Shown in pieces: positions 1 through 64,000 of a DNA stretch of 64,000 bases (positions within the stretch are counted from its first letter, which is position 1; each line of letters opens with the position of its first letter). A model generated the notes under the pieces. The model did no database searches. It was not told the origin of the DNA and saw only the letters and a list, made by a program, of their open reading frames with translations. The stretch covers positions 1 through 64,000 of the forward strand of contig CAYSHM010000005.1 in assembly GCA_964430885.1 (NCBI GenBank), in the 5' to 3' direction. The translations under genes were made by a program, and so were the position numbers. This DNA comes from an uncultured archaeon (GTDB lineage: Archaea; Thermoplasmatota; Penumbrarchaeia; JASLWR01).

Positions 1-94
1 CCTTCTTGTCCTTCTTGGGTTTGTCCTTGCCCTTCTTATCCTTCTTGTCCTTCTTGGGTTTGTCCTTGCCCTTCTTATCCTTCTTGTCCTTCTT
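1..94 (-). repeat. 39-bp coding tandem repeat (KKDKKDKKGKDKP), at least 2.4 copies
   Basis: Unit ccttcttgtccttcttgggtttgtccttgcccttcttat starts at 1 and 40, with a partial copy at 79. Confidence 0.9.
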
Positions 95-826
95 TTCTTT
101 CTTGGGCATAGCCTTCTTGGCCTTGGATTTGTCTTCAGATTTAGATGATAAAGCCTTCTCCTTTAGGAACTTGCCCTTTCTGCTCCCGTATACCTTCATT
201 ACCTGATACCAGGCTTTTTTCCCGTCTGAAGCCTTGGAATATATGTCTCTTACAGCATCTATCTCTTCAGGTGTAACATCTATCGTTTTTGTTTCCTTTT
301 TCTTCTTTGATTTGCCTTTATCATCCTGCTTCTCAAATGATATGGCTTCGGCTTTCAGAAGTTTGCCCTTTCTGCTGCCATAGGTTTTCATTATTCTATA
401 CCAGGCTTTCTTACCATCCTTACTAGCAGCATAGATCTTTTTTACATCTTCTATCTCTTGAGGAGTGATCTTGGGATCTTCCTTTGACTTTTTCTCTTTT
501 TTGTGGGATTTCTTGTATTTCTTATCCTTTTTCTTTGTATCTTTCTTGTCCTTCTTCGGCTTGCCCTTGCTCTTCTCATCCTTTTTCTTATCAGCTATTT
601 CAGAAGATGATATTTTCCAATTCACACTCAATTTCAACTGGACCTCTCCATCATCACCAATTGCCTTTACTTTAACCTGGGATTTCTTTGGAATATCCAC
701 TTTCCAACCAATTACACCATCACTAATTTTCAATTTATCCTTCTCTATGTTCTTAGCAATCTTTTTCAGAATTTTAATTAATTCTTTGCTTTTCACCTTA
801 TTACCATACTTGATTTGGCTTGCCAC
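1..826 (-). CDS. Amphi-Trp-like N-terminal domain protein with two 43-aa repeats and Lys-rich tracts (3' end runs off the window)
   Basis: Manual translation from GTG at 826, with SD AGGTGAT at 831-837: MASQIKYGNKVKSKELIKILKKIAKNIEKDKLKISDG...EVQLKLSVNWK. No stop codon down to position 1. Absent from the ORF track because its stop lies outside the window. Confidence 0.8.
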   Translation of the reverse strand, partial: MASQIKYGNKVKSKELIKILKKIAKNIEKDKLKISDGVIGWKVDIPKKSQVKVKAIGDDGEVQLKLSVNWKISSSEIADKKKDEKSKGKPKKDKKDTKKKDKKYKKSHKKEKKSKEDPKITPQEIEDVKKIYAASKDGKKAWYRIMKTYGSRKGKLLKAEAISFEKQDDKGKSKKKKETKTIDVTPEEIDAVRDIYSKASDGKKAWYQVMKVYGSRKGKFLKEKALSSKSEDKSKAKKAMPKKEKKDKKDKKGKDKPKKDKKDKKGKDKPKKDKK

Positions 827-1365
827 AATTATCACCTGTCAACCATATTTCATTCAAATATCTCCGAAGCGTATTGTAAATCAATTAACGAAAACAATAC
901 AATTCATCATAGTTTTACCAATTTATCCCTCAGCTTACACTGTAAAATTTAATTATTTACAATTAACTTGGACCCCGAATAATTCTTCCCCTAATTAATT
1001 CTTATAATATAAGTAATTTGTATTATCTTTAAATATTAATTAATAATTATAAATTATAATTAAATATACCACTTCATAACTAATCTTATTTATTGAAAAG
1101 GTAATTTATGGAAATCAATACTAATTTAATTGGTTCTGCGATTTGGTAAAAATTAATGAAATAGTAACTTTTTGAAAGTATATGATTTTGATACTATCCC
1201 TCATTGACACTATTCTACTCTTAAACCCTTCTGCGAGGTTATGAAAAAGAATTTTATACTATGCTTTTATATCATTGATTTAAACTAACAGTGGATGATT
1301 ATCAACTAGGATTTGATCCAGCTTAATGATGCATGTTTTACGCTCTGATGGAGGAGGAATGAGAT

Positions 1366-4300
1366 ATGAGTGATGAGAAAAGAGCCCGAGAGCTTCTCGA
1401 TAGATTAAATGTTGAATTTGAGAACGAAATAAGCGGAATTGATTACGGGAAAGCAAAAAGACTATTTAAGAGAGGTAAAAAAAGCTTTTCATATGGCGAT
1501 TATGGAAAATCGATTTCATACCTTGAAGATGCATTGGAGAATATCAATAAAAAACTCGATGAATACCGACAATTGACTCTGACACTGGAGAAGACCCATG
1601 AAAAAATTTCTTATGTCAAGAAGAAAAATGGTAATTACAAGCGCTGGGGTAGAGCTTACCACAAGGCCAAATCCGCATTGGAAGAGAACGATCTTAAAAG
1701 ATGTAATTATTTCATAAAAAAGGCGCTGGAAGGAATTGATGAGGAATACAATCGGCTTTATGAACCTGAAAAACAGATATTCGAAAAGGAATATGAAGAA
1801 GAAATGTTGGAAGAACAATCCGCTGAAAAAATTACTGATGAAGAGGAGGAAGAAGAAGGAGTAATAGATATTTCAAAGGTTGATATGAATAGCATCTGGG
1901 ATGACGATGATGATGACACCAGGATGCAGGAAGAAGGTGAAGAAGAAGGCGGTGCAATCGGGCAAGTTATCCAAGAGGGAGAAGAGACTGAAGAAAAATC
2001 AGAACCTGTCATTGAGGAAGATGTAATTGAAATCGACGGAGATAAAGGGGAGATTGTTGAGGAAGATAGAAAGACCGATGAAGATAAATCGAAAATTGCG
2101 GTAGTATTTGAAGATGATGAAGATGACAAGGAGGAAGAAAGAGAAGAAGACAGACCTGAAGAGAAAGATAAGTATCATCACGAAGGTATGACGGCTGATG
2201 GTCCCGGGCCAGATATTGTTATGGAGGAGGAGGGTAGTTATGGTGAAGAAATTCATCTGCCTGAAGAAGAAAATGAGGGGATAGATCATTATGACGATTC
2301 AACAGGAGAAGGAAATGAAGAGGAGGAGGAGGACGAGGAGAAACCCCAGATAATAATAACTGAAGAAGTAATAGAACCTGAACAGGAACAAATGGGAGAT
2401 CAAAGTATTCATATCGACAATGACCAACAAGAGTATTTCTCCGAGGATAGCGATGAAGTGGAATTAGACAAAAGTGAACAAACATCTGCGGAGGATAACG
2501 CCGACATGCTTACTGAAGAGGATGAATACCAAGTTCAGGGCAATGATAAGCAGGATTCGGATAGCCACCATGATGATGAAATGGAATCGATGCATAGCGA
2601 TGAATTATTCCCCGGTGAGGAATTTCAAGGTTTTTCAGTTGATCCAGACATGAATAATATCGCAGAAACATACCACGAAGATATAATAATGGATGAAAAA
2701 GGAGAAGAATCCCCGAAAGAAGCTTTCGAAATGGATGAAAAAAGAAGTGATGTCCCCAATGATGAGATGGAAGAACTTTACTATGATGAATCCAGTGTCA
2801 TGTATGAAACTGATGAGCCTCAACAAGAGATGAAAGATGAATTTCACTTCGAAGAGGAAGTGGTAGGGGATGAAGAAATGCCACCTCCCCCAGAGATAAC
2901 AGATGACAACAAAACTCCTTATGAGGATAAAGAAGAATTCTCATCCTCTGAAAAACCTTTTGATATGGGACATTCAAATGCAGATTGGGGGTCAGGAGAA
3001 GATGAGGAAGAGGATACTTTTGAAATTTCAACTGAAGATAGCGTGGAGTTCGATAGCAAAGATACTCCTGATACAGATTGGCAAGAAAACGGAGAAGACG
3101 AAGTACCCGAGGAAGTTCCTGAAAGCGGCATCAGAATAGGAAAAGATACCGAAGACGAACTTCAACAAAAGGTAACTGAGATGAATCAATCACTAGCTGA
3201 GCTCCCTCCAGGGATTGACCTGAAAGAAGTTATCTACTGGATAGATAAGGGTGAAAGAGATCTGCAGAGGAAGGATTATAATAATTCCAAAAGGGCCCTA
3301 GATAAAAGCAAAAGACTCTTGAATGAGATATCTGAAGAATATGAAAGAGCAAAGCAGCAGATAAATGAAACAGAAGAAAAAATTAAAAGGGCTAACGAAC
3401 TTGATTTAGATGTGAAGAGGCTTCTTCCTGTAATTAATGATGCAAAATCCAAGTTGGATGATGGGAAATTGGAAGAAGTCAATACAATATGCAACGATGT
3501 TCTCTCCGATGTTCAGGATATACTGGATGAGCAGGAATCCAGAGTTGAGATGCTTTCCTTAAAGGATAAGATTCTGAAATATAAGGAAGAGGGTATTGAC
3601 ATAAAAAGCGCTGCTGAGGTTTTTAATACTGCCGGTATGCTGATGAAGGAGAAAAAATTCCACCAAGTAAGAGAGTTGGCAAGCAAGAGCGATCAATTGG
3701 CCGAATTGAGCAGATCAAAACATATTGCAGATATTACCATTGAAGAAACTGAGGACAGTTTGGGCAAGTTAGAGGAATATGATATAGAAGTAAGCGACCT
3801 GGAAAAGCAACTAGGAGAAATACAAGAACTGCTTGGCCTGGAGAAATACGAGGAAGCTCTGTCTATGTCCGAAGAATTGAAAACGCGCCTGATGGAAAGA
3901 GTGGAACCTATACTCAATGATGAAATGCATAAATTGAAACATCTTGTGGAAGATAACGAAGTATATTTGGACGTTAGTGAAGAAAAGGATGAAATGGAGA
4001 TCGCTGAGAAAAAGGTCCAGCTAGGGCAGGTCGTGGAAGCATTGAATCACATAGTTAAAGCTCAAAAATCCATAGAGAACAATCGTGAGAACGGTTATCC
4101 ACTTGTTAACCTGGAATTCGGCGAGGAAAATCTCATTGAGAACGTATGGAACAGAGCCAAGATTGTTGTGAAGAACACAGGTAAGGTCCATGCAAAGAAT
4201 ATATCAATGAATATTGTAGGCCCTGTTGAGGTCAGGCGGTTGGGAACAATACCCTCTCTGAACTCAAAAGAAGTAAAAGAGATAGAAATCGCTGTAAAAT

Positions 4301-4632
4301 TCGACGGTGGTGGTTCAGTACCTGTGGATGTGGAAATAAACTACAAGAGTAAACTGGATGATGAAACACACGAGAGCAAAGATGGGTTATGGGTGGAAGT
4401 CGGTTCCAAGGCATCCCCTGGAAAGGAAAATGATAAAAGGGGCGGCAGCACAGATAAAAAGAAGAAGAATTCATTGGTCCAGCCAAGAAAGGCAACCAGA
4501 TGTAAGATATGCCTCGGTGTAATCAAACAATCAAGCATTGTCTATGAATGCGGCTGCGGTAGAGAATATCATGAATCCTGCATAGAACGAGTCGGAACCT
4601 GCCCTTCATGCGGCCTTGATTTCCAGGATTAA
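1366..4632 (+). CDS. Large acidic protein: helical repeats, long D/E-rich disordered region, CARDB/Ig-like domain, C-terminal C4HC3 RING/PHD-like finger
   Basis: 1088-aa ORF with GGAGGA SD. Ig-like motif IVVKNTGKVHAKNI. C-terminus CKIC-x12-CGC-x4-H-x2-C-x6-CPSC. Confidence 0.85.
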   Translation: MSDEKRARELLDRLNVEFENEISGIDYGKAKRLFKRGKKSFSYGDYGKSISYLEDALENINKKLDEYRQLTLTLEKTHEKISYVKKKNGNYKRWGRAYHKAKSALEENDLKRCNYFIKKALEGIDEEYNRLYEPEKQIFEKEYEEEMLEEQSAEKITDEEEEEEGVIDISKVDMNSIWDDDDDDTRMQEEGEEEGGAIGQVIQEGEETEEKSEPVIEEDVIEIDGDKGEIVEEDRKTDEDKSKIAVVFEDDEDDKEEEREEDRPEEKDKYHHEGMTADGPGPDIVMEEEGSYGEEIHLPEEENEGIDHYDDSTGEGNEEEEEDEEKPQIIITEEVIEPEQEQMGDQSIHIDNDQQEYFSEDSDEVELDKSEQTSAEDNADMLTEEDEYQVQGNDKQDSDSHHDDEMESMHSDELFPGEEFQGFSVDPDMNNIAETYHEDIIMDEKGEESPKEAFEMDEKRSDVPNDEMEELYYDESSVMYETDEPQQEMKDEFHFEEEVVGDEEMPPPPEITDDNKTPYEDKEEFSSSEKPFDMGHSNADWGSGEDEEEDTFEISTEDSVEFDSKDTPDTDWQENGEDEVPEEVPESGIRIGKDTEDELQQKVTEMNQSLAELPPGIDLKEVIYWIDKGERDLQRKDYNNSKRALDKSKRLLNEISEEYERAKQQINETEEKIKRANELDLDVKRLLPVINDAKSKLDDGKLEEVNTICNDVLSDVQDILDEQESRVEMLSLKDKILKYKEEGIDIKSAAEVFNTAGMLMKEKKFHQVRELASKSDQLAELSRSKHIADITIEETEDSLGKLEEYDIEVSDLEKQLGEIQELLGLEKYEEALSMSEELKTRLMERVEPILNDEMHKLKHLVEDNEVYLDVSEEKDEMEIAEKKVQLGQVVEALNHIVKAQKSIENNRENGYPLVNLEFGEENLIENVWNRAKIVVKNTGKVHAKNISMNIVGPVEVRRLGTIPSLNSKEVKEIEIAVKFDGGGSVPVDVEINYKSKLDDETHESKDGLWVEVGSKASPGKENDKRGGSTDKKKKNSLVQPRKATRCKICLGVIKQSSIVYECGCGREYHESCIERVGTCPSCGLDFQD

Positions 4633-4696
4633 ATTAGGCTTTTTGAATATTTAGATTCTGAATAATAACCTTTGGAGTGTCATCTACAGAATATAT

Positions 4697-5923
4697 TTAA
4701 TCACCGATTATTACTATTGTCCCGGTCAATTTGTTGGCCAGTCTCTGTTTTGTTAGGGGATGGAATACCGCATATATGGCATCTATCAGATTCAATATCG
4801 GAAATATTTTGAAGAAAGATTGGATTATTCCCCTACCGAGGTCAATATATTCAAAATCCATATCTGTAACATATATATTGCAGATCCTTTTCCCAAACCC
4901 CCGTCCAAATATTGTCTCGGTAATGATGAAATATAGCATACCCACCAGGAAATAGATACCTATCCACCATTGTATCCATCCTGTAACAACTATAAGCATT
5001 ATTGAAAGACCAACAATCATTACCAGATCTAAAATATAGGCCAGGAACCTTCTATAAAGGGGTGAAAGGGGGGTTCCAGTATCCACAACATTCTCAATGA
5101 TATGTTTCTCATTCTTTGTGGCCATTCCCCTTCTTTTTTCAAGCCTCCTCTTAACCCGCGAAAGATCCACTCTCCTGTCCGATCTCTTCTGGGCCCTAAC
5201 CCGGTATTTATCCAATTTTTTCTCTCTTCTGGAGACAACAAAATGATTTAAACCCCGTCCGCCAGACTCAGGAGATTTCTTTTTCTCCGCTTTCTTGGGC
5301 GGTTTTTTCTTTTTCTCTTTTTCCTTCTTTTTCCTACCTAACCTCAAACCTATCTTTTTCTTCCCTTTAGGTGGTTTTTCTTTCTTGACCAAAAGTGGTT
5401 TCTTTTCCGATTTCGTTTTTATCTCTTCAATAGGTTCAGGTTCTAGCACCGGAGCTTTTTTCACCTTTACAGGGACAAGTTCTTCCTTTTTGGGACGGGA
5501 TATCGGCTCGACGGGTATTTCTTTCTTTTCAGGTGCTTTATCGGTTGGCTCTGGCTTACCTTCCTGTTTCTTAGAAAAAACATTTTTTACACGGCCGAAG
5601 AAACCTTTCTTATCTTTCTTGGACTTCTTTTTCTTGGCCTTTTTATCTGCTCCAGAGTCCTTTTTATCCATCTCATAAGAAGTCGAAGGTGTAGATGTGG
5701 CGGTTTTCATTTTAAAAGTCGATCTGCTGACAGATTCCAAATCATCAATATCCCCTGAATCCAGGTCTACTGTGAAATCCGGAGACTCAAAACCCTCTAA
5801 CCTGGATTTGCCTCGGGATCTGCGCTCTCCTCTACCGCCACCTAAGGAATCTATACGGGCGCTGATATCATCAAATTTATTAAATGAAAGGTCTTTGTTA
5901 TCCTCTAGATCTCCAGACGACAT
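4697..5923 (-). CDS. RDD-family membrane protein with long Lys-rich N-terminus
   Basis: RDD motifs: RRFLAYILD, GRGFGKRICNIYV, QRLANKLTGTIVI. Confidence 0.85.
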   Translation of the reverse strand: MSSGDLEDNKDLSFNKFDDISARIDSLGGGRGERRSRGKSRLEGFESPDFTVDLDSGDIDDLESVSRSTFKMKTATSTPSTSYEMDKKDSGADKKAKKKKSKKDKKGFFGRVKNVFSKKQEGKPEPTDKAPEKKEIPVEPISRPKKEELVPVKVKKAPVLEPEPIEEIKTKSEKKPLLVKKEKPPKGKKKIGLRLGRKKKEKEKKKKPPKKAEKKKSPESGGRGLNHFVVSRREKKLDKYRVRAQKRSDRRVDLSRVKRRLEKRRGMATKNEKHIIENVVDTGTPLSPLYRRFLAYILDLVMIVGLSIMLIVVTGWIQWWIGIYFLVGMLYFIITETIFGRGFGKRICNIYVTDMDFEYIDLGRGIIQSFFKIFPILNLIDAIYAVFHPLTKQRLANKLTGTIVIIGD

Positions 5924-6229
5924 ATATATCTCATCCCTGATATTGAATGGATCAATTGGTTGCCACTATCCAATATAAAAATATTGTTAGGGCATTTATA
6001 ATTATGTTTATTTACAACTTAATATTAAAATAGCCACTACCTTTCTCTCCCATATTTCATTTTACCTATATATGCTATATGGTATTATGGACTGGTAAAA
6101 TACACAGAAGAATAAACAGGAAAAATGACTGAAAAAGTATACCCATTTAATACCAGGAAGAAGAAATAATAACAACTCGCAGGACCGAATATCCTGAAGA
6201 TTTGGATTGCAGATATGATTCTACTTTTA

Positions 6230-7969
6230 CTATTCTTCTTTATCTTCATCTTTTTCCTTCTCAGATGTCGAAGCGTTAGGTTTCCTGCTTTTTATGAGTA
6301 TCAGAACAATAATCATGATCACAATACATATGCAGACAATTATCACAATCACATATTCCGCATCGGTCTTTTCCACTTCAACTATTTCACTTATTGATGG
6401 GTCCTTTATACCGTCAGATAATTTCACCTGTACCTTGTCACCATCATCCATCTCTGATGAAGAAGCTGCGTATACCCATCTGGTCTTCCCTACCGCCTCG
6501 ATCCAATCACCGTCGCCGACCTTCACCATCACTTCATGGTCCATTTCTGAAGTGTCGATTTCCCCATAATCAACAGATCCTTTTATGGTCACAATATCAT
6601 CGCTCTTATCTTGCGAAGTAATCTTCAATTCCGGAGTAGAGGACTTGTCCAATTTAACCTGTACTAAGGGATTTGTAAACTGAGAAACCTCATTATCGGT
6701 TGATTGACCGTCTTTGGATACTGTAATTGTATAAGGTACAAAACTTTTCACCTTCCCTGAGGAATCAACTTCCAGATAGTCCAAACCTAGGAGAATTGTG
6801 CTCTTATCTCCAAGGGATTTGGAGGTGACCTCGGTACCAAAAGCATCCTTGACTGTAATGGTGGTACCTTTAATGGGGTATCCATCCCTGTTAACCGCCT
6901 GGAATACAATATGTTTCTCCGAGGTTATTATCCCGCCATATACGTTGTTGTTCTGTTCAATGTCGCAGTCCACCATTTCAATGGAAGCTGCCTGGATTCC
7001 TTCAAATATGTTGTTGGTGATGGTTCCGATTGTATTTTCCGCATAAATGCCTACTGCATTATTTGAAATTACATTTTCTTCGATACTGACATTATAGCTG
7101 TATCTCATGAATATACCATTCTCTTTGCTGCTCGATATGTTATTATTCCCAATATGACCCTGACTATTCACAAATGCAATACCTATTTTGTCACCTTGAA
7201 AAATATTGCCCTCTATTGTGGGATCTGCGTTTGTGGAATATATTCCATACTCCCCACTGTTCTTGAAGGTGTTATTCAAGATTATGGTTTCCGAGCTTGA
7301 ATCCGCAAGAATTCCGTAGAAATCACACCCGTCAAAAATATTGTCAACTATTGTTGGATGAGGATTAGGTTCTCCGCCACCAACCCTGACACCTATATTC
7401 CTGACGCTTATATAACATCCAGAGATAAAAGGGGAACTTTTTACCACCTTTACCCCGTATTTCCCTATATTCCGCATAGTGCAGTTCTTTATGGTCACAT
7501 CGCACCGGTCTGGCTGAACACCCTGTGTACTGTACTCTATGATACAGTGCTCCATAATACTTGTAGGGTCCGCCTGTTTGTGGAATTTAACCTTATCCCA
7601 GTCGTAAGGGGCGGGATTTGTAGAGTTGGAGGTGAAAAGAATTGGGTTATCGGCAGTCCCTCTTGCTATCAATTTACCGTATACCCTGAATGTATGAGGA
7701 TTGCCTTCCATGGCTCCTGCATAGGTGAACTTTATGGTAACTCCTGGTTCGATTATCATGGTATCACCTTCTTCCACCTTGAACTTCCCTGTTACATAGT
7801 GTGTGGAATTTGCTTCCCATACAATTGTCTGACCTTCTTCATTTCTTGTTTTAGCGGCCGCTAGTACAGAAAGTGATCCTATTGTGATAGCGCTCCCCAA
7901 TAGAACAGCGGCAATAAACATAATTTTTACTACACCAAAATAAGTTCGGTACTTCGAGTAATCATTCAT
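6230..7969 (-). CDS. Right-handed beta-helix (NosD/PbH1-like) surface protein with C-terminal TM anchor
   Basis: Signal peptide, GKLIARGTADNPILFTS motif, repeated I..N.F...GI turns, C-terminal hydrophobic helix followed by KSRK. Confidence 0.85.
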   Translation of the reverse strand: MNDYSKYRTYFGVVKIMFIAAVLLGSAITIGSLSVLAAAKTRNEEGQTIVWEANSTHYVTGKFKVEEGDTMIIEPGVTIKFTYAGAMEGNPHTFRVYGKLIARGTADNPILFTSNSTNPAPYDWDKVKFHKQADPTSIMEHCIIEYSTQGVQPDRCDVTIKNCTMRNIGKYGVKVVKSSPFISGCYISVRNIGVRVGGGEPNPHPTIVDNIFDGCDFYGILADSSSETIILNNTFKNSGEYGIYSTNADPTIEGNIFQGDKIGIAFVNSQGHIGNNNISSSKENGIFMRYSYNVSIEENVISNNAVGIYAENTIGTITNNIFEGIQAASIEMVDCDIEQNNNVYGGIITSEKHIVFQAVNRDGYPIKGTTITVKDAFGTEVTSKSLGDKSTILLGLDYLEVDSSGKVKSFVPYTITVSKDGQSTDNEVSQFTNPLVQVKLDKSSTPELKITSQDKSDDIVTIKGSVDYGEIDTSEMDHEVMVKVGDGDWIEAVGKTRWVYAASSSEMDDGDKVQVKLSDGIKDPSISEIVEVEKTDAEYVIVIIVCICIVIMIIVLILIKSRKPNASTSEKEKDEDKEE

Positions 7970-8130
7970 TCTATCACTCCATTAGATTTCAAAATTCACC
8001 AGCCTTTTTCTAATATATATTGTTATTGGTACGTCATTTTAATCCATTTCATCTGTTCTTAACCAAGGCATGAAATAGATTGTTAGAGTATATTTTCACT
8101 ATTCAAAAGTTTTAGAATACAGGAAAAATC

Positions 8131-8164
8131 CAAAAAAAATCCCGATAGGAAAACTCCTACCGGG
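8131..8164 (-). terminator. Hairpin plus T-tract downstream of the 8189-9766 gene
   Basis: Minus strand reads CCCGGTAGGA-GTTT-TCCTATCGGG followed by A and a T-run. The G-U pair forms only on the minus strand. Confidence 0.55.
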
Positions 8165-8188
8165 AAAACACCAAGCTGTCGAAAGGTA

Positions 8189-9766
8189 TTACTTTTTTCT
8201 TCTAATCAGTGCAATGCTTATGATTATCAGTATAATTAGGACAACTACACCTATGATAATAATGGGTGTATAGGATGTACCTTCTTCTACTGTATATTCA
8301 TAGGTTGCAGCCGGATAGGAACCTCCGGAAGGCTCCTCTAAGTATATACTGCCAGGTGCGGCAATACTGTTTATTATCAATTTACTTCCAAGATCTCCCT
8401 GCACCTCACCTTCGTATTCCTTCTCATCAAGAACATTTCCGTCCTTCTTAACTGTAACCTTTAGCTCATACCAATCGTCACCGTTATCGGAAAGTCCTAT
8501 TGTATAGGCATTATTCTCCGTATTCGCTATAGTAACCTTAGTATACTCATCTCCGGAGATTACTGTAGAACCCGGTATGGCATCCTCATTGCCCGATCTT
8601 ACTTCCACGCCTTCCCCCGTATGCCGACCCTCATTGTCGAACACATGGAGATATTTATCTGAATGGAGTTCAATCTCGATTGTAATTCCATCATCCCAGG
8701 GAACTATGGGTGCTGAAAGCGCATTTAGGGCATACAATGTAGCGACCTCTGGGACATTCTCCCACCAGTAATCTGCTTCAGAATTCACCCAAAATCCTTC
8801 TTCATTCTGAATTTCGGCTAGGCGTGAAGTCAAACTGTTATACCAGTTACCCAGAGGTTTACCATAAAGGGTCATTGCCCTCGCATAGGTCCAATAATAA
8901 TAATAAAGGCCAGTTTGTCCAATACCGGGGTTCTCAGTGAAAGTATGATGATCATTCATCCAGGCTACGGCACTAGTTACTCGGTCATCACTTCTATCCA
9001 CTCCACTAAGGATGTAGCACCAGATACCTGCTGCCGTCATACTTCCATAGGATGTCTCATCACCAGCGTGGGAATATCCTGGAAAATACATGAAGCCTCC
9101 GTCATCATACTGAGCCCAATCGCTGTTTGTGGATTTAAGATTCTGAGATCGTGTGGCAAATAGCTCCACACCTTCCCAAGTACTATCTTTAATATCAATG
9201 TTGAATACCGTGGAAGCCGAATGAAGAGCCATAACCGCAAATTGGTTGTTCGAAAGGTCGGGACGGCCGTCTCCGCCATAACCTATACCGCCTTCCCACC
9301 AAACTTCATCGGAATTTTCTTCAGTTTTCTGAACACTCTCCAAATACCTTACTGCGTCCTCAACCTCATCCTTGTAGTCCGGGTTTCTAGTTGCGGTCAA
9401 TGCTACAATACACAGAGAAGTCTCATAGACAACATTTGTTCCAGAAGTAAATGAACCATCTGGACTTCTTGTGCTTATAATATAATCAACAGCATTGGTT
9501 ACAACAGGATCATCAGTATCATATCCTGCATTTAAAAATGCCATTACTCCCATGGCTGTAACGCCAGGATTATATACCCATGAACCATCAGCAGTCTGAC
9601 GGGTCTTCAACCAATCCAAACCCTGATCTATCCTGCTCCGCGCGGTATCAGCATAATCGGTCTCAGCGGTTTCCTGTGCCGTTCCCATTGTTATTAATCC
9701 AGGCATTAATAGGACCAAAAATGCCAAGATTACAATACCTCTTTTCAAATGACTACCTTTCGACAT
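8189..9766 (-). CDS. Secreted, membrane-anchored prenyltransferase/squalene-cyclase-repeat (alpha/alpha barrel) protein
   Basis: QW-like repeats (LKTRQTADGSW, LAEIQNEEGFW), GGIGYG..RPDLSNNQFA, YGSMTAAG, YYYYWTYARA. Signal peptide and C-terminal TM helix followed by RRKK. GGTGAT SD. Confidence 0.85.
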   Translation of the reverse strand: MSKGSHLKRGIVILAFLVLLMPGLITMGTAQETAETDYADTARSRIDQGLDWLKTRQTADGSWVYNPGVTAMGVMAFLNAGYDTDDPVVTNAVDYIISTRSPDGSFTSGTNVVYETSLCIVALTATRNPDYKDEVEDAVRYLESVQKTEENSDEVWWEGGIGYGGDGRPDLSNNQFAVMALHSASTVFNIDIKDSTWEGVELFATRSQNLKSTNSDWAQYDDGGFMYFPGYSHAGDETSYGSMTAAGIWCYILSGVDRSDDRVTSAVAWMNDHHTFTENPGIGQTGLYYYYWTYARAMTLYGKPLGNWYNSLTSRLAEIQNEEGFWVNSEADYWWENVPEVATLYALNALSAPIVPWDDGITIEIELHSDKYLHVFDNEGRHTGEGVEVRSGNEDAIPGSTVISGDEYTKVTIANTENNAYTIGLSDNGDDWYELKVTVKKDGNVLDEKEYEGEVQGDLGSKLIINSIAAPGSIYLEEPSGGSYPAATYEYTVEEGTSYTPIIIIGVVVLIILIIISIALIRRKK

Positions 9767-9916
9767 AAATTATCACCTATCTTTCTTTTATGAAATCTCA
9801 ATTTGATTAATGAATAACCTCTTGTTCTATACTTAATTACTATATGCATTATTCCAAATTACCGAATGGGACCTGCAAAGTCCAATTCGAAATTAGTTCT
9901 GAAATTGGTTTTGGAT

Positions 9917-12900
9917 TTATTTCTTGAAATGATTGACTGCGTAGACCGTTCCGGCTGCGGTCATTCCGGCGAGGATAATAAAGAACACTATCCACGGTGT
10001 GGATTCCTCATTGATTCCAAGACGTTCGGCCCAAGTGCTCTCCTTAACATTGATGTTCTTTTCAATGATATTATTGCCTTCTGATTCTTCCACTATCTCA
10101 TTATCCGGATCTATGGCAATGCGTATTTCATGTTTTCCGCTGGTTACCGGCCAAACAAAGGTGACGATCTTAACACCGCCGTCCTCCTTCTCCTTTGTTC
10201 CGCTCAATCGGGGGAGTAGTCTAGTATCCACCTCTTTGTTGTCAACATACAGACTGACACTTATATCCTCTGCAGTTAACACACCGGTGTTCCTCACCTT
10301 GGCCGTGAAAGAGGCAACTTTTCCAACTTCAAGAGGCGTATGTGCAATACCGGTTGCATTGTCAAGACGCAGGTCAGGCATAATAATAGTGATCTTGAAG
10401 TTCTCGACATTATCGGCAGGATAAACATCACCGTCCCTTAAAGCCTTGATACTGAAATCAAAATAACCTTCCTTCTTCTCCTCTGGAACTTCAACTCTGA
10501 CGCCGATATAAAGTGAATCGCCTACATCCATACGGATGTTGAGGTCATTGATAGATGCAAGGTCGCTCGTACTTGGAACGTATAACACGTTAACATCGCC
10601 ATTGATCAGATTGATGGTCCCGTTGAAATTGATGGGTTCCAATTTCGTAAGTGATTCTATCTTTCTGTTAAGGGAGATGAAGGGGAAATATATGTTCCAA
10701 TCCAGTATATCGGCGAATGATATGTTCAATTTGACATCATCTATTGCATTTCCGATGTTCTTAACTTCGAAGATGAAATCGCATTCGCTTCTGGGCGGTG
10801 CGTCCTTTTCTACAATGTCGGATATTACCATGAAGTTGGCCTTTTTATTGACGTAAAGATCAACATACTTGGTATCACCGTAGCCCAATATCTTCTCCCT
10901 GCTGGAGTAATTGATGCCTATCTTATATGGATCCTGACCAGGGGTCTCCGGGTTTGCATCCCACATTGCATTGGATGGAACCTGAATGGTAACCCAAGTG
11001 GAACCGTTCATATATGGACCCAATACCATTGAAGAGTTGATGAACTGATAGTCCCAACCTAATGGCAGATCTACAATGGCCAGATCCACGATCTCGTCAC
11101 CATTACCTTCATTGACTATGTTGACCTGATAATCCACCTCTTTCCCTGGATCGCAGTTCAATGATGGAGGTACTACCGAACCTGATAACTTTGAAACCAG
11201 ATTGGAAATACCGGTGACAGATATAGATGATGCTGGGAATTCCATACCGAAATTATCATAGCCGGTAGCCCTGATTTCAATAACCTTCCGTATACCTGCA
11301 ACTGCATGGTTGGGGGCAGCGATCTGGAACTTGATCTTCTTGATATCTCTGCTCATGATCTCAAAGTTATTGGTCTGGAATCCTGCGGACCATTTCTCAT
11401 CGAATATCTGAAGTGAATTGACTATATCTCCAGCTCCAGTGAATGAGAAGATGACATCGAGTGAGGATTCGTAGTTGTTGGTGATTATCAACTCGTACTC
11501 CACTATTGAACCCGGGTCAATATGCTTGGAGTCATCCTCGCATACGACCACTATTGCAGGCAAACCGGTTACGGTCAGCAGCAGATTGTCTGATCTCCTG
11601 AGGGTCCCCAATCCGAGAGAATTATACATCTGGGATATTGCTGTAATTGTAATATCCACTCTCTCACCCTTGGAAGCCGTGATCGGAGCTTCGACGGTGA
11701 TATTGATGATCACCGAATCAGCAGCCCCTTTCTTTCCTAGAGAAGTATTATATTTATCAGTCCCATCATCGAACATTACTTTCCAGTTGGATGGATAGGA
11801 AAGGGTAACATCATAGGTATCGTTCACATTACCCATGTTATGAAGTTCGGCATGGTATATCTTCCTCTCCCCAGGAGCTATCTCGCCTATCTTATAACCT
11901 GTGAACTCGTCCTTGTCAGCAAGGAATTCAAGGTCAAAATCCACTTCAATGTCAAGTATGGATACCGTTGCAAGCTTATCCTGGGTAACACCGTATTCAT
12001 TGGTCAATCGGGCAATCACACTGACGACACACGGTTCACTAACCTTTCCCAAAGGCGGTGCGGTAACAGACAGAGTGACATTATCCGTCTCATGCATCTT
12101 CAGCTCGACCCACCATAGCTTTGAACCGTCCGGCTGCTCCAAACCGTCATCGTCGTTGCTTGGGGTATCAAGCTCAGCACTCCAACCCGGAAGAGGATCA
12201 GTTATGGACAATTCAATCTTATCGGCCTCCTCATAAGCCTGGCTGAGAGGATTCTCCACGAAACCTAGGGCTGAACCCACTGTTATGTTGTAGGTAACTG
12301 TATGTTCAGGCTGAACCATTTTGACCATGTCGTCCTCTTCGCCTGTGTTGGGATCCTTCTGCGGCTCAACAACAACATCGTTGGGTTTGTTGATACCAAG
12401 GTTAAGAGTATTTATGGCCATGGCAGTCCCCCATACCATTCCATACTCTCCATTCCAGCTCCCGTCTGCGTTCTGGGAGCTCATGAGTGCATCGGAAACC
12501 TCAGCATACCAATCCTGCCATTCCTGTCCGCCCACAAGATACATGGCAATGGATGCATGGTAAGTATAATAGAATTGGTTTATATTGTAGGTTGGACCCC
12601 AACCCCTTATGGAATTCAATGCCCCCTGAACAGATGGCTTATCACCTTTACCCATGAGAAGCATACAATATGTTCCCACTGCAGTATTGGTGTAGGAAGT
12701 ATAAGCTCCGCTGTAACCGTACCCTGAACCGCTCGCACAGTGATCAAGCCATCTCTCAGAGTATTCAAAGGTATAATCTGGAACATCATAGATACCCGAA
12801 GATTCCGCTAGAATGACTGCGTGCATGTTCCATCCTGAAAGCGAGGTATCTGATGAAGTATGTGTAGGAGTATATCTCCAACCGCCCTGGCTCCGAGGAC

Positions 12901-13522
12901 CTCCAAGTGACGCGGGTTTGTGAGGCGTGTTCTGTGCCCGAACAACCATATCAACTGATTCATTGATATATGGCAATATGGATATATCACGGGTATGGAA
13001 ATAATAATCTATAAGTGATGCGCATGCGGAACCCTGCTGATACATTTCACCATGGGTGTAGGTCGGATGAAATTTATCGTTCAAAAGCATCCCGCCCCAT
13101 CTATCCTTATCATTCTGGCTGTTATAATCCGCAGGATCGTGCCATACAAATCTGAGGAACCTAACCGCACCCTCAATGGCATCCTGCCATCGGGGATCCG
13201 TAGCATTGAAATCCACAAATGCTCTGAGACAGCTCCCTATCATATTGGTGTTCTTCCCGTAACTGTCAACCCAACCGCCATCAGCATGCTGGGTCTCGTT
13301 CAGATATTCAAGGCCAGCCTCGATGGATTCTTTGATTTCAGCTACTTCATCTTCATCCATGGGTCGGGTACCTTTATATGATTTTAATTCAGCACCCTCG
13401 CCGTATACGTGGGCCTGACTGCTTTCTTCAAATATTCCTTTGCCTGCCAATATTGTGGCAAACATAAATGAGAATAGAAAACCTAACACGATTATCCTTT
13501 TATAGGTTATTTTCTTCACCAT
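9917..13522 (-). CDS. Secreted prenyltransferase-repeat barrel protein with Ig-like/NEW3/CARDB stalk and TM anchor
   Basis: Barrel motifs TQHADGGW, GGWRY..DTSLSGW, SQNADGSW. Repeated N.GN..D Ig motifs. CARDB motif IDPDNEIVEESEGNN. C-terminal TM helix. Confidence 0.85.
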   Translation of the reverse strand: MVKKITYKRIIVLGFLFSFMFATILAGKGIFEESSQAHVYGEGAELKSYKGTRPMDEDEVAEIKESIEAGLEYLNETQHADGGWVDSYGKNTNMIGSCLRAFVDFNATDPRWQDAIEGAVRFLRFVWHDPADYNSQNDKDRWGGMLLNDKFHPTYTHGEMYQQGSACASLIDYYFHTRDISILPYINESVDMVVRAQNTPHKPASLGGPRSQGGWRYTPTHTSSDTSLSGWNMHAVILAESSGIYDVPDYTFEYSERWLDHCASGSGYGYSGAYTSYTNTAVGTYCMLLMGKGDKPSVQGALNSIRGWGPTYNINQFYYTYHASIAMYLVGGQEWQDWYAEVSDALMSSQNADGSWNGEYGMVWGTAMAINTLNLGINKPNDVVVEPQKDPNTGEEDDMVKMVQPEHTVTYNITVGSALGFVENPLSQAYEEADKIELSITDPLPGWSAELDTPSNDDDGLEQPDGSKLWWVELKMHETDNVTLSVTAPPLGKVSEPCVVSVIARLTNEYGVTQDKLATVSILDIEVDFDLEFLADKDEFTGYKIGEIAPGERKIYHAELHNMGNVNDTYDVTLSYPSNWKVMFDDGTDKYNTSLGKKGAADSVIINITVEAPITASKGERVDITITAISQMYNSLGLGTLRRSDNLLLTVTGLPAIVVVCEDDSKHIDPGSIVEYELIITNNYESSLDVIFSFTGAGDIVNSLQIFDEKWSAGFQTNNFEIMSRDIKKIKFQIAAPNHAVAGIRKVIEIRATGYDNFGMEFPASSISVTGISNLVSKLSGSVVPPSLNCDPGKEVDYQVNIVNEGNGDEIVDLAIVDLPLGWDYQFINSSMVLGPYMNGSTWVTIQVPSNAMWDANPETPGQDPYKIGINYSSREKILGYGDTKYVDLYVNKKANFMVISDIVEKDAPPRSECDFIFEVKNIGNAIDDVKLNISFADILDWNIYFPFISLNRKIESLTKLEPINFNGTINLINGDVNVLYVPSTSDLASINDLNIRMDVGDSLYIGVRVEVPEEKKEGYFDFSIKALRDGDVYPADNVENFKITIIMPDLRLDNATGIAHTPLEVGKVASFTAKVRNTGVLTAEDISVSLYVDNKEVDTRLLPRLSGTKEKEDGGVKIVTFVWPVTSGKHEIRIAIDPDNEIVEESEGNNIIEKNINVKESTWAERLGINEESTPWIVFFIILAGMTAAGTVYAVNHFKK

Positions 13523-13823
13523 ACGATCACTTTCCTGTTACAGCTTCATTTTATGGTTATCTCTTCATATGATACTTTTGAATACTATTTGGATTAAAAT
13601 ATCTAACTCTTATTATATATAGATATTGATACATATTTTTAATTAAGCCCTACCAATTCCTTCCTAGAAATAATGATTAGTAGACACTGTTAACCAATAC
13701 CAAATTATATTATTTTTGGGTTAAAATATACTATAAAAAGGAAAGAAAAATTATATCATTCACTTATAAATAAATCCAATAATATTTACAGATTCGATCC
13801 TTCTTTCATAAGTAAATGGATAT

Positions 13824-15188
13824 TTATTCAAACTTCTCTACAATAGTAGTAAACTTCAATCCTTCATGAGCTAGCAGTTCCAATATCGGCGCATATAGAT
13901 CTGATGTGATCGGACGATGAACACCAACATCACAAATTTTTCCCTGAAGTATTAGGTCCACAGCCATGGCTGCAGGCAACCCTACTGTTCGAGACATAGC
14001 AGAATCTCCTCCTGGTTTTCCCATAGCCGCCATATAACAGGATATTTTTTCAAAGCTTCCTTCTGAACTATTTTCATCTTTATCCGGTATATGGGCTACA
14101 ATCTCATGGAGAAGAAGTATCATATCACGTTCTCCCGGACCATATTTCAGTTTCCCCTCCAATATATGTGCTAGAATCTCAACTCGGTCCCTGCTGCCAT
14201 CCATGATTTCTTCATCAAATAATCCTAAATAATCCAATCTTTCAATGAAGCCGCTGACCATTTCTTTTTCCTCAGGGGAAGAATCATCTAGAAAATCATT
14301 GCCGATGACTTTTATTAGATCCTCCTGCAACTCTTCACCCAATATATGAGCTAAATAATCCGCATAGCTGATATCCCCCAAATCTTCCCGGATATCCTCG
14401 ATAAGGCCCATATCTACCATCCTTTTCCAAGTACTGCACCAACCGAGGTTCCTTAGTGTACCCCTTATGACTGTCTCAGCTTCCTGAATTCCATAAATGT
14501 CAACATAATCCAATGAATTCCGGTTCGGGTAGGTCTCAAAAGTTCCAAATTCCGGGAAATCTATATGCCAATAGCTTGAGAAAAGATCTTTTGAAGGAAT
14601 ATTAATTATCCCACCATCCTTCTTGTAATTGGCCGAGTTCCGTCCGGCCAATACGACGCCTTTGGAACTCCAAGAGAATTTATATCCCCATGGATTATCG
14701 TTTGCTTCAGGCGACGGCAGTCCGCCACAGAAAGACTGAAAACTGATTACCTTCCCTCCTCGGTTGTGAACATCGTCAATAACCTCCATGGCACCCATGT
14801 GATCTATCCCCGGATCCAATCCGCACTCGTTCAATAATATAATCCCCGCCTCTCGTGCATCATCATCCAAGGATGCCATCTCATCACGGACATAGGACGT
14901 GGTTACCAAAGGTTTTTTATTTTTAATGCACAGTATAGCTACTTTAACATGATAAATATAGGGCAGCAGACTTACCACTAAATCGGATTGGGCAACCAAT
15001 TCATTCATTCTATTGACGTCGGTTACGAGTAATTCAATACACCTGCCTCTTTCATGTCCAGAAATTATTAGCCGGGCTTTCTCAAGGGTTCTTGTTGCCA
15101 TTGTGACAATATATTTACCAGTATCCAATAGATAATTTACCAGAGGTCGTGAAACCATTCCTGCACCTAGAACAAGTACTTTTTTCAT
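13824..15188 (-). CDS. Saccharopine dehydrogenase (NAD+, glutamate-forming)
   Basis: MKKVLVLGAGMVS, NECGLDPGIDHM, SFCGGLPSPE, YKFSWS, YPNRNS, AMSRTVGLPAA. ATG 15188 preferred because of the GAGGT SD. Confidence 0.92.
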   Translation of the reverse strand: MKKVLVLGAGMVSRPLVNYLLDTGKYIVTMATRTLEKARLIISGHERGRCIELLVTDVNRMNELVAQSDLVVSLLPYIYHVKVAILCIKNKKPLVTTSYVRDEMASLDDDAREAGIILLNECGLDPGIDHMGAMEVIDDVHNRGGKVISFQSFCGGLPSPEANDNPWGYKFSWSSKGVVLAGRNSANYKKDGGIINIPSKDLFSSYWHIDFPEFGTFETYPNRNSLDYVDIYGIQEAETVIRGTLRNLGWCSTWKRMVDMGLIEDIREDLGDISYADYLAHILGEELQEDLIKVIGNDFLDDSSPEEKEMVSGFIERLDYLGLFDEEIMDGSRDRVEILAHILEGKLKYGPGERDMILLLHEIVAHIPDKDENSSEGSFEKISCYMAAMGKPGGDSAMSRTVGLPAAMAVDLILQGKICDVGVHRPITSDLYAPILELLAHEGLKFTTIVEKFE

Positions 15189-15226
15189 TTTGCATACCTC
15201 GGAGATCGTCCAATATATGTGCATAT

Positions 15227-16570
15227 CTAATTTGATGGGTCAATGTAATCTTTCATATACTCAAAATCTGTTGTGAAACGTCCTTTCAACAAAATTATGC
15301 TTCTCTCCAGTTCTTTCCGAAGCGATAGGTATTCCATTTTGTCCCATTTTTCCTGAAGGACTATTTCTGGAAGAATATCTTTCAAAATATTTGAGAAAAA
15401 TCCAGAGGATTCACGAGAAAATTCCGCAGGGAGATTATCAACGGCTAAAATCACAGGCCCATTTCCTCGAACACCTTCTTTGGTTGTACCATCATCAACA
15501 TCAAATACATAAACGGAAGAATCTGGCTGTGTACAGTATTCGTTGCACTCAATGGCACCGTTCACATCGCAGCTGATATCACCTATTACCTTTAGTCTAT
15601 TATCTCCCGATTCACCAAAGAAGGTCTTAACATCATCTTTTTTCAACAGTCTGGGATAGCGCTCATCCCAGTATATGCCGTTCATTAAAATGGTTAAACG
15701 GGGAATGAACTTTGAAAAAATTGACCTGTATCGATTTGGATTGGTATAATAATCATTGAGATCAAATGGAGCCTCAGGATCCCGGGGTTCCACCATATCC
15801 TTTTCCTTGAAAATAACTTTAATAAATCTGCCGCTCAAGGGATTAACTTCGTTATTGGCCTCAACCGAAGGAGTCAAATCCAGTTCCATCAATTGGCCGG
15901 GTGTGATCACCACAGGATCCAACAGATCAAATATCTCCTGGGCACCTCCTGAAACATTCCCGTATCCTGCAAACCCGCAAATTAAAGGCATCAATCCAGG
16001 CTCAGACCACTCTTTCATCTCCACCCCCATATTGGTTATCTCTGCCTTTGCCTCTGAAAGAGTAGTATACTGCCAAGCCTGTTTGATCTTTCCCAAAGGA
16101 GTTTCATATCCCTCATTGGCCAACCTTCTGCCAAGAGCCCACAATGAATCCACCATTCCTGCAAGGCCAGCGTAATTTCCAAAAAATATCAAGCGTCTGC
16201 CGTTATCGTCCTTCATCATTTCATAATCGATCAATGTGCAGCCCAGATCCCTCAGCCTTTTCAGCATACCCATATTATATTCCTGCCCCTTGATGGTATG
16301 GGAAAAGAACAGGTAGGTACCATTCCTTCTGAAGGTCTCTATGGGAAATTCCTTTATCCCGATAACAATATCGCATGAGGAGAGGTCATCATCAAGTCTA
16401 GCACCAGCTCTCAGGTACTCGTCATCAGTGAATATTCTATGATTGGACGGTTGAACAATAAAATCGAAACCAAATAGTTCCTTCAATAATTCCACGTCAT
16501 CAGGGGTTAGAGGCGCTCTTTTCTCCCATTCACTCTTATGTTCCTCAATAATACCAATGGTTCGAGCCAT
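15227..16570 (-). CDS. Lysine-ketoglutarate reductase (LKR domain of AASS)
   Basis: WEKRAPLTP, FFSHTIKGQEYNM, LIDYE, GYGNVSGGAQEI, GIYWDERYPRL, DISCD, VDNLPAE. Confidence 0.9.
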   Translation of the reverse strand: MARTIGIIEEHKSEWEKRAPLTPDDVELLKELFGFDFIVQPSNHRIFTDDEYLRAGARLDDDLSSCDIVIGIKEFPIETFRRNGTYLFFSHTIKGQEYNMGMLKRLRDLGCTLIDYEMMKDDNGRRLIFFGNYAGLAGMVDSLWALGRRLANEGYETPLGKIKQAWQYTTLSEAKAEITNMGVEMKEWSEPGLMPLICGFAGYGNVSGGAQEIFDLLDPVVITPGQLMELDLTPSVEANNEVNPLSGRFIKVIFKEKDMVEPRDPEAPFDLNDYYTNPNRYRSIFSKFIPRLTILMNGIYWDERYPRLLKKDDVKTFFGESGDNRLKVIGDISCDVNGAIECNEYCTQPDSSVYVFDVDDGTTKEGVRGNGPVILAVDNLPAEFSRESSGFFSNILKDILPEIVLQEKWDKMEYLSLRKELERSIILLKGRFTTDFEYMKDYIDPSN

Positions 16571-16839
16571 TTAATCACCCGCATAGTTGACAAATATTTT
16601 CATATGGTTTTCAGAACGCCACGTATTACAATATCTACTATCTTAAATGCATCGGTACTTTATTTCATTTTGTACAATCAACCTGAAAAATGGAGGGGCT
16701 AGATAAATATTTCCAAAATGTTTAATATGACCAATATAATGTGGGGGATGCCCGGGAAATGGGGCAAATTTTTATGTCTATTATGGACTACTTTTCATAG
16801 TTACGGATACTGAATATCATCAATCCGCAGGTGTTGAAT

Positions 16840-17802
16840 ATGAACGGGAACGAATTGGGAAATATGCTAATAACCGGTGCAGTGGGCCAGATCGGTTCTG
16901 AGCTCACAATGGCTTTGAGAGAAACCTATGGTAAAGATAGTGTTATCGCCATGGGAAGAAAGACGAAACCCTCTGAAGAACTGTTGAACAGCGGCCCCTT
17001 CGTTTGGGGGGATGTTACTGATGAAGAGACAATGACCAATATCATTGAGAAATACAACATAAAAACAATTTTCCACATGGCCGCAATACTCTCCGCTGTG
17101 GGCGAGAAAAATCCACAACTAGCCTATCGTGTGAACATGAACGGTCTTTACAATGTTCTTGAACTCGCTAGAAAACTAGGATTGAGGCTCTTCTGTCCTA
17201 GTTCGATAGCTGCTTTCGGACCTGAAACACCAAGGGACAACACTCCACAGGAAACGGTTCTTAAACCAAAAACCATGTACGGTGTGACCAAGGTCGCAGG
17301 GGAACTGCTGTGTGACTATTACTTCCACCGATTTAAAGTGGATGTAAGGGGCCTTAGATATCCAGGCATTATAAGTCACAAGACCTTGCCTGGCGGAGGG
17401 ACCACCGATTACGCTGTTGCCATCTACTATGAGGCCATTAAGGAAAAGAAGTACAACTGCTTTGTGAAATCGGATACACGGCTACCCATGATGTATATGC
17501 CTGACTGCATCAAAGCCACAATTGATATCATGAAAGCACCTCTGGAAAACCTAATCCATCATTCAGATTTCAACGTTGGAGCAATGAGCTTCTCAGCAGA
17601 GGAATTGGCAAATTCAATCAAAAATCACATACCTGAATTCCAATGCACTTATAAACCTGATTACCGCCAGGCAATAGCTGATTCCTGGCCCATGTCTGTC
17701 GATGATACAGCGGCAAGGGAAGAATGGGGATGGGAGCCAGATTACGATCTGGATGCCATGACCGAGGATATGCTGAAGAATCTTGAAAAGAAATTGTTGT
17801 AA
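16840..17802 (+). CDS. tdh: L-threonine 3-dehydrogenase (SDR type)
   Basis: TGAVGQIGSEL, LSAVGE, PSSIAAFG, YGVTK, PGGGTTDYAV, LPMMYMPD, RQAIADSWP. Adjacent to kbl. Confidence 0.9.
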   Translation: MNGNELGNMLITGAVGQIGSELTMALRETYGKDSVIAMGRKTKPSEELLNSGPFVWGDVTDEETMTNIIEKYNIKTIFHMAAILSAVGEKNPQLAYRVNMNGLYNVLELARKLGLRLFCPSSIAAFGPETPRDNTPQETVLKPKTMYGVTKVAGELLCDYYFHRFKVDVRGLRYPGIISHKTLPGGGTTDYAVAIYYEAIKEKKYNCFVKSDTRLPMMYMPDCIKATIDIMKAPLENLIHHSDFNVGAMSFSAEELANSIKNHIPEFQCTYKPDYRQAIADSWPMSVDDTAAREEWGWEPDYDLDAMTEDMLKNLEKKLL

Positions 17803-17881
17803 ATAGAACAGATAATTATTACTATGGTTTTTCCAATCATGGAAATTGCATTATGAGTATTTCATTAGGAGGAGTAATAGA

Positions 17882-19072
17882 ATGGATCGACACCCAACTG
17901 CTTTTTTAAAAGATGAATTTGACGAACTAGTGGACAAGGGTTTCAACTGGGACCTTAGGATATTGGTCGGAGGTTCCACACCCCGATGTAATGTGGACGG
18001 AAAGGAGATGATCATGCTGTGTTCCAATAATTATCTCAATCTCAGCAATCATCCCAGGATAGTGGACGCTGCCAGGGAAATACTAGATTCCCATGGGGCT
18101 GGATCCGGCTCTGTAAGAGCAATAGCTGGAAATATGGATATCCATCTTGAGGTTGAAAAGGCTCTCGCGGATTTCAAGGACCGAGAAGCCTCACTAATAT
18201 ATCAGACGGGTTTTGCTGTCAATGCAGGACTCATCCCTCAACTGGCTCCGGGAAGGGACGACATAATAATATCCGATGAGCTCAACCACGGGTCCATTAT
18301 TGACGGTGTTAGACTGTCTCATGCTGGCCGGGGAGTTTTCAAACATAAGGATATGGGGGAACTTGAAAGCGTGCTTAAAAAGGCAGATCAAGATGGAAAA
18401 AGGAGAATACTGGTGGTGACTGACGGTGTATTTTCAATGGATGGCGACATTGCACCCATGGATGAAATATGCAACCTCGCCCAGGAATACGGTGCTATGA
18501 CCTATGTGGATGATGCTCACGGAGAAGGCGTGCTGGGTCATCACGGTAAAGGTATCGGTCATCATTTCGGCGTTGAAGATAGAATCGATGTTGAGATGGG
18601 TACATTCTCCAAGGCATATGGTGTCGTGGGTGGACTGGCTGCAGGAAGTCAGGATCTTGTAAACTTTGCTTACAACAAATCCCGAACCTGGTTATTGTCT
18701 GGCTCCCACCCGCCTCAAGTTTCTGCAGCCCAGCTAGCAGCCATTAAAGTTCTCGATGAAGAACCAGAGCACTGGGAGAGGCTTTGGGAGAACACTAATT
18801 ACTTCAAGAAAGAGCTCAATAGTATGGGATTCGACACTGGCGAATCCGAAACCCCCATCACCCCAGTGATGTGCGGTGAATCACATAAGGCCAAAGGACT
18901 ATCCAAGGGCCTTATGGAAGCCGGAGTCTTTGCTCTACCCATAGTTTTCCCAATGGTGGCCAGGGACAAGGCAAGAATCAGAACAATGATGAATGCTGGA
19001 CTCTCCAAAGAAGATCTTGATGATGCCCTCAATGCCTTTGAAAAGGCAGGAAAAGAACAGAATATCATCTAA
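17882..19072 (+). CDS. kbl: Glycine C-acetyltransferase (2-amino-3-ketobutyrate CoA ligase)
   Basis: CSNNYL, SDELNHGSIIDG, TDGVFSMDGD, DDAHG, PLP lysine in GTFSKA. AGGAGG SD before ATG 17882. Confidence 0.88.
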   Translation: MDRHPTAFLKDEFDELVDKGFNWDLRILVGGSTPRCNVDGKEMIMLCSNNYLNLSNHPRIVDAAREILDSHGAGSGSVRAIAGNMDIHLEVEKALADFKDREASLIYQTGFAVNAGLIPQLAPGRDDIIISDELNHGSIIDGVRLSHAGRGVFKHKDMGELESVLKKADQDGKRRILVVTDGVFSMDGDIAPMDEICNLAQEYGAMTYVDDAHGEGVLGHHGKGIGHHFGVEDRIDVEMGTFSKAYGVVGGLAAGSQDLVNFAYNKSRTWLLSGSHPPQVSAAQLAAIKVLDEEPEHWERLWENTNYFKKELNSMGFDTGESETPITPVMCGESHKAKGLSKGLMEAGVFALPIVFPMVARDKARIRTMMNAGLSKEDLDDALNAFEKAGKEQNII

Positions 19073-19220
19073 AGTAAATCGTGTTACCGCCAAGCCCAAT
19101 ATTTATATTACAAAATGTGCTCCTGAAACTAAATAGTTTAATAATACTATCATATATGAGGTATTGTTGAATTATAATCAAATATGGTTTAATGGAGTGT
19201 AGAATGATATCAGCAGTGAA

Positions 19221-20594
19221 TTGATGTTATTGGGTCTGGTATTGATTTTTTCTCTGATTGGAGCCTTTTTCGGTATAATCACTGGTCTCATCCCAGGCCT
19301 TCACGTAAACAATCTGTCAATAATTCTCCTATCATTATCTGGTGTGCTCATGACTGCCCTATCCGGGCTATTGGGAGGCAGCATCCACCAGGTCTTCATA
19401 TCACTCCTTCTAGCCTCGGTTATCGTATCGATATCCATTTCCCATACATTTCATGATTTTATTCCATCCACTTTTTTAGGAGCCCCTGACCCCGATTCGG
19501 CACTCAATGTTCTTCCAGCCCATGAGATGCTTCTCCAGAGAAAGGGATACGAAGCTGTGAGATTATCGGCTATGGGATCCATGGGTGCGGTCATAGTTTG
19601 CTTCATTTTACTTCTGCCCTTCAAAATGGTCATTGGGGAGCCATTGATGCTCTATAACATCTTGAAGGAATATATGATATACATATTGATAGGAATATTC
19701 GTGATCCTGATATTCACCGAGACACGTGAAGTAAAATATTCTTTGAAAGGAAAAGAAAAAGTTTCTCGGGCTCTAGGTGTAGGATTGGCAATTCTGGTAT
19801 TCTTCATTTCCGGTGCCTTTGGTTATACTGTCCTCTCCCTCCCGTATTATCCGGTATATTTCTGGCCTGCACCAGTCATTTTGCCCCGATCGATGATGCC
19901 TCCTGCAGTCCTTTTCCCAATGCTATCAGGAATTTTCGGAATTGCTACTCTTTTGGAGTCTCTGAAGGGCGATGATTTTGCACCAAAACAATCCATTACC
20001 GAACCTGTAATCCCTCCAAAAGAAACTGGATCCTCCATTCTGTCAGGTACTTTGGCAGGCAGTATTGTGGGTTTTCTTCCGGGAATGACCTCAGGTATTG
20101 CCACCATTATGGCAATGATTTTCCGCAAGGACACTGAGAAGAAGCAGGTAATAGTAACCCTATCTGCCATTAATACCGCCAACAGCCTCTTTGTACTGGT
20201 TGCACTTTTCCTAATTCTGCGTCCCAGAAGCGGAGCCGCAATTGTCATAAACCAGCTCATCTCCGTTAAGGCCTGGGATTCCATGCTTCTACCTGAATCC
20301 CTGGGCTACCTCCTCATCAGCGTCCTTGTCGCATCGACCTTGGCCTATTTCACGACAAGCATAATTGGAAAAAGAGCGGCAAAACACTTTCATAGAATAC
20401 CATATAAGAGGCTGATCCAAGGAATAATAGTATTCATATTGATCATGGTGTTTATTTTCACCGGCTGGCTAGGTCTCATTATCCTATTGGTAGGAAGCAT
20501 CGTAGGCACACTGCCTATAAAATTGAACGTTAGAAGGTCTCATGCAATGGGGTGTCTTCTTCTTCCGGTTATATTTATGCTGATGAACCTATGA
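19221..20594 (+). CDS. Tripartite tricarboxylate transporter TctA-family permease (archaeal DUF112 type)
   Basis: GLIPGLHVN, FIPSTFLGAPD, VLPAH, GFLPG, RRSHAMG; multiple TM helices. Confidence 0.85.
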   Translation: MMLLGLVLIFSLIGAFFGIITGLIPGLHVNNLSIILLSLSGVLMTALSGLLGGSIHQVFISLLLASVIVSISISHTFHDFIPSTFLGAPDPDSALNVLPAHEMLLQRKGYEAVRLSAMGSMGAVIVCFILLLPFKMVIGEPLMLYNILKEYMIYILIGIFVILIFTETREVKYSLKGKEKVSRALGVGLAILVFFISGAFGYTVLSLPYYPVYFWPAPVILPRSMMPPAVLFPMLSGIFGIATLLESLKGDDFAPKQSITEPVIPPKETGSSILSGTLAGSIVGFLPGMTSGIATIMAMIFRKDTEKKQVIVTLSAINTANSLFVLVALFLILRPRSGAAIVINQLISVKAWDSMLLPESLGYLLISVLVASTLAYFTTSIIGKRAAKHFHRIPYKRLIQGIIVFILIMVFIFTGWLGLIILLVGSIVGTLPIKLNVRRSHAMGCLLLPVIFMLMNL

Positions 20595-20642
20595 GAGGAA
20601 ATATTGCGTAACCTAAACATATGAAAATGGACTATTGCATAT

Positions 20643-21197
20643 TTGATTGGAATAATGCAGGTGGTTGATTTGAGCGTTTACGAGTTTCAAGGTAAAAAAC
20701 CAGTTATTGGCAAGGGCAGCTTTGTTTTTCCTTCTGCAGATGTAATCGGTGATGTAAAGATAGGGAATAACTGCTATATCGGACCGGGGGCGAGGATCAG
20801 AGGAGATTACGGAAAGATAGAGATAGGAAGCGGTTCAGCAGTGGAGGAGAATGTGGTCGTTCATGCCAGACCGGACGATAAAACCTTAATTGGAAGCAAT
20901 GTAACAATTGGTCATGGGTCCATCATTCATAACGCAAAGATAGATGACTGGGCCGTAATAGGTATGGGTGCAGTCGTCAGCGATTGGGCTCATGTAGGTG
21001 AATGGGCGGTGATAGGTGAGGGAGGTTTGGTTAAGAATAAGCAATCAATACCATCGGAAGGTATTGCAGTGGGAGTTCCGGTCAAAATAATATCTTCAGT
21101 ATCACCGAGTTACAAGAAGCAGTGGACTAGATTCAAGTGGATATATGTTGAATTGGCAAACAAATGGTATCCGGAATCATTGAAGAAGATCCAATAA
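20643..21197 (+). CDS. Gamma carbonic anhydrase family (hexapeptide repeat) protein
   Basis: IGDVKIG, RGDYG, VVVHA, TIGHGSIIHNA (three His ligands). The real start may be TTG 20670. Confidence 0.9.
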   Translation: MIGIMQVVDLSVYEFQGKKPVIGKGSFVFPSADVIGDVKIGNNCYIGPGARIRGDYGKIEIGSGSAVEENVVVHARPDDKTLIGSNVTIGHGSIIHNAKIDDWAVIGMGAVVSDWAHVGEWAVIGEGGLVKNKQSIPSEGIAVGVPVKIISSVSPSYKKQWTRFKWIYVELANKWYPESLKKIQ

Positions 21198-21205
21198 TCT
21201 TCAGC

Positions 21206-21853
21206 TCAAAATTGGATGATCTCCAGCCACCTCAGCACCACACCACTGGCTAGAATTATCAGTAATGCATATGTAAAAGAGGTGGCCATGACACTTTTTG
21301 ATCTAAAATCAAGAGCAGATCCTGAAAACTTATTGGCCTTAATCCTGCCATTATCAAATCCGACACTAGACAGCTCGTCAAGGACCAAGTGTGAAAGAAA
21401 TCCGGCCATTGCTGAAATTGAAAGATACAGCTTGAACTGCAGGGAAGTATCAAAATAGATATGAAACACGGTAAGACCCACTATAAGTACTGCAGGGGTT
21501 GAGTGGAACATCCCTCGATGAACGGTCAATTTTTTAAAAAGCCAAGATACTACTATCCTGATGAAAAGATAACTTGACACAAAGATGACAGTGATAGTGA
21601 CGAGGTCATATTTGTGAAGAACTATGAAGCGGGTCACTATGATAAAGGGAAATATAGACGCCACAACGTTGAACACTTCCCTAATGGGGATGCTGTCATC
21701 ATGATCAAGGTCAGGCAGTATGGCCGCCAGAACACCCAGCATGCAGGCTAGAACGGAGTTCCATACTCCCATATCGAAAACAAAAAGACCGAACATTGTA
21801 CTGCATAAACTTACAATAAAACCGAATATAACGTGCTGCTGGTAATTTCCCAT
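21206..21853 (-). CDS. Membrane-bound metal-dependent hydrolase (YdjM-like)
   Basis: QQH, LPDLD, HRGMFHS and SHLVLD motifs. Confidence 0.85.
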   Translation of the reverse strand: MGNYQQHVIFGFIVSLCSTMFGLFVFDMGVWNSVLACMLGVLAAILPDLDHDDSIPIREVFNVVASIFPFIIVTRFIVLHKYDLVTITVIFVSSYLFIRIVVSWLFKKLTVHRGMFHSTPAVLIVGLTVFHIYFDTSLQFKLYLSISAMAGFLSHLVLDELSSVGFDNGRIKANKFSGSALDFRSKSVMATSFTYALLIILASGVVLRWLEIIQF

Positions 21854-21920
21854 GGTAATTATTCTCCGATATGTTGATCAGAATTCGAGATGAAGAATTA
21901 TTAGTACCAAGTACATCACA

Positions 21921-24458
21921 CTAAGGCAGCCTGTCATTGGCGAGTCTCAGAGCACGGTCAACATAGCCCAGGGCTTTCTCGTATTCCTTTTTCTTCATGG
22001 GAACCTTGGACCTATCCAACAGCTCCTGAATATCCCAGGTATCCCGCCCTAATTTCTTTAATCGAGCCATCTTCTGGGTAGCAACCTTGAGCTTCACCAC
22101 CAACGCCCGGTTCTTGATGGCTGTTGAGAGCTGCGGAATGTTTTCCCTCAATACAAAAACAGCTTGGTCCATCTTCCTGCTCTTCATGAGTTCTTTAGCT
22201 TCCTTGATCTTGTCAGCTATCATCTTTGTAGGGAAGTTCTTGAACTTGCTAGTGATACGAAGAAGATTCTTACCTTCTTCATACAGATCTAAAAATTCCT
22301 GAAACTCCTTGGTCTGCGGTATTAGGTTCAAAGCCTTTTTAGCAGCGATATAAGCTTCGGTGTGTACCCCTCTCTCCAATTTTGACTTGGCTTCCCGAAT
22401 TCGGATCTCCGCTTCTGGGTAATCAAAGTCGAAGATCTTCATTGACTGAAGGGTTTCTTCAACCTTCTTGATGGCCCTTACAGCATCCGACTTGAGTTCA
22501 TCTATGGATGAATCAAGGTTTAGAGTGATCAATAGGCTCCTAACATATTTCTTTGCATCCTTCAATATGTTCGCCGTCTCTACATAATTTTTCTTGAATC
22601 TCGCTGCATGGGCCCTCGTTATGATCTCCTTGATGTGGGATGTATCCAATCCGCTTCTCTCCGCCTTTTCCATCATTGAATCTATTTCCAATTCCAGCTC
22701 ATTCACTTCATCCAAATAACGCGGGTCCTGCTGTCTAAGCACGATTATCCTTTTGGACCGGTTCTCAAGTTCATTTACCTCATTGAGCATTATCTCAATG
22801 TAATCAAAGGCTTCCTTGAACTTTCTCTTTCTCAAAGCTGTACTGGCTTTTTCAAGGATTTTTATTACTCCTGAACTATCCACAGCAACATCGAGATTGC
22901 GTATTATCTGGCGGGTATTGTCAAGATAGGTTGTTATTCTTTCGGTGAACTCCTCTTCCATCTTCTTGATGTTGCTTTTAATTATTCCAATGACGGTTAA
23001 GAAATTCATCTCCTTCATTTCATTTACTGCATGATAATATGCCTCTTGGAAGGCTGGAAGGTTCATCTTCATTGATTCGGCCAGCATCATATTGATTTTA
23101 TATTCTTCCAAAGATCTCATAGCATCCTTGTACAGACCTCTTTGGTTATGATCATCTATGACATATTTACTTCCGCCGCCCATAATATTTAAGATATCTT
23201 CTGCCCTCTTACTTTCTCTGTTCTCGCTGAGAATCTCTCGGAGTGTAGACATAGCTTCATCCACACGTCCTAATGCCATCATTGAGGTGGCCTTATCAAG
23301 GAGAATAGGGATCCTTTTCTCTCCCTCAGCCCTCTCACTGAGCCGCAGAGACTGTTCAAAGGTGTTCAGAGATTCACCGTATTTGTGGAGATAGAAAAGA
23401 GCTTTTGCTTTAAGATGATAGGGTTCAGGGTCTTCACTCTTGAACTTGATAGCCTGATTCAGGCTCTGAATGGCAATATAGTAATCACCGTTGATAACTT
23501 CCACTTTAGCACGGCCCAGCCAAGCCACAAAATTATAAGGATTTGCATCCAGGGCGGCCTCATAAGCTCTCAAAGCCTCATCAAGTTCGTCCATCCTGAA
23601 ATAGGCATCCGCCTTGGTGGTTAGAGTTTTACCCCTGCCCTCCTCTTTATCAGTTAAGGAATAATACTGGAGTGCAGTCTTAATCTCACCCATTTCTTCG
23701 TAGATCTGACCTACTTTATATATTGCATCGGTATGTTCCGGCTCTATTTCCAGAACCTTCTCGAATGCGTCCCTAGCTCTCTTGGTTTTACCCATAATAA
23801 AAAGACCGTCGCCCTTTTTATACCAGGCATCGACGGAATTGGGTTCCAATTTCGTTGTCCAATCATAACAACGGATTGCTTCCTTGTATCGGCCCAATTC
23901 CATGAGGGCATTCCCCTTGAAAAGCCAGGCACGGGATAGTTTTTTATCCAGCCTGGTCGCCTTGGTATAGCATTTGATAGCTTCCTCCAATATACCTGTC
24001 TTATCAAGAAGCTGCCCTTTAACTAACCAGGCCTCACCAAGGGTAGGGTCAAGATCGAGTACATGTTCTACAGAATTCTTTGCTTCCTGAATTATCCCCT
24101 GCTGGATCATTAATTTTGATTTCTCAAGCCAAATGGTGGGTATATCGCCTAATTTATTAATTGCATCATCATAGGCATTCATGGCCTGGGCATACTGGGA
24201 CTCCTTGATGTGGGTATTACCCAACCACTTCCAGGCCTTTACGAAGGTCTCATCTATTTCAATTACCTTCTCAAAACAGCTTTGAGCCTCATCATATTTT
24301 TCACGATGGAACCAGGCCTTACCTTTATGATACCAGGCATCCTTATCTCTCACATCATACCTGATCTGTCTGTTAAAATAATTAATGGCCTCGGAATAAT
24401 TGCTAGCTTCATATTCCCGGATACCTTCTTGCAACCATGATTTACTTTCTGCCGGCAT
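21921..24458 (-). CDS. TPR-repeat protein with helical C-terminal half
   Basis: Many TPRs (AWYHKG..F..EKYDEAQSCFEKVIEID). ATG 24458 has a GGTGA SD. Confidence 0.88.
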   Translation of the reverse strand: MPAESKSWLQEGIREYEASNYSEAINYFNRQIRYDVRDKDAWYHKGKAWFHREKYDEAQSCFEKVIEIDETFVKAWKWLGNTHIKESQYAQAMNAYDDAINKLGDIPTIWLEKSKLMIQQGIIQEAKNSVEHVLDLDPTLGEAWLVKGQLLDKTGILEEAIKCYTKATRLDKKLSRAWLFKGNALMELGRYKEAIRCYDWTTKLEPNSVDAWYKKGDGLFIMGKTKRARDAFEKVLEIEPEHTDAIYKVGQIYEEMGEIKTALQYYSLTDKEEGRGKTLTTKADAYFRMDELDEALRAYEAALDANPYNFVAWLGRAKVEVINGDYYIAIQSLNQAIKFKSEDPEPYHLKAKALFYLHKYGESLNTFEQSLRLSERAEGEKRIPILLDKATSMMALGRVDEAMSTLREILSENRESKRAEDILNIMGGGSKYVIDDHNQRGLYKDAMRSLEEYKINMMLAESMKMNLPAFQEAYYHAVNEMKEMNFLTVIGIIKSNIKKMEEEFTERITTYLDNTRQIIRNLDVAVDSSGVIKILEKASTALRKRKFKEAFDYIEIMLNEVNELENRSKRIIVLRQQDPRYLDEVNELELEIDSMMEKAERSGLDTSHIKEIITRAHAARFKKNYVETANILKDAKKYVRSLLITLNLDSSIDELKSDAVRAIKKVEETLQSMKIFDFDYPEAEIRIREAKSKLERGVHTEAYIAAKKALNLIPQTKEFQEFLDLYEEGKNLLRITSKFKNFPTKMIADKIKEAKELMKSRKMDQAVFVLRENIPQLSTAIKNRALVVKLKVATQKMARLKKLGRDTWDIQELLDRSKVPMKKKEYEKALGYVDRALRLANDRLP

Positions 24459-24742
24459 TACCGATTCACCTTTGAATGAAAAACATTGATCTTTAGATAT
24501 TTCCTGCACTATACACAAGTTCTGCTCTGTACCTTATCTCTATTAGCCTAAATGGTATATCTATTTACATTAATGAAAAACTCTTTTTAATATTATCTGG
24601 AAAAAATTTCGGCATAATACTATCATGAAATTACTTATATTTTTGTATGTTTTTGAAATGTACAAACCTGCACAGGTTCGAATGTTACAATAATTTAAAC
24701 CGATGGATCGGCCTATAATAATTGGCATTTTAATCTTCAATA

Positions 24743-26185
24743 TCACAACACCAGCAGTAAAACAGCTCCGCAGGTAAAGCCGAATATCCCTATGAACATT
24801 GACATTGGAAGTCCCGGAAGTATTTTGTTACGCTGGAGCATTTTGAGAGTGATTATAAAACCTATAATGATTCCGATCATAGAAAGAAGAAACATTATCA
24901 GGGGAGCTATTATCCCTACTTCATCAAAATACCTAACACCATATTGAAAAGAATGAGCCACAAGCATAGAGTAGAATACCAGATCTCCAATTCCCAGGTC
25001 CCAATCCTTAGCGCTGTATGTCAAACATTCCATTAGTTCCTCTGCCCCCATACCCTTGCCTCTGAGCAACCTTCCTCTCTTGGCAGTTGCGGAGCTGTCA
25101 ATGCCCCTGAAGGAAGAAACAAGCGGAATAATTGGCTGAAAACCGCCGTCATTATCCTTCAATTTTGGAGATGATGAGCCGGAAGCAGCGGATTTTGCTT
25201 TCCTTTTCACACGCCGCTGACGCTCAACCTGCTCCCTTTGAAACTTGACAAGCAGTTCCCTCAAAGTATCCTCAGCTCCGCCTATGACCCCCTCATAACC
25301 ACACTCCAAACATGAAACAATATCGTATTGTTCCACCCTTAATTTGGAGGAATGGCAGTAGGGGCACATAATCCCTTTCTCGCGGTAATAGGCAAAAACC
25401 GCCTCAGACCTCTTTCTCTGAAGATTTTTCTTTCCGGTTCTGTTCCTGCGTTCCTCTTCAGTCATATCTATTATGTTCTTGATAGGACCCTTTTTAACAG
25501 AATAAATATCATAGATCGAGAGACCAATAAGCATGAACATAACTGTCCAAGTAGGCATTATTACAGCAAGAAATGCACCCATCATTCCACTCATTACTAT
25601 CAGTGCCGCATTTCTCTTTACCTTATCGAAATGTATGGAGAGTATGGTATAACATAGAAGTATACCGCCAACAATTGAGAATATAAACACCGGCCATGAT
25701 ATTTCCTGGTGAAAAACCAGAAATAAGGGATCGGATGTTCTCAGTCCAGAATAAGTATGATATACCATATACCCCGAAGTGTAATACCTAATATCCTCTA
25801 TGAGTATTGACAGAAAGAAAAAGATTATTAGACCCCCGGAGAGTGAAAGAGCTCCTCCGAAGAGATACTGAATTGCCTGTTTCCTCTTATATTTGAACAA
25901 TAGGAATATTAAGAATCCTCCTATTATTGCCACACCCAAAAAAATGGATGCGTTGGCCAAACCCGCGGCTGCTGCTTCCTGGCCTCCGCCCTCTTCTGAA
26001 AAAACTGTGGCAGTTATGGTGAAATTCGAGATGAATGTGATCAGTACCAGGGTTGTTGCTATGAGCACCGTAACCATTATCGGCCTGACTAGCTGAATGC
26101 CATTAACCAATCTGTTTTTTATTTCCGACATGCTATTCTTACCCTTCAACTGATTTAATAATACCTTTTCGCTACATTTGAACAT
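24743..26185 (-). CDS. Presenilin-family intramembrane aspartyl protease
   Basis: IYDIYSV (TM6 Asp), LGIGDLVFYS (GxGD), LPGLP (PAL-like). The start may be the downstream MSEIK. Confidence 0.9.
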   Translation of the reverse strand: MFKCSEKVLLNQLKGKNSMSEIKNRLVNGIQLVRPIMVTVLIATTLVLITFISNFTITATVFSEEGGGQEAAAAGLANASIFLGVAIIGGFLIFLLFKYKRKQAIQYLFGGALSLSGGLIIFFFLSILIEDIRYYTSGYMVYHTYSGLRTSDPLFLVFHQEISWPVFIFSIVGGILLCYTILSIHFDKVKRNAALIVMSGMMGAFLAVIMPTWTVMFMLIGLSIYDIYSVKKGPIKNIIDMTEEERRNRTGKKNLQRKRSEAVFAYYREKGIMCPYCHSSKLRVEQYDIVSCLECGYEGVIGGAEDTLRELLVKFQREQVERQRRVKRKAKSAASGSSSPKLKDNDGGFQPIIPLVSSFRGIDSSATAKRGRLLRGKGMGAEELMECLTYSAKDWDLGIGDLVFYSMLVAHSFQYGVRYFDEVGIIAPLIMFLLSMIGIIIGFIITLKMLQRNKILPGLPMSMFIGIFGFTCGAVLLLVL

Positions 26186-26198
26186 TGATTTAATTTAT

Positions 26199-26792
26199 TT
26201 AACCGCTGTCCTGATTATTTGATTTAAGCATGAATTTATAAGCGGCAAATAGAATTAGAAGCAATACAACAGTCCCGATAAAAGCCCATATGGAAGTTTC
26301 GAGTATCCATTTTGCACCGTACCAAACAAGGGTAACCACCACACCGGCTATGAGGACACCAATAAAAATGTACAGCAGGGATTTCTTGAACTCCATATCA
26401 AACAACCAGGCAGCTATTGCCCCCGTCCAGGCCCCAGTAACCGGTAATGGAATGGCTACGAACAAAATAAGTGCAACCTCTTCATATTTTTCCAGTTTTG
26501 CTCCAGTCTTTCTTCTGGTCCGCTCAAAAAGCCAATTAAAGAACCTATCAAACACCTTTATTCTACGCATGTATTTAATGAAATGCCTTAGGAACAATAT
26601 AATTAAAGGAACTGGTATCATATTTCCAATTATGGAGATGAAATAGGCCTGCCACCAAGTCATATCAAAACTCCCCAAAGCTAAGGGAATTGAACCTCTG
26701 AGCTCGAAAATCGGAAGCATAGCCACTATCACGGTAGCCAACCAGCCGGGCAGGGAAATGAGTGGTTTCAACAGTACTTGTGTGAAGCTCAA
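26199..26792 (-). CDS. Small multidrug export family protein (COG2426)
   Basis: LPIFELRGSIP and FVAIPLPVTGAWTG signatures. Confidence 0.9.
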   Translation of the reverse strand: MSFTQVLLKPLISLPGWLATVIVAMLPIFELRGSIPLALGSFDMTWWQAYFISIIGNMIPVPLIILFLRHFIKYMRRIKVFDRFFNWLFERTRRKTGAKLEKYEEVALILFVAIPLPVTGAWTGAIAAWLFDMEFKKSLLYIFIGVLIAGVVVTLVWYGAKWILETSIWAFIGTVVLLLILFAAYKFMLKSNNQDSG

Positions 26793-26804
26793 ATTATAAC
26801 CGCC

Positions 26805-27416
26805 TTATATGAGGTCCTTTCTTTTCACGTTGCCGCTAGGGGTCTCTTCTGCGAAAACCGATGCTGTGAACCTTTTTATGATCAATGGCTTATTCCTCCA
26901 GGTATTGGGTGGGAGGCCAGCCTTTGAACAGGTGTGATCCAAGAATGTTTCAACATCCCATTCCCATTCAACAGGTACTTGGGGCAGTAAAAGACCCTTG
27001 TAGAAACCCTTTTCAACTATCAGCCCGTCCCTGCCTATCTCGATCTTTTCCACAAGATCGTCCAGTTTAGAATATTCAATAGGTTCGGGAACTGTTAGCA
27101 ATGACACTTCAATGACTATGTTTTGAAGCTCGTCCTTTCCCAGAGGTGGAAAACGAGGATCCTTTAGTGCAGCGTTGATAGCGTTTTCACGAATGGCCTT
27201 GCCGAGCTTCATCACTGGAAGGATATAGCCTATACATCCTCTCAATCTCTTTGAAGGATATTGGTTCAGTGTGACGAATACTCCACTCTTGCTGCCGAAT
27301 TTTACAGGCTGTTTCGGTTTATCCTTGGCCAGACTGGAATCAAAATACCTTATTAGTGTATACCTGGCCAACTTAATTGCAACTCTGCCATCCTCTATAC
27401 TGTACAAAAAAACCAC
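26805..27416 (-). CDS. AMMECR1-domain protein (TIGR00296 family)
   Basis: GVFVTL, LRGCIG, DPRF, GLLLPQV, CSKAGL. Confidence 0.93.
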   Translation of the reverse strand: MVFLYSIEDGRVAIKLARYTLIRYFDSSLAKDKPKQPVKFGSKSGVFVTLNQYPSKRLRGCIGYILPVMKLGKAIRENAINAALKDPRFPPLGKDELQNIVIEVSLLTVPEPIEYSKLDDLVEKIEIGRDGLIVEKGFYKGLLLPQVPVEWEWDVETFLDHTCSKAGLPPNTWRNKPLIIKRFTASVFAEETPSGNVKRKDLI

Positions 27417-27697
27417 CTTTCTGATCTAATTATCATATCTACTAGTGGGTTATAGTTTTAACTATAAATAAATATTCCTGAAGTGGAGGCACTAATAAAA
27501 TCATAAAGAACTGGATAATTAATACTTGTTAATCTGAAAATAATTAGAATGGATCAATGCAGTTCTTTGGTAATATCTCAACTGCCAAAGAAAATGCAAC
27601 CTTTATTTAAAATGAATAATTATAACCCTCCGATCCAAAAGCAATAATCTAGGTATTTATCTGGATTATTAATAATAAAATCAGGAGAGCTTCACCT

Positions 27698-28951
27698 ATG
27701 GCGAATAAATCCGACTATAAATTCAAGCATATTTGTCCCAAATGTAAAAAAAAGTACCCTCAAGATCAGCTAGTCTACCAATGTCCATGCGGCAGCAAGG
27801 TAATTATAGAATTCAACATGAACGAGATGGAGCTTTCACCGAAGGATATCAAAGCCAGATATGACAGTAGCCTACCGCTGATAGAGAAATACTTTGAGCT
27901 GCTTCCATTATTGAAGAAGGACAATCTCGTACATTTGGGGGAAGGAGATACTCCTTTAGTTCACGCAAGAAATATGGGAAACAAACTTGGGCTTCCAAAC
28001 CTGTACCTGAAAAACGAGATTAACAATCCAACTGGTTCATTCAAGGACAGACCCATCAATGTAGGATTGAACAGAGCATTGGAATTCAACGCGGAATATG
28101 TTGCTTCAGCTTCCTCAGGTAACGCTGCAAATTCCCTTGCTGCAGGTTCCTCCAAGGCAAACATTACATGTATAGCCTTCGTACCCTCTACAGCGGCTAA
28201 TTCCAAAATTAATCAGCTCCTCCTTTATGGCGCTGAAGTGTTCCCTGTCGAAAAACCTACTGGTTATATAGGTGATCCCACCGTTGCAATGCTGACAAAT
28301 TCATATAAAGAACTGGGATTTCATCCTATACCGAGCTTCGGCCATTTAAATCCATACCAAATGGAAGGAGCAAAGACAATGGGTTATGAGATAGCTTTGG
28401 AGATAGAGCCTGACCATATCGTAGTACCTGTCGGAGGGGGCGGATTATATATGGGAAATCATAGGGCGTTCATGGAATTCAAGGAATTAGGCATTGTGGA
28501 CAATATACCTTCTATGCATGTTGTACAAGGTGAGGGATGTTCTCCTCTGGTGAAGGCCTTCAACGAGGAAAGGGAGATATCCACCTGTGAAGATCCTCAT
28601 ACCATAGCCAATGGCCTTGCGGATCCCTTCACTTGGGACGGTGAACGAGTGATCGAAGCTTTGAAGATAAATGGGGGGAGCGCAGTGGGAATCAAGGACA
28701 ATCCAATAATTAAGGCCCAGAAGATATTGGCAAGATACGAAGGTATTTTTGCCGAACCTACCGGATCTGCGGCATTGGCAGGAATGCTTGAGCTGGTCCA
28801 TAGGGGTAAAATAGACAAGAAGGATGATATCGTTGTCGAGGTCACAGGTCACGGATTCAAGGATTTGGGAGTAATTGACGAATACTTCAGCAGGCCTGAA
28901 CCTGTACTTCCTGAATTGAGCATTATTAAAAATAGACTGGGGTTGAGGTGA
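27698..28951 (+). CDS. thrC: Threonine synthase
   Basis: N-terminal CPKC..CPCG, LGEGDTPL, NPTGSFKDR, ASSGNAA, PVGGGG, EGIFAEP, TGHGFKD. Confidence 0.85.
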   Translation: MANKSDYKFKHICPKCKKKYPQDQLVYQCPCGSKVIIEFNMNEMELSPKDIKARYDSSLPLIEKYFELLPLLKKDNLVHLGEGDTPLVHARNMGNKLGLPNLYLKNEINNPTGSFKDRPINVGLNRALEFNAEYVASASSGNAANSLAAGSSKANITCIAFVPSTAANSKINQLLLYGAEVFPVEKPTGYIGDPTVAMLTNSYKELGFHPIPSFGHLNPYQMEGAKTMGYEIALEIEPDHIVVPVGGGGLYMGNHRAFMEFKELGIVDNIPSMHVVQGEGCSPLVKAFNEEREISTCEDPHTIANGLADPFTWDGERVIEALKINGGSAVGIKDNPIIKAQKILARYEGIFAEPTGSAALAGMLELVHRGKIDKKDDIVVEVTGHGFKDLGVIDEYFSRPEPVLPELSIIKNRLGLR

Positions 28952-29195
28952 TTCTCCGCCTCAATTTATGAACCTTCCGACTATGATCCGAACTGAATAG
29001 CCCTTAATATTCAACACCAAAAAAATCGGGATAGAAGTTAATATAATTTTACAGCGTTAACTATAACTCAATCATATAAGACCCCCCATATGATGTATAT
29101 CGATGAATATTATCAATAATAATGATTTTAAATTGCATTATCAATATTTCATTAGATAAATCAAAGCTGAACTTTGGCCCTGAATTATTCCGGAA

Positions 29196-32100
29196 GTGAT
29201 TAAAATGAATTGGTTTTACAGAATATCGAATCAGAGAGCATCAAAGATCTTATTGATCTCACTATCCTTGGCATTGTTCTTTTTCACATCTTTAGCGCCC
29301 CTAGGCACTATGTGGTCTGATACCGATCACTTGAAGGAAAACTCCAAATCCCATGGTCCAAAATCGTCCGGTGGGGAAATAGATATCCTTGCTGAATCCG
29401 ATGGAGGATTACTCCAGGCACCAGCACATCCTCTGAAAGAAGGGAATCTGAGACGCAGCATCTCGAGACCTTCTCCCACACCGTTTCCTTATCTGGAACG
29501 TTCCGATAACCGTCAGGGGGAGTTCAATCTTCTATGCATTAGGGTCCAATTTCAAGAGGATGATACTCCGCTTACTACTGGTAACGGCCTTATGGAGCCT
29601 GAACACAATGAATATTATTACAATGCCATATTCCAGCAGATGAGCGATTATTATAAAGAGGTTTCCTACGACCAGTTCAACCTAAATGCTTCAGTAACAG
29701 AAGAGATATTCACTGTGGACCACAATATGTCCCACTATGGTTCAAACGGTAATGAGGTGCAGAAGAACGTATATCTGATCAACGATACAATCGCAAAGGC
29801 AGACCCGTCCATTGATTTTTCTCAGTATGATTTCTTCATCGTTATACACGCCGGTTCAGGGGAGGAAACCGATATCAACAACGATTCACCCCACGATATC
29901 TGGTCAAACAATTTAGGTTTGTATCATTTCTGGGCCGTACTAGGCGGGCCCATACAAACAAATGACGGAAAGAGCATAAGTCAGATCAGCGTCATACCGG
30001 AAACCCAGAACCAAGACGGACTTTTCAGTCAGAACATTACTGGAGTGGCATGTCATGAGTTCGGACACAACCTGGGATTACCTGACCTATATGATGTGGA
30101 ATACCACTCGGATGGAATAGGAATTTGGGGTTTGATGTCCGCAGGACCAAATCTCAACGGCGGATTGACCCCTTCTCATTTCTGCGCCTGGTCAAAGATG
30201 TATCTTAATTGGGTAGACCCTATGATTATTGATACCAACCGAACCGATGTTTATATCAGAAATATTGAGGATTACAAGGATATTTACAAGATCGTATTGC
30301 CAGGCTCTAACGGAAAAGAATATTTTCTTCTGGAGAACCGACAGCGGAGAGGATTTGACAGATACCTTCCGGGCGACGGGCTTCTGATATGGCATATTGA
30401 TGAAAATATCATATTTCAGGATGTCGGTTGGGGATTCAACAGGCTTGAAGCAAACGATGTGAACACGTGGCCCAACCACAAGGGAGTGGACCTCGAAGAA
30501 GCCGGAGGAACACAGGAATTGGATATAATTGGAGATTACAACAGCGGAGACCACAGGGACCCATGGTTCGGAAAACCTGAAGGTTTCACTCCTTATACGG
30601 TCCCTAATACCTTCACCTATACCGATATCAATACCGAAATACACATCACAGACATATCCTGGTCATCCAACAACATGTCCTTTTCCGTGAATTTCAAGGA
30701 TAGGGCAATTGATCTTAAAAAGCCCAATATCAATACTACATCAGGGCTGCCAGGAGCTAGTATTTCCTTCCCGCTCCGCCTTTGGTCGAATAGGGCGAGA
30801 GAGAACAGCTATAACGACCGGATAACTCTTACTGTGGAAAGCGACCATTCTGATCTACTAGTATTAAGCCAGAATCCGGCTGAAATACCTTTGGATGCTG
30901 ACAATATCTTCGTCTATGCAAATCTGACCATCCCTTTGGATGCACACTATCAGGACCTGTACATATTCCATATTACCGCCGAATCGCAGGATGATGTTCA
31001 AGCGCCAACTGGGCTCACATTGACTGTAAGTGTTGAAGAGATACTTGAATTTGCACTTTCACCTATTGGGAATATCACACTTCTCCCTGGTGAGGCCAAC
31101 GTTCAAAACATAACGATAGCCTTCAACAACAGTGGAAATGATAGAGAAAGGTTCGATTTCAGCGTTGAACTATCCGATGAGGATTGGGAATGGGAATTGA
31201 GTCAGGAGCGCGTATGGCTGGAGCCGGACTCAGAACACAAAATTTATCTATACCTCTTCTCACCGGATAACTCCATCTTCAGCGATGAATGCGTATTTGA
31301 TATCTTCATGGAGCACTCAACCGGAACCCTTACAACCGGCTTCTCAGCTGAAGTGCTGCAGATATTCAACCTTACCATGGAAGTAGTGGATATAGCTGAT
31401 TATGCGACTCATTCAGACCCTTCCGTTTTGAACATATCTGTCAGAAACTACGGCAACGGTCAGGATAATATTTCAATAAGCCTGACCGGAACCAAGGCAG
31501 GTTGGACAATAGATTTCTCATCTGACTACCTGATAATACCAAGAAAAGGGATCCGATATTTCACCGTGACAATAACTCCTCAAAAACTCGCCCACTACAA
31601 TGATGATTTCCCCTTCACCGTAAAGGTCCACTCACAGGGCGGATTCAGCCTTGAAAGCGAAAATCTGGAAGTGAAGGTCAGCAAATTGGTGCTTCTGGAC
31701 CTAGAATGTGATAACAAAAATATCACATTGAGCACTAAAAAAAATACAGTTCAGGTCACAGTACAGCTATTGAACAAAGGAAATGTTGAGGATTACTATC
31801 AAATGAATGTGGTAATGCCCCCGGATGTTAAAATGAGTCTAGAGGGCATTAACAAGGACAACATTACCATACCTGCTTTCAATGACATCTTCATGGTGAT
31901 GCTGTTCGAATTCCCGGATGATATCACCGCAGGGCTTTATTACATAGATATCGATATTAGCTCAAGCAGACAATCAGACATTACCCTGGAAATGAGGCTG
32001 AACATTACAATTCCAAACATATATGAGCTCCAGGTCGATTTCAGCTCTGACAAGGATGGATTGGACCTATCAAAATCATCCTCTATAAAATATACTATCA

Positions 32101-32783
32101 CCGTTAATAACACTTCAAACCGGAATATCACTGTGATACTTGAGGACATAGGAGAATTAAAGGGATTCAAGATAACCATTCAGCCTAAGGAACTGACGCA
32201 TAAACTTGACATTTCCGAAGGGGGAGAATTCACCATATTGATCAGTTCAACTCCATCCAGTGAAATTAAGAATATCGATTTGTCATTGAAGGTTAGGGTA
32301 TTGGAAAATGGAAAAACCTACTCAGAGGATGAAACACTTAAGGTGACCCGAAGTATAATTACCAACGGGGATGACGATGATGATGATTCTGACAGTGGTG
32401 AAGGAAAAGGAGGATTAATGTCATCATGGATCATCTGGGCAGTAGCTGGAGCGATCTTGCTTTTCATCATCTGCTTGGTTGTTGTATTGGTTATCAAGAA
32501 GGGAAAAAAGAAGGACGAGGAACTTCTTCTAGATGATGAAATTGATGACCCTGGTTCATCGGAGGAAGCAACTGAGACTGAGGAGGTGGAGGTGGCCGAA
32601 GTGGAGATTGCCCCTGACACCCTGGAGATTAAAGAAAACGACGATACTCTCCACGAGGACTTTGCTTCAGAAGAAAATAATATGGTAAAGGCTTCAGATG
32701 ATGAAATAATTGACCAGAAAGAAAATATTTCAGGAAAAGAAGTATCAATACCAAAGCCCAAACCCCCAAAACCCCCTGAATAG
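29196..32783 (+). CDS. M6-family (immune inhibitor A-like) metalloprotease with Ig-like stalk, TM anchor and acidic tail
   Basis: HAGSGEE, HEFGHNLGLPDLYD, WGLMSAG, EYFLLENR, GLLIWHIDE. Signal peptide and C-terminal TM helix. Confidence 0.92.
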   Translation: MIKMNWFYRISNQRASKILLISLSLALFFFTSLAPLGTMWSDTDHLKENSKSHGPKSSGGEIDILAESDGGLLQAPAHPLKEGNLRRSISRPSPTPFPYLERSDNRQGEFNLLCIRVQFQEDDTPLTTGNGLMEPEHNEYYYNAIFQQMSDYYKEVSYDQFNLNASVTEEIFTVDHNMSHYGSNGNEVQKNVYLINDTIAKADPSIDFSQYDFFIVIHAGSGEETDINNDSPHDIWSNNLGLYHFWAVLGGPIQTNDGKSISQISVIPETQNQDGLFSQNITGVACHEFGHNLGLPDLYDVEYHSDGIGIWGLMSAGPNLNGGLTPSHFCAWSKMYLNWVDPMIIDTNRTDVYIRNIEDYKDIYKIVLPGSNGKEYFLLENRQRRGFDRYLPGDGLLIWHIDENIIFQDVGWGFNRLEANDVNTWPNHKGVDLEEAGGTQELDIIGDYNSGDHRDPWFGKPEGFTPYTVPNTFTYTDINTEIHITDISWSSNNMSFSVNFKDRAIDLKKPNINTTSGLPGASISFPLRLWSNRARENSYNDRITLTVESDHSDLLVLSQNPAEIPLDADNIFVYANLTIPLDAHYQDLYIFHITAESQDDVQAPTGLTLTVSVEEILEFALSPIGNITLLPGEANVQNITIAFNNSGNDRERFDFSVELSDEDWEWELSQERVWLEPDSEHKIYLYLFSPDNSIFSDECVFDIFMEHSTGTLTTGFSAEVLQIFNLTMEVVDIADYATHSDPSVLNISVRNYGNGQDNISISLTGTKAGWTIDFSSDYLIIPRKGIRYFTVTITPQKLAHYNDDFPFTVKVHSQGGFSLESENLEVKVSKLVLLDLECDNKNITLSTKKNTVQVTVQLLNKGNVEDYYQMNVVMPPDVKMSLEGINKDNITIPAFNDIFMVMLFEFPDDITAGLYYIDIDISSSRQSDITLEMRLNITIPNIYELQVDFSSDKDGLDLSKSSSIKYTITVNNTSNRNITVILEDIGELKGFKITIQPKELTHKLDISEGGEFTILISSTPSSEIKNIDLSLKVRVLENGKTYSEDETLKVTRSIITNGDDDDDDSDSGEGKGGLMSSWIIWAVAGAILLFIICLVVVLVIKKGKKKDEELLLDDEIDDPGSSEEATETEEVEVAEVEIAPDTLEIKENDDTLHEDFASEENNMVKASDDEIIDQKENISGKEVSIPKPKPPKPPE

Positions 32784-33066
32784 AAAATCATCGATTACCT
32801 TACAATTCAATCATCTAATTATCATTTCATCAAGCATTTTGCTTTCTTATCAGCCCAAGGAATCCTGAAAAAGTCATAATTGAGCAGTTCTTAAATCTTT
32901 AGATAGATAATCCTTTAGGGTTATTCCATACCGCAACAAATTAACGACCATCTAAATTTATTCCTGAAATAATCCGAGGAAATAATTTCGGAATAATATA
33001 CTCAATATTTGATTGCATTTTAAATATTATAAGTGTGATAGAAAATAACTTGTGGAGTGAACATTC

Positions 33067-33996
33067 ATGCTGAACACCGCAACAAAGATAACCCTGGGCA
33101 GATTGATATTGGTTTTCCCTGTCCTCTTCCTGTTGTGGTTCCCGTCATACCGTATAATTGCCATAGTTCTATTTGTGGTCCTTTCCTTGATGGATGCCCT
33201 TGATGGTTATGTTGCCAGAAAGATGGACCAAGTTACCAGGATAGGTACCATACTGGATCCTGTGGCCGATAAACTGACAATTCTCGGTCTTCTGATAATC
33301 CTTCCTCTGATCTATCCTTACTTCCCGATATGGTTCTCATTGATAATTATCGGTAGGGATATAGTCATTGTTTTTGGATGGACAGTGCATTATTATCTTA
33401 CAGGTAATGCAATTATGATCCCCAGCAGATTAGGGAAGATCACCATGTTCATCCAATATACGACCATCAGTGTTGCCGTATTGATGGTTACCCTTTATGC
33501 CTATGATATAGATCCTTTGAGCAACAAGGTTTGGCTGGCTAATTTCATTCTGCTTGCAGTATCGTTCCTTACAATATTTACTTCCGTGGATTACATGTTC
33601 GCCCTTATTCATCATGGTTTTAAAAGTCACCCTGGAACTGTATCTCCAATGGACCTCGTAAAGGATAGGAGGGACCTGAGAAGAGCCAAGAAACGAAAAC
33701 CAATGGCGAGAAGAAGAATAATGAAGCATGTATACAAAAAGCGGAAGGAAGCGAAAGACCTTCCTCTGTATAAAGCTATCCTAATTGAGAATTTCCCAAA
33801 AAGACGTGTATGTCAGATATGCCAGGGAACTATGAGAAAGACCAGCGTTCTCAGATGCAGATGCGGCAGGTTTTTCCATAATGAATGTATTCAGAAGACT
33901 ATTGGGGAATGCCCCAGATGCGGAACCGTCATGCACCTTGATAAAAAAAGAATACCCAAAGAAGACATAATAAAAGGTCTGCTTAGAACTAGCTAA
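33067..33996 (+). CDS. CDP-alcohol phosphatidyltransferase (PgsA-like) fused to a C-terminal C4HC3 RING-like finger
   Basis: Intact signature DALDGYVARKMDQVTRIGTILDPVADK. C-terminal CQIC..CRC..H..C..CPRC. Confidence 0.88.
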   Translation: MLNTATKITLGRLILVFPVLFLLWFPSYRIIAIVLFVVLSLMDALDGYVARKMDQVTRIGTILDPVADKLTILGLLIILPLIYPYFPIWFSLIIIGRDIVIVFGWTVHYYLTGNAIMIPSRLGKITMFIQYTTISVAVLMVTLYAYDIDPLSNKVWLANFILLAVSFLTIFTSVDYMFALIHHGFKSHPGTVSPMDLVKDRRDLRRAKKRKPMARRRIMKHVYKKRKEAKDLPLYKAILIENFPKRRVCQICQGTMRKTSVLRCRCGRFFHNECIQKTIGECPRCGTVMHLDKKRIPKEDIIKGLLRTS

Positions 33997-34074
33997 ATAT
34001 TACAATAAGTCATCAGAATAAATATCCACATCTCCAATAGTAATTCAATTAACACAGAAAACGAGAAATATCTA

Positions 34075-37000
34075 TCAAGGCTGGGTCCTATCATTGCCGT
34101 ATATAGAATATCGGGTCCTCTCCCCGGATTTATTAATTTCTAATCCTTCATCCGGTTCTGAGTGATCTTTGGTGTTCTTTGTTTTTTGAAAACTGTCATC
34201 CCTGTTTGAAGAGTACATACCGAAATCGCTTCTTTTTCTTCTCCGCACATATAAGACAGCTAGAATCACACACAGAATCAGTACTAAAGCACAGGATATT
34301 ATCAATAACCAAAATGTCGATTCCACAAACCTTCCGGTCCTTCCATCAAGAAGGTTTTCAAGATCATCATCCAATTCACCCGGGGCGGAAGTGTTTTTAT
34401 TATCATTATCGGACCCAGGCAGCACTACAATATCCCTTATTAAACCGTATTCAAATCCTACAAATCCAAGAAGGGCCATCACTTTAAATTCGCCTGAATC
34501 TATTGGGGTGAAGTTCCAGTTAGCACCACCTTCAAAAGCATAATTAAACCTGCCCGTATCCGAAGCAATCAGGAACCATTTAACATATTGAGGTTTGGGA
34601 AAAGTACCATTGCAGTGAAGTTCAACTCGAACCTGACTACGCTTAGGTACTATACTGCCTGGTTTCAAGCTAAGATACCATTTTTCGTCCCATTCTTCCT
34701 TTGATAAAATTGTAATGTTCCGCTGGAGAATAATATTGACATCTTCTTCTCCCAAGAGGCCGCTTATTATGACTGTAATGTTGTAATTATCCGGTTTTGC
34801 CAGAGATAAAGTTATCGAGCCCCCATAATATTCATTGACAGTAGCACCTAATCGAACCTTCCATGTGAAATTACATTCGGCGGAATCCAAGGCGGATAGA
34901 TCTGATCGATTTATTAACACCGCACTGCAGTTGAAGGATCTATCTTCCAGACCGTAAGAGGGGCTGAACATTTCACCAATAATCCCGGGTTCGGACTCTC
35001 CAATAACTTGGACCAAATATCGGGCTATAGAAATTCCAGGAGGGCGCCAATCAGTGCCTTGGTCTGTGACATTCAATTGAACCAAAAATGAACCCTTGAA
35101 AGGAAAGCTGTAAGATAGATTCTCATTTATAATTGGACCCGCAAAGAAACAATGTGCATAAAGCTCATGGAACTCCTCGTTAAACAGAGAGATGGAGCCT
35201 GAAACATTGAAGATCCACCATGTAAATAGGAGCTGGTTGGATTCAGCATCAGCAGCTTCGGGCTGACACTTATGTAGGTCACCTACCTTAATAGTAACAT
35301 TCTCCAATTCCAATATCTCCGGAGGGGAATTCTCTGGAGCCTCTTCTATCCTGAATGAGAAGGGGGGCGAGGGGATTTGGGTTCCATTTTCATCTGTAAC
35401 CTCAACCATCCATTCATACTCATGACCAGTCCATAGATATTCAGGGGAGATATAGTGAGAACATTCATGGACCACATTGGGGGGATTCAAAGCTGAATAT
35501 GTGAAGTTATCAGTGTGGATAGAGAACCATTCTGGAAATTCCGCATGTAGATCATACAGATAGATCTCAACATGAAGATCATCACCATCCGCTTCCTCTA
35601 AATTATAATCCAGCTGGATCCCCGTCTGAGATACTGTATAGGGAAGTACTGCATCAGTTAATGGCGATTCGAGTGTTACGGAAGGCGGATAATCCACATC
35701 CACACGGAAGGTCCTAATCTCTGATTGAACCTGAACCTGCTGTCCATCTTCCCTCACATCCCTTACTTCCAACCACCATTCATACCAATTGGCATCATCC
35801 AGAGGGCTGGAGATGGTCAAGTTCAGACTGTCAGCTATATGATCGTGATCGGGACCTATCAAAGGTATGGGCCCGCTATCTGCCGTAGAGCCGAGTTGCA
35901 TTTTTCTCCAGAACAAATTTCCCGTGATATTGTCCCCGTCATGATCTATAACATCAAACTCAAGGGCCGGTGTCAGATCCTGGAATTCTATCCCATCCGC
36001 TGTGAGGAGATCGGTTACCGGAGGCCTGTTGGACATTTCTGTAAGATTGTTCTTCACATAGATATTGCTGGATTCGCCGGTGTCGTTGTGCGATGAGAAG
36101 ACAAGCCAAGTGGTTCCGTCTGAACACGGCATGGTAGCAGGGGATGCGTCATCGTCCAGGGATTCGGTCAGTAGGCATCCATCATCCATCAACCTGCTGT
36201 TTCTTTCAGAATTCAATTGGGTGAAATAAATATCACCGTTGGATTTGCCATCGATAGTCCTATCTGAATAATAGAAAAGCCTCGCCGATCCGTTAATTTC
36301 ACCAAGGGCCGGATCCTGAGACCCATGCTTAGAATCAACCAACCTGGTCGGTGCTTTCCAATCGCTCCATCCGGGTGAAGATGTTCCGAAAACCTCTTTT
36401 TTTCCATTCGGACCTGTTGACTGTGCCCAGAGTATCCACAGCATGCCATCCTCGGTCTGATAGTTATATGTCCCGTCCACATGAGAAAGAGTATCGCTGA
36501 CCTTGGTGGGATCATTGAAGGATTGTCCGTTATTGACTGAATAACTGAAATAAACTCCATTATCTGCACCGTCCATTGAAAAAACGCACCAGAGGGTTCC
36601 GTACCTGGTGCGGTGAAGATTTGGGTCCATGTGATTTGAACCAGGGAAAAGGTCCGTGATCATCTGCTCTTCACCCCATGAAGCACCGCTGTCTGTCGAA
36701 AGCCTGTAGCATACCCGCCATTTATCGTTAATTTTTCCCTGGTATGAAAGGACCCAAGTTCCATCATTGGATTGGGTAAAGGTTGGCGAGGCAATCTCAT
36801 CAAGCTGAGCCGTGAGCAGCGTCTCCGGGGTGCTCCAATTCTGGCCTCTGTCTCCGCTGATAGTCATTAAGATACTGCTCTCACCTTGAGATCGTTCAAG
36901 CCAAACAAGACATATATCACCATTGTCCAATTCAGCAACATCCGGTTCCAGGCTGTCAGCTTCTGTTGGGAATACCTCGGTCAGCATATGATCCACAAGG

Positions 37001-37932
37001 GGCAGGTCCAAATCCGGTCTTTCCAAGCCGTAGTAATCGAATATCCCGAAGAACATTCCTCTCCCGGCTGACTCCTTGAAGCTATCCTGATGGAGAAGCT
37101 GGTTATCGTCGTAATTGTCATGAAAGGCCACTTCTACCAAACATCCCGGCATATTCGTTTCCCTGAGAACGCACAAAGAGAAACCACAAATATCCTCATC
37201 CTTCAGAACCCCCCGATCCTGTGTTCCGCATTCCGCCACAAGGGGAGGATGAATATCATTGGCCAAAGCAAGATCCGCCGAGGGTGAACCACCGCCTGTG
37301 CCCGTATCCTGGCCGCCCCATATGGTCATTGTCCCTCTGGCTGACCCACCTCCTGCATTTGTATGGATGGATATGAATATGTCCCCGTTGACCTGATTTG
37401 CATATTCAGGGCGGATTGTGAGATCCTGATTGAGAGAACCAAAGCCTGAATAGCCCATTGCACCTCTTAGGTGACACCAGGCTCCCTCCTGCCATTTCGG
37501 CTGTCCGGATATACCGATGCTTGCATTCTTGTCCAGTTCCCTGGTCACGTGCAAGTTAGCTCCTGTGTGTTTATCAAGATAATCAAAAAGATAGGATGCT
37601 ATTTCAACTGTGAGCTCATCCTCCACAAGACCCCAGCAGTCCGGACGCTGATATACCCAGGAATTCCCGTTGTAATAGAGACCATGCCCCGGATCAATGA
37701 CAATGTCAATTCCATCCAGTGGTAAAGCGCGAACACTACACAGAGCCGGCGGGGATCCAGAGTAGAGGACGTAGGCATCGGTATGTAAACCTTTTTGAGG
37801 GAATGACGATGCAAGAAAAAAGAAAATTAAGATTAAAGAAATAAGCAAGCTGAGAGGGCATTTGCATTCCTTGGGTGATCTAATGGGCCTTAATATATGA
37901 GATATGAAAGAAATAATGTATTTTCTCATCAA
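34075..37932 (-). CDS. N-acetylmuramoyl-L-alanine amidase (Amidase_3) + BNR/sialidase-like propeller + Ig/PKD stalk + TM anchor
   Basis: IVIDPGHG, EDELT, DIFISIHTNA, VLRETNMPGCLVEVAFHDN. Asp-boxes SGDRGQNW, STDSGASW, SVNNGQSF. TM helix followed by RRRKR. Confidence 0.88.
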   Translation of the reverse strand: MMRKYIISFISHILRPIRSPKECKCPLSLLISLILIFFFLASSFPQKGLHTDAYVLYSGSPPALCSVRALPLDGIDIVIDPGHGLYYNGNSWVYQRPDCWGLVEDELTVEIASYLFDYLDKHTGANLHVTRELDKNASIGISGQPKWQEGAWCHLRGAMGYSGFGSLNQDLTIRPEYANQVNGDIFISIHTNAGGGSARGTMTIWGGQDTGTGGGSPSADLALANDIHPPLVAECGTQDRGVLKDEDICGFSLCVLRETNMPGCLVEVAFHDNYDDNQLLHQDSFKESAGRGMFFGIFDYYGLERPDLDLPLVDHMLTEVFPTEADSLEPDVAELDNGDICLVWLERSQGESSILMTISGDRGQNWSTPETLLTAQLDEIASPTFTQSNDGTWVLSYQGKINDKWRVCYRLSTDSGASWGEEQMITDLFPGSNHMDPNLHRTRYGTLWCVFSMDGADNGVYFSYSVNNGQSFNDPTKVSDTLSHVDGTYNYQTEDGMLWILWAQSTGPNGKKEVFGTSSPGWSDWKAPTRLVDSKHGSQDPALGEINGSARLFYYSDRTIDGKSNGDIYFTQLNSERNSRLMDDGCLLTESLDDDASPATMPCSDGTTWLVFSSHNDTGESSNIYVKNNLTEMSNRPPVTDLLTADGIEFQDLTPALEFDVIDHDGDNITGNLFWRKMQLGSTADSGPIPLIGPDHDHIADSLNLTISSPLDDANWYEWWLEVRDVREDGQQVQVQSEIRTFRVDVDYPPSVTLESPLTDAVLPYTVSQTGIQLDYNLEEADGDDLHVEIYLYDLHAEFPEWFSIHTDNFTYSALNPPNVVHECSHYISPEYLWTGHEYEWMVEVTDENGTQIPSPPFSFRIEEAPENSPPEILELENVTIKVGDLHKCQPEAADAESNQLLFTWWIFNVSGSISLFNEEFHELYAHCFFAGPIINENLSYSFPFKGSFLVQLNVTDQGTDWRPPGISIARYLVQVIGESEPGIIGEMFSPSYGLEDRSFNCSAVLINRSDLSALDSAECNFTWKVRLGATVNEYYGGSITLSLAKPDNYNITVIISGLLGEEDVNIILQRNITILSKEEWDEKWYLSLKPGSIVPKRSQVRVELHCNGTFPKPQYVKWFLIASDTGRFNYAFEGGANWNFTPIDSGEFKVMALLGFVGFEYGLIRDIVVLPGSDNDNKNTSAPGELDDDLENLLDGRTGRFVESTFWLLIISCALVLILCVILAVLYVRRRKRSDFGMYSSNRDDSFQKTKNTKDHSEPDEGLEINKSGERTRYSIYGNDRTQP

Positions 37933-38038
37933 TATATTTCATCTCCAGGGGTTTTCAATTCACCGTCACATTATTCAATCCAAAAACCAATATTATCATT
38001 ATCGAATAAAAAAATATTGACCCTTGTTCTATATCTAT

Positions 38039-38566
38039 CTATAGGTCATTTTCAAACACAAACATTCCATTTTCAAGTCTTCGGCATTTTTTCCAGGGTA
38101 TCACACGAGCGTTCATAGCCACATATACTCCGGGCCTCATTGACCTAACAGCACCCACGGCCATACCCAGGTTGAAGGATGCTTCGCTTCCCTTGAAGCG
38201 CTCCGGTAGAAAGGAACCTGTTAGAATTATGGTTTTTTTCTCCAAACTGCTCAAAACCTGAGCTGTATCGAGAATGGAATCTGTACCATGGGTGATAATG
38301 AAATGATTAGATTCACTCTCATGGATGAAATCTCTAAGTTCGATCCGATCATCTAGGGTCATATCCAGGCTGTCCTTCTGGAACATCATAAAATATTGGA
38401 AGTATCCTGCCGGTGCATTCACCTTACCGAGTATTCTCTCAAAAGCCGGTTCGGTAATAAGGAATGAATAACCCCCTTTTTTCAATGGATAATCCTTATC
38501 TATTGACCCACCGGTTTGAATGAGAACTATCTTATCGATGTTTTTATTGAAATTGGTCCCGCACAT
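38039..38566 (-). CDS. Short asparaginase-domain protein
   Basis: TGGSIDKDY, KDSLDM, ITHGTDS, ILTGS, ASFNLG. ATG 38566 has a GGTGG SD. Confidence 0.85.
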   Translation of the reverse strand: MCGTNFNKNIDKIVLIQTGGSIDKDYPLKKGGYSFLITEPAFERILGKVNAPAGYFQYFMMFQKDSLDMTLDDRIELRDFIHESESNHFIITHGTDSILDTAQVLSSLEKKTIILTGSFLPERFKGSEASFNLGMAVGAVRSMRPGVYVAMNARVIPWKKCRRLENGMFVFENDL

Positions 38567-38737
38567 GACAAACACCACCTGACACAATTTTAGATACAAA
38601 GAGGAATTATTATTTCAGCCTTAATAAAATATTGCCCTTGAAACCCTTATTTGACTATCTGATAAAGGCAGAAATTCTATATATATGTAGTTCTTTTCTA
38701 AAAAATACAATTTTTAAAAAATGCTGTTGGTGTTGAC

Positions 38738-41700
38738 ATGGCCAGTAAAAAAAAGCATCTGAAAAGATTTCTTAAAAGCAAGAAAAGCACGTTATTGAAA
38801 GCCTCGGTGATCCTAATCACTGTGATATTCCTTTCCCTATTGATCCCTGAAAAGGTCGGTATAAGGGAATACCAAAGCAAGATCATCAGGCATAGACCGG
38901 ATACCCGACTTGATGAAAGAACTGCAGAGGATCCTGGAAATGGAGGGATGCTACCCTATTTCCATTATGTGGACAGCAGTGTAAATACCGCAAACGGAAA
39001 CTTATTCATTTCTGAGAACGATATCTCTCGGCCCTCACTCCCCCAGGCATTGACTTTCAGCAGGTCCTACAATTCCATGAACTCCCTGTCAACTACATCG
39101 GTTGGTTACGGATGGACCCATTCTTACAATTCATATCTCATGCCGGAAGAAGGTATGGTCACCCTATTCAGGGAAGATGGGGCAGTGTTCAGTTTCAATG
39201 AGAACGGTACTGAATTCGATACTCCGCCTGGACTTGATGCCTTATTGACCAAGAACGGCACAAATTTTCTTCTGATGTACAAGAATGGAATGACCTTCAC
39301 CTATGACCGCAACGGCGTTCTGAGGAACCTTTACGATCGGAGCGGGAATAAACAGAACCTCAACTACAAGGACGATGTTCTAACACATGTCAAGGACATT
39401 AATGAACAGTCCCTTGAATTCAGCTATGACGCAAGTTCAAGGCTTATCAAGGTGAGCGACGGGACCAGAGATGTCACATTCGAGTACGACGGAGGGGGAC
39501 GGCTGATCAAGGCAACTGATGCATCGGGCAACTCTACAAATTACTACTACGGCCCTAACAACCAGCTGAAGGTAAGAGAGGATAGAAGGGGCAAAGCCGT
39601 TTATTATGAATATGACCAGGACAGCAGAGCCTATGAGATAGGTAAAGCAGAAGGCGATCTTCTCTTCAAATCCCAGACAAGCCATTATCTGAAATATTCA
39701 ATATCCTATGTCGAATCTGGGGCCGAATTGACCAATGCCATGGGACATGTATGGAATATCAATCTCGATACAGATGGCAGGATTTCAGGCATAACCGATC
39801 CTTTGGGATACGGCACCACAGTGACATTCGATGAGAATTGGAATGTTGATTCAGCAGAGGACCAGATGGGCAGTACCCAGCATTTCGAATACGATAATTA
39901 CAACAATATGGTCACCTGGACCGATCCCCTTGGTAATGCAAAGGCCTATACTTATGAAATGTTCACAGTGGATTTCTATTACTGCCCCCCTGCCACAATG
40001 ACCGACGAGAACGGCAAGACCTGGACCTACAGCTACAACTCCCAGGGCCGGCTTCTTGAAGATAAGGACCCAAGCGGCAATTCAACCCTGTACACATGGA
40101 CAGAAAACGGGCTTCTGGAGAGCATCACCTATCCTACCGGTGCCCGGACCGATTATGAATATGACAATTCAGGCAATCTTATCAGCACAGCAATGCCCAA
40201 CGGACTGTTGGTGGATTATTCCTACGATTCCCTTGGCAGAATGATCAAGCAGAAAAAGGGAAACCGGGTAACGACTCACTCATACGACCTGAACAATCGA
40301 CTTTACAGAACCAATTACCCTGACAACAGCTATGAGGTTTACGAATACGACGCCCTTGGCACAATTATCAAGAAGAGAGATCAGAACGGCGGGATCCATG
40401 AATATGACCACGGGGAGAAGGAGGTAATAATTGAAGAGGTTTTGAACGGAACGGAGATCTACAATGCCAGGGTGAACAAGATTGGAGATATTCAGAAGGA
40501 GCAGAACGCCAACGGGGACATCACCTCCTATTATTATGACCCAATGGGAAGACTGACCATGATAAAGTATCCTGATAAGACCTATGACAGTTTCAGCTAT
40601 GATGGTGCCGGCAGAATGACCTCGGCAAAGGACCAGATGGGTTTCACAACCACCTATGAGTACGATGCAATTGGGAGGCTGGAAACCGAGAGGAACCACC
40701 TGGGAAGCACTGTAACCTACAGCTATGATGCAGCAGGGCGCATGACCGGGTTCAATGATCTGAATGGAGGTCAGTGGACCTATGAATATGATGCAGTGGG
40801 CAATATGATCAAGGAAACCGACCCAGCTGGATACTCCCAGAACTATACCTATGACGCTGTGGGAAACCGCATCTCCCGGGAGGATAAGAACGGTAACATG
40901 TGGGAGATGGAGTATGACGGGATGAACCTTATGACCGAGATGAATCATCCAGACGGCGCTGTGGAAAGCTGGTCCTATGATCTATACGGTGATGTTACTG
41001 AGCATGTGGATGCCGATGGAGAGAGATGGGAATTCGAGTACGACAGCATGGGCAACATGATCAAGGAAATAGACCCCCTGGGCAATTTCAAGGGCTACAG
41101 CTATGACAGGCTGGGAAATATGCTGTCCTACAGGGATGAGAGAGGAAACAGAATAAGATACCAATATGATGATCTCGGAAACATGATTTCAATAACCGAT
41201 CCCCTTGGACGAATCACCGAATACGAGTACGACGGGGAGGGAAACATCATCGAGATGGAAAGGCCCGACGGGGAGGAGTTCACCTTCACATACGACAGTT
41301 TCGGAAGGGTTCTTTCACAGAAAACCCCCTGGAGAACCCTGAGTTACGGATATGATGCAGGAGGAAACCTCATCTCAAAAACCGATCCCTGCGGGAATGC
41401 GGTAAGAATGGAATATGATCACAACGGATTGATCCTGAAATACACCGACGAGGAGGGGTATTCAAGCAATTACAGATATGATTCCGACGGAAATCTCATT
41501 AGGTATGATGACCGCAAGGAAGGCATTCACTGGTGGGAATACACAAGGGATGCAGTGGGCAGGGTTACCATGGTGGAGGATCCTGCCGGGAACAGCTGGA
41601 GATACAGCTATGACGGCGAAGGCAATATAGTAAGGATAGTGGATGCAGCGGGCAATCCTGCCAGCTACAGCTATGACCATATGGGGAATATCCTATCGCA

Positions 41701-50100: not shown

Positions 50101-51932
50101 TTCTTTCTGCAGCTGATTGGGGAATTGGCGTTGACCATATCTGGTACTCAAAGGATGACGGATCCACATGGATGACCTATACGGGACCCATCCATTTCAG
50201 CGGTGACAGCATACTGATAGGGGCAATTGACAAGTTGGGCAACAATGAAAGTGCCAGAAAGATAATGCTCATGAGCGACAATACTGCTCCTGACACCTCC
50301 TATTCCATATCTGGCAATATCATAGGCCGTTCACCCTTGATCGTGGAATCAGGAAGCAAGCTTCAGCTGCGGGCTTCCGACAACAGCCAGATCAAAAGTA
50401 TATGGTATACCTTGGACGGGACAAGTTTTCATACCTACCAGGGACCAATTGATCTAATTGACAATATCTCAATAATCTACGGTGCAGTTGATATATTCGG
50501 CAATAACGAAACAGGCAAAAGCCTGGAGATAGGTGTCAGAAATAATGTGGCCTCTGCTCCATTTGTTATATCGGTTTCACCCTCACCCGGGTCCACTTCA
50601 ATACCTGTACTTCCAAGGATAGTTGTCAAGTTCAGCAGGACAATGAACACCAGTTCTGCTGAAAAGGCCTTTTCAATGGACGTCCCCGGGTCCTTCAGCT
50701 GGGATGCATCTGAACGGAACATGACCTATATTCTGGGTGAAGAACTGGGTTACAAATGCTTCTATACCATTGTGGTGTCAAAGGAGGCAATGAGCCCTCC
50801 TGGAAATAAAATGGTAGCGGATTTCATCTGGAGGTTCCAGACCAAGGAATATTCCGGCGGGGACAGTATGCAGACATTCACAGATTCCCTAGCAGTGGGT
50901 GAAGGGCTCGCCCTTAATGCAGAATACAGTGCCCTAGGAAAGATCATTCTGGAACCCTTGGCCAGGTCTGAGATAGGGAGCACCTACCCTTCACCGGCAG
51001 CGGATATGATGCTATTGGGAGCCTGGTTGGCACAGCCTACTCCTGGAAACGCTTTGGAGCATATGGATCTCAGTGTGGATTATGCCAACCTAAATGCACC
51101 GTCCCTGGATATGAACAATGTCAGCATCTACTATTTCGACGGTGCCAGCGAGACATGGGAAGAATGTTCCTCATTGAGCAATGATCCTGCCAGCGGTGTT
51201 GTTGAAGGAAGGGGGACTGAATTCTCCGCCTATGCAGTATTGACAAATCTCAAAGGCAGTTCTGGCAACGGTAGCCAGCCCTCTGGATCTGACCTCGATC
51301 CAATACTTGAAACCTCAAAGGACGATAAGAGTTCATACACTGGACTGACCATAGTTGTAATAGTAGTGACCCTGATCTTACTTGTCATTATGTTCTTTGT
51401 GCTGTCCAGAGGGGGAAAGAAGGAGGGGAGCGATTACGAGGAAGAATTTGAGGAGGACGCTGATGAGAAGGATGATGGACAAGAGGAGATCCTGGAAGAA
51501 GAGGTAGAGGACGAGGAGGGTTTTGAGGAAGGTGTGGAGAAAGAACGACTTGGAGAAGATGATGACGGGGAAGCTGTAGAGGTTCAGGAGGGATTTGTGA
51601 AGGAGGCGAACCCGGAAGTAGAAGAGGCAGGCAAAAAAGAGGAGGGGAATGATATGGAAGCTGAGGAAGGGGGGACGGCAGAGGATGAAGATCAGTCTGC
51701 AGAGGTAGTAGAACCTGCTGAAGTCGAAGAGGAGGAGGCGCAGGGGGAATCGGAGAGTGAAGCCGCTGAACCGGCCAAGGTAGATACAGCTGATGAAATT
51801 GTTGAAGAACCTAGAAAAGAATCCCCCGAGGAAGTTCCAGGTCAAAAGGACAAAAAAGCTGATCCGCTCACTGATGAAGATGATGACGAATTCGATGAGC
51901 TGTTGTCAGATCTGGACATGGACGATTTCTAA
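47184..51932 (+). CDS. Large adhesin-like surface protein: beta-helix/NosD, five OmpL47-like Ig repeats, Big_5-like domain, TM anchor, acidic tail
   Basis: GDGSPGNPYVIEN, GGNYWDNY..DGFGDTP..DNYPL, repeated IWYSLDG..Y.G.F..A.D..GNNE, VISVSPSPGST..VKFSRTM. ATGA overlap with the upstream gene. Confidence 0.88.
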   Translation: MRPNKGIKNLFNISFISIVLLISGLAVGLYPLISEFGTAELADPGNLAPHSVIDITSDAGFNQSNGVTHGDGSPGNPYVIENLSIDAGGGNGISISATSANYVIRNCHVYNATGYGIHLIPSSGNVSVMNCDINNTQDQALRMIGTVDNFLMDRIDVWNIHNGDGIYINPNAEKVMLENITSTNTSGVAFNLQGNVMEYSMKNINIHNVSNDRGIYSYNYEQNGKFIVNNITINKTSSDGAYLYVANKDFIGDRINLLNLPSGWGFYIQGNWGEESATLSNVYVYNFTSGEYAVYVTSFRNAHIDNMTVIDMAEIGAYALNIYDIDNGNITVRDFYGDNCRDGLRIYYCDNANIDLKRIDITETFRGFYINDCDGSQVLFNNIMLTEYSYHGIALSGMDDATVTVINSEFVGVGGFSGDGAISSSFGNDYTNYIIDNFTARDHYWYSIDLDLDQGSNVSITNSTFRNIGSYGGINIDGDYDPSYVNSTISNCLFDTMNTPIYLRNHISSVHNNKMENVGSDAMEVNKMDGSVLYENTIQNASNNWQGRGIEVVSTENITIKGNTILDMITGIRVWEGCRNNRIYNNVFLANELNAQDQTLGNNSWNATYGEGGGNYWDNYTGVDDFSGEGQNEAGADGFGDTPFTELLNIVDNYPLMNIPIWLDTFYPVSELNTTNDTYIKWENGSFVMYFIPDVTVFTIEAMDYGSGVEHIWYSLDGLTYQEYSGEFTLEAGAENLYFRAEDFNNNNESLHHMILKGDGDEPILEPALGLPNHMDGDDIFVRNSTEINFKAVDEGAGLDRIEHSLDGGSTWVEFPGLFSIENSISDYMIRAVDMLGLTAAKTYQLVVDSSKPLTDIAIDHYLGEDPRYVRSYALVTLEAADDGLSGNGSGIGKIWYSLDGGQRFETYNGSFHLPAWCHQVYYGALDNVGNNETGSLLDVFVDNEDPVTSIRALGDYYLTENKLYMTDNDTLLLSAADWGIGVDHIWYSKDDGSTWMTYTGPIHFSGDSILIGAIDKLGNNESARKIMLMSDNTAPDTSYSISGNIIGRSPLIVESGSKLQLRASDNSQIKSIWYTLDGTSFHTYQGPIDLIDNISIIYGAVDIFGNNETGKSLEIGVRNNVASAPFVISVSPSPGSTSIPVLPRIVVKFSRTMNTSSAEKAFSMDVPGSFSWDASERNMTYILGEELGYKCFYTIVVSKEAMSPPGNKMVADFIWRFQTKEYSGGDSMQTFTDSLAVGEGLALNAEYSALGKIILEPLARSEIGSTYPSPAADMMLLGAWLAQPTPGNALEHMDLSVDYANLNAPSLDMNNVSIYYFDGASETWEECSSLSNDPASGVVEGRGTEFSAYAVLTNLKGSSGNGSQPSGSDLDPILETSKDDKSSYTGLTIVVIVVTLILLVIMFFVLSRGGKKEGSDYEEEFEEDADEKDDGQEEILEEEVEDEEGFEEGVEKERLGEDDDGEAVEVQEGFVKEANPEVEEAGKKEEGNDMEAEEGGTAEDEDQSAEVVEPAEVEEEEAQGESESEAAEPAKVDTADEIVEEPRKESPEEVPGQKDKKADPLTDEDDDEFDELLSDLDMDDF

Positions 51933-52016
51933 AAATAGATGAAATTCCCAATACCAAATTCAATAGCCGCACCGGGGTCGCTATTGATCCCAAGCTTATC
52001 GATGATAGTACTAATC

Positions 52017-53984
52017 TTAGTTATCATTGGCCCCATTATGCCAGGGGTCATAGTTAGGCTGGGTCTCCAGGGGTATAGCAGGCCTGAAAGCCGGGTCCCC
52101 GTACATTGTGAAGAAGGTTACCTCTCTCCAGTCAACAGTGTCCTTGGGTTCAAAGGGAGTCGGACTGTTGTTGGGACCATAGGCCATGTACCTGTTCTCG
52201 CACCATTGGACCGCCTTCCCAGCAGTTCCGTGTTCTTCAGGATGGTTGAGTATACCGTCCCAGACAAAGGCATACCAGGCATCGTTGTGATCCCATTTGT
52301 GGTCGTCCTCGATTAAGCCGTATTCTGCCCGAAGAGCGGGTATGTCCTGTCCTATGTTGGAGTAGCTTATCTCTGTGGCCCCTATCAATACGGCGGGTCC
52401 TGCTGAAAGGTAGTTAAGTGTGAAAAGGTTCTCGAAATTGACATCGCTCTGGGGCTGGGTGCCGGGCCCGTGACCGTAGATCTTACCGTTAAGGCATGAG
52501 ACAAAGAAAGCTATCTGAGGCGGGACATTCATGGTCTGGCAATCCCCATACCTAAGTGCGTGCTCATCCCCATTTGGTCCTCTCACCCTTATGCCGTAAA
52601 GAGAACCAGTATCCGAACCATGGCCTCTATAAGCTACGTATCCAGATCCCTGGCATATCTCTATGATATTGGTCTCTTTGGAATCCACAACACCGTCGGC
52701 CAACTTGACCCCCGTTCCCGAGGGACCCCAGTAATCATAAGTGAAACCGGCATCATCATAGTCCTTGCAGATCCATCTTGCAGGGGTAGCCTGCATCCTC
52801 TTGTAGGTAATATCATAACCTGAAAAGGAGGCCCCGTGCGTCCGCCAGTTCTTTTCATGAGGTCCTCCGGCAATATCCCTGTAGTTTACCGGCACTGTAT
52901 CGGCAAAATCCTCAATAAACAGTGATTTGGAAAGCTGATTGGAAGCAAGAGATGCATCAAATTGGATCAGTCGGCCCACGGCAGCATCCTGAGTGTAGGG
53001 GTCATCATCAAGAAATCCGTATATAATATCAGAATTGGTGATCTCACCCTGGCCGCCTATCTGGGTCAGGAATTGTGGTACTGCAGAAGCACTGCCTACA
53101 ATACATACATATTCAGCAGGGCCATACATTGAAGAAACCTTTCTGATCATGTCATAATATCCCATTGCACGCCTGTTCTGGGATAACTCCATATTTAGGG
53201 TCCAATCAACCTGCTGGATGGGAGGTGCGTCGGTTATGACGAAGGCGTCGTGATGGACCGCCAGCTCTCCGGTCAAAACCGATAGAGCGGGACAGAACCA
53301 GGCATCATCGTAGGAATCGTAATCCGGTGTGCTCTGGTTTAGATGTTTAAGGGAAACATCAAAGGGATTGGTAGCGATAATGTAATTGGCTGGAATGCCT
53401 AGGGCTTTCATTTCCTTCCAGGCTGATTCCTGATCAGGATATGTCATTCTGCCGGATATGAGGGCCATGTTGGTGTTCTTGGCTACTGCGGTGGCCCAGA
53501 GTGCTTCGGAATATGATGAAACAGTGATAACTCCGTCAAACCCTATGAAATTGGACACTGCATTCGATGTGAGTGGCAGATAATGCTCTTCTTTGACTGG
53601 AGATAAACCCGCTTCTGAAAGCTGGGAGTTCACTGAATTGAATAACGCTTCTGAATTTACAAACAACAATTTAGCCCGGTCAGTTTTCCAATTGGTCAGT
53701 GTGTATATCTGCTGGGATGATAATTTCCCCTCCTGGTCAAGGATCATGAAGGGATTGTAAACTTCACCCCTGTTTATAAGTGAACTGAGACAGGCTACAG
53801 AAAGCATGTCATCGGGGTTCTTGGGATATTCAGTTATGACCATATAATCCGAAGGGAGCTCTATTGTTGGCTGATATAGGGGCCTGTCTTCTTCTTTAGG
53901 CTGGGAAAAATAAAATATCAATCCTCCGGTAACCAGTACAGACACCAGGGCTACAGCTGTAATTTTCTTGTATTTGGCGTTCAA
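52017..53984 (-). CDS. C25-family (gingipain-like) cysteine peptidase with N-terminal membrane anchor
   Basis: YVCIVG..VP, SDIIYG, AVGRL, YRGHGS (His), FVSCLNG (Cys), MYGDP. TTG start with AGGAGG SD. Confidence 0.8.
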   Translation of the reverse strand: MNAKYKKITAVALVSVLVTGGLIFYFSQPKEEDRPLYQPTIELPSDYMVITEYPKNPDDMLSVACLSSLINRGEVYNPFMILDQEGKLSSQQIYTLTNWKTDRAKLLFVNSEALFNSVNSQLSEAGLSPVKEEHYLPLTSNAVSNFIGFDGVITVSSYSEALWATAVAKNTNMALISGRMTYPDQESAWKEMKALGIPANYIIATNPFDVSLKHLNQSTPDYDSYDDAWFCPALSVLTGELAVHHDAFVITDAPPIQQVDWTLNMELSQNRRAMGYYDMIRKVSSMYGPAEYVCIVGSASAVPQFLTQIGGQGEITNSDIIYGFLDDDPYTQDAAVGRLIQFDASLASNQLSKSLFIEDFADTVPVNYRDIAGGPHEKNWRTHGASFSGYDITYKRMQATPARWICKDYDDAGFTYDYWGPSGTGVKLADGVVDSKETNIIEICQGSGYVAYRGHGSDTGSLYGIRVRGPNGDEHALRYGDCQTMNVPPQIAFFVSCLNGKIYGHGPGTQPQSDVNFENLFTLNYLSAGPAVLIGATEISYSNIGQDIPALRAEYGLIEDDHKWDHNDAWYAFVWDGILNHPEEHGTAGKAVQWCENRYMAYGPNNSPTPFEPKDTVDWREVTFFTMYGDPAFRPAIPLETQPNYDPWHNGANDN

Positions 53985-54152
53985 TAAAAATCCTCCTTAT
54001 TTTTCATCGAATATTTTCAGGCTCAAATCCGCATAATTTGAACCAATCCATATATAGTTACCCAATCTTCCAAATACTATAATAAAGTATAATTGAAATT
54101 CAAGGATTTCAATATTTCCCATAGAATTATCTGATTATAACCCTGTAATAAG

Positions 54153-54557
54153 TTGATGAATATGAAGTTGGAAAATGGATTGAAAAAGAGGATCGTCACC
54201 TGTGACGATGCACCGGAAGCACTGGGCCCTTATTCCCAGGCTGTGGAATACAATGATCTGGTTTTTCTCTCAGGTCAGCTGGGCATAGATCCTGATACGG
54301 GTGAACTGGAAGACGGCATTGAGGGCCAGACCCTGAGGGCCATAGAGAACTTGACTGCAGTATTGATAGCTGCCGGTAGCGACCTTGACAAGGTGATAAA
54401 AACTACCATTTTTCTAAGCGACCTGAATGATTTCGGGAAAGTGAATGAGATATATGCCTCATATTTTGAAAAAGAGCCTCCTGCCAGAGCCACGGTTGAG
54501 GTTGCCAGACTTCCCAAGGACGGATTGGTGGAGATCTCCATGATCGCACACAAGTAA
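54153..54557 (+). CDS. ridA: RidA/YjgF enamine deaminase
   Basis: GPYSQAV, LSGQLG, VNEIYASYF, PPARATVEVARLPK, VEIS. Confidence 0.92.
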   Translation: MMNMKLENGLKKRIVTCDDAPEALGPYSQAVEYNDLVFLSGQLGIDPDTGELEDGIEGQTLRAIENLTAVLIAAGSDLDKVIKTTIFLSDLNDFGKVNEIYASYFEKEPPARATVEVARLPKDGLVEISMIAHK

Positions 54558-54585
54558 TTGATCTTAATGATAGTGTGGCTAGGAT

Positions 54586-55530
54586 ATGATAATCACATTC
54601 TCTCAACCAATTGATCTTGACAGCACTTTCCGGTGCGGCCAAGCATTCAGATGGAAATTTGTTGATGGATGGTATTATGGAGTTCTTAATGGAAAATTGA
54701 TTAAATTGCGCTATCAATCCTATGAGAATGGCCTGGGCATTTCAAAGGGTTCCAGGATGCTGGAATGCAAATATTTCGGTGAACTGGATGATGTTCGAAT
54801 TCGCAAAATTCTTTATGAGTATCTCAGAATGGATGACGATTACCTGAAGATAATGGATAACATTGCCGTAGATGATTATATCAAGGACGCAATTGAGAGA
54901 TTCCCCGGCATGCGATTACTTCGCCAGGATCCCTGGGAGTGCTTCATCTCCTATCTCTGCTCATCCATATCAAGCATACCTCAGATAAGCCGTAATATTG
55001 AAGCATTGTCAAAGATGTTCGGCTGTGAATTGGTTTTGGATGGTATCCGAACTTACTCTTTTCCCGAAGCTGCCTATCTGGCAAAGGCTGATGAAATGGA
55101 CATAAGAAAATGCGGTGTTGGATTCAGGGCCAAGAACATCAGCGCGGCTGCCAATAGGATAGTGGCAGATGGTATAATACTGGATGAACTCAGGGAATGG
55201 AGCTATCAAGATGCAAAGTGCTTTCTCATGACATTTCAGGGAGTAGGAGAGAAGATAGCAGACTGCGTTCTTGCTTTCTCATTGGATAAATTGGAGGCTT
55301 TTCCCGTAGATCGGTGGATCAGGAGGGCTATGCTTGAGGACTACGAGAAAAAAATGATTGACTATGTGGGGAAAAAGGGGAGAGGTTCCAAAAGTAGCAG
55401 TAAAAAGTATTCCACCAGAATAAAGGACCAGGATATCAGAGATTTTTCTGCAGAATATTTCAAGGGATTCGCAGCATATGCACAGGAATTTTTATTCTAC
55501 CATAAAAGAACGTGCCCCCGGCCGGAGTAA
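54586..55530 (+). CDS. 8-oxoguanine DNA glycosylase, OGG1 type
   Basis: TFRCGQAFRW, RLLRQDPWEC, GVGFRAK, HhH-GPD motif GVGEKIADC...FPVD. Confidence 0.88.
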   Translation: MIITFSQPIDLDSTFRCGQAFRWKFVDGWYYGVLNGKLIKLRYQSYENGLGISKGSRMLECKYFGELDDVRIRKILYEYLRMDDDYLKIMDNIAVDDYIKDAIERFPGMRLLRQDPWECFISYLCSSISSIPQISRNIEALSKMFGCELVLDGIRTYSFPEAAYLAKADEMDIRKCGVGFRAKNISAAANRIVADGIILDELREWSYQDAKCFLMTFQGVGEKIADCVLAFSLDKLEAFPVDRWIRRAMLEDYEKKMIDYVGKKGRGSKSSSKKYSTRIKDQDIRDFSAEYFKGFAAYAQEFLFYHKRTCPRPE

Positions 55531-55579
55531 TTATTTCATTAAATGCTAATAATCACAACTTGAACGAATCATGGGGGTT

Positions 55580-56017
55580 TTATCTATCGGCTGCCCTTTT
55601 CCTTTCATTTAGTTCTATAGCTTCATCTTCTCGTCTAAGATCAGGATTGGTTTTTAGGTCATTGATGGTTGTTGTCCAATCTTTAAACCTGTAGCCGTTA
55701 TCGTCAATATAGATAAAACCAATTGGTTTATCCATGACCAGCTCATCATAATATATGTTATGATCTTTCAGCCATTTCTCCGTGACCTTTCTCTCTGCAG
55801 ATATGCGGGATGTGAATAGAATAATCTTGTACCCTTTATCCTTCATAGATCTTATAGATTCAACAGCACCTTCCTTGAGGGGACATTTATTCCTTTTCAG
55901 ATTTAAATATTCGTCGGGATATCCTTCATAATCACACATTTCAGTACAATTTCCCGAATCCACAATAACCCCGTCAATATCAATGCACATCGTTTGGAAG
56001 AACCAATCACTTATCAA
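55580..56017 (-). CDS. Small HAD-superfamily phosphatase-like protein
   Basis: IDIDGVI, ILFTSR, WLKDHNIYYDEL.MDKP..YIDD. TTG start with GGGTGA SD. Confidence 0.8.
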   Translation of the reverse strand: MISDWFFQTMCIDIDGVIVDSGNCTEMCDYEGYPDEYLNLKRNKCPLKEGAVESIRSMKDKGYKIILFTSRISAERKVTEKWLKDHNIYYDELVMDKPIGFIYIDDNGYRFKDWTTTINDLKTNPDLRREDEAIELNERKRAADR

Positions 56018-56037
56018 CTTTATTCACCCTATCTCAG

Positions 56038-56070
56038 TAACGAACTGTTAACGAACTGTTAACGAACTGT
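56038..56070. repeat. Three perfect tandem 11-bp repeats (TAACGAACTGT) in a divergent intergenic region
   Basis: Copies start at 56038, 56049 and 56060. Confidence 0.9.
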
Positions 56071-56235
56071 AATCTAAAGCACCTTGAATGCCAATTCCGG
56101 TCAAGGGAATGTCGAATTGGATTAAGCCTTTTTCCCCTTCATTGTATTTGTGGGCCACCATCTGGGTTGTAATTAATATTTTTACTTGCCAAAACAGTTA
56201 TATAGAGTTTTAAATAATGTTGTAGCGGTATTTGG

Positions 56236-57051
56236 ATGACTGAGAGCAATATTAAGAACAAGAGCGGCGGCGGTATGCAAACTAGAAAAAAAGGTTCCAA
56301 GAAGATCCCGCCGATCTGTGAATATCAGGTGACGGGTCAGCAGGGTAGCACCATGGTCCTGAAATGCAAAAGATGCCCTGGCCCTCACAAAATTGAACAA
56401 AAATGCCTTGGACCCCTGCTTGCTGCCTTTTCCAAAGAATATGATATCGATACGGTCAAAATGTCCCATTTCATTGAAAAAGAATATCACGGCATCAGCA
56501 TCGAACTCTTGCGTAAAATAAGTCAATTGGCAGATGAGATCGAGGACCTGTCTCTGAGAGAGCCCACCGAAGAATATTCAGCCTACAAGGGAAAGAACGA
56601 CCCAAAAAAAACGGTTTGCCAGAGATGTACATTATATCCGAGAAAATTTTTTACTAAACTAAGGGTCCTTCTTATCAAAGACATCTCCAAATTCTATGCG
56701 CTGAATAAGAAAATTGTTGGAAAACTCCCCCTATTCAAGAAGAAGACAAGCTTCTGTCATAGATGCATCCACGATACCACTGAAGATCTAAACTACATAT
56801 TTGATAAGTATGAAAAGATTGTCGGGTTCGTACTCAGCAATTCCCCCATGACTGGAAAACTTGATTCATCTCCATGGGCCGGACAGAATATGGGCGCTTT
56901 GAATTCCTACTTGAGCCCCCTGTTGAATTATCAGAAAAATATCCGAAGCTACGGCGGCCAATTCCCGAGGATCTGCCAGGTATGCATGTATCCGTTAAAG
57001 GGGCATGAAAGGAACTGTCCCAACTGTTCAACGAAAATAACTGGGAACTGA
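56236..57051 (+). CDS. Cys-rich hypothetical protein (multiple CxxC, C-terminal zinc ribbon) upstream of the pilus ATPase
   Basis: CKRC, CQRC, CHRC, CQVC...CPNC in a 271-aa ORF. Confidence 0.75.
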   Translation: MTESNIKNKSGGGMQTRKKGSKKIPPICEYQVTGQQGSTMVLKCKRCPGPHKIEQKCLGPLLAAFSKEYDIDTVKMSHFIEKEYHGISIELLRKISQLADEIEDLSLREPTEEYSAYKGKNDPKKTVCQRCTLYPRKFFTKLRVLLIKDISKFYALNKKIVGKLPLFKKKTSFCHRCIHDTTEDLNYIFDKYEKIVGFVLSNSPMTGKLDSSPWAGQNMGALNSYLSPLLNYQKNIRSYGGQFPRICQVCMYPLKGHERNCPNCSTKITGN

Positions 57052-57161
57052 TAGTAAAAATATTTAATGATTAATTACCAGATGTTTGAATTATTATCCT
57101 GATACTATTAAAATCAAAACCGGAAGAAAGGGAAATAACCACAACAAGAGGGCGAATAAAA

Positions 57162-59111
57162 TTGATACAATATAGCAGAGAAAAAGGTAGAGGAGGCAGC
57201 AGCAGGCAGCACAGCAAACATCCCCCCCAGTCATTTCCATCTCTCACCGACAGGTTTGAGAGCGCCAATGCCACCATGGGTCAGATCCCGTATGGATTTC
57301 TTCCGGGAACCAACCAAAGTGCCTACAATTCCCATAACACTCTCTTGAACCTCAAGAACAAGATCAATAATCTTGAACGCATCGTTAGCCCGGGAATGGT
57401 GAAAGATGGGATAATACAGATCTTGAAGAGCAATTCTCAGATAAAGCCGGGTTTTTCCGCCTCTTGGGTTATACCTGATGCCCCTCCTAATACCGATTTG
57501 GTGAAGCAGTACAAGGTTGGAGATTCCACAATTTCCATTTATCTGCTCCCGGAAGGTGTCGAAGCACTCTACCATGTGTTCCCTTCCGATTACGCCATCC
57601 CCGAGGTACATATGAGATTGATCGAACTAACCAGGAGAGAACTTATCTCACACTATCCTCATTCTGTTGAACTGACTAGCCCCGAGAGAGCTAGAGAATA
57701 CGTCAGAAAGTTCGGAAGAAGATATATGTACCGCCTAGCTAAGAAATACAAGGTTCCTCTAGGAGAAAGCCGGGCAAAGGAATTGAGGCAGCTGAAAAAA
57801 TTATCTGATATCTTAGCGAAATATTCAGCGGGTCTAGGAATAGTGGAAACGCTGCTCCGGGATGAACATGTTCAGGATATATACATAGATTCACCAACAC
57901 CCGAGAACAAGATATATGTTGTTCTGGAGAGCGGGATGGATGAACGTTTATCCGGTAAATGCATTACAAATATCGTACTTAGCAAAACGGACACCGAGAG
58001 CCTGCTCTCCAGATTCAAATACGAGAGCGGAAGGCCCTTTTCCGAAGCTACACCCCTATTGGAATGCAGCCTTAAAGAGCACCATACCAGGGTTTCAGTC
58101 ATAGGCAAACCCCTGAGTCCCTCAGGTACTGCAATTGCCCTTAGGAGGCACTCAACTGAACCCTGGACCCTTCTTAGACTGATCGATCTCAATTCCATCA
58201 CCCCCCTGGCAGCTGGTCTTATATCATTTCTAATCGACGGAAAGGCAACAATTCTAATTGCCGGATCCAGAGGAGCAGGAAAAACATCATTGCTCAGCGG
58301 CTGTCTTTTAGAATTCCCACGGAGCCAAAGGATCATAACAATAGAGGACACCCTGGAATTGCCGATTTCAAAATTACAGAAACTGGATTACAAGGTACAG
58401 CCAATGCAGATACAGTCTTCACTTGGAGGATTCTCAGAACTCACGGCCAATGATGCACTGAAGATTGCGCTGCGTTTGGGAGAAAGTGCTCTGGTGATCG
58501 GTGAGGTAAGAGGTAAAGAGACCCAAACCCTCTATGAAGCTATGAGGGCAGGAACTGCGGGCAGCTCGGTTCTCGGGACATTCCACGCGAATTCTGCAGA
58601 AGCAGTTTTCGAAAGAATCGTATATGACATGAAAATATCTGCAAAGTCATTTGGCGCTACTGATGTGGTAATAGTAACGAATTTCGTGAGACCAAAGGGT
58701 ACTCATAAAATGATGAGAAGAGTAACCCAAATTGGCGAGTTGGACAAGATCAATTCCGACGGTACCTTCCACAACATTTTTCAGTTTGACGAGGATAAGG
58801 GTAAACTCCTTGAAACCGATGTGTTCCACAGCACATCTCATCTGATAGCACGTATCGCAGCATCCTGGGGAATGAACATGGGGGAGGCCATACAGAATAT
58901 CATTACCAGAGCTACCATTAGAAAGATCGCTGTTGATTTCGCCAGAAAGAACAACCGTCCAGACATTCTCTCGGCTGATTGGGTACAGAAGATCAATTCC
59001 AAATTCTGGGAACTCCTGGACCGCCAGTACTCCTCAGCCGGAAAGATCAATTACAAGTTATTGATTAAAGATTTTACAGATTGGTTCGCAAGGAGCGCAG
59101 CATATGCCTAA
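57162..59111 (+). CDS. Type II/IV secretion / type IV pilus assembly ATPase (VirB11/TadA/FlaI family)
   Basis: Walker A GSRGAGKTS, ITIEDTLEL, LRLG..LVIGEVRG, GTFHA. Start uncertain (TTG 57162 or a downstream ATG). Confidence 0.92.
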   Translation: MIQYSREKGRGGSSRQHSKHPPQSFPSLTDRFESANATMGQIPYGFLPGTNQSAYNSHNTLLNLKNKINNLERIVSPGMVKDGIIQILKSNSQIKPGFSASWVIPDAPPNTDLVKQYKVGDSTISIYLLPEGVEALYHVFPSDYAIPEVHMRLIELTRRELISHYPHSVELTSPERAREYVRKFGRRYMYRLAKKYKVPLGESRAKELRQLKKLSDILAKYSAGLGIVETLLRDEHVQDIYIDSPTPENKIYVVLESGMDERLSGKCITNIVLSKTDTESLLSRFKYESGRPFSEATPLLECSLKEHHTRVSVIGKPLSPSGTAIALRRHSTEPWTLLRLIDLNSITPLAAGLISFLIDGKATILIAGSRGAGKTSLLSGCLLEFPRSQRIITIEDTLELPISKLQKLDYKVQPMQIQSSLGGFSELTANDALKIALRLGESALVIGEVRGKETQTLYEAMRAGTAGSSVLGTFHANSAEAVFERIVYDMKISAKSFGATDVVIVTNFVRPKGTHKMMRRVTQIGELDKINSDGTFHNIFQFDEDKGKLLETDVFHSTSHLIARIAASWGMNMGEAIQNIITRATIRKIAVDFARKNNRPDILSADWVQKINSKFWELLDRQYSSAGKINYKLLIKDFTDWFARSAAYA

Positions 59112-61158
59112 AAAGAACGAGGGCTTCAGCTTTCCCCCTACACTTTATAGCCGAATGGCAAAAACAATCAATTCCGTTCTATTTCCAAACAATGAGAAAA
59201 AGGAAAGAAACGACCTCATAGAGAGAAAGAAGAAGTTCAGGGAAGACAACAAAAGGTTCAATCTGGCTAAAAAAAGATTCAATAAGATACAGAGTGATTT
59301 TTCAGCCACTTCACACACCTATATTAGAGAAGAGACTCGATTCCTAAGAGAAAGAGAACGATTCTTTAAAAGGAAAAAGGAACTGCATGATATTTCCCTA
59401 AGAAAAGCCCTTCCAATGGCTAGAATTGATCTCGAACCATTCGAAGTCCGCAGCTTTTCCAATGCCGTGTTCGCCATTTCGATACTAATCCTCCTGGCAT
59501 TAACACTTCCCCTGATTCTAATAACCCAATTTGATCTGCTATACATCATACTCTCACTTCTGTCGATCATGTTGATCCCAGGACCTTTGGCCCTATATAT
59601 TGAGAGTTACCCTTTCATAAAAGCAAAGCGTTTCAGGTCTCAAACAGTTGGAAAGATGCCCCAAGTTGTTCACCACCTATCCCTATCAATGAGATTATCA
59701 CCGTCCCTCGACAGAGCTGTCAGGTATGCTGCAAAGAGCGCTGATGAACCAATGGCATCAGAACTCCAAAAGGTGCTTTGGGACGTATATATGAGAGAGC
59801 ATTCATCAATAGAAGAGGCCTTTTTGGCCTTTGCCCATGACTGGAATGATTGGGATGAGGATTTCAGCAGGGCCCTATACATGATCAGAAGTGCAGCTCT
59901 TGAAAAGGAGAACGAAGGCATTAACAGGGTTCTCGATAAGGCCAATGATATCATTCTGCAGGGCACAAAAGGAAAACTCAAGAAGTTCGCCTCCGAACTT
60001 AAAATACCATCCCTCGTCCTGTTCGCCATAGGTATTATGCTTCCTCTGCTTGTTGCTATATTGCTTCCGGTCCTCGGCATAGGCAAAGAATGGACCTGGG
60101 TGGTTATCGGAATTACTAATGTCCTACTGCCGCTTCTGATATTCATCTACACATACTATATATTGGGAAAAAGGCCTGAAATGAGAACCACTCCAGACAT
60201 GAAAAGCACCCTTAAAAGAGGACAGATTGCCTTGGTGGTAATATTCTCCTTACTAATAGGAGGAGGATTTTTTCTATTCGGACTTCACATGATAGATAAG
60301 CACATACTATGGAGTGTTCTTCTGCTATGGAGTGTCACCATACCCATTATACTATACTGCTTCATTACGAATCTTGAGGTTAGAACAAGGGCAAAGGCCG
60401 TTAGGAAACTCGAAACCGAATATCCCGAAGCCCTATTCCAACTGGGCAACCGCATTGCCGAAGGAAAACCATTTGAAACCGCCCTTGGAACCACCGCTTC
60501 AGCCATGAAGAATACTCTGATATCTAATTTCTTTAAGAAAATGTCCTACAATCTCCGGACCATTAGACTGCCTATCAAGGATATTCTCTTCGGATCAAAA
60601 GGTCTTCTAAAGGATAGTCCCGCCAAAACTATCAAGAATACCATGCTTACCGTTGTCGAGGCGGTGAAGAAGGAACCAAATACTGCGGGCAAAACTATCA
60701 TACTCATATCGAACTACCTTGCTGAGCTCCATGCTGTTGAGAAGAAAATGAAGGAGAAGATGCATGAGGTCACCGGTATGATGAGCCAAACTGCCGTATT
60801 CATTGCTCCGGTTGTTATCGGATTTACAGTTGTATTATACAAATTGATGAGTGTAAATATCCAGACCTACGAGGTTCCCAGCGATATGGACGTCAATCTT
60901 ATGGGAATGGGGCAGGATACCATAGCACCATTGGCAATGTCCCTGGCCCTCGGCCTTTACTTGGTTCAGTTAGTAATAATAATATCCATATTTGTGAGCA
61001 GGGTCAATCATGGAAGGGACAATATTGAGCTAAAAAATACTCTGGCAACATATTTGTTGATATCCATGAGCATATATTCCTTTATTGTATTCACCGTTTT
61101 CCTTATTGGAGGAAGTTTCATTCCTGAAATCAATAATTCAATACTCCTAAACATATAG
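59104..61158 (+). CDS. T2SSF/TadBC-like pilus platform membrane protein
   Basis: Two repeats of a cytoplasmic domain plus TM block (LSPSLDRAV; EALFQLGNRIAEGKPFE). Overlaps the ATPase stop. Confidence 0.82.
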   Translation: MPKKNEGFSFPPTLYSRMAKTINSVLFPNNEKKERNDLIERKKKFREDNKRFNLAKKRFNKIQSDFSATSHTYIREETRFLRERERFFKRKKELHDISLRKALPMARIDLEPFEVRSFSNAVFAISILILLALTLPLILITQFDLLYIILSLLSIMLIPGPLALYIESYPFIKAKRFRSQTVGKMPQVVHHLSLSMRLSPSLDRAVRYAAKSADEPMASELQKVLWDVYMREHSSIEEAFLAFAHDWNDWDEDFSRALYMIRSAALEKENEGINRVLDKANDIILQGTKGKLKKFASELKIPSLVLFAIGIMLPLLVAILLPVLGIGKEWTWVVIGITNVLLPLLIFIYTYYILGKRPEMRTTPDMKSTLKRGQIALVVIFSLLIGGGFFLFGLHMIDKHILWSVLLLWSVTIPIILYCFITNLEVRTRAKAVRKLETEYPEALFQLGNRIAEGKPFETALGTTASAMKNTLISNFFKKMSYNLRTIRLPIKDILFGSKGLLKDSPAKTIKNTMLTVVEAVKKEPNTAGKTIILISNYLAELHAVEKKMKEKMHEVTGMMSQTAVFIAPVVIGFTVVLYKLMSVNIQTYEVPSDMDVNLMGMGQDTIAPLAMSLALGLYLVQLVIIISIFVSRVNHGRDNIELKNTLATYLLISMSIYSFIVFTVFLIGGSFIPEINNSILLNI

Positions 61159-61367
61159 AAATAATCCGTCATTAACTAAATATCGTTCTATCTGGAATAT
61201 GGAGATTATTTTCTTAGGTCTGCTGTATCAATCCATTTCAATAGCTAAGTCATTTTCTGTACTAAATGATAAAATATTGGACATCAGTATTAAATATTAG
61301 GTAAATTATTGGTAAGTCTATTGTATTCGTCCAATGAAGTGGAATTGGACATAATGAAATTAGTTAG

Positions 61368-61991
61368 GTGGATGCCCCTATGATGGACAGAAAAAGAAGT
61401 ATCAATAAATTCCGAAATGACCGATCGGGTCTGACAGGATTGGCATTAAGAATATTCATAATGGTGATAATAGCTGGAATTTGTCTTGTAGCTATTGTAG
61501 GATACATTGTTATGTCCAAACCGGATCTGGACGATATTTCCTATGAACCCATTCTTATCGGAGGATATGAAGGATATACTATCTGGTGCAACTGGACCGA
61601 AAGCACAAACGCTTCAATATTCAAACCCAATCCGGGAGAACACTGGTATGCAGGTGCAAGTCTTGCAAGCAATCATGTACCTAACAGTAATCTATACAAT
61701 GCCAAAATCACCATCATCTGCAGGGATGATAACAATAAACCCATGGCTGATGTCGATGTGGTGATATCCGGTTCAGGAGTACTGGACAACGACAGGACTA
61801 ACACCGACGGAGAAGTTACCCTGAACCTCAGGGGATGCTACCTTGGAGTTAACCAGGAACAGGGGAAGATAACCATCACAGCCAAATATGATTCAACCTT
61901 CGGTACCCAGGAAAAAACAAAGGAGATCACTGTTCTAGCCGGGGCAAAGACCCCTGATGGAGAGGTCCCTGAATCACATTACAATCAGTAA
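61368..61991 (+). CDS. Archaeal pilin-like protein (class III signal peptide)
   Basis: KFRNDRSG/LTGLALRIFIMVIIAGICLVAIVGYI followed by a beta-rich domain. Lies downstream of the ATPase and platform genes. Confidence 0.72.
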   Translation: MDAPMMDRKRSINKFRNDRSGLTGLALRIFIMVIIAGICLVAIVGYIVMSKPDLDDISYEPILIGGYEGYTIWCNWTESTNASIFKPNPGEHWYAGASLASNHVPNSNLYNAKITIICRDDNNKPMADVDVVISGSGVLDNDRTNTDGEVTLNLRGCYLGVNQEQGKITITAKYDSTFGTQEKTKEITVLAGAKTPDGEVPESHYNQ

Positions 61992-61996
61992 AAAAA

Positions 61997-62027
61997 TTAT
62001 CGGGAATTGGGTGTCTCAACCCGATAA
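61997..62027. terminator. Inverted repeat downstream of the pilin gene
   Basis: TTATCGGG...CCCGATAA flanked by A-runs. Confidence 0.4.
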
Positions 62028-62066
62028 AAACAATAATTCAATATCAAACAATTAGGAGAAATCGTA

Positions 62067-62600
62067 ATGGCCACCATTTCGAATGATGCAATAGAAGAAG
62101 CAAAGAGAAAGGCTAGCGGTCTGAGTGCCTTGTTGACTGTGGGATCATTACTCTCACTTGCAATTATCGGTTTAATAGTATGGATACTAAAAGATGATGC
62201 TTTAAGCGGCGGAGGTGCTTTCGGGGGAACAATGATAATTATTATTATGTTCGCTACCCAATTATTCCTTGTTTTCGCCATGATATTCTCATTTATGAGG
62301 AGCGGTTATGGATTAATGAGAATTTTTTTATTTATCAGTATCTTACCCGGTTTAGTCTTTGGTGTAATTGGCGCTATTTTTTCTGGAATAGCATTATTTA
62401 AAATGTCCGGGGCAAGGCTGGCTTACCCTTCTGAAGTCGAGAAGATCAAGAGACGAGAGGAAGCAAAGGCCAAGGGTAAGAAAAAAGAGATACTAGAACT
62501 CGAATGCCCCGACTGCGGTACCGAATTCAAGGTCAAGGATAAAGGTAAACGTCCACTGGCCATCAAATGCCCGGAATGCGGAGCCGAAGGCGAGATATAG
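62067..62600 (+). CDS. Small membrane protein with C-terminal zinc ribbon
   Basis: Three to four TM helices, then CPDCG..CPECGAEG. Confidence 0.8.
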   Translation: MATISNDAIEEAKRKASGLSALLTVGSLLSLAIIGLIVWILKDDALSGGGAFGGTMIIIIMFATQLFLVFAMIFSFMRSGYGLMRIFLFISILPGLVFGVIGAIFSGIALFKMSGARLAYPSEVEKIKRREEAKAKGKKKEILELECPDCGTEFKVKDKGKRPLAIKCPECGAEGEI

Positions 62601-62785
62601 ATCTCCTTCACGTCCAGCTAACCTAATACTCATAAAACCAGATGAACCTGCTCATCAATAAATTTCTCCCTCCCTCAGGCTGAAGTGAATTCATTCGTTA
62701 TTTTGAAATCAGAAGCTTAGTTGATCAATTATTGAATTTTGTAATGAATTACAAAAACGGTGTCCTAATCAGTTTCCTTCATTAT

Positions 62786-64000
62786 TCAACCCAGTAATGA
62801 TTTTATTACCCACGGAGCTGCTTTAGACATTGCCGCACCTATCCATACCATAAAAACAAAATTGAAACAAGCCGTATATTTGTGACCCGCGGTCACTATT
62901 ACCTGAATTAGTGATGTTATCGCCGCGTGGATTATTATAACGATGAATAATAGATTGATGAAAAAACTGACTGAATAGGGTTGGGTGAATAGGACCTGAA
63001 CATCCAGATAGTTCTCATTGACACCGGATTCTACCACTAGGTCACTCAATATATCCACTAGGCCTGCAGCCATGAAGAACACTATGCTGATGACTATGGC
63101 GATGCCTATGAATATACCTGACAGTGACTGTGCAAGGGTATAACGCCTTTTACGCAGACCCAGTATTTTAGTGAAATTGTAAGAAATAATATTAGATGAC
63201 TCTCCGGGTTTTCCGCCTGCCTTCAGACCCCTAACAAACATACTGGAGAACTTTGTAATAAGATCAGAACCCGTTTCCGCACCAAAATAGCGCCATGAGG
63301 AAAATGGATCTATTCTCATTTTTAATCTTGAGTATAGTGAATTTATATTTTTGGTCAAAGGACCGAAATCATGTCTTCTCAACCTCTTTAACGCTGCAAC
63401 GGGCACAATGGAACTGGTCTCAGATGTGGAGCCTAGTGATCTAATAAAAGCCGGGAAATTATCATCCCTTCTTATTACCTTGGATTCCACACTTTTACTG
63501 TAGTATCCAGATATTATAAGAGGGGAAAATGTTATTGCCATGCATATTGGGAATCCCAGTTTGAAAATGGGCTCGATCACGATAAAAACCAGCAATCCAG
63601 TTACTGCAGATACTACCAGGGATCCAATGAAATAATAGTTCAATAGGACCGACACCTTGGTTTTTATATCGGTATCCTCCCAGACCCGCTCCCTGGGAAC
63701 ATACGCTGAAAATACATATAGCATGAGGGCCTCAACAGAGATAAATAGTATAGCAGACAGAACAAATAGCGTAGTAGTATTGATACCTATAATAAAGGGA
63801 ATCATAGACACTATCAGAATAATAAACGCCATAACAATCGTAATAGCGATGAAAATTTCGGTCACCATATCTATGGTATCAGCGGCCTGATTATAGAGGG
63901 ATTTATATTCCTCGAAAATTATTTCCTGCTCTGCAGTGAAAAAGGTCTTGGAATCCTCTCCTGCTTCCACGCCGTAGGCCAGACGTTCTAGGAAATCTCC
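62786..64000 (-). CDS. flaJ: Archaellum assembly platform protein FlaJ/ArlJ (5' part outside the window)
   Basis: Frame stays open to the window edge (GDFLERLAYGVEAGED). RRDDNFPAFIRSLG, HDFGPL, LYSRL, WRYFGAETGS are typical FlaJ motifs. Confidence 0.85.
   Translation of the reverse strand, partial: GDFLERLAYGVEAGEDSKTFFTAEQEIIFEEYKSLYNQAADTIDMVTEIFIAITIVMAFIILIVSMIPFIIGINTTTLFVLSAILFISVEALMLYVFSAYVPRERVWEDTDIKTKVSVLLNYYFIGSLVVSAVTGLLVFIVIEPIFKLGFPICMAITFSPLIISGYYSKSVESKVIRRDDNFPAFIRSLGSTSETSSIVPVAALKRLRRHDFGPLTKNINSLYSRLKMRIDPFSSWRYFGAETGSDLITKFSSMFVRGLKAGGKPGESSNIISYNFTKILGLRKRRYTLAQSLSGIFIGIAIVISIVFFMAAGLVDILSDLVVESGVNENYLDVQVLFTQPYSVSFFINLLFIVIIIHAAITSLIQVIVTAGHKYTACFNFVFMVWIGAAMSKAAPWVIKSLLG

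Follow-up and report, generated by a model that had tools for sequence, protein, structure and literature searches.

Gene content of the locus

Six genes for surface or secreted proteins lie at 29196..53984 of a 64,000-nucleotide stretch of DNA from an uncultured archaeon of the Thermoplasmatota (the window), and they raise the question of whether they form one locus directed against bacteria or are neighbours by accident. Our analysis suggests that genes for surface proteins, of which this archaeon has hundreds, most likely came together here by chance to give the apparent attack cluster, and we assign a probability of roughly 0.6 to the overall reading that the run is a chance patchwork holding a tethered, wall-cutting amidase and a separate, recently gained YD shell protein.

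The six genes are real and intact, lie on an archaeal contig and carry the domains originally given to them, as profile matches confirm. A threonine synthase-like gene (27698..28951, + strand; TIGR00260 over cut-off) is the upstream neighbour of the gene for an M6 metalloprotease of 1195 aa (29196..32783, +), which matches PF05547 over cut-off and TIGR03296 at 167.9 bits (cut-off 110.8) and has a signal peptide, the HExxHxxGxxD motif (HEFGHxxGxxD at 287-297), a stalk and a C-terminal membrane helix. Next come a CDP-alcohol phosphatidyltransferase with a C-terminal zinc finger (33067..33996, +; PF01066), which is the last gene of a conserved block, and an Amidase_3/BNR protein of 1285 aa (34075..37932, -), identified by profile match, alignment and orthologs in three of three relatives. 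A short asparaginase-like gene (38039..38599, -; PF00710) separates the amidase gene from that of a secreted, 1965-aa YD-repeat protein (38738..44635, +; PF05593, PF20148), the stop of which is overlapped by 4 nt by the start of a gene for an 851-aa type I membrane protein with a PKD domain and an acidic tail (44632..47187, +; PF00801). The stop of the PKD gene is overlapped, again by 4 nt, by the start of a gene for a type I membrane protein with a beta-helix, OmpL47-type barrels and an Ig-like domain (47184..51932, +; PF13229, PF13205, NF047446). The run ends with a C25 (gingipain-family) peptidase with an N-terminal signal or anchor (52017..53984, -; PF01364 at 71.7 bits, cut-off 23), in which His455 and Cys497, which we take to be the catalytic dyad, sit in the expected motifs. 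Orientation switches four times across the eight genes.

Hydrophobic N-terminal stretches are paired with C-terminal membrane helices in the M6, amidase, PKD and beta-helix proteins; the C25 and YD proteins have the N-terminal stretch only. The pilus genes thought to lie nearby amount to one ATPase/TadC-like pair (57162-61158), the remainder being an archaellum operon from 62786 on.

Linkage and clustering

The family comparison consisted of this genome (G000) and three relatives only (G001, G002 and G003; 88-93% complete). The M6 gene, the single match in its genome, is a family core gene, and its orthologs sit in the same thrC-M6-phosphatidyltransferase block in all three relatives, adjoined in each by a threonine synthase-like ortholog that is 66-68% identical. 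Past the phosphatidyltransferase the gene order departs from that of the relatives, whose next gene (3/3) matches a surface protein on contig C20 of G000 and not the amidase. The amidase and M6 genes lie on separate contigs with other neighbours in every relative (G001:C109 and C125, G002:C8 and C17, G003:C21 and C23, respectively), no other window gene was the best match among the neighbours over at least 9 kb downstream of each relative's amidase, and in none of the three were the amidase, M6, YD or this C25 gene linked. The YD gene was not found in any of these relatives, at 88-93% completeness. The asparaginase-like gene has a paralog on C3 and a 40% match in one of the three relatives, on a different contig from that relative's amidase; the PKD protein has 19 partial matches in its own genome and partial matches only in the relatives, and the beta-helix protein has nothing beyond partial matches, in two of the three. 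The C25 peptidase is one of 10 in the genome, and the relatives' best C25 matches reach 69-71% to a paralog on C1 vs 42-43% to the window copy. Across 61 genomes, amidase and YD genes occur together in two, and with M6 in one, which is this genome. The original prediction of a single locus for adhesion, lysis, permeabilisation and proteolysis is therefore not supported: its genes are unlinked in 3/3 family genomes, an outcome named in advance as one that would refute it, amidase, YD and M6 are jointly present in 1/61, its C25 peptidase is one of many, and its YD protein lacks an Rhs/WapA core (see below).

Surface-like ORFs of at least 600 aa, as defined by a hydropathy heuristic and not by SignalP, make up 259 of the 1,964 called ORFs of this genome and 31% of its bases, and 227 of the 259 have a C-terminal anchor. 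The window's run, with six surface genes in eight, is the densest 8-gene run of the genome (1 of 1,676), and at least one equally dense run turned up in 542 of 5,000 gene shuffles (P 0.11), in 401 of 1,000 adjacency-preserving simulations (P 0.40) and in 201 of 1,000 length-aware shuffles (P 0.20). Six in eight is thus within chance under all three nulls, and the supposed clustering above chance was not borne out.

It is very probable that the window genes are not a conserved unit. The facts on the genes are shown directly, and the functions given below are inferred. The arrangement would be a patchwork, in a genome whose commonest type of gene codes for large surface proteins, in which the family's amidase gene moved in beside the M6-bearing housekeeping block, and in which the three-gene YD-PKD-beta-helix operon and the extra C25 copy appear to be found in this genome only. 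The YD gene has a GC3 of 0.58 (97th percentile of surface genes), and GC3 is raised over 38.7-54.6 kb; there is no tRNA in the window and there are no boundary repeats, so we refrain from classing the YD operon as mobile. As for the C25 peptidase, Thermoplasmatota such as Thermoprofundales/MBG-D are already known to express secreted gingipain-family peptidases, which, with other extracellular peptidases, are taken to serve the use of detrital protein (PMC6461988); set against those, the window's copy, with nine others in its genome, shows nothing specific.

The tethered amidase

The amidase has a signal peptide, an Amidase_3 head (77-297; PF01520 at 86.9 bits, cut-off 27), a BNR propeller-like region (346-535), a stalk and a membrane helix (1209-1227). 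The gene is single-copy in all four family genomes, with identities of 74-78% in the head, 41-46% in the BNR region, and 30-38% and 25-27% in the stalk. The best solved matches of the head are Cwp6 (5j72) and CwlV (1jwq), and the His-Glu-His zinc ligands and catalytic Glu that align with these and with CwlD (7rag) are invariant (H83, E104, H190 and E267 in 9/9 sequences). Unlike these enzymes, the window's amidase, the activity of which is predicted, has an archaeal type I membrane architecture and a conserved insertion of ~45 residues near the second zinc ligand (motif TRELD...G.SG...W.EG), which could alter its substrate; the amidase tree was poorly resolved, with truncated domains in many outer rows, and its motif columns alone are used here. 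An Atlas search gave matches of 0.88-0.89 to bacterial Amidase_3 clusters.

Being catalytically intact-looking and tethered to the surface, the amidase could plausibly act on bacterial wall material, and the proposed wall lysis stands to this extent and falls as part of one combined locus. Judged by its sequence, the amidase probably acts on bacterial peptidoglycan, and most likely would cut it on contact, debris being a more plausible target than live cells. A tethered enzyme has no access to the wall of an intact Gram-negative cell, so that its substrate is more likely to be wall debris or bacteria that lack an outer membrane. The enzyme would be exported, held on the cell by its C-terminal membrane helix and raised on its long stalk; its zinc site would cleave the MurNAc-L-Ala bond of any bacterial peptidoglycan touched, and the stem peptides released may feed an amino-acid-based metabolism. 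A PepD match (41.5%) and a DadA-like oxidoreductase in G000, and an Asp/Glu racemase present in 3/3 relatives and not found in G000, could use such peptides. Matches to PF01168 in the family were considered as alanine racemase and set aside, as their frames of ~240 aa were taken, by length, to be YggS-like. With E. coli queries, in a weak screen in which E. coli AmiA missed the window's own amidase, G000 gave no clear peptidoglycan-synthesis genes and no clear match to MurQ, AnmK, NagZ, NagB or a dipeptide epimerase.

Strock et al. (2025; PMC12352652) have already published archaeal peptidoglycan hydrolases, Woldo and Danwoldo from Halogranum salarium; they count Thermoplasmatota as one of the phyla in which such genes abound, and do not decide between predation and scavenging as the role of these enzymes. 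As in those cases, a secreted, here putatively peptidoglycan-cleaving domain is found in an archaeon making no peptidoglycan. Woldo and Danwoldo belong to the M23 or glucosaminidase type, are soluble, carry PG_binding_1 and show a patchy spread, unlike the window's enzyme, which combines Amidase_3 with a membrane anchor, a long stalk and no known wall-binding domain, in 4/4 family genomes. The definition used in that survey demands a catalytic domain together with a Pfam cell-wall-binding domain, so that a tethered amidase with Amidase_3 and BNR_2 only would fall outside it (PMC12352652). No description of a tethered archaeal amidase was found in the open-access literature.

The likeliest alternative is that no part of the run acts against bacteria: the amidase fold would have been retuned to another N-acyl amide, and the YD protein would serve in adhesion or self-recognition, as would the other YD surface proteins of the class. 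The cell's own surface glycans or particle polymers are examples of such a substrate. The absence of a known wall-binding domain from the amidase is consistent with this, as is the failure to find six other wall-enzyme or wall-binding families (PG_binding_1, LysM, M23, NlpC/P60, SLT and GH3) in the four family genomes; a number of the class's YD proteins terminate in PKD domains or anchors, the YD tail is conserved across distant taxa and not polymorphic among the matches found, and the steady single-copy inheritance of the amidase is unlike the patchy spread reported for weaponised hydrolases (PMC12352652). However, the catalytic residues are all kept, the best solved matches are peptidoglycan amidases, and a head of the same insertion type is present in a Planctomycetota-named protein and, elsewhere in the class, either stands in tandem with ordinary Amidase_3 domains or shares one frame with NlpC/P60, and we regard this alternative as rather unlikely.

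The YD-repeat protein and its helical tail

The YD protein consists of an N-terminal hydrophobic stretch, a DUF6531 plug (81-153; PF20148, E 2e-15), a YD shell to ~1450 (PF05593, E 5e-148), a divergent plug-like region, a linker and a helical tail. Its N-terminal export signal is a feature shared with WapA. The DUF6531 N-terminal plug, long YD shell and predicted helical C-terminal domain also recall Rhs1 (PMC8636562) and the pore-forming Tse5 (PMC10684867), as well as WapA. Unlike these toxins, it has no TIGR03696 core (absent in 7/7 tail-family proteins, present in 3/3 control YD proteins) and no DPxG-x18-DPxG, with no DPxG after its last repeat and a single unpaired DPxG in 3/6 homologs; no small immunity-like gene follows it, the next gene being that of the 851-aa PKD protein, and its tail is conserved across distant taxa. 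In Tse5, cleavage at the DPxG protease motif is essential for toxicity (PMC10684867). Without the core and cleavage motif that mark the Rhs/WapA type, the window's protein is not a canonical Rhs toxin, and it is probably displayed uncut.

The tail (residues 1685-1965; 43790..44632, +) spans ~280 residues with an acidic helix, an invariant Cys1805, a cationic amphipathic helix (1825-1890), a hydrophobic hairpin-like motif and a Trp-rich end. The tail, earlier described as cationic and amphipathic, is so for residues 1825-1890 alone (+15), the net charge of the whole being -2. Alignment shows it in six distant proteins (E 1e-84 to 2e-5), one from an Asgard archaeon, a shared tail being expected in homologs found by searching with the tail. 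A repetitive protein without YD repeats, P0054, was dropped as a seventh homolog, and DUF445, the best Pfam match in 6/7 members (best E 1e-5) and absent from the window's protein, was taken as a generic amphipathic helix and not as the identity of the tail. Broader searches for this plug joined to different tails, and word-indexed searches with the tail, returned the query only; a scan of 300 further genomes of the phylum did not find the tail, its Atlas matches were all under 0.8, phage and plasmid tblastn gave no match, and metagenome scans for tail-family loci gave none and later one ordinary YD locus (27%, repeats only). A PDB profile search gave a single weak coiled-coil match, and the predicted fold, helical and too weak to use (mean pLDDT 40.5 for plug plus tail, 45.0 for the tail alone), had no Foldseek match at E<=0.001. 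No description of the helical tail was found in the open-access literature; the 2019 treatment of archaeal polymorphic toxins by Makarova et al. may already include such YD proteins. We favour the view that the YD protein is a separate secreted shell protein, acquired recently, with a helical tail that probably binds membranes or disturbs them; that the tail is a membrane-damaging toxin is a tentative proposal that we hold to be somewhat doubtful.

Broader readings of the locus

An unlikely, more far-reaching reading is that this archaellum-bearing marine family feeds on bacteria by contact through a genome-wide arsenal and not a locus, with the tethered amidase opening walls, and that the YD protein is the founding member of a new class of secreted shells, shared with Asgard archaea and without the Rhs self-cutting protease, which deliver by a different route a conserved helical domain that damages membranes. 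It also appears improbable that the genes are a young attack module specific to the lineage, with the amidase and the divergent YD operon co-regulated, prey held by the PKD and beta-helix proteins and permeabilised by the tail, and digestion left to the proteases. Such a module would account for the position of the amidase and YD genes, each the only one of its kind in the genome, one small gene apart and facing away with starts 806 bp apart, a proximity expected at roughly 4 in 1,964 a priori for two named genes, the pair having been picked after the fact; the 4-nt overlaps of the YD, PKD and beta-helix genes, the +15 helix, the archaellum operon on the contig and the ability of archaeal wall hydrolases to kill bacteria (PMC12352652) also fit it. 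Against this module stand the lack of linkage in 3/3 relatives, the co-occurrence in 2/61 genomes (1/61 with M6), the place of M6 in a housekeeping block, the four orientation changes over eight genes, and a YD protein with neither Rhs core nor small immunity-like gene downstream. Bacterial contamination or an assembly chimera, which the mainly bacterial families Amidase_3 and YD repeats and the GC raised over 40-53 kb might suggest, is largely refuted and extremely improbable, since ArlI, ArlH and RaSEA (over cut-off), archaellins, ArlF/G/J and ArcS mark the contig as archaeal, amidase and M6 have orthologs in 3/3 relatives, and a 68.8-kb contig at an even depth of 21.3 spans 33001-53000 bar one copy of an 81-bp repeat, an interval for which the read check (four runs from one study, two deep ones possibly the window's own source) indicates no chimera.

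Implications

Runs of large anchored proteins belong to the background of this genome and are not to be taken as loci. With the YD subfamily that lacks the core comes an unnamed tail domain, present in both Thermoplasmatota and Asgard archaea. The membrane-tethered amidase, kept by the whole family, would work only on contact, and a survey requiring a wall-binding domain would miss such an enzyme; it may therefore offer a direct and cheap test case for whether archaeal wall hydrolases are used for killing bacteria or for scavenging what is left of them.

Gene Content and Clustering

All six genes of a surface locus proposed to attack and digest bacteria (29196-53984) are open reading frames in place: an M6 metalloprotease (29196-32783, +), an amidase (34075-37932, -), a YD-repeat protein (38738-44635, +), a PKD protein (44632-47187, +), a beta-helix protein (47184-51932, +) and a C25 peptidase (52017-53984, -). 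Among them lie a CDP-alcohol phosphatidyltransferase gene (33067-33996, +) and a short asparaginase-like gene (38039-38599). Judged by hydropathy, every one of the six proteins carries a hydrophobic stretch at its N-terminus, and four of them (M6, amidase, PKD and beta-helix) also have a membrane helix at the C-terminus, a feature not seen in the YD and C25 proteins.

Clustering beyond chance was not borne out, leaving the original prediction partly confirmed on gene content. In a census using a simple ORF caller (at least 90 aa) and a hydropathy rule, large surface-like proteins accounted for 259 of 1,964 ORFs and 31% of the genome (G000), and 227 of them carry a C-terminal anchor. The run of six surface genes in eight consecutive genes is the densest in the genome (1 of 1,676), and an equally dense maximum arose in 542 of 5,000 gene shuffles, in 401 of 1,000 simulations preserving surface-gene adjacency (observed 54/252) and in 201 of 1,000 length-aware shuffles, the last of which rated the real genome at 5 with gene overlaps set to zero (direct count in the region, 6). 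C25 is present in 10 copies, this one included, and the genome holds 19 partial matches to the PKD protein; M6, Amidase_3 and YD occupy one locus apiece.

Elsewhere in the window, RING-like zinc fingers (weak Pfam matches below cut-off) end both a 1088-aa protein (1366-4632, +) and the phosphatidyltransferase. A secreted, C-terminally anchored protein has a squalene-hopene-cyclase-like helical domain (8189-9766, -; PF13243), and a presenilin-like intramembrane protease (24743-26185, -) has a zinc-ribbon-like Cys pattern in a long cytoplasmic loop. A tandem saccharopine dehydrogenase and lysine-ketoglutarate-reductase-like gene (13824-16570, -), syntenic in one relative (G002), would serve lysine catabolism.

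Origin and Integrity of the Contig

The genome (3.13 Mb) is 91.6% complete and 1.4% contaminated, and contig C5, whose bases 1-64000 form the window, is archaeal. The nearby genes taken for a pilus are in part an archaellum operon (62786-64000 and, past the window, 64481-81530) comprising arlJ, I, H, G, F, flaK and two archaellins of 223 aa that score identically; arcS and a 1615-aa surface protein lie between the archaellins and flaK. When 15 chosen proteins were scanned, ArlI and ArlH scored above cut-off and ArlJ, ArlF, ArlG, both archaellins and FlaK below it; the archaeosine genes for ArcS and RaSEA also lie just beyond the window. Near homologs of the amidase carry the source name 'Thermoplasmatota archaeon', on which the phylum assignment rests, and the public runs containing this DNA are labelled marine metagenome. 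A 68.8-kb contig from run X1 spans 33001-53000 at even depth except for one copy of a tandemly duplicated 81-bp unit (46792-46953) within the PKD protein's acidic tail; this difference is either an assembly collapse or a length variant. Run X2 agrees up to 46836, and X3 and X4 yielded short pieces, nearly all at least 99%, in 28/30 and 23/30 bins. This coverage excludes a gross chimera, but the confirmation is not independent, since X1 and X2 may themselves have supplied the window and the four runs belong to a single study.

Conservation and Linkage in Relatives

Each of three same-family genomes (88-93% complete) has one amidase ortholog (42-45% identity over 1,074-1,209 aa) and one M6 ortholog, always on different contigs. 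M6 sits in all three within a thrC-M6-phosphatidyltransferase block followed by a different surface protein, and the amidase neighbors differ by genus, none best-matching a window gene (at least 9 kb read downstream). Neither the YD gene nor a reciprocal ortholog of the window's C25 was found in these relatives, whose best C25 copies share 69-71% with a paralog on contig C1 versus 42-43% with the window's; the PKD and beta-helix proteins have domain-level matches only. Among 61 genomes, M6 occurs in 16, amidase and YD together in two (this genome and G005, of the same class) and all three in one. The absent linkage and the shuffles leave the combined attack locus unsupported. GC3 is elevated from the YD gene onward, up to ~54.6 kb (0.58, 0.53, 0.53, 0.52, 0.53 vs 0.47). 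The simplest history of the 25 kb is rearrangement plus gain, which would be recent, in this lineage; against it stays the proximity of the genome's sole amidase and sole YD gene, one small gene apart and divergently oriented.

A Predicted Tethered Amidase

The amidase head matches Amidase_3 and the solved amidases Cwp6, CwlV and CwlD, with H83, E104, H190 and E267 invariant in 9/9 sequences. Against eight homologs, the head is 74-78% identical, the BNR region 41-46% and the stalk 30-38% and 25-27%, a gradient indicating that the enzyme is under strong selection. Across 301 genomes from the phylum, Amidase_3 was found in 12, all four of this family among them. An insertion in the head bears the motif TRELD...G.SG...W.EG; it recurs in same-class G005 and G008, in a protein labelled Thermoplasmata archaeon, and in three more proteins, of which one is labelled Planctomycetota.

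Profile searches of the four family genomes found no PG_binding_1, LysM, M23, NlpC/P60, SLT or GH3. Thirty E. coli queries, which recovered the controls FtsZ and NadC, gave no convincing genes for making peptidoglycan (the MurE- and Ddl-like matches were weak), no SecA and no clear match for MurQ, AnmK, NagZ or NagB, although this screen is insensitive because AmiA missed the window's own amidase; PepD (41.5%) and a DadA-like protein were detected. Asp/Glu racemase is present in all three relatives and was not found here. Judged by sequence, the amidase thus looks active and appears to stand alone, probably sufficing to strip stem peptides; nothing in these searches pointed to a complete set of enzymes for digesting walls or recycling their sugars. 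Peptidoglycan is its presumed substrate and feeding its putative role.

According to Strock et al. (PMC12352652), modular hydrolases occur in 175 of 3,706 archaeal genomes and a haloarchaeal one was shown to kill, scavenging being left open; their definition needs a wall-binding domain, unlike the amidase here, which has none. G005 (L088, L089, L090; C100, C243; 980 contigs, fragmented) encodes several giant surface proteins with tandem Amidase_3 domains, a single frame combining NlpC/P60 with amidase, a 363-aa alanine-racemase-size match, two Asp/Glu racemases and two strong enolase-family matches, and appears a much stronger candidate for peptidoglycan feeding than this genome.

The YD Protein and Its Tail

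The YD protein combines a long YD shell with a DUF6531 plug. When residues 1501-1965 were run through a full HMMER scan, seven matches came back besides the query; six of them are YD proteins or fragments that share its divergent plug region and helical tail (E 1e-84 to 2e-5). One of these homologs bears the name Kariarchaeaceae archaeon, and another has a cluster mate listed as Thermoproteota archaeon. A search of 300 further genomes from the phylum did not turn up the tail (1685-1965). The RHS-associated core TIGR03696 is absent from all seven tail-family proteins and present in 3/3 same-phylum control YD proteins. No DPxG follows the last repeat, in contrast to Rhs1 and Tse5, where this motif cuts off the toxin, a cut essential in Tse5 (PMC8636562, PMC10684867). 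By its defining motif the protein is not a Rhs/WapA family member.

The predicted cationic amphipathic tail survives as a +15 amphipathic stretch (1825-1890), notable but not unique (26th of 1,964 proteins by cationic-moment measure); the tail as a whole has a net charge of -2, its first helix is acidic and one cysteine is invariant, and its structure models are helical and unreliable. The protein may work like a membrane-acting toxin carrier, an activity that we infer for the tail.

Within the class, several other YD proteins terminate in PKD domains or anchors. YD proteins of the phylum (L038 in G060:C10, L039, L044, L043) extend beyond their repeats into modules of the PKD, choice-of-anchor J or membrane-anchor type; the protein 3' of the G060 YD gene partly resembles the beta-helix protein of the window, at 27% over 515 aa. 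G014 (C55) encodes a more promising candidate for a genuine archaeal Rhs toxin, a secreted YD protein (L040:8713-13485) whose RHS core is canonical and which has paired DPxG motifs and a short tail rich in Cys and Trp; two secreted proteins in the same orientation come after it.

The amidase and the YD protein are real variants of known protein kinds. Secreted C25 peptidases are known and expressed in Thermoprofundales (PMC6461988), and the C25 and M6 proteases fit general protein scavenging.

Follow-up and report, generated by a model that had tools for sequence, protein, structure and literature searches.

On the minus strand of the window (the whole 64,000-nucleotide stretch of DNA that was analysed), a single open reading frame coding for 1285 aa was found (Table 1); the segment 37030..37715, to which an earlier sequence-only reading had drawn attention, lies inside it. 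An ATG codon is present one codon downstream of the TTG start, at 37929, and would give a product of 1284 aa; the corresponding protein-database entry (P0002) is this ATG form. From the N to the C terminus the product consists of a signal-like segment, an Amidase_3 domain, a six-bladed BNR propeller, about five beta-sandwich domains, a membrane helix and a basic tail. When the whole protein was searched against Pfam at E <= 0.1, Amidase_3 and BNR_2 were returned and nothing else.

Table 1. Features of the amidase gene and of its product. Positions are those of the 64,000-nucleotide window.
Feature	Residues	Position	Strand	Basis or remark
Whole CDS	1-1285	34075..37932	-	TTG start at 37932 (1285 aa); stop codon 34075-34077
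N-terminal region	1-59	37756..37932	-	Basic stretch, then hydrophobic segment 26-44 (hydropathy scan)
Amidase_3 (MurNAc-L-Ala amidase) domain	77-297	37042..37704	-	Pfam, alignments, AlphaFold, Foldseek
Zinc ligand H83 (DPGHG)	83	37684-37686	-	Codon checked
Zinc ligand E104 (VEDE)	104	37621-37623	-	Codon checked
"Long-form" insertion, LDKNASIGISGQPKWQEGAWCHLRGAMGYSGFGSLNQD	133-170	37423..37536	-	Domain alignment; between second and third zinc ligands
Zinc ligand H190 (SIHTNA)	190	37363-37365	-	Codon checked
Gly-rich loop, WGGQDTGTGGGSPSAD	205-220	37273..37320	-	Alignment to CwlV: 10-residue insert; DSSP coil, model residues 147-157
Catalytic E267 (LVEVAF)	267	37132-37134	-	Codon checked
Six-bladed beta-propeller, sialidase-like BNR fold	~311-630	36043..37002	-	Pfam, model, Foldseek
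Stalk, ~five beta-sandwich (Ig-like) domains	~656-1171	34420..35967	-	Model secondary structure; homologue PKD matches
C-terminal transmembrane helix	1209-1227	34252..34308	-	Hydropathy 3.42; AlphaFold model helix 1204-1234
Tail, begins YVRRRKRS	1228-1285	34078..34251	-	Sequence

Membrane topology was assessed by a hydropathy scan, which returned exactly two hydrophobic segments, at residues 26-44 and 1209-1227, the second followed directly by RRRKR. The first would serve as a signal peptide or else as a signal anchor; a similar hydrophobic N terminus is present in seven of eight homologues, and the exception (P0004) starts directly at the amidase domain. The C-terminal helix was likewise found in seven of the eight, the remaining one (P0010) being incomplete at the end of a 3147-bp contig. 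The membrane anchor proposed from the sequence alone was thereby recovered both as a hydrophobic segment and as a helix of the model, and the N-terminal placement of the amidase agrees with the hydropathy scan and with the order of domains in the model. From RRRKR and the positive-inside rule the tail is predicted to be cytoplasmic. Provided that the N-terminal segment is a cleaved signal peptide, the amidase would be distal from the membrane; an uncleaved N-terminal anchor would put it at the membrane.

The Amidase_3 match (PF01520) was obtained with E 2.1e-24 and 86.9 bits against a cut-off of 27, and spans profile positions 1-172 of 174. Residues H83, E104, H190 and E267 fall in amidase motifs aligned with those of CwlV (1jwq), Cwp6 (5j72) and 4rn7, and we take them, from the CwlV and AmiC literature, to be the three zinc ligands and the catalytic residue. 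The four motifs had been described as intact by the sequence-only reading; they withstood verification of the codons and alignment to solved amidases, and all are kept in 10/10 family members, a count that includes the genome locus L001 described below. Across 208 aligned Amidase_3 domains, the first and third zinc ligands and the catalytic Glu are each retained in 207, and the second zinc ligand in all 208. An AlphaFold model of the domain (pLDDT 80.4, pTM 0.83) was compared with solved structures by using Foldseek; the best matches were 4rn7 (E 3.5e-16) and 1jwq (E 8.7e-16), with a TM on target of 0.84 each, and among the matches listed, PDB ranks 1-33 (25 rows) were all MurNAc-L-Ala amidases or endolysins.

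By alignment, the domain belongs to a long-form clade of Amidase_3 that is distinguished by an insert of ~38 aa not found in the classical short amidases; the motif G-x-S-G-x-P-K-W-Q-E is common to long-form relatives. The insert is of low confidence in the model (model residues 76-92), and the PDB matches are interrupted at it, with no solved counterpart among the structure matches. It lies beside the active site, which it could gate or alter, and is structurally undescribed. Two cysteines of the domain, C99 and C153, are conserved. At the position of the inhibitory helix in AmiA/B/C, after the strand following the third zinc ligand (H190), there is only a Gly-rich coil of 10 residues, short and non-helical. 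NCBIfam scores for AmiA, AmiC and AmiB were 17.9, 15.1 and 14.6 bits against cut-offs of 400, 700 and 532; because these lie far below the cut-offs and the inhibitory helix is absent, an amidase of the AmiA/B/C type, with its regulation, was rejected. Identity with the germination amidase CwlD was also rejected (equivalog score 50 bits, cut-off 221.55). No wall-binding (peptidoglycan-binding) domain was recognised in the protein by Pfam at E <= 0.1, and this, together with the missing AmiA/B/C-type helix, suggests that the amidase is probably constitutively active.

The propeller noted in the sequence-only reading was confirmed by a BNR_2 match at residues 346-535 (E 3.1e-13) and by its appearance in an AlphaFold model of residues 310-1240 (mean pLDDT 70.2), which contains the propeller, all-beta sandwich domains and the C-terminal helix. 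A motif scan located two Asp-boxes, at residues 359 and 412. With Foldseek, the propeller was superposed on the Porphyromonas gingivalis sialidase 8gn6_B with an rmsd of 4.7 over 355 columns. Sequence matches to solved structures were weak (virginiamycin B lyase-type repeats, E 2e-05; sialidase Asp-box, E 0.01), and those to sialidases span just one Asp-box. The catalytic set of GH33 exo-alpha-sialidases comprises the RIP-motif arginine and Arg triad, a Tyr/Glu nucleophile pair and an acid/base Asp; the RIP motif [FYW]R[IV]P was detected by motif scan in the propeller of 0/10 family members. The propeller may bind glycans. Of the "Ig/PKD" stalk described earlier, the beta-sandwich part is borne out by the model and the specific assignment to PKD is not: Pfam made no PKD call in the window protein at E <= 0.1, and PKD (PF00801 or PF18911) appears in the database-precomputed Pfam annotation of four of the eight full-architecture homologues (P0003-P0010). 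The region containing the stalk (residues 641-1215) carries 16 of the 22 N-x-S/T sequons of the protein.

Conservation falls along the chain, with mean pairwise identities of 0.80 for the amidase, 0.53 for the propeller and 0.38 for the stalk (9 aligned members, 36 pairs each); judged by these values, the amidase is the best-conserved portion and is under strong constraint. Among 79 genome loci that were collected, one (L001, from a record named "Thermoplasmatota archaeon") has the full architecture; the other 78 are bacterial, all short-form, with <= 38% identity in the best segment. The neighbourhoods of the window gene and of L001 differ, and a conserved operon partner was rejected on this ground. 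Next to the L001 orthologue is a gene for a subtilase of family S8 that carries PKD and CARDB domains.

The same 64-kb window encodes an ArlJ/FlaJ protein (62786..63970, E 6.6e-105) and a FlaI-like ATPase (P0161), and the organism names among the 120 matches listed for the latter are all Thermoplasmata, Thermoplasmatota or Euryarchaeota. Together with the Thermoplasmatota label of L001, these matches support an archaeal host and speak against a bacterial one, which would have undercut the earlier proposal. No tRNA genes or Rfam families were found in the window. A presenilin homologue and AMMECR1 are also encoded, as are many further giant surface proteins and other large predicted hydrolases, namely an M6 protease (29196..32783) and a C25 peptidase (52017..53984). 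One gene away from the amidase gene, in divergent orientation, lies that of an RHS/YD-repeat protein with DUF6531 (1965 aa, 38738..44635), in whose C-terminal 499 aa no toxin domain was recognisable.

The sequence-only reading had looked to phylogeny for a bacterial donor. No recent or identifiable one was found, and the domain sits within a conserved archaeal family. The GC3 of the gene is 0.451 in a window whose range is 0.37-0.58, and recent horizontal transfer was rejected on account of this typical composition and of the conservation of the family. The highest amidase-domain identity to any non-family sequence is about 45%, and no bacterial, phage or plasmid sequence was found above that value. 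Searches with tblastn of plasmids (126 records) and phages (56 records) gave matches that were all < 60% identical (best 32.5%) and yielded no donor; among shorter proteins the best match had E 2.8e-15; an exhaustive search returned 6339 relatives, just 10 of them at E <= 1e-30; and the leads from Atlas cluster look-ups were all sub-0.9 and pointed to bacterial clusters from mixed phyla. By composition and relationship, then, the protein represents a conserved archaeal family and not a fresh transfer.

Among the nearest relatives outside the family, P0011 (2222 aa; annotated by NCBI as a partial N-acetylmuramoyl-L-alanine amidase from a Thermoplasmata archaeon) is the sole one with a taxonomy label, the other long-form clade members carrying none here. 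Like the window protein, the giant amidase proteins P0011, P0282 and P0332 have a long-form amidase (~40% domain identity) near the N terminus of a very large multi-domain surface protein, and P0332 also has a C-terminal membrane helix followed by a basic tail. The downstream domains differ: beta-helix/NosD and PKD in P0011; a second amidase, F5/8 type C, BNR_2, fn3 and PKD in P0282. The three group with the family in a FastTree tree (support 98), whereas the IQ-TREE tree does not resolve the sister relation. Fusions of long-form relatives to PG_binding_1 (P0284), a D-Ala-D-Ala carboxypeptidase S11 domain (P0295) and GH18 (P0286) tie the clade to murein; close relatives are also fused to the sugar-related domains F5/8 type C, GHL10 and BNR. 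A scan of 70 long-form relatives with NCBIfam for sorting signals gave no taxon-specific anchors.

The short Amidase_3 autolysins and endolysins (CwlV 1jwq, 4rn7, Cwp6 5j72, CD27L, PlyPSA) have the same fold, with a TM on target of 0.82-0.84 for 4rn7, 1jwq and CD27L and lower values for the multi-domain chains (Cwp6 0.25, PlyPSA 0.49). They share with the window protein the His-Glu-His zinc site and the catalytic Glu, and none has the inhibitory helix; identity in the structural alignments is only 23-25%, however, and the archaeal domain adds inserts of 8 and ~38 residues before the third ligand as well as the Gly-rich loop. The archaeal protein is tethered by a C-terminal membrane helix, whereas the short autolysins use SLH, Cwp, SH3 or choline-binding wall-binding repeats, and its host, unlike theirs, is without murein. 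Rv3717/Ami1 of mycobacteria (4lq6, 4m6g) is likewise an Amidase_3 protein without a wall-binding domain or the AmiA/B/C helix; its structures gave some of the longest alignments to the model (251-253 columns, TM on query 0.62-0.63, identity 16-18%). Weak matches to the Rv3717-family NCBIfam model were seen in 40 of the 70 long-form relatives, and none was obtained for the window protein at E <= 0.1.

That archaeal peptidoglycan hydrolases have been reported, as the sequence-only reading stated, is borne out by the sections of Strock et al. 2025 that were available (PMC12352652): such enzymes exist, some kill bacteria, Thermoplasmatota are named as rich in their genes, and the choice between scavenging and killing is left undecided there. 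The hydrolases of that study, among them Woldo and Danwoldo, two M23 enzymes from Halogranum salarium, resemble the window protein in being archaeal, in belonging to a murein-cleaving family and in their export, which for the window protein is predicted. They differ in that the enzymes tested are, according to the same sections, secreted, soluble and of the M23 family, whereas the window protein is an Amidase_3 member predicted to be membrane-anchored. A modular peptidoglycan hydrolase is defined there by a catalytic Pfam domain and at least one wall-binding Pfam domain (PMC12352652), and the window protein, with Amidase_3 and BNR_2 as its Pfam domains, falls outside this definition.

Taken together, these results favour, with a probability of about 0.6, a type-I membrane-anchored ectoenzyme of a Thermoplasmatota archaeon that cuts bacterial murein outside the cell, mainly for food. 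The protein would be exported, presumably with cleavage of the signal, and retained in the membrane by its single C-terminal helix; the ~five beta-sandwich domains and the sialidase-fold propeller would hold the zinc amidase away from the cell. There, as membership in the family suggests, it would act on bacterial murein by cleaving the amide bond that joins the stem peptide to MurNAc. The murein would be harvested as food from wall debris, muropeptides or bacteria stuck to the cell, in concert with the other large surface hydrolases of the window. Secondarily, the enzyme might damage bacterial walls that are exposed. Rv3717 is described, in the text seen of PMC6736417, as a small protein that acts on the muropeptides of its own cell, and by analogy the archaeal enzyme may handle only murein fragments. 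A bolder version of the feeding role, which we consider rather improbable, is contact grazing, in which the stalked amidases would serve as "teeth" that open the walls of surface-held bacteria, whose peptides and contents are then taken up; in such grazing the amidase may be assisted by the propeller and by the neighbouring surface proteins of RHS and protease type.

The same architecture could present the amidase as a contact-dependent antibacterial weapon, lysing bacteria for competition or predation, perhaps with the RHS/YD-repeat neighbour. Being tethered, however, the enzyme could not pass through an outer membrane, and only Gram-positive or damaged cells would be exposed. Archaeal peptidoglycan hydrolases can kill bacteria, according to the portion consulted of PMC12352652, the amidase is without the inhibitory helix and an RHS/YD protein with DUF6531 is indeed encoded one gene away; this neighbour is not conserved, however, none being found in the 20.5 kb around the L001 orthologue, and the C-terminal 499 aa have the negative result given above. 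For the Ig-like chains of the stalk, the top-ranked Foldseek match was GhpA, with which a predatory bacterium forms grappling hooks, but a TM of only 0.12-0.13 and an rmsd of 97 mark the match as generic to repeat domains. A role as a weapon is regarded as unlikely. It is less likely still that the substrate is not murein at all and that the enzyme acts on another environmental polymer or on an amide-linked glycoconjugate in the envelope of the archaeon itself, with the propeller as partner glycosidase or lectin. No sequence outside the family is more than about 45% identical to the domain, the insert without a solved structure lies beside the active site, no wall-binding domain accompanies it, and the sugar-related fusions of close relatives would also fit such a substrate. 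To our knowledge, however, cleavage of MurNAc-L-Ala is common to all characterised members of Amidase_3. The catalytic set is conserved in full, and PG_binding_1 and a D-Ala-D-Ala carboxypeptidase domain occur as fusion partners within the long-form clade; in addition, no murein or pseudomurein pathway is reported, in the part of PMC11706807 that was accessible, for Poseidoniales, a Thermoplasmatota order that may not be that of the host.

Very little speaks for the amidase being mainly the murein-binding head of an adhesin that attaches the cell to bacteria or particles, with catalysis unimportant. The propeller, Ig-like domains and anchor do resemble those of large adhesins, and giant surface proteins are numerous elsewhere in the window, but a pure binder would be free to lose E267, whereas the catalytic residues are invariant in 10/10 members and the amidase is the most conserved part (0.80). 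Scarcely credible is a bacterial or chimeric contig with an ordinary bacterial autolysin: the source is of metagenome type and the window holds no rRNA or tRNA genes, but ArlJ and the FlaI-like ATPase occur in the same 64 kb, a presenilin homologue and AMMECR1 are present, P0002 and the ATPase P0161 are both reported on a 409,974-bp contig, the orthologue L001 and the relative P0011 are labelled Thermoplasmatota and Thermoplasmata, respectively, and GC3 is uniform with that of the neighbouring genes.

The question of whether archaea attack bacteria or feed on them, and by what means, is a recent one. Archaeal peptidoglycan hydrolases have already been published (2025); what is new here is a membrane-tethered variant without a wall-binding domain. 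The survey of Strock et al., in the sections available, counted only hydrolases with a known wall-binding domain and tested secreted enzymes only, so that stalked amidases would escape its definition, and a search of the literature on archaeal peptidoglycan amidases (Thermoplasmatota, horizontal transfer, necromass degradation) returned nothing on a stalked Amidase_3 family. If the ectoenzyme is active, the known archaeal repertoire against murein would grow, and action bound to the cell would be suggested, either in feeding on wall debris or in lysis upon contact; the grazing described above, if true, would amount to cell-bound rather than secreted archaeal predation on bacteria. Bacterial cell-wall material is a large pool of marine organic nitrogen, and an active protein of this family would provide a defined enzyme for studying how abundant heterotrophic archaea use bacterial wall material.

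The window encodes an apparently exported, membrane-anchored archaeal protein whose Amidase_3 catalytic head is complete and strongly conserved. The segment 37030..37715, in which the sequence-only reading had placed an intact peptidoglycan amidase on a surface stalk, falls within one long minus-strand open reading frame (ORF) encoding 1285 aa. The ORF starts with TTG, from which residues are numbered; an ATG lies one codon further in, at 37929. Pfam assigned an Amidase_3 and a BNR_2 domain, as had been proposed, and no other domain at E ≤ 0.1. All four catalytic motifs named in that reading are present, and direct inspection of the sequence confirmed the codons of H83, E104, H190 and E267. 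The amidase domain occurs once in the window, as determined by searching the six-frame translation with the domain profile. Hydropathy analysis gave two hydrophobic segments only (residues 26-44 and 1209-1227); the second, directly followed by RRRKR and covered by a long modelled helix, bears out the suggested membrane anchor. Sixteen of the 22 N-x-S/T sequons lie within residues 641-1215, around the stalk. If the N-terminal segment is cleaved off as a signal peptide, the layout would be that of a type-I membrane protein with the amidase farthest from the anchor.

Features of the window (nucleotide positions) and of the tethered amidase (aa, residue positions)
Feature	Position	Strand	Details
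Presenilin/signal-peptide-peptidase homologue, 480 aa	24743..26185	minus	Presenilin, E 2.5e-24
M6 (immune inhibitor A-like) metalloprotease, 1195 aa	29196..32783	plus	predicted
CDP-alcohol phosphatidyltransferase	33067..33996	plus	downstream of amidase gene, convergent
Tethered amidase, 1285 aa	34075..37932	minus	
Amidase_3	aa 77-297		Pfam, E 2.1e-24, 86.9 bits (cut-off 27)
BNR_2	aa 346-535		Pfam, E 3.1e-13
Propeller	aa about 318-628		AlphaFold model, pLDDT mostly 75-90
Low-confidence linker			AlphaFold model, between propeller and beta-sandwich domains
Beta-sandwich domains, about five	aa about 656-1171		AlphaFold model
Second low-confidence linker			AlphaFold model, between beta-sandwich domains and terminal helix
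One long helix	aa 1204-1234		AlphaFold model
186-aa ORF	38039..38599	minus	directly upstream of amidase gene, same strand; only asparaginase N-terminal domain, E 2.5e-18
RHS block, three genes	38738..51932	plus	
RHS/YD-repeat protein, 1965 aa	38738..44635	plus	first gene of block; DUF6531, 20 RHS repeat stretches
Giant surface protein	44632..47187	plus	second gene of block; PKD
Giant surface protein	47184..51932	plus	third gene of block; beta-helix/NosD, OmpL47-type barrels, Big_5
C25 (gingipain-like) peptidase, 655 aa	52017..53984	minus	predicted
Archaeal type IV pilus/archaellum-like cluster	56236..64000		
FlaI-like ATPase	57162..59111		in cluster
T2SSF-like membrane protein	59104..61158		in cluster
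Small protein	61368..61991		in cluster; N-terminal hydrophobic segment
Small protein	62067..62600		in cluster; N-terminal hydrophobic segment, zinc ribbon
ArlJ/FlaJ	62786..63970	minus	in cluster, running off window; E 6.6e-105

A PDB sequence search with the amidase domain returned eight amidases at E ≤ 0.01 (Cwp6 5j72, CwlV 1jwq, 4rn7, AmiC2 5emi, CwlD 7rag, AmiB 8c0j and 3ne8, LytH 7tj4), and DPGHG, SIHTNA and LVEVAF aligned onto the matching conserved motifs of known amidases. After the CwlV and AmiC literature, H83, E104 and H190 are taken to be the zinc ligands and E267 the catalytic glutamate. Residues 60-320 were modelled with AlphaFold by using a 27-row alignment (mean pLDDT 80.4, pTM 0.83). 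Foldseek gave this model 54 PDB matches at E ≤ 0.001; every match listed at ranks 1-33 was a MurNAc-L-Ala amidase or an endolysin, with 4rn7 and 1jwq first (TM 0.84 on target), and zinc carboxypeptidase-type folds did not appear before rank 35. Compared with short classical enzymes (short-form), the domain carries an 8-residue insert after GHG, an insert of ∼38 residues (133-170) between the second and third ligands, which defines the long form, and a 10-residue Gly-rich loop past the strand following H190. The ∼38-residue insert includes the motif G-I-S-G-Q-P-K-W-Q-E-G-A-W-C, and confidence in the model is low in this part (model residues 76-92); alignments with solved structures are interrupted there. 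Cysteines C99, C153 (inside this insert) and C235, encoded at nt about 37228-37638, are invariant in the family described below and might form a disulfide pinning the insert to the core. The Gly-rich loop, presumably at the site of the inhibitory helix in AmiA/B/C, is coil in the model, and assignment of the protein to AmiA/B/C or CwlD was rejected, the NCBIfam scores being far under the cut-offs; from both results we infer an amidase that is probably not of the activator-dependent type.

The remainder of the protein (residues 310-1240) was modelled from a 9-row alignment (mean pLDDT 70.2). The predicted Ig/PKD stalk stood in part: beta-sandwich domains were modelled, but PKD had no Pfam match at E ≤ 0.1. 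The highest-ranked Foldseek matches (GhpA, SorCS2, alpha-2-macroglobulins; TM 0.08-0.16) were discarded as generic repeated-beta-domain matches. Among the compact matches of the propeller, the best was sialidase 8gn6_B of Porphyromonas gingivalis (17% identity; rmsd 4.7 over 355 columns), with further sialidases ranking after it. Motif scanning of 10 family members found one to four Asp-boxes per protein and a RIP-type motif in none (0/10), which suggests that the propeller may serve for binding rather than as a sialidase.

Eight proteins of the same architecture, 40-50% identical to the window protein, were recovered by word-indexed protein search, one of them ending early at a contig end, together with P0011, a 2222-aa 'Thermoplasmata archaeon' amidase with other downstream domains. 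A one-genome-per-species scan gave 79 loci, with the architecture in L001 only, a locus labelled Thermoplasmatota archaeon (44% identity over residues 29-1121); the remaining 78 were bacterial, mostly Bacillota, and short-form, with the best segment at most 38% identical. Mean pairwise identity in the family (9-row alignment, 36 pairs per region) was 0.80 for the amidase, 0.53 for the propeller and 0.38 for the stalk, and all four catalytic motifs were kept in 10/10 members. By this measure the enzyme head is under the tightest constraint, which speaks for catalysis over decay. Recent import of the gene is argued against by its typical GC3 (0.451; window range 0.37-0.58) and by the divergence of the family.

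An exhaustive search of 1.84 billion representative sequences gave 6339 matches at E ≤ 0.001, 534 at E ≤ 1e-10 and 10 at E ≤ 1e-30. Many matches of E 1e-20 to 1e-36 align across the whole amidase domain, insert included, and form a long-form clade. Twenty long-form proteins were scanned with Pfam; in several, the amidase was fused to PG_binding_1 (P0284), a D-Ala-D-Ala carboxypeptidase S11 domain (P0295), GH18 (P0286) or subtilase S8 (P0292), and elsewhere to PA14, F5/8 type C, Kelch, CARDB or FG-GAP. The fusions to murein-related domains point to murein as the likely substrate of this clade. Each of the giant relatives P0281 and P0282 has a pair of amidase domains, with F5/8 type C, Big_7, a GHL10 glycosidase-like domain or BNR_2, and PKD or CarboxypepD_reg repeats as fusion partners; both P0281 domains are long-form, and the second of P0282 groups with short-form domains in the IQ-TREE tree. 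P0281 and another relative, P0332, end in a membrane helix and basic tail, as does the window protein.

In a FastTree phylogeny of 208 amidase domains (from 289 after a 4-mer redundancy filter), the family was one clade (support 98) that, within the long-form group, joined P0011, P0282 and P0332 (support 98). A quick IQ-TREE run on 66 rows (10 family, 6 candidate sister, 32 long-form and 18 short-form domains) supported the family (99), the P0011/P0282/P0332 clade (97) and the long-form group (99), with no support for the branching order among them. No match to the amidase above 32.5% identity was found in plasmid and phage collections, and Atlas comparisons gave weak leads only, to bacterial clusters of mixed phyla. 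The bacterial donor expected in the sequence-only reading was not identified by any of these approaches.

The archaeal host was upheld. Archaeal-type genes in the window comprise ArlJ/FlaJ, a FlaI-like ATPase (organism names among the 120 relatives listed were all Thermoplasmata, Thermoplasmatota or Euryarchaeota), a presenilin homologue and AMMECR1, and on this gene content the host is a Thermoplasmatota archaeon. Database records place both the amidase protein and this ATPase on a contig of 409,974 bp. No tRNA or Rfam RNA was found in the 64-kb window.

The amidase gene is preceded by its own AT-rich 106-bp spacer. The asparaginase-type ORF upstream represents a short free-standing version or else a truncated gene; the phosphatidyltransferase has a weak C-terminal zf-RING_2 match (E 2.9e-4, residues 249-285), an unusual pairing. 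Several beta-helix, CARDB or PKD giants lie near the amidase gene, and the predicted M6 and C25 proteases would fit a cell that digests polymers extracellularly. In the RHS block each later gene overlaps the preceding one by 4 bp; its raised GC3 (0.52-0.58 versus 0.37-0.49 for most other window genes) suggests that it may have been acquired. No Pfam toxin domain matched the C-terminal 499 aa of this RHS protein. The L001 orthologue is flanked by genes for a copper ATPase, a redoxin, an S8 subtilase with PKD and CARDB, and ArgRS; the subtilase (1455 aa, 11831..16198, minus strand, also Big_7) is a predicted large exported hydrolase. No conserved partner gene was found between the two neighbourhoods, which have in common only the presence of other large exported hydrolases.

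The original observation is confirmed, and the reading placed on it is supported within the limits of computation. The amidase would act outside the archaeal cell, cutting MurNAc-L-Ala bonds of bacterial murein. Harvest of wall debris and muropeptides, possibly including murein taken from bacteria attached to the cell, is tentatively ranked above contact killing, because the protein has no wall-binding domain and, to our knowledge, a tethered enzyme cannot pass an outer membrane.

According to Strock et al. (2025, PMC12352652), 175 of 3,706 archaeal genomes encode modular peptidoglycan hydrolases, which are prominent in Thermoplasmatota, two secreted archaeal M23 enzymes kill a bacterium, and scavenging versus killing is explicitly left open. 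Amidase_3 is among the catalytic domains of the S10 list, but the definition used there requires a recognised wall-binding domain, which the tethered family lacks; its members would therefore not be counted. In a Poseidoniales virus paper (PMC11706807), a viral amidase homologue is called 'puzzling', and Poseidoniales are described as having no murein pathway. Literature searches found no paper on Amidase_3 in Thermoplasmatota archaea and, among the papers listed, nothing on the tethered family under archaeal peptidoglycan amidases, peptidoglycan degradation or Thermoprofundales. Since P0011 is already called an amidase in NCBI annotation, identification of the domain is not new. The novelty lies in describing a conserved family that is tethered to the membrane and combines a sialidase-fold propeller with a long-form catalytic head; judged from its predicted domains, the family is a new architecture among the recently recognised archaeal murein hydrolases.

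Follow-up and report, generated by a model that had tools for sequence, protein, structure and literature searches.

The archaeal protein P0001 (1965 residues) belongs to a conserved family of YD/RHS shell proteins from which, judged from sequence, the RHS aspartyl-autoprotease core has disappeared or was always absent. We tentatively propose that P0001 is a non-cleaving, surface-anchored shell with a membrane-active tail, and that it works with a partner, P0002, encoded directly downstream. In the work cited here the solved prokaryotic YD shells (Rhs effectors and bacterial teneurin-like proteins, TLPs) keep the aspartyl autoprotease, and metazoan teneurins are the only YD-shell proteins reported there to be without it. 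If the proposal is true, protease loss in YD shells also occurred in prokaryotes; the family would then offer a tractable experimental model of C-terminus presentation or release by a shell that stays uncleaved, and would enlarge the thin catalogue of archaeal systems for cell-cell interaction or antagonism by a new conserved tail domain and a partner whose fold is unknown. A literature search, with supplementary files outside its scope, found no description of such a protease-less family.

Domain organisation of P0001

The features of the P0001 locus are listed in Table 1, with positions given in the window, that is, the whole 64,000-nucleotide stretch of DNA that was analysed, which comes from a Thermoplasmatota archaeon. 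The first 17 residues of P0001 are rich in Lys and Arg, and residues 1–74 have a pI of 10.3 and contain 16 Lys and Arg residues. Using Kyte-Doolittle hydropathy in 19-residue windows with a cut-off of >1.5, the only part of the protein above the cut-off was residues 16–43. No AxA motif was found after the helix, where the sequence reads IPEKVGIREY, and an N-terminal hydrophobic helix was present in all five full-length family members tested. The original prediction of a basic N-terminus and one hydrophobic helix lacking an AxA site is borne out by these results, and the helix looks like the signal anchor of a type II protein.

Table 1. Position, strand and supporting evidence for features of the P0001 locus. 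KD, Kyte-Doolittle hydropathy.
Feature	Position (nt)	Strand	Evidence
P0001, protease-less YD-shell gene, 1965 aa	38738..44635	+	single ORF; Pfam and NCBIfam matches
Basic N-terminus, single TM helix and short stalk, aa 1-74	38738..38959	+	hydropathy, charge
TM helix, about aa 18-36	38789-38845	+	sole hydropathy peak of P0001, KD 2.47
DUF6531 N-terminal plug, aa 81-153	38978..39196	+	PF20148, E 1.7e-15
YD/RHS repeat array (shell wall), aa about 161-1436	39218..43045	+	Pfam, AF2, Foldseek
W/Y-rich family-specific 'alt-cap' at the RHS-core position, aa 1437-1548	43046..43381	+	conservation, missing TIGR03696
Variable linker with Lys-rich patch at its end, aa 1549-1679	43382..43774	+	family alignment
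Conserved all-alpha amphipathic C-terminal domain, aa 1680-1965	43775..44632	+	conservation, predicted helices
Cys1805 codon, sole invariant family cysteine	44150..44152	+	alignment column
P0002, downstream partner gene, 851 aa	44632..47187	+	BLASTP to genes at other loci
P0002 conserved N-domain, about 270 aa	44632-45540	+	BLASTP
P0003, translationally coupled third gene, 1582 aa	47184..51932	+	Pfam; ATGA overlap
M6 peptidase	29196-32783		E 1.4e-17
C25 peptidase	52017-53984	-	E 8.9e-20

The plug and the very long YD array that had been predicted were both recovered by profile searches. DUF6531 also passes the Pfam cut-off in the family members P0004, P0005 and P0007, and scores 22.3 bits in P0009, below the cut-off of 24.1 bits. 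The array of about 1300 residues is matched by RHS_repeat (PF05593) in 25 stretches (E 4.9e-148) and by the NCBIfam model YD_repeat_2x (TIGR01643) in 24 (E 2.2e-120). The Pfam matches of P0001 are confined to DUF6531 and RHS_repeat, with no NHL, FN3 or EGF domain and, as anticipated, neither PAAR nor VgrG; the host genome holds one PAAR ORF, on a different contig, and Phage_GPD was not found in it.

Of the structure, AF2 resolved the YD array alone when given residues 766–1965 (16-row alignment). Beta-hairpins from residue 766 to about 1425 had pLDDT values of 65–95 in 10-residue blocks, the cap and linker had values of 20–42, and the C-terminal domain, predicted with low confidence to be helical, had values of 40–65. 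A model of residues 1459–1965 (7-row alignment) reached a mean pLDDT of 39.8 and was not used for fold searches. Foldseek with the AF2 model matched Rhs shells with E-values down to 9e-49.

The RHS core and its autoprotease are missing

The TIGR03696 model (Rhs_assc_core), which the original prediction expected to miss, was not reported for P0001 at E<=1. It likewise gave no match in a six-frame scan of the whole 3.13-Mb host genome at the same cut-off, in which five candidates were scored, and it was missing from all six family members scanned. The autoprotease and its cleavage site, described as DPxG-X18-DPxG in the account of Tse5 (PMC10684867), were searched for with the regular expression DPxG-X16-22-DPxG. 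P0001 contains no match to this anywhere along its length, and neither does the tail of any of 14 family sequences; three matches elsewhere in family sequences fall between adjacent YD repeats. When the cap alignment was compared by hhalign with eight canonical archaeal cores a probability of 0.2% was returned, and no conserved nucleophile was found in the cap across the family. We therefore rejected a cryptic RHS core in P0001, the protein and genome scans, the motif search and hhalign all being negative. By eye, Y-x-Y-H-Q-D-H and Y-S-G-L-E resemble the first half of the canonical core; the resemblance is without statistical support and we make no claim for it.

Relatives from the same phylum provide a close comparison. 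A search of 60 related genomes identified ten Thermoplasmatota genomes bearing RHS repeats, and in all ten the canonical core is in the same frame. Nine canonical proteins of this phylum (L033–L041) resemble P0001 in having a signal peptide or N-terminal anchor followed by a YD array, and the Lys-rich anchor of L040 is very similar to that of P0001. All nine, however, have the TIGR03696 core (E 1e-17 to 1e-25) that P0001 lacks, and all contain an exact DPxG-X16-22-DPxG motif, which is located at the core in seven. Their shells are 19–26% identical to that of P0001, compared with 23–36% for members of its own family.

A conserved cap and tail

The aromatic-rich region predicted at the core position corresponds to the alt-cap, which is 22% Phe, Trp and Tyr against 12% in the P0001 shell. 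All seven family members keep the cap, in which W1485 and Y1525 do not vary. The linker that follows is only 16–31% identical within the family, being replaced in other members by sequence rich in Pro, Gly and Ser, yet the tail after the cap is 409–438 residues long in all seven. The C-terminal domain of about 290 residues shows the highest identity to P0001 of any region (25–42%), above that of the YD array (25–34%); for cap and tail together, identity across the family is 22–42%. The alignments thus indicate a tail that is conserved, not polymorphic, across the family, contrary to the C-terminal polymorphism for which a homologue search had been proposed.

The C-terminal domain is strongly amphipathic, with z-scores of 5.3–12.7 against shuffled sequences. 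It contains a conserved hydrophobic segment, F-x-P-x-x-G-Q, and a cationic helix; the top-scoring cationic helix adjoins the F-x-P-x-x-G segment in six of the seven members and lies about 30 residues upstream of it in P0005. The alignment column of Cys1805 reads CCCCCC in the six full-length members, and its equivalent is the sole Cys in the 2020 residues of P0009. Searches with the tail found nothing significant in Pfam (best E 0.048) or among PDB profiles (best E 0.042), the best ESM Atlas match (0.85) is at most a lead, and across these three resources no homology connects the tail with a known toxin or pore former. Matches to DUF445 (E 0.007 and 0.031) were weak and fell below the cut-off, and this candidate was rejected.

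The family is rare, patchy and cross-domain

A phmmer search of 1.84 billion representatives with residues 1440–1965 gave eight matches, namely the query, six relatives and one low-complexity sequence. Scans of genomes added three members (L042, L043 and L048) in three bacterial genomes, two metagenome contig scans yielded no further family loci, and a protein homologue search with residues 1400–1965 returned the query as its only match. The same colinear architecture, running from anchor through plug, YD shell, alt-cap and variable linker to amphipathic all-alpha domain, is common to six related clusters and the three bacterial genomes. The family is found in one of 401 genomes of P0001's own phylum, and full-length members in two of 301 genomes of the class to which G401 belongs. 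G000 carries archaeal ribosomal markers, whereas those of G401, G402 and G433 are bacterial. The family is therefore not archaeal-specific, but rare, patchy and cross-domain. That P0001 represents a distinct, conserved class was foreseen correctly; that the class is archaeal was not, three of the carrier genomes being bacterial by these markers. One member of the P0006 cluster carries the NCBI label 'Thermoproteota archaeon', which we treat as uncertain because a near-identical gene occurs in G402, with its bacterial markers. The stretch itself is present in four DNA runs of one study, two of which are possibly its source, and no RNA run is listed for it.

A secreted partner is encoded downstream

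The start of P0002 overlaps the stop of P0001 (ATGA), and its product is laid out as a signal peptide, a conserved N-domain, PKD and Ig-like repeats, a TM segment and an acidic tail. It matches by BLASTP the genes directly downstream of the family members L043 (E 1.4e-19) and L042 (E 9.5e-14), and the N-domain is present at L048 too. A secreted partner gene thus lies directly downstream at all four loci with downstream context; three of the four are in related Chloroflexota-like genomes, so these three are not independent. The N-domain was found in three proteins only, and in one of 401 genomes of the phylum, a rarity equal to that of the shell family. A PDB profile search with the partner gave no match (best E 0.85), and prediction of a complex between the tail and this N-domain scored 0.00, which counts neither way. 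The third gene, P0003, encodes beta-helix/NosD and Ig-like domains, a TM segment and an acidic tail by Pfam; it had no BLASTP match to the L042 and L043 neighbours at E<=0.01 and is not conserved at other family loci. A gene resembling an Amidase_3 peptidoglycan hydrolase adjoins the P0001 locus.

Comparison with known YD-shell systems

Like P0001, the canonical RHS toxins Tse5, RhsA and Rhs1 (PDB 8cp6, 7q97 and 7pq5) combine a DUF6531 plug with a long YD shell, and the similarity extends over both sequence (E 1.8e-47 to 1.6e-36) and fold (E 1.7e-47 to 1.7e-41). Tse5 also has a membrane-active C-terminus, as proposed for P0001. These toxins differ from P0001 in having the TIGR03696 core and DPxG-X18-DPxG protease, in using PAAR/VgrG or another secretion adaptor in place of a membrane anchor, and in being followed by a small immunity protein rather than a large secreted one; their tail, of about 16 kDa in the Tse5 type, is polymorphic, whereas that of P0001 is 45 kDa and conserved.

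Metazoan teneurins share the YD shell (Foldseek E about 1e-32); they have a type II single-pass anchor, a topology that hydropathy and charge suggest for P0001 as well. In the account given in PMC5851990 the teneurin cleavage motif is not conserved, the chain is uncleaved and the C-terminus exits the shell via a gap, so that the C-terminal domains lie outside; an external tail in P0001 would match this arrangement. P0001 has none of the teneurin EGF, FN-plug, NHL, ABD and Tox-GHH domains, however; a recognisable Rhs-core fold persists in teneurins, but no core is detectable in P0001, and its tail is an unrelated all-alpha domain. Bacterial TLPs (9ifo/9pt5; sequence E 5.9e-31) are, like P0001, rare and patchy surface YD shells with partner genes. 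As described in PMC13018210, the superfold of FN-plug, NHL and YD shell is what defines them, and P0001 lacks it by sequence; they also keep the DPxG motif and enclose polymorphic C-terminal domains (CTDs) of about 15 kDa, features not shared by P0001. The Tc toxin BC component is more distant in its shell (E about 2e-26), and Pfam found in P0001 no domain of its TcB beta-propeller and SpvB parts or of the TcA partner.

Possible modes of action

If P0001 is a non-cleaving anchored shell, its hydropathy and charge would give it an N-in/C-out orientation in the cell membrane and leave the shell extracellular. Because the DPxG protease is missing the tail would stay covalently joined and, by analogy with teneurins, may be presented at or outside the shell without being released. 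This amphipathic tail would most likely act on the membranes of neighbouring cells upon contact, and the secreted, surface-bound partner is most likely a protective or recognition factor for it. Against an exposed tail, the DUF6531 plug and long YD array are the kit of encapsulating toxins, a fixed tail length combined with an unconserved linker could reflect a limit set by cavity volume, and a membrane-active domain is the type of cargo that Tse5 hides in its shell. Against membrane activity, amphipathic helices also form ordinary soluble bundles; and against a protective role, the partner differs from classical immunity proteins in being large and secreted.

It is somewhat less likely that P0001 is instead an encapsulating toxin with a non-canonical mode of release. 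The 45-kDa tail would then lie largely unfolded in an enlarged shell shut by the alt-cap. A protease acting in trans, for instance at the Lys-rich patch, or the opening of the shell on target contact would free it, and the partner would be an immunity or trigger protein. This would agree with the match of plug and array to solved encapsulating Rhs shells, the constant tail length, the P/G/S-rich linkers, which appear unfolded, and the presence of M6 and C25 peptidases within 10 kb in the window; Tse5, a 16-kDa membrane-active toxin inside a 126-kDa shell in the account of PMC10684867, provides a precedent. However, the cap has neither a protease motif nor a conserved nucleophile, and the tail is conserved rather than polymorphic. 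Release by the neighbouring M6 or C25 protease, as originally suggested, finds no support, since neither was found at L042, L043 or L048 among the nine neighbouring ORFs scanned with Pfam or read. Size is a further consideration. In the description of PMC13018210 the mean mass of the bacterial CTDs is about 15 kDa, and the cavity, as reported for BiTLP, measures about 44,000 A3; the P0001 tail would exceed this, occupying 54,000 A3 at perfect packing, and, as a rough inference from M^1.5 scaling, amounts to about 1.8 times the Tse5-equivalent load. Its plug, shell and cap together have a mass of 169 kDa, and because the P0001 shell outweighs the Tse5 shell by about a third, encapsulation is compatible with this crude volume argument.

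A non-toxic, teneurin-like scaffold for adhesion or recognition is less probable again. Here shell and tail would serve cell-cell or cell-matrix contact without killing, and the partner would be a ligand or co-receptor; a type II-like anchor with an uncleaved shell, a tail that does not diversify, the adhesion-type PKD and Ig-like domains of the partner and the absence of a small immunity gene are all consistent with it. The NHL, FN-plug and EGF domains are missing, though, the cationic amphipathic helix and hydrophobic segment are closer to membrane-active peptides than to adhesion modules, and the adjoining Amidase_3 gene suggests a setting of antagonism. We consider it extremely improbable that P0001 is an artefact, either a misassembly of an RHS gene with unrelated sequence or a dying RHS gene with an eroded core. 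The contigs from its own sample are short and none was seen to bridge the junction of YD array and cap at nt 43046; over the region, however, they show no joints, indels or variant letters, the frame is uninterrupted, and cap and tail retain their identity across clusters and genomes. Since six independent protein clusters and a further three genomes show the same colinear architecture, we conclude that P0001 is neither decayed nor misassembled, which also speaks against the misassembly that the original prediction named as its possible undoing.

Returning to the non-cleaving anchored shell, its two-gene module may move horizontally between monoderm archaea and bacteria. A wider reading, which we offer more speculatively than the proposal itself, is of a prokaryotic two-gene surface system shared horizontally by Thermoplasmatota, Asgard-labelled archaea and Chloroflexota. 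In this system the YD shell, once a self-cleaving toxin capsule, would have become a non-cleaving platform that stays anchored permanently, a change made separately from that in teneurins. On a tether whose length is fixed, the platform would carry a conserved helical domain of 30 kDa with membrane activity, and a dedicated secreted partner would guard or guide this domain. The GC content is 0.47–0.50 in positions 38738–53984, compared with 0.42 in the window outside 38738–51932.

P0001 is a YD-shell protein with a putative membrane anchor and no RHS core

The YD-shell protein P0001 had been described as having a basic N-terminus, one hydrophobic helix without an obvious AxA, a DUF6531-like plug, a very long YD array and an aromatic-rich region in the place of the RHS core. 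The table below shows that each of these parts is present; no AxA follows the helix, and genes for M6 and C25 peptidases lie nearby. Since the open reading frame, anchor, plug, array, aromatic stretch (the cap), neighbouring peptidases and absence of core and protease motif were all found, that description is correct.

Coordinates of P0001, its parts and other genes discussed
Feature	Location	Observation
P0001 gene	window 38738-44635(+)	uninterrupted ORF, 1965 codons
Basic N-terminus	P0001 aa 1-17	Lys/Arg-rich
Hydrophobic helix	P0001 aa ~18-36	sole strongly hydrophobic stretch of the protein (Kyte-Doolittle 2.47)
DUF6531	P0001 aa 81-153	Pfam, E 1.7e-15
YD array		RHS_repeat, 25 stretches, E 4.9e-148 (Pfam); YD_repeat_2x, 24 stretches (NCBIfam)
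Cap, after last YD repeat	P0001 aa 1437-1548	22% aromatic vs 12% in shell
Invariant cysteine	P0001 aa 1805	sole cysteine among the 2020 residues of the relative P0009
Phosphatidyltransferase gene	window 33067-33996(+)	CDP-alcohol phosphatidyltransferase; C-terminal RING-finger-like zinc-finger match, weak (E 2.9e-4, under Pfam cut-off)
Amidase gene	window 34075-37932(-)	1285 aa; N-acetylmuramoyl-L-alanine amidase (Amidase_3, E 2.1e-24) plus BNR domains
Four consecutive high-GC genes	window 38738-53984	GC 0.47-0.50
Second large YD protein	L043 5994-12737(+)	2247 aa
Motif-bearing secreted proteins	L042 11591-13457; L043 4099-5253 and 5994-12737	Y-L-P-L-x-V-R (related form in L043 5994-12737)
PAAR frame, outside the window	G000:C18:57309-57605(+)	133-aa open frame; two PAAR-motif matches (E 1.2e-12)

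As the original prediction expected, the Rhs-associated core model TIGR03696 gave no match in P0001 at E<=1, nor in a six-frame translation of the whole 3.13-Mb genome (91.6% complete), a search in which control genomes did return matches. The RHS protease motif is defined in passages of PMC10684867 as DPXGX18DPXG, and no DPxG pair of this kind was matched in P0001. TIGR03696 was likewise absent from all five relatives scanned and the DPxG pair from the tail, the part C-terminal of the cap, in all 14 family sequences, while the family cap, set profile to profile against eight canonical cores of related Thermoplasmatota, yielded no match (probability 0.2%), so that no cryptic canonical core came to light by any of these three routes. 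The analysis shows that P0001 lacks an aspartyl autoprotease.

The same architecture recurs in independent assemblies

When 1.84 billion representative proteins were searched by phmmer with P0001 aa 1440-1965, eight matched at E<=0.001. Six are relatives (P0004-P0009), one is the query itself, and the last, a low-complexity repeat protein, was discounted as a relative. P0004 (1983 aa) is 39% identical across the whole 526-aa query, and all full-length relatives (P0004, P0005, P0007 and P0009) share one order of parts, namely N-terminal hydrophobic helix, DUF6531, YD array, W/Y-rich cap, linker and helical C-terminal domain. Scanning species-representative genomes added the loci L042 and L043, and scanning 301 genomes of the class of the bacterial carrier G401 added L048.

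These members bear on whether P0001 is a misassembled or decayed RHS gene, which we regard as hardly credible. A chimera is excluded because the same YD/cap junction recurs in independent assemblies, and neutral decay because the cap retains 22-36% identity and the helical domain 25-42%. No joints or variants appeared over the region in contigs from four sequencing runs of a single study, but these contigs were too short to be informative.

The tail is a conserved domain

In all seven members analysed the tail comprises 409-438 residues (44-48 kDa). Its first ~130 residues are unconserved in sequence, forming a linker that is aromatic in P0001 and P0004 but rich in P/G/S in other members. Conservation within the protein is highest over the final ~290 residues, which are predicted, at low confidence, to be all-helical. 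This domain is strongly amphipathic: hydrophobic moments above 0.5 occur in 7%-31% of its 18-residue windows versus 1-3% in shuffles (z 5.3-12.7; observed value reached by <=1 of 200 shuffles). The most amphipathic helix (net charge +3 to +8) adjoins a conserved, moderately hydrophobic F-x-P-x-x-G-(Q/W) segment in six of the seven, the exception being P0005, where it lies ~30 residues upstream. No significant match to the tail was obtained in the libraries searched. Because length and conservation are kept and library matches are lacking, the tail is, on sequence grounds, a conserved domain of a new kind rather than a polymorphic toxin cassette; the C-terminal polymorphism sought among homologues gave way to conservation.

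Three Anaerolineae-class proteins (L049, L050 and L053, in G584, G681 and G702) weakly match the family tail (E about 2e-5 to 1.5e-4) over a basic helix and an F-I-P-I-A-G-W hydrophobic segment; their open frames of 607, 766 and 5883 aa hold no informative Pfam domain.

A partner gene accompanies the shell gene

The P0001 stop overlaps the start of the partner gene P0002 (ATGA), and P0002 in turn overlaps, stop to start, with a third gene, encoding a beta-helix protein. Over its first ~290 residues P0002 matches the product of the gene immediately after the family member in both L043 (E 1.4e-19) and L042 (E 9.5e-14), and this domain also comes next in L048. All four partner proteins have a signal-peptide-like start and three a PKD domain. 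Over the length range searched, a partner-domain profile recovered only three proteins from a collection of 5.8 billion sequences; of 401 genomes in the phylum, it matched the window's own and no other. Because the partner domain lies directly downstream at all four loci and is rare elsewhere, shell protein and partner constitute, as judged from gene order, a conserved two-gene module, three of its four contexts coming from related bacteria. The beta-helix protein had no match at the other family loci. Nor was an M6 or C25 peptidase found among the neighbours examined there, which leaves the proposed use of these proteases for release unsupported.

The Amidase_3/BNR gene of this archaeal genome is found two genes upstream of P0001. 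A 2025 paper concerns the killing of bacteria by archaeal peptidoglycan hydrolases (PMC12352652). The region around the two genes may represent an antagonism island. A search of the window's genome for Phage_GPD/VgrG gave no match. In L043 (genome G402), the family member is followed two genes downstream by the second large YD protein, which has DUF6531 in mid-protein, a PKD domain and a core-like C-terminal end without the DPxG cleavage motif. Several secreted proteins of the bacterial loci share the motif Y-L-P-L-x-V-R, which resembles a sorting signal and is C-terminal in three of them; the large L043 protein has a related form, Y-L-P-F-I-V-R, ~200 aa before its end.

The family is rare and occurs in both domains

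The threonine synthase encoded in the window shares 67% identity with proteins named 'Candidatus Thermoplasmatota archaeon', and the window's genome encodes archaeal ribosomal protein S3Ae and not bacterial S20p. The carriers G401, G402 and G433 are bacterial, since S20p is present and S3Ae absent, and 'archaeal' is therefore too narrow a label for the class. The L042 record is titled as an Anaerolineales MAG, and cluster members are labelled 'Candidatus Kariarchaeaceae archaeon' and 'Thermoproteota archaeon', the latter at odds with the bacterial markers of G402. Across the 401 genomes of the phylum, the family profile had no match beyond the window's own genome; in the G401 class it was matched full-length in 2 of the 301. 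From these counts and markers, the family is rare, patchy and present in both domains. Horizontal transfer of the whole gene is the simplest explanation of this distribution. The four high-GC genes (YD protein, partner, beta-helix protein and C25 peptidase) compare with 0.42 for the window outside 38738-51932 and 0.40-0.46 for all its other genes.

Display or encapsulation of the tail

Anchor, tail and partner are all conserved in the family. A positive N-terminus followed by one helix would leave the N-terminus cytoplasmic and the shell outside the cell, with the tail still covalently attached. Our tentative reading, held at somewhat below even probability, is that a membrane-active tail is presented, with a protective or recognition partner. 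Tail size argues for an external position: if load scales as M^1.5, then relative to Tse5 (16-kDa toxin, 126-kDa shell, in passages of PMC10684867) a 45-kDa tail is ~1.8x the expected load, albeit by a rough argument that leaves room for an internal tail, and its minimal volume of 54,000 Å3 exceeds the 44,000 Å3 cavity given for a bacterial teneurin-like protein in part of PMC13018210. Teneurins offer a precedent, being described in sections of PMC5851990 as uncleaved, with no conserved cleavage site and a C-terminus that exits through a gap in the wall.

These size estimates count against an encapsulated tail with non-canonical release, which we consider rather unlikely, even though encapsulating toxins share the plug-and-shell kit, the constant length of the tail fits a cavity limit, and Tse5, in the same passages, is a membrane-active toxin hidden in its shell. 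A non-toxic adhesion role is more doubtful still.

Relation to known YD proteins

Sequence and fold matches place the shell in the RHS/YD superfamily. Of the features that define RHS polymorphic toxins, P0001 lacks three: core, protease motif and polymorphic C-terminus. At the sequence level it also has neither the FN-plug nor the NHL domain by which teneurins and their bacterial counterparts, the teneurin-like proteins, are defined in PMC13018210. In its predicted topology and non-cleavage P0001 is most like a teneurin, but it does not belong to that family. A literature search, with supplements outside its scope, found no description of a protease-less YD-shell family. RHS repeats occur in 10 of 60 related genomes and, unlike in P0001, all ten have a textbook core in the same open frame, ending R-A-R-Y-Y-D-P-x-x-G-R-F ... 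D-P-x-G.

Five canonical RHS proteins of related Thermoplasmatota (L033, L034, L035, L036 and L041, in G019, G017, G015 and G035; 2290-2553 aa) extend ~540 aa beyond the DPxGL cleavage site, far above the usual RHS cargo size. The extension contains a hydrophobic segment rich in Gly and Ala, a conserved domain, a PKD-like repeat and, in four of the five (L036 excepted), a C-terminal TM anchor followed by an acidic end.
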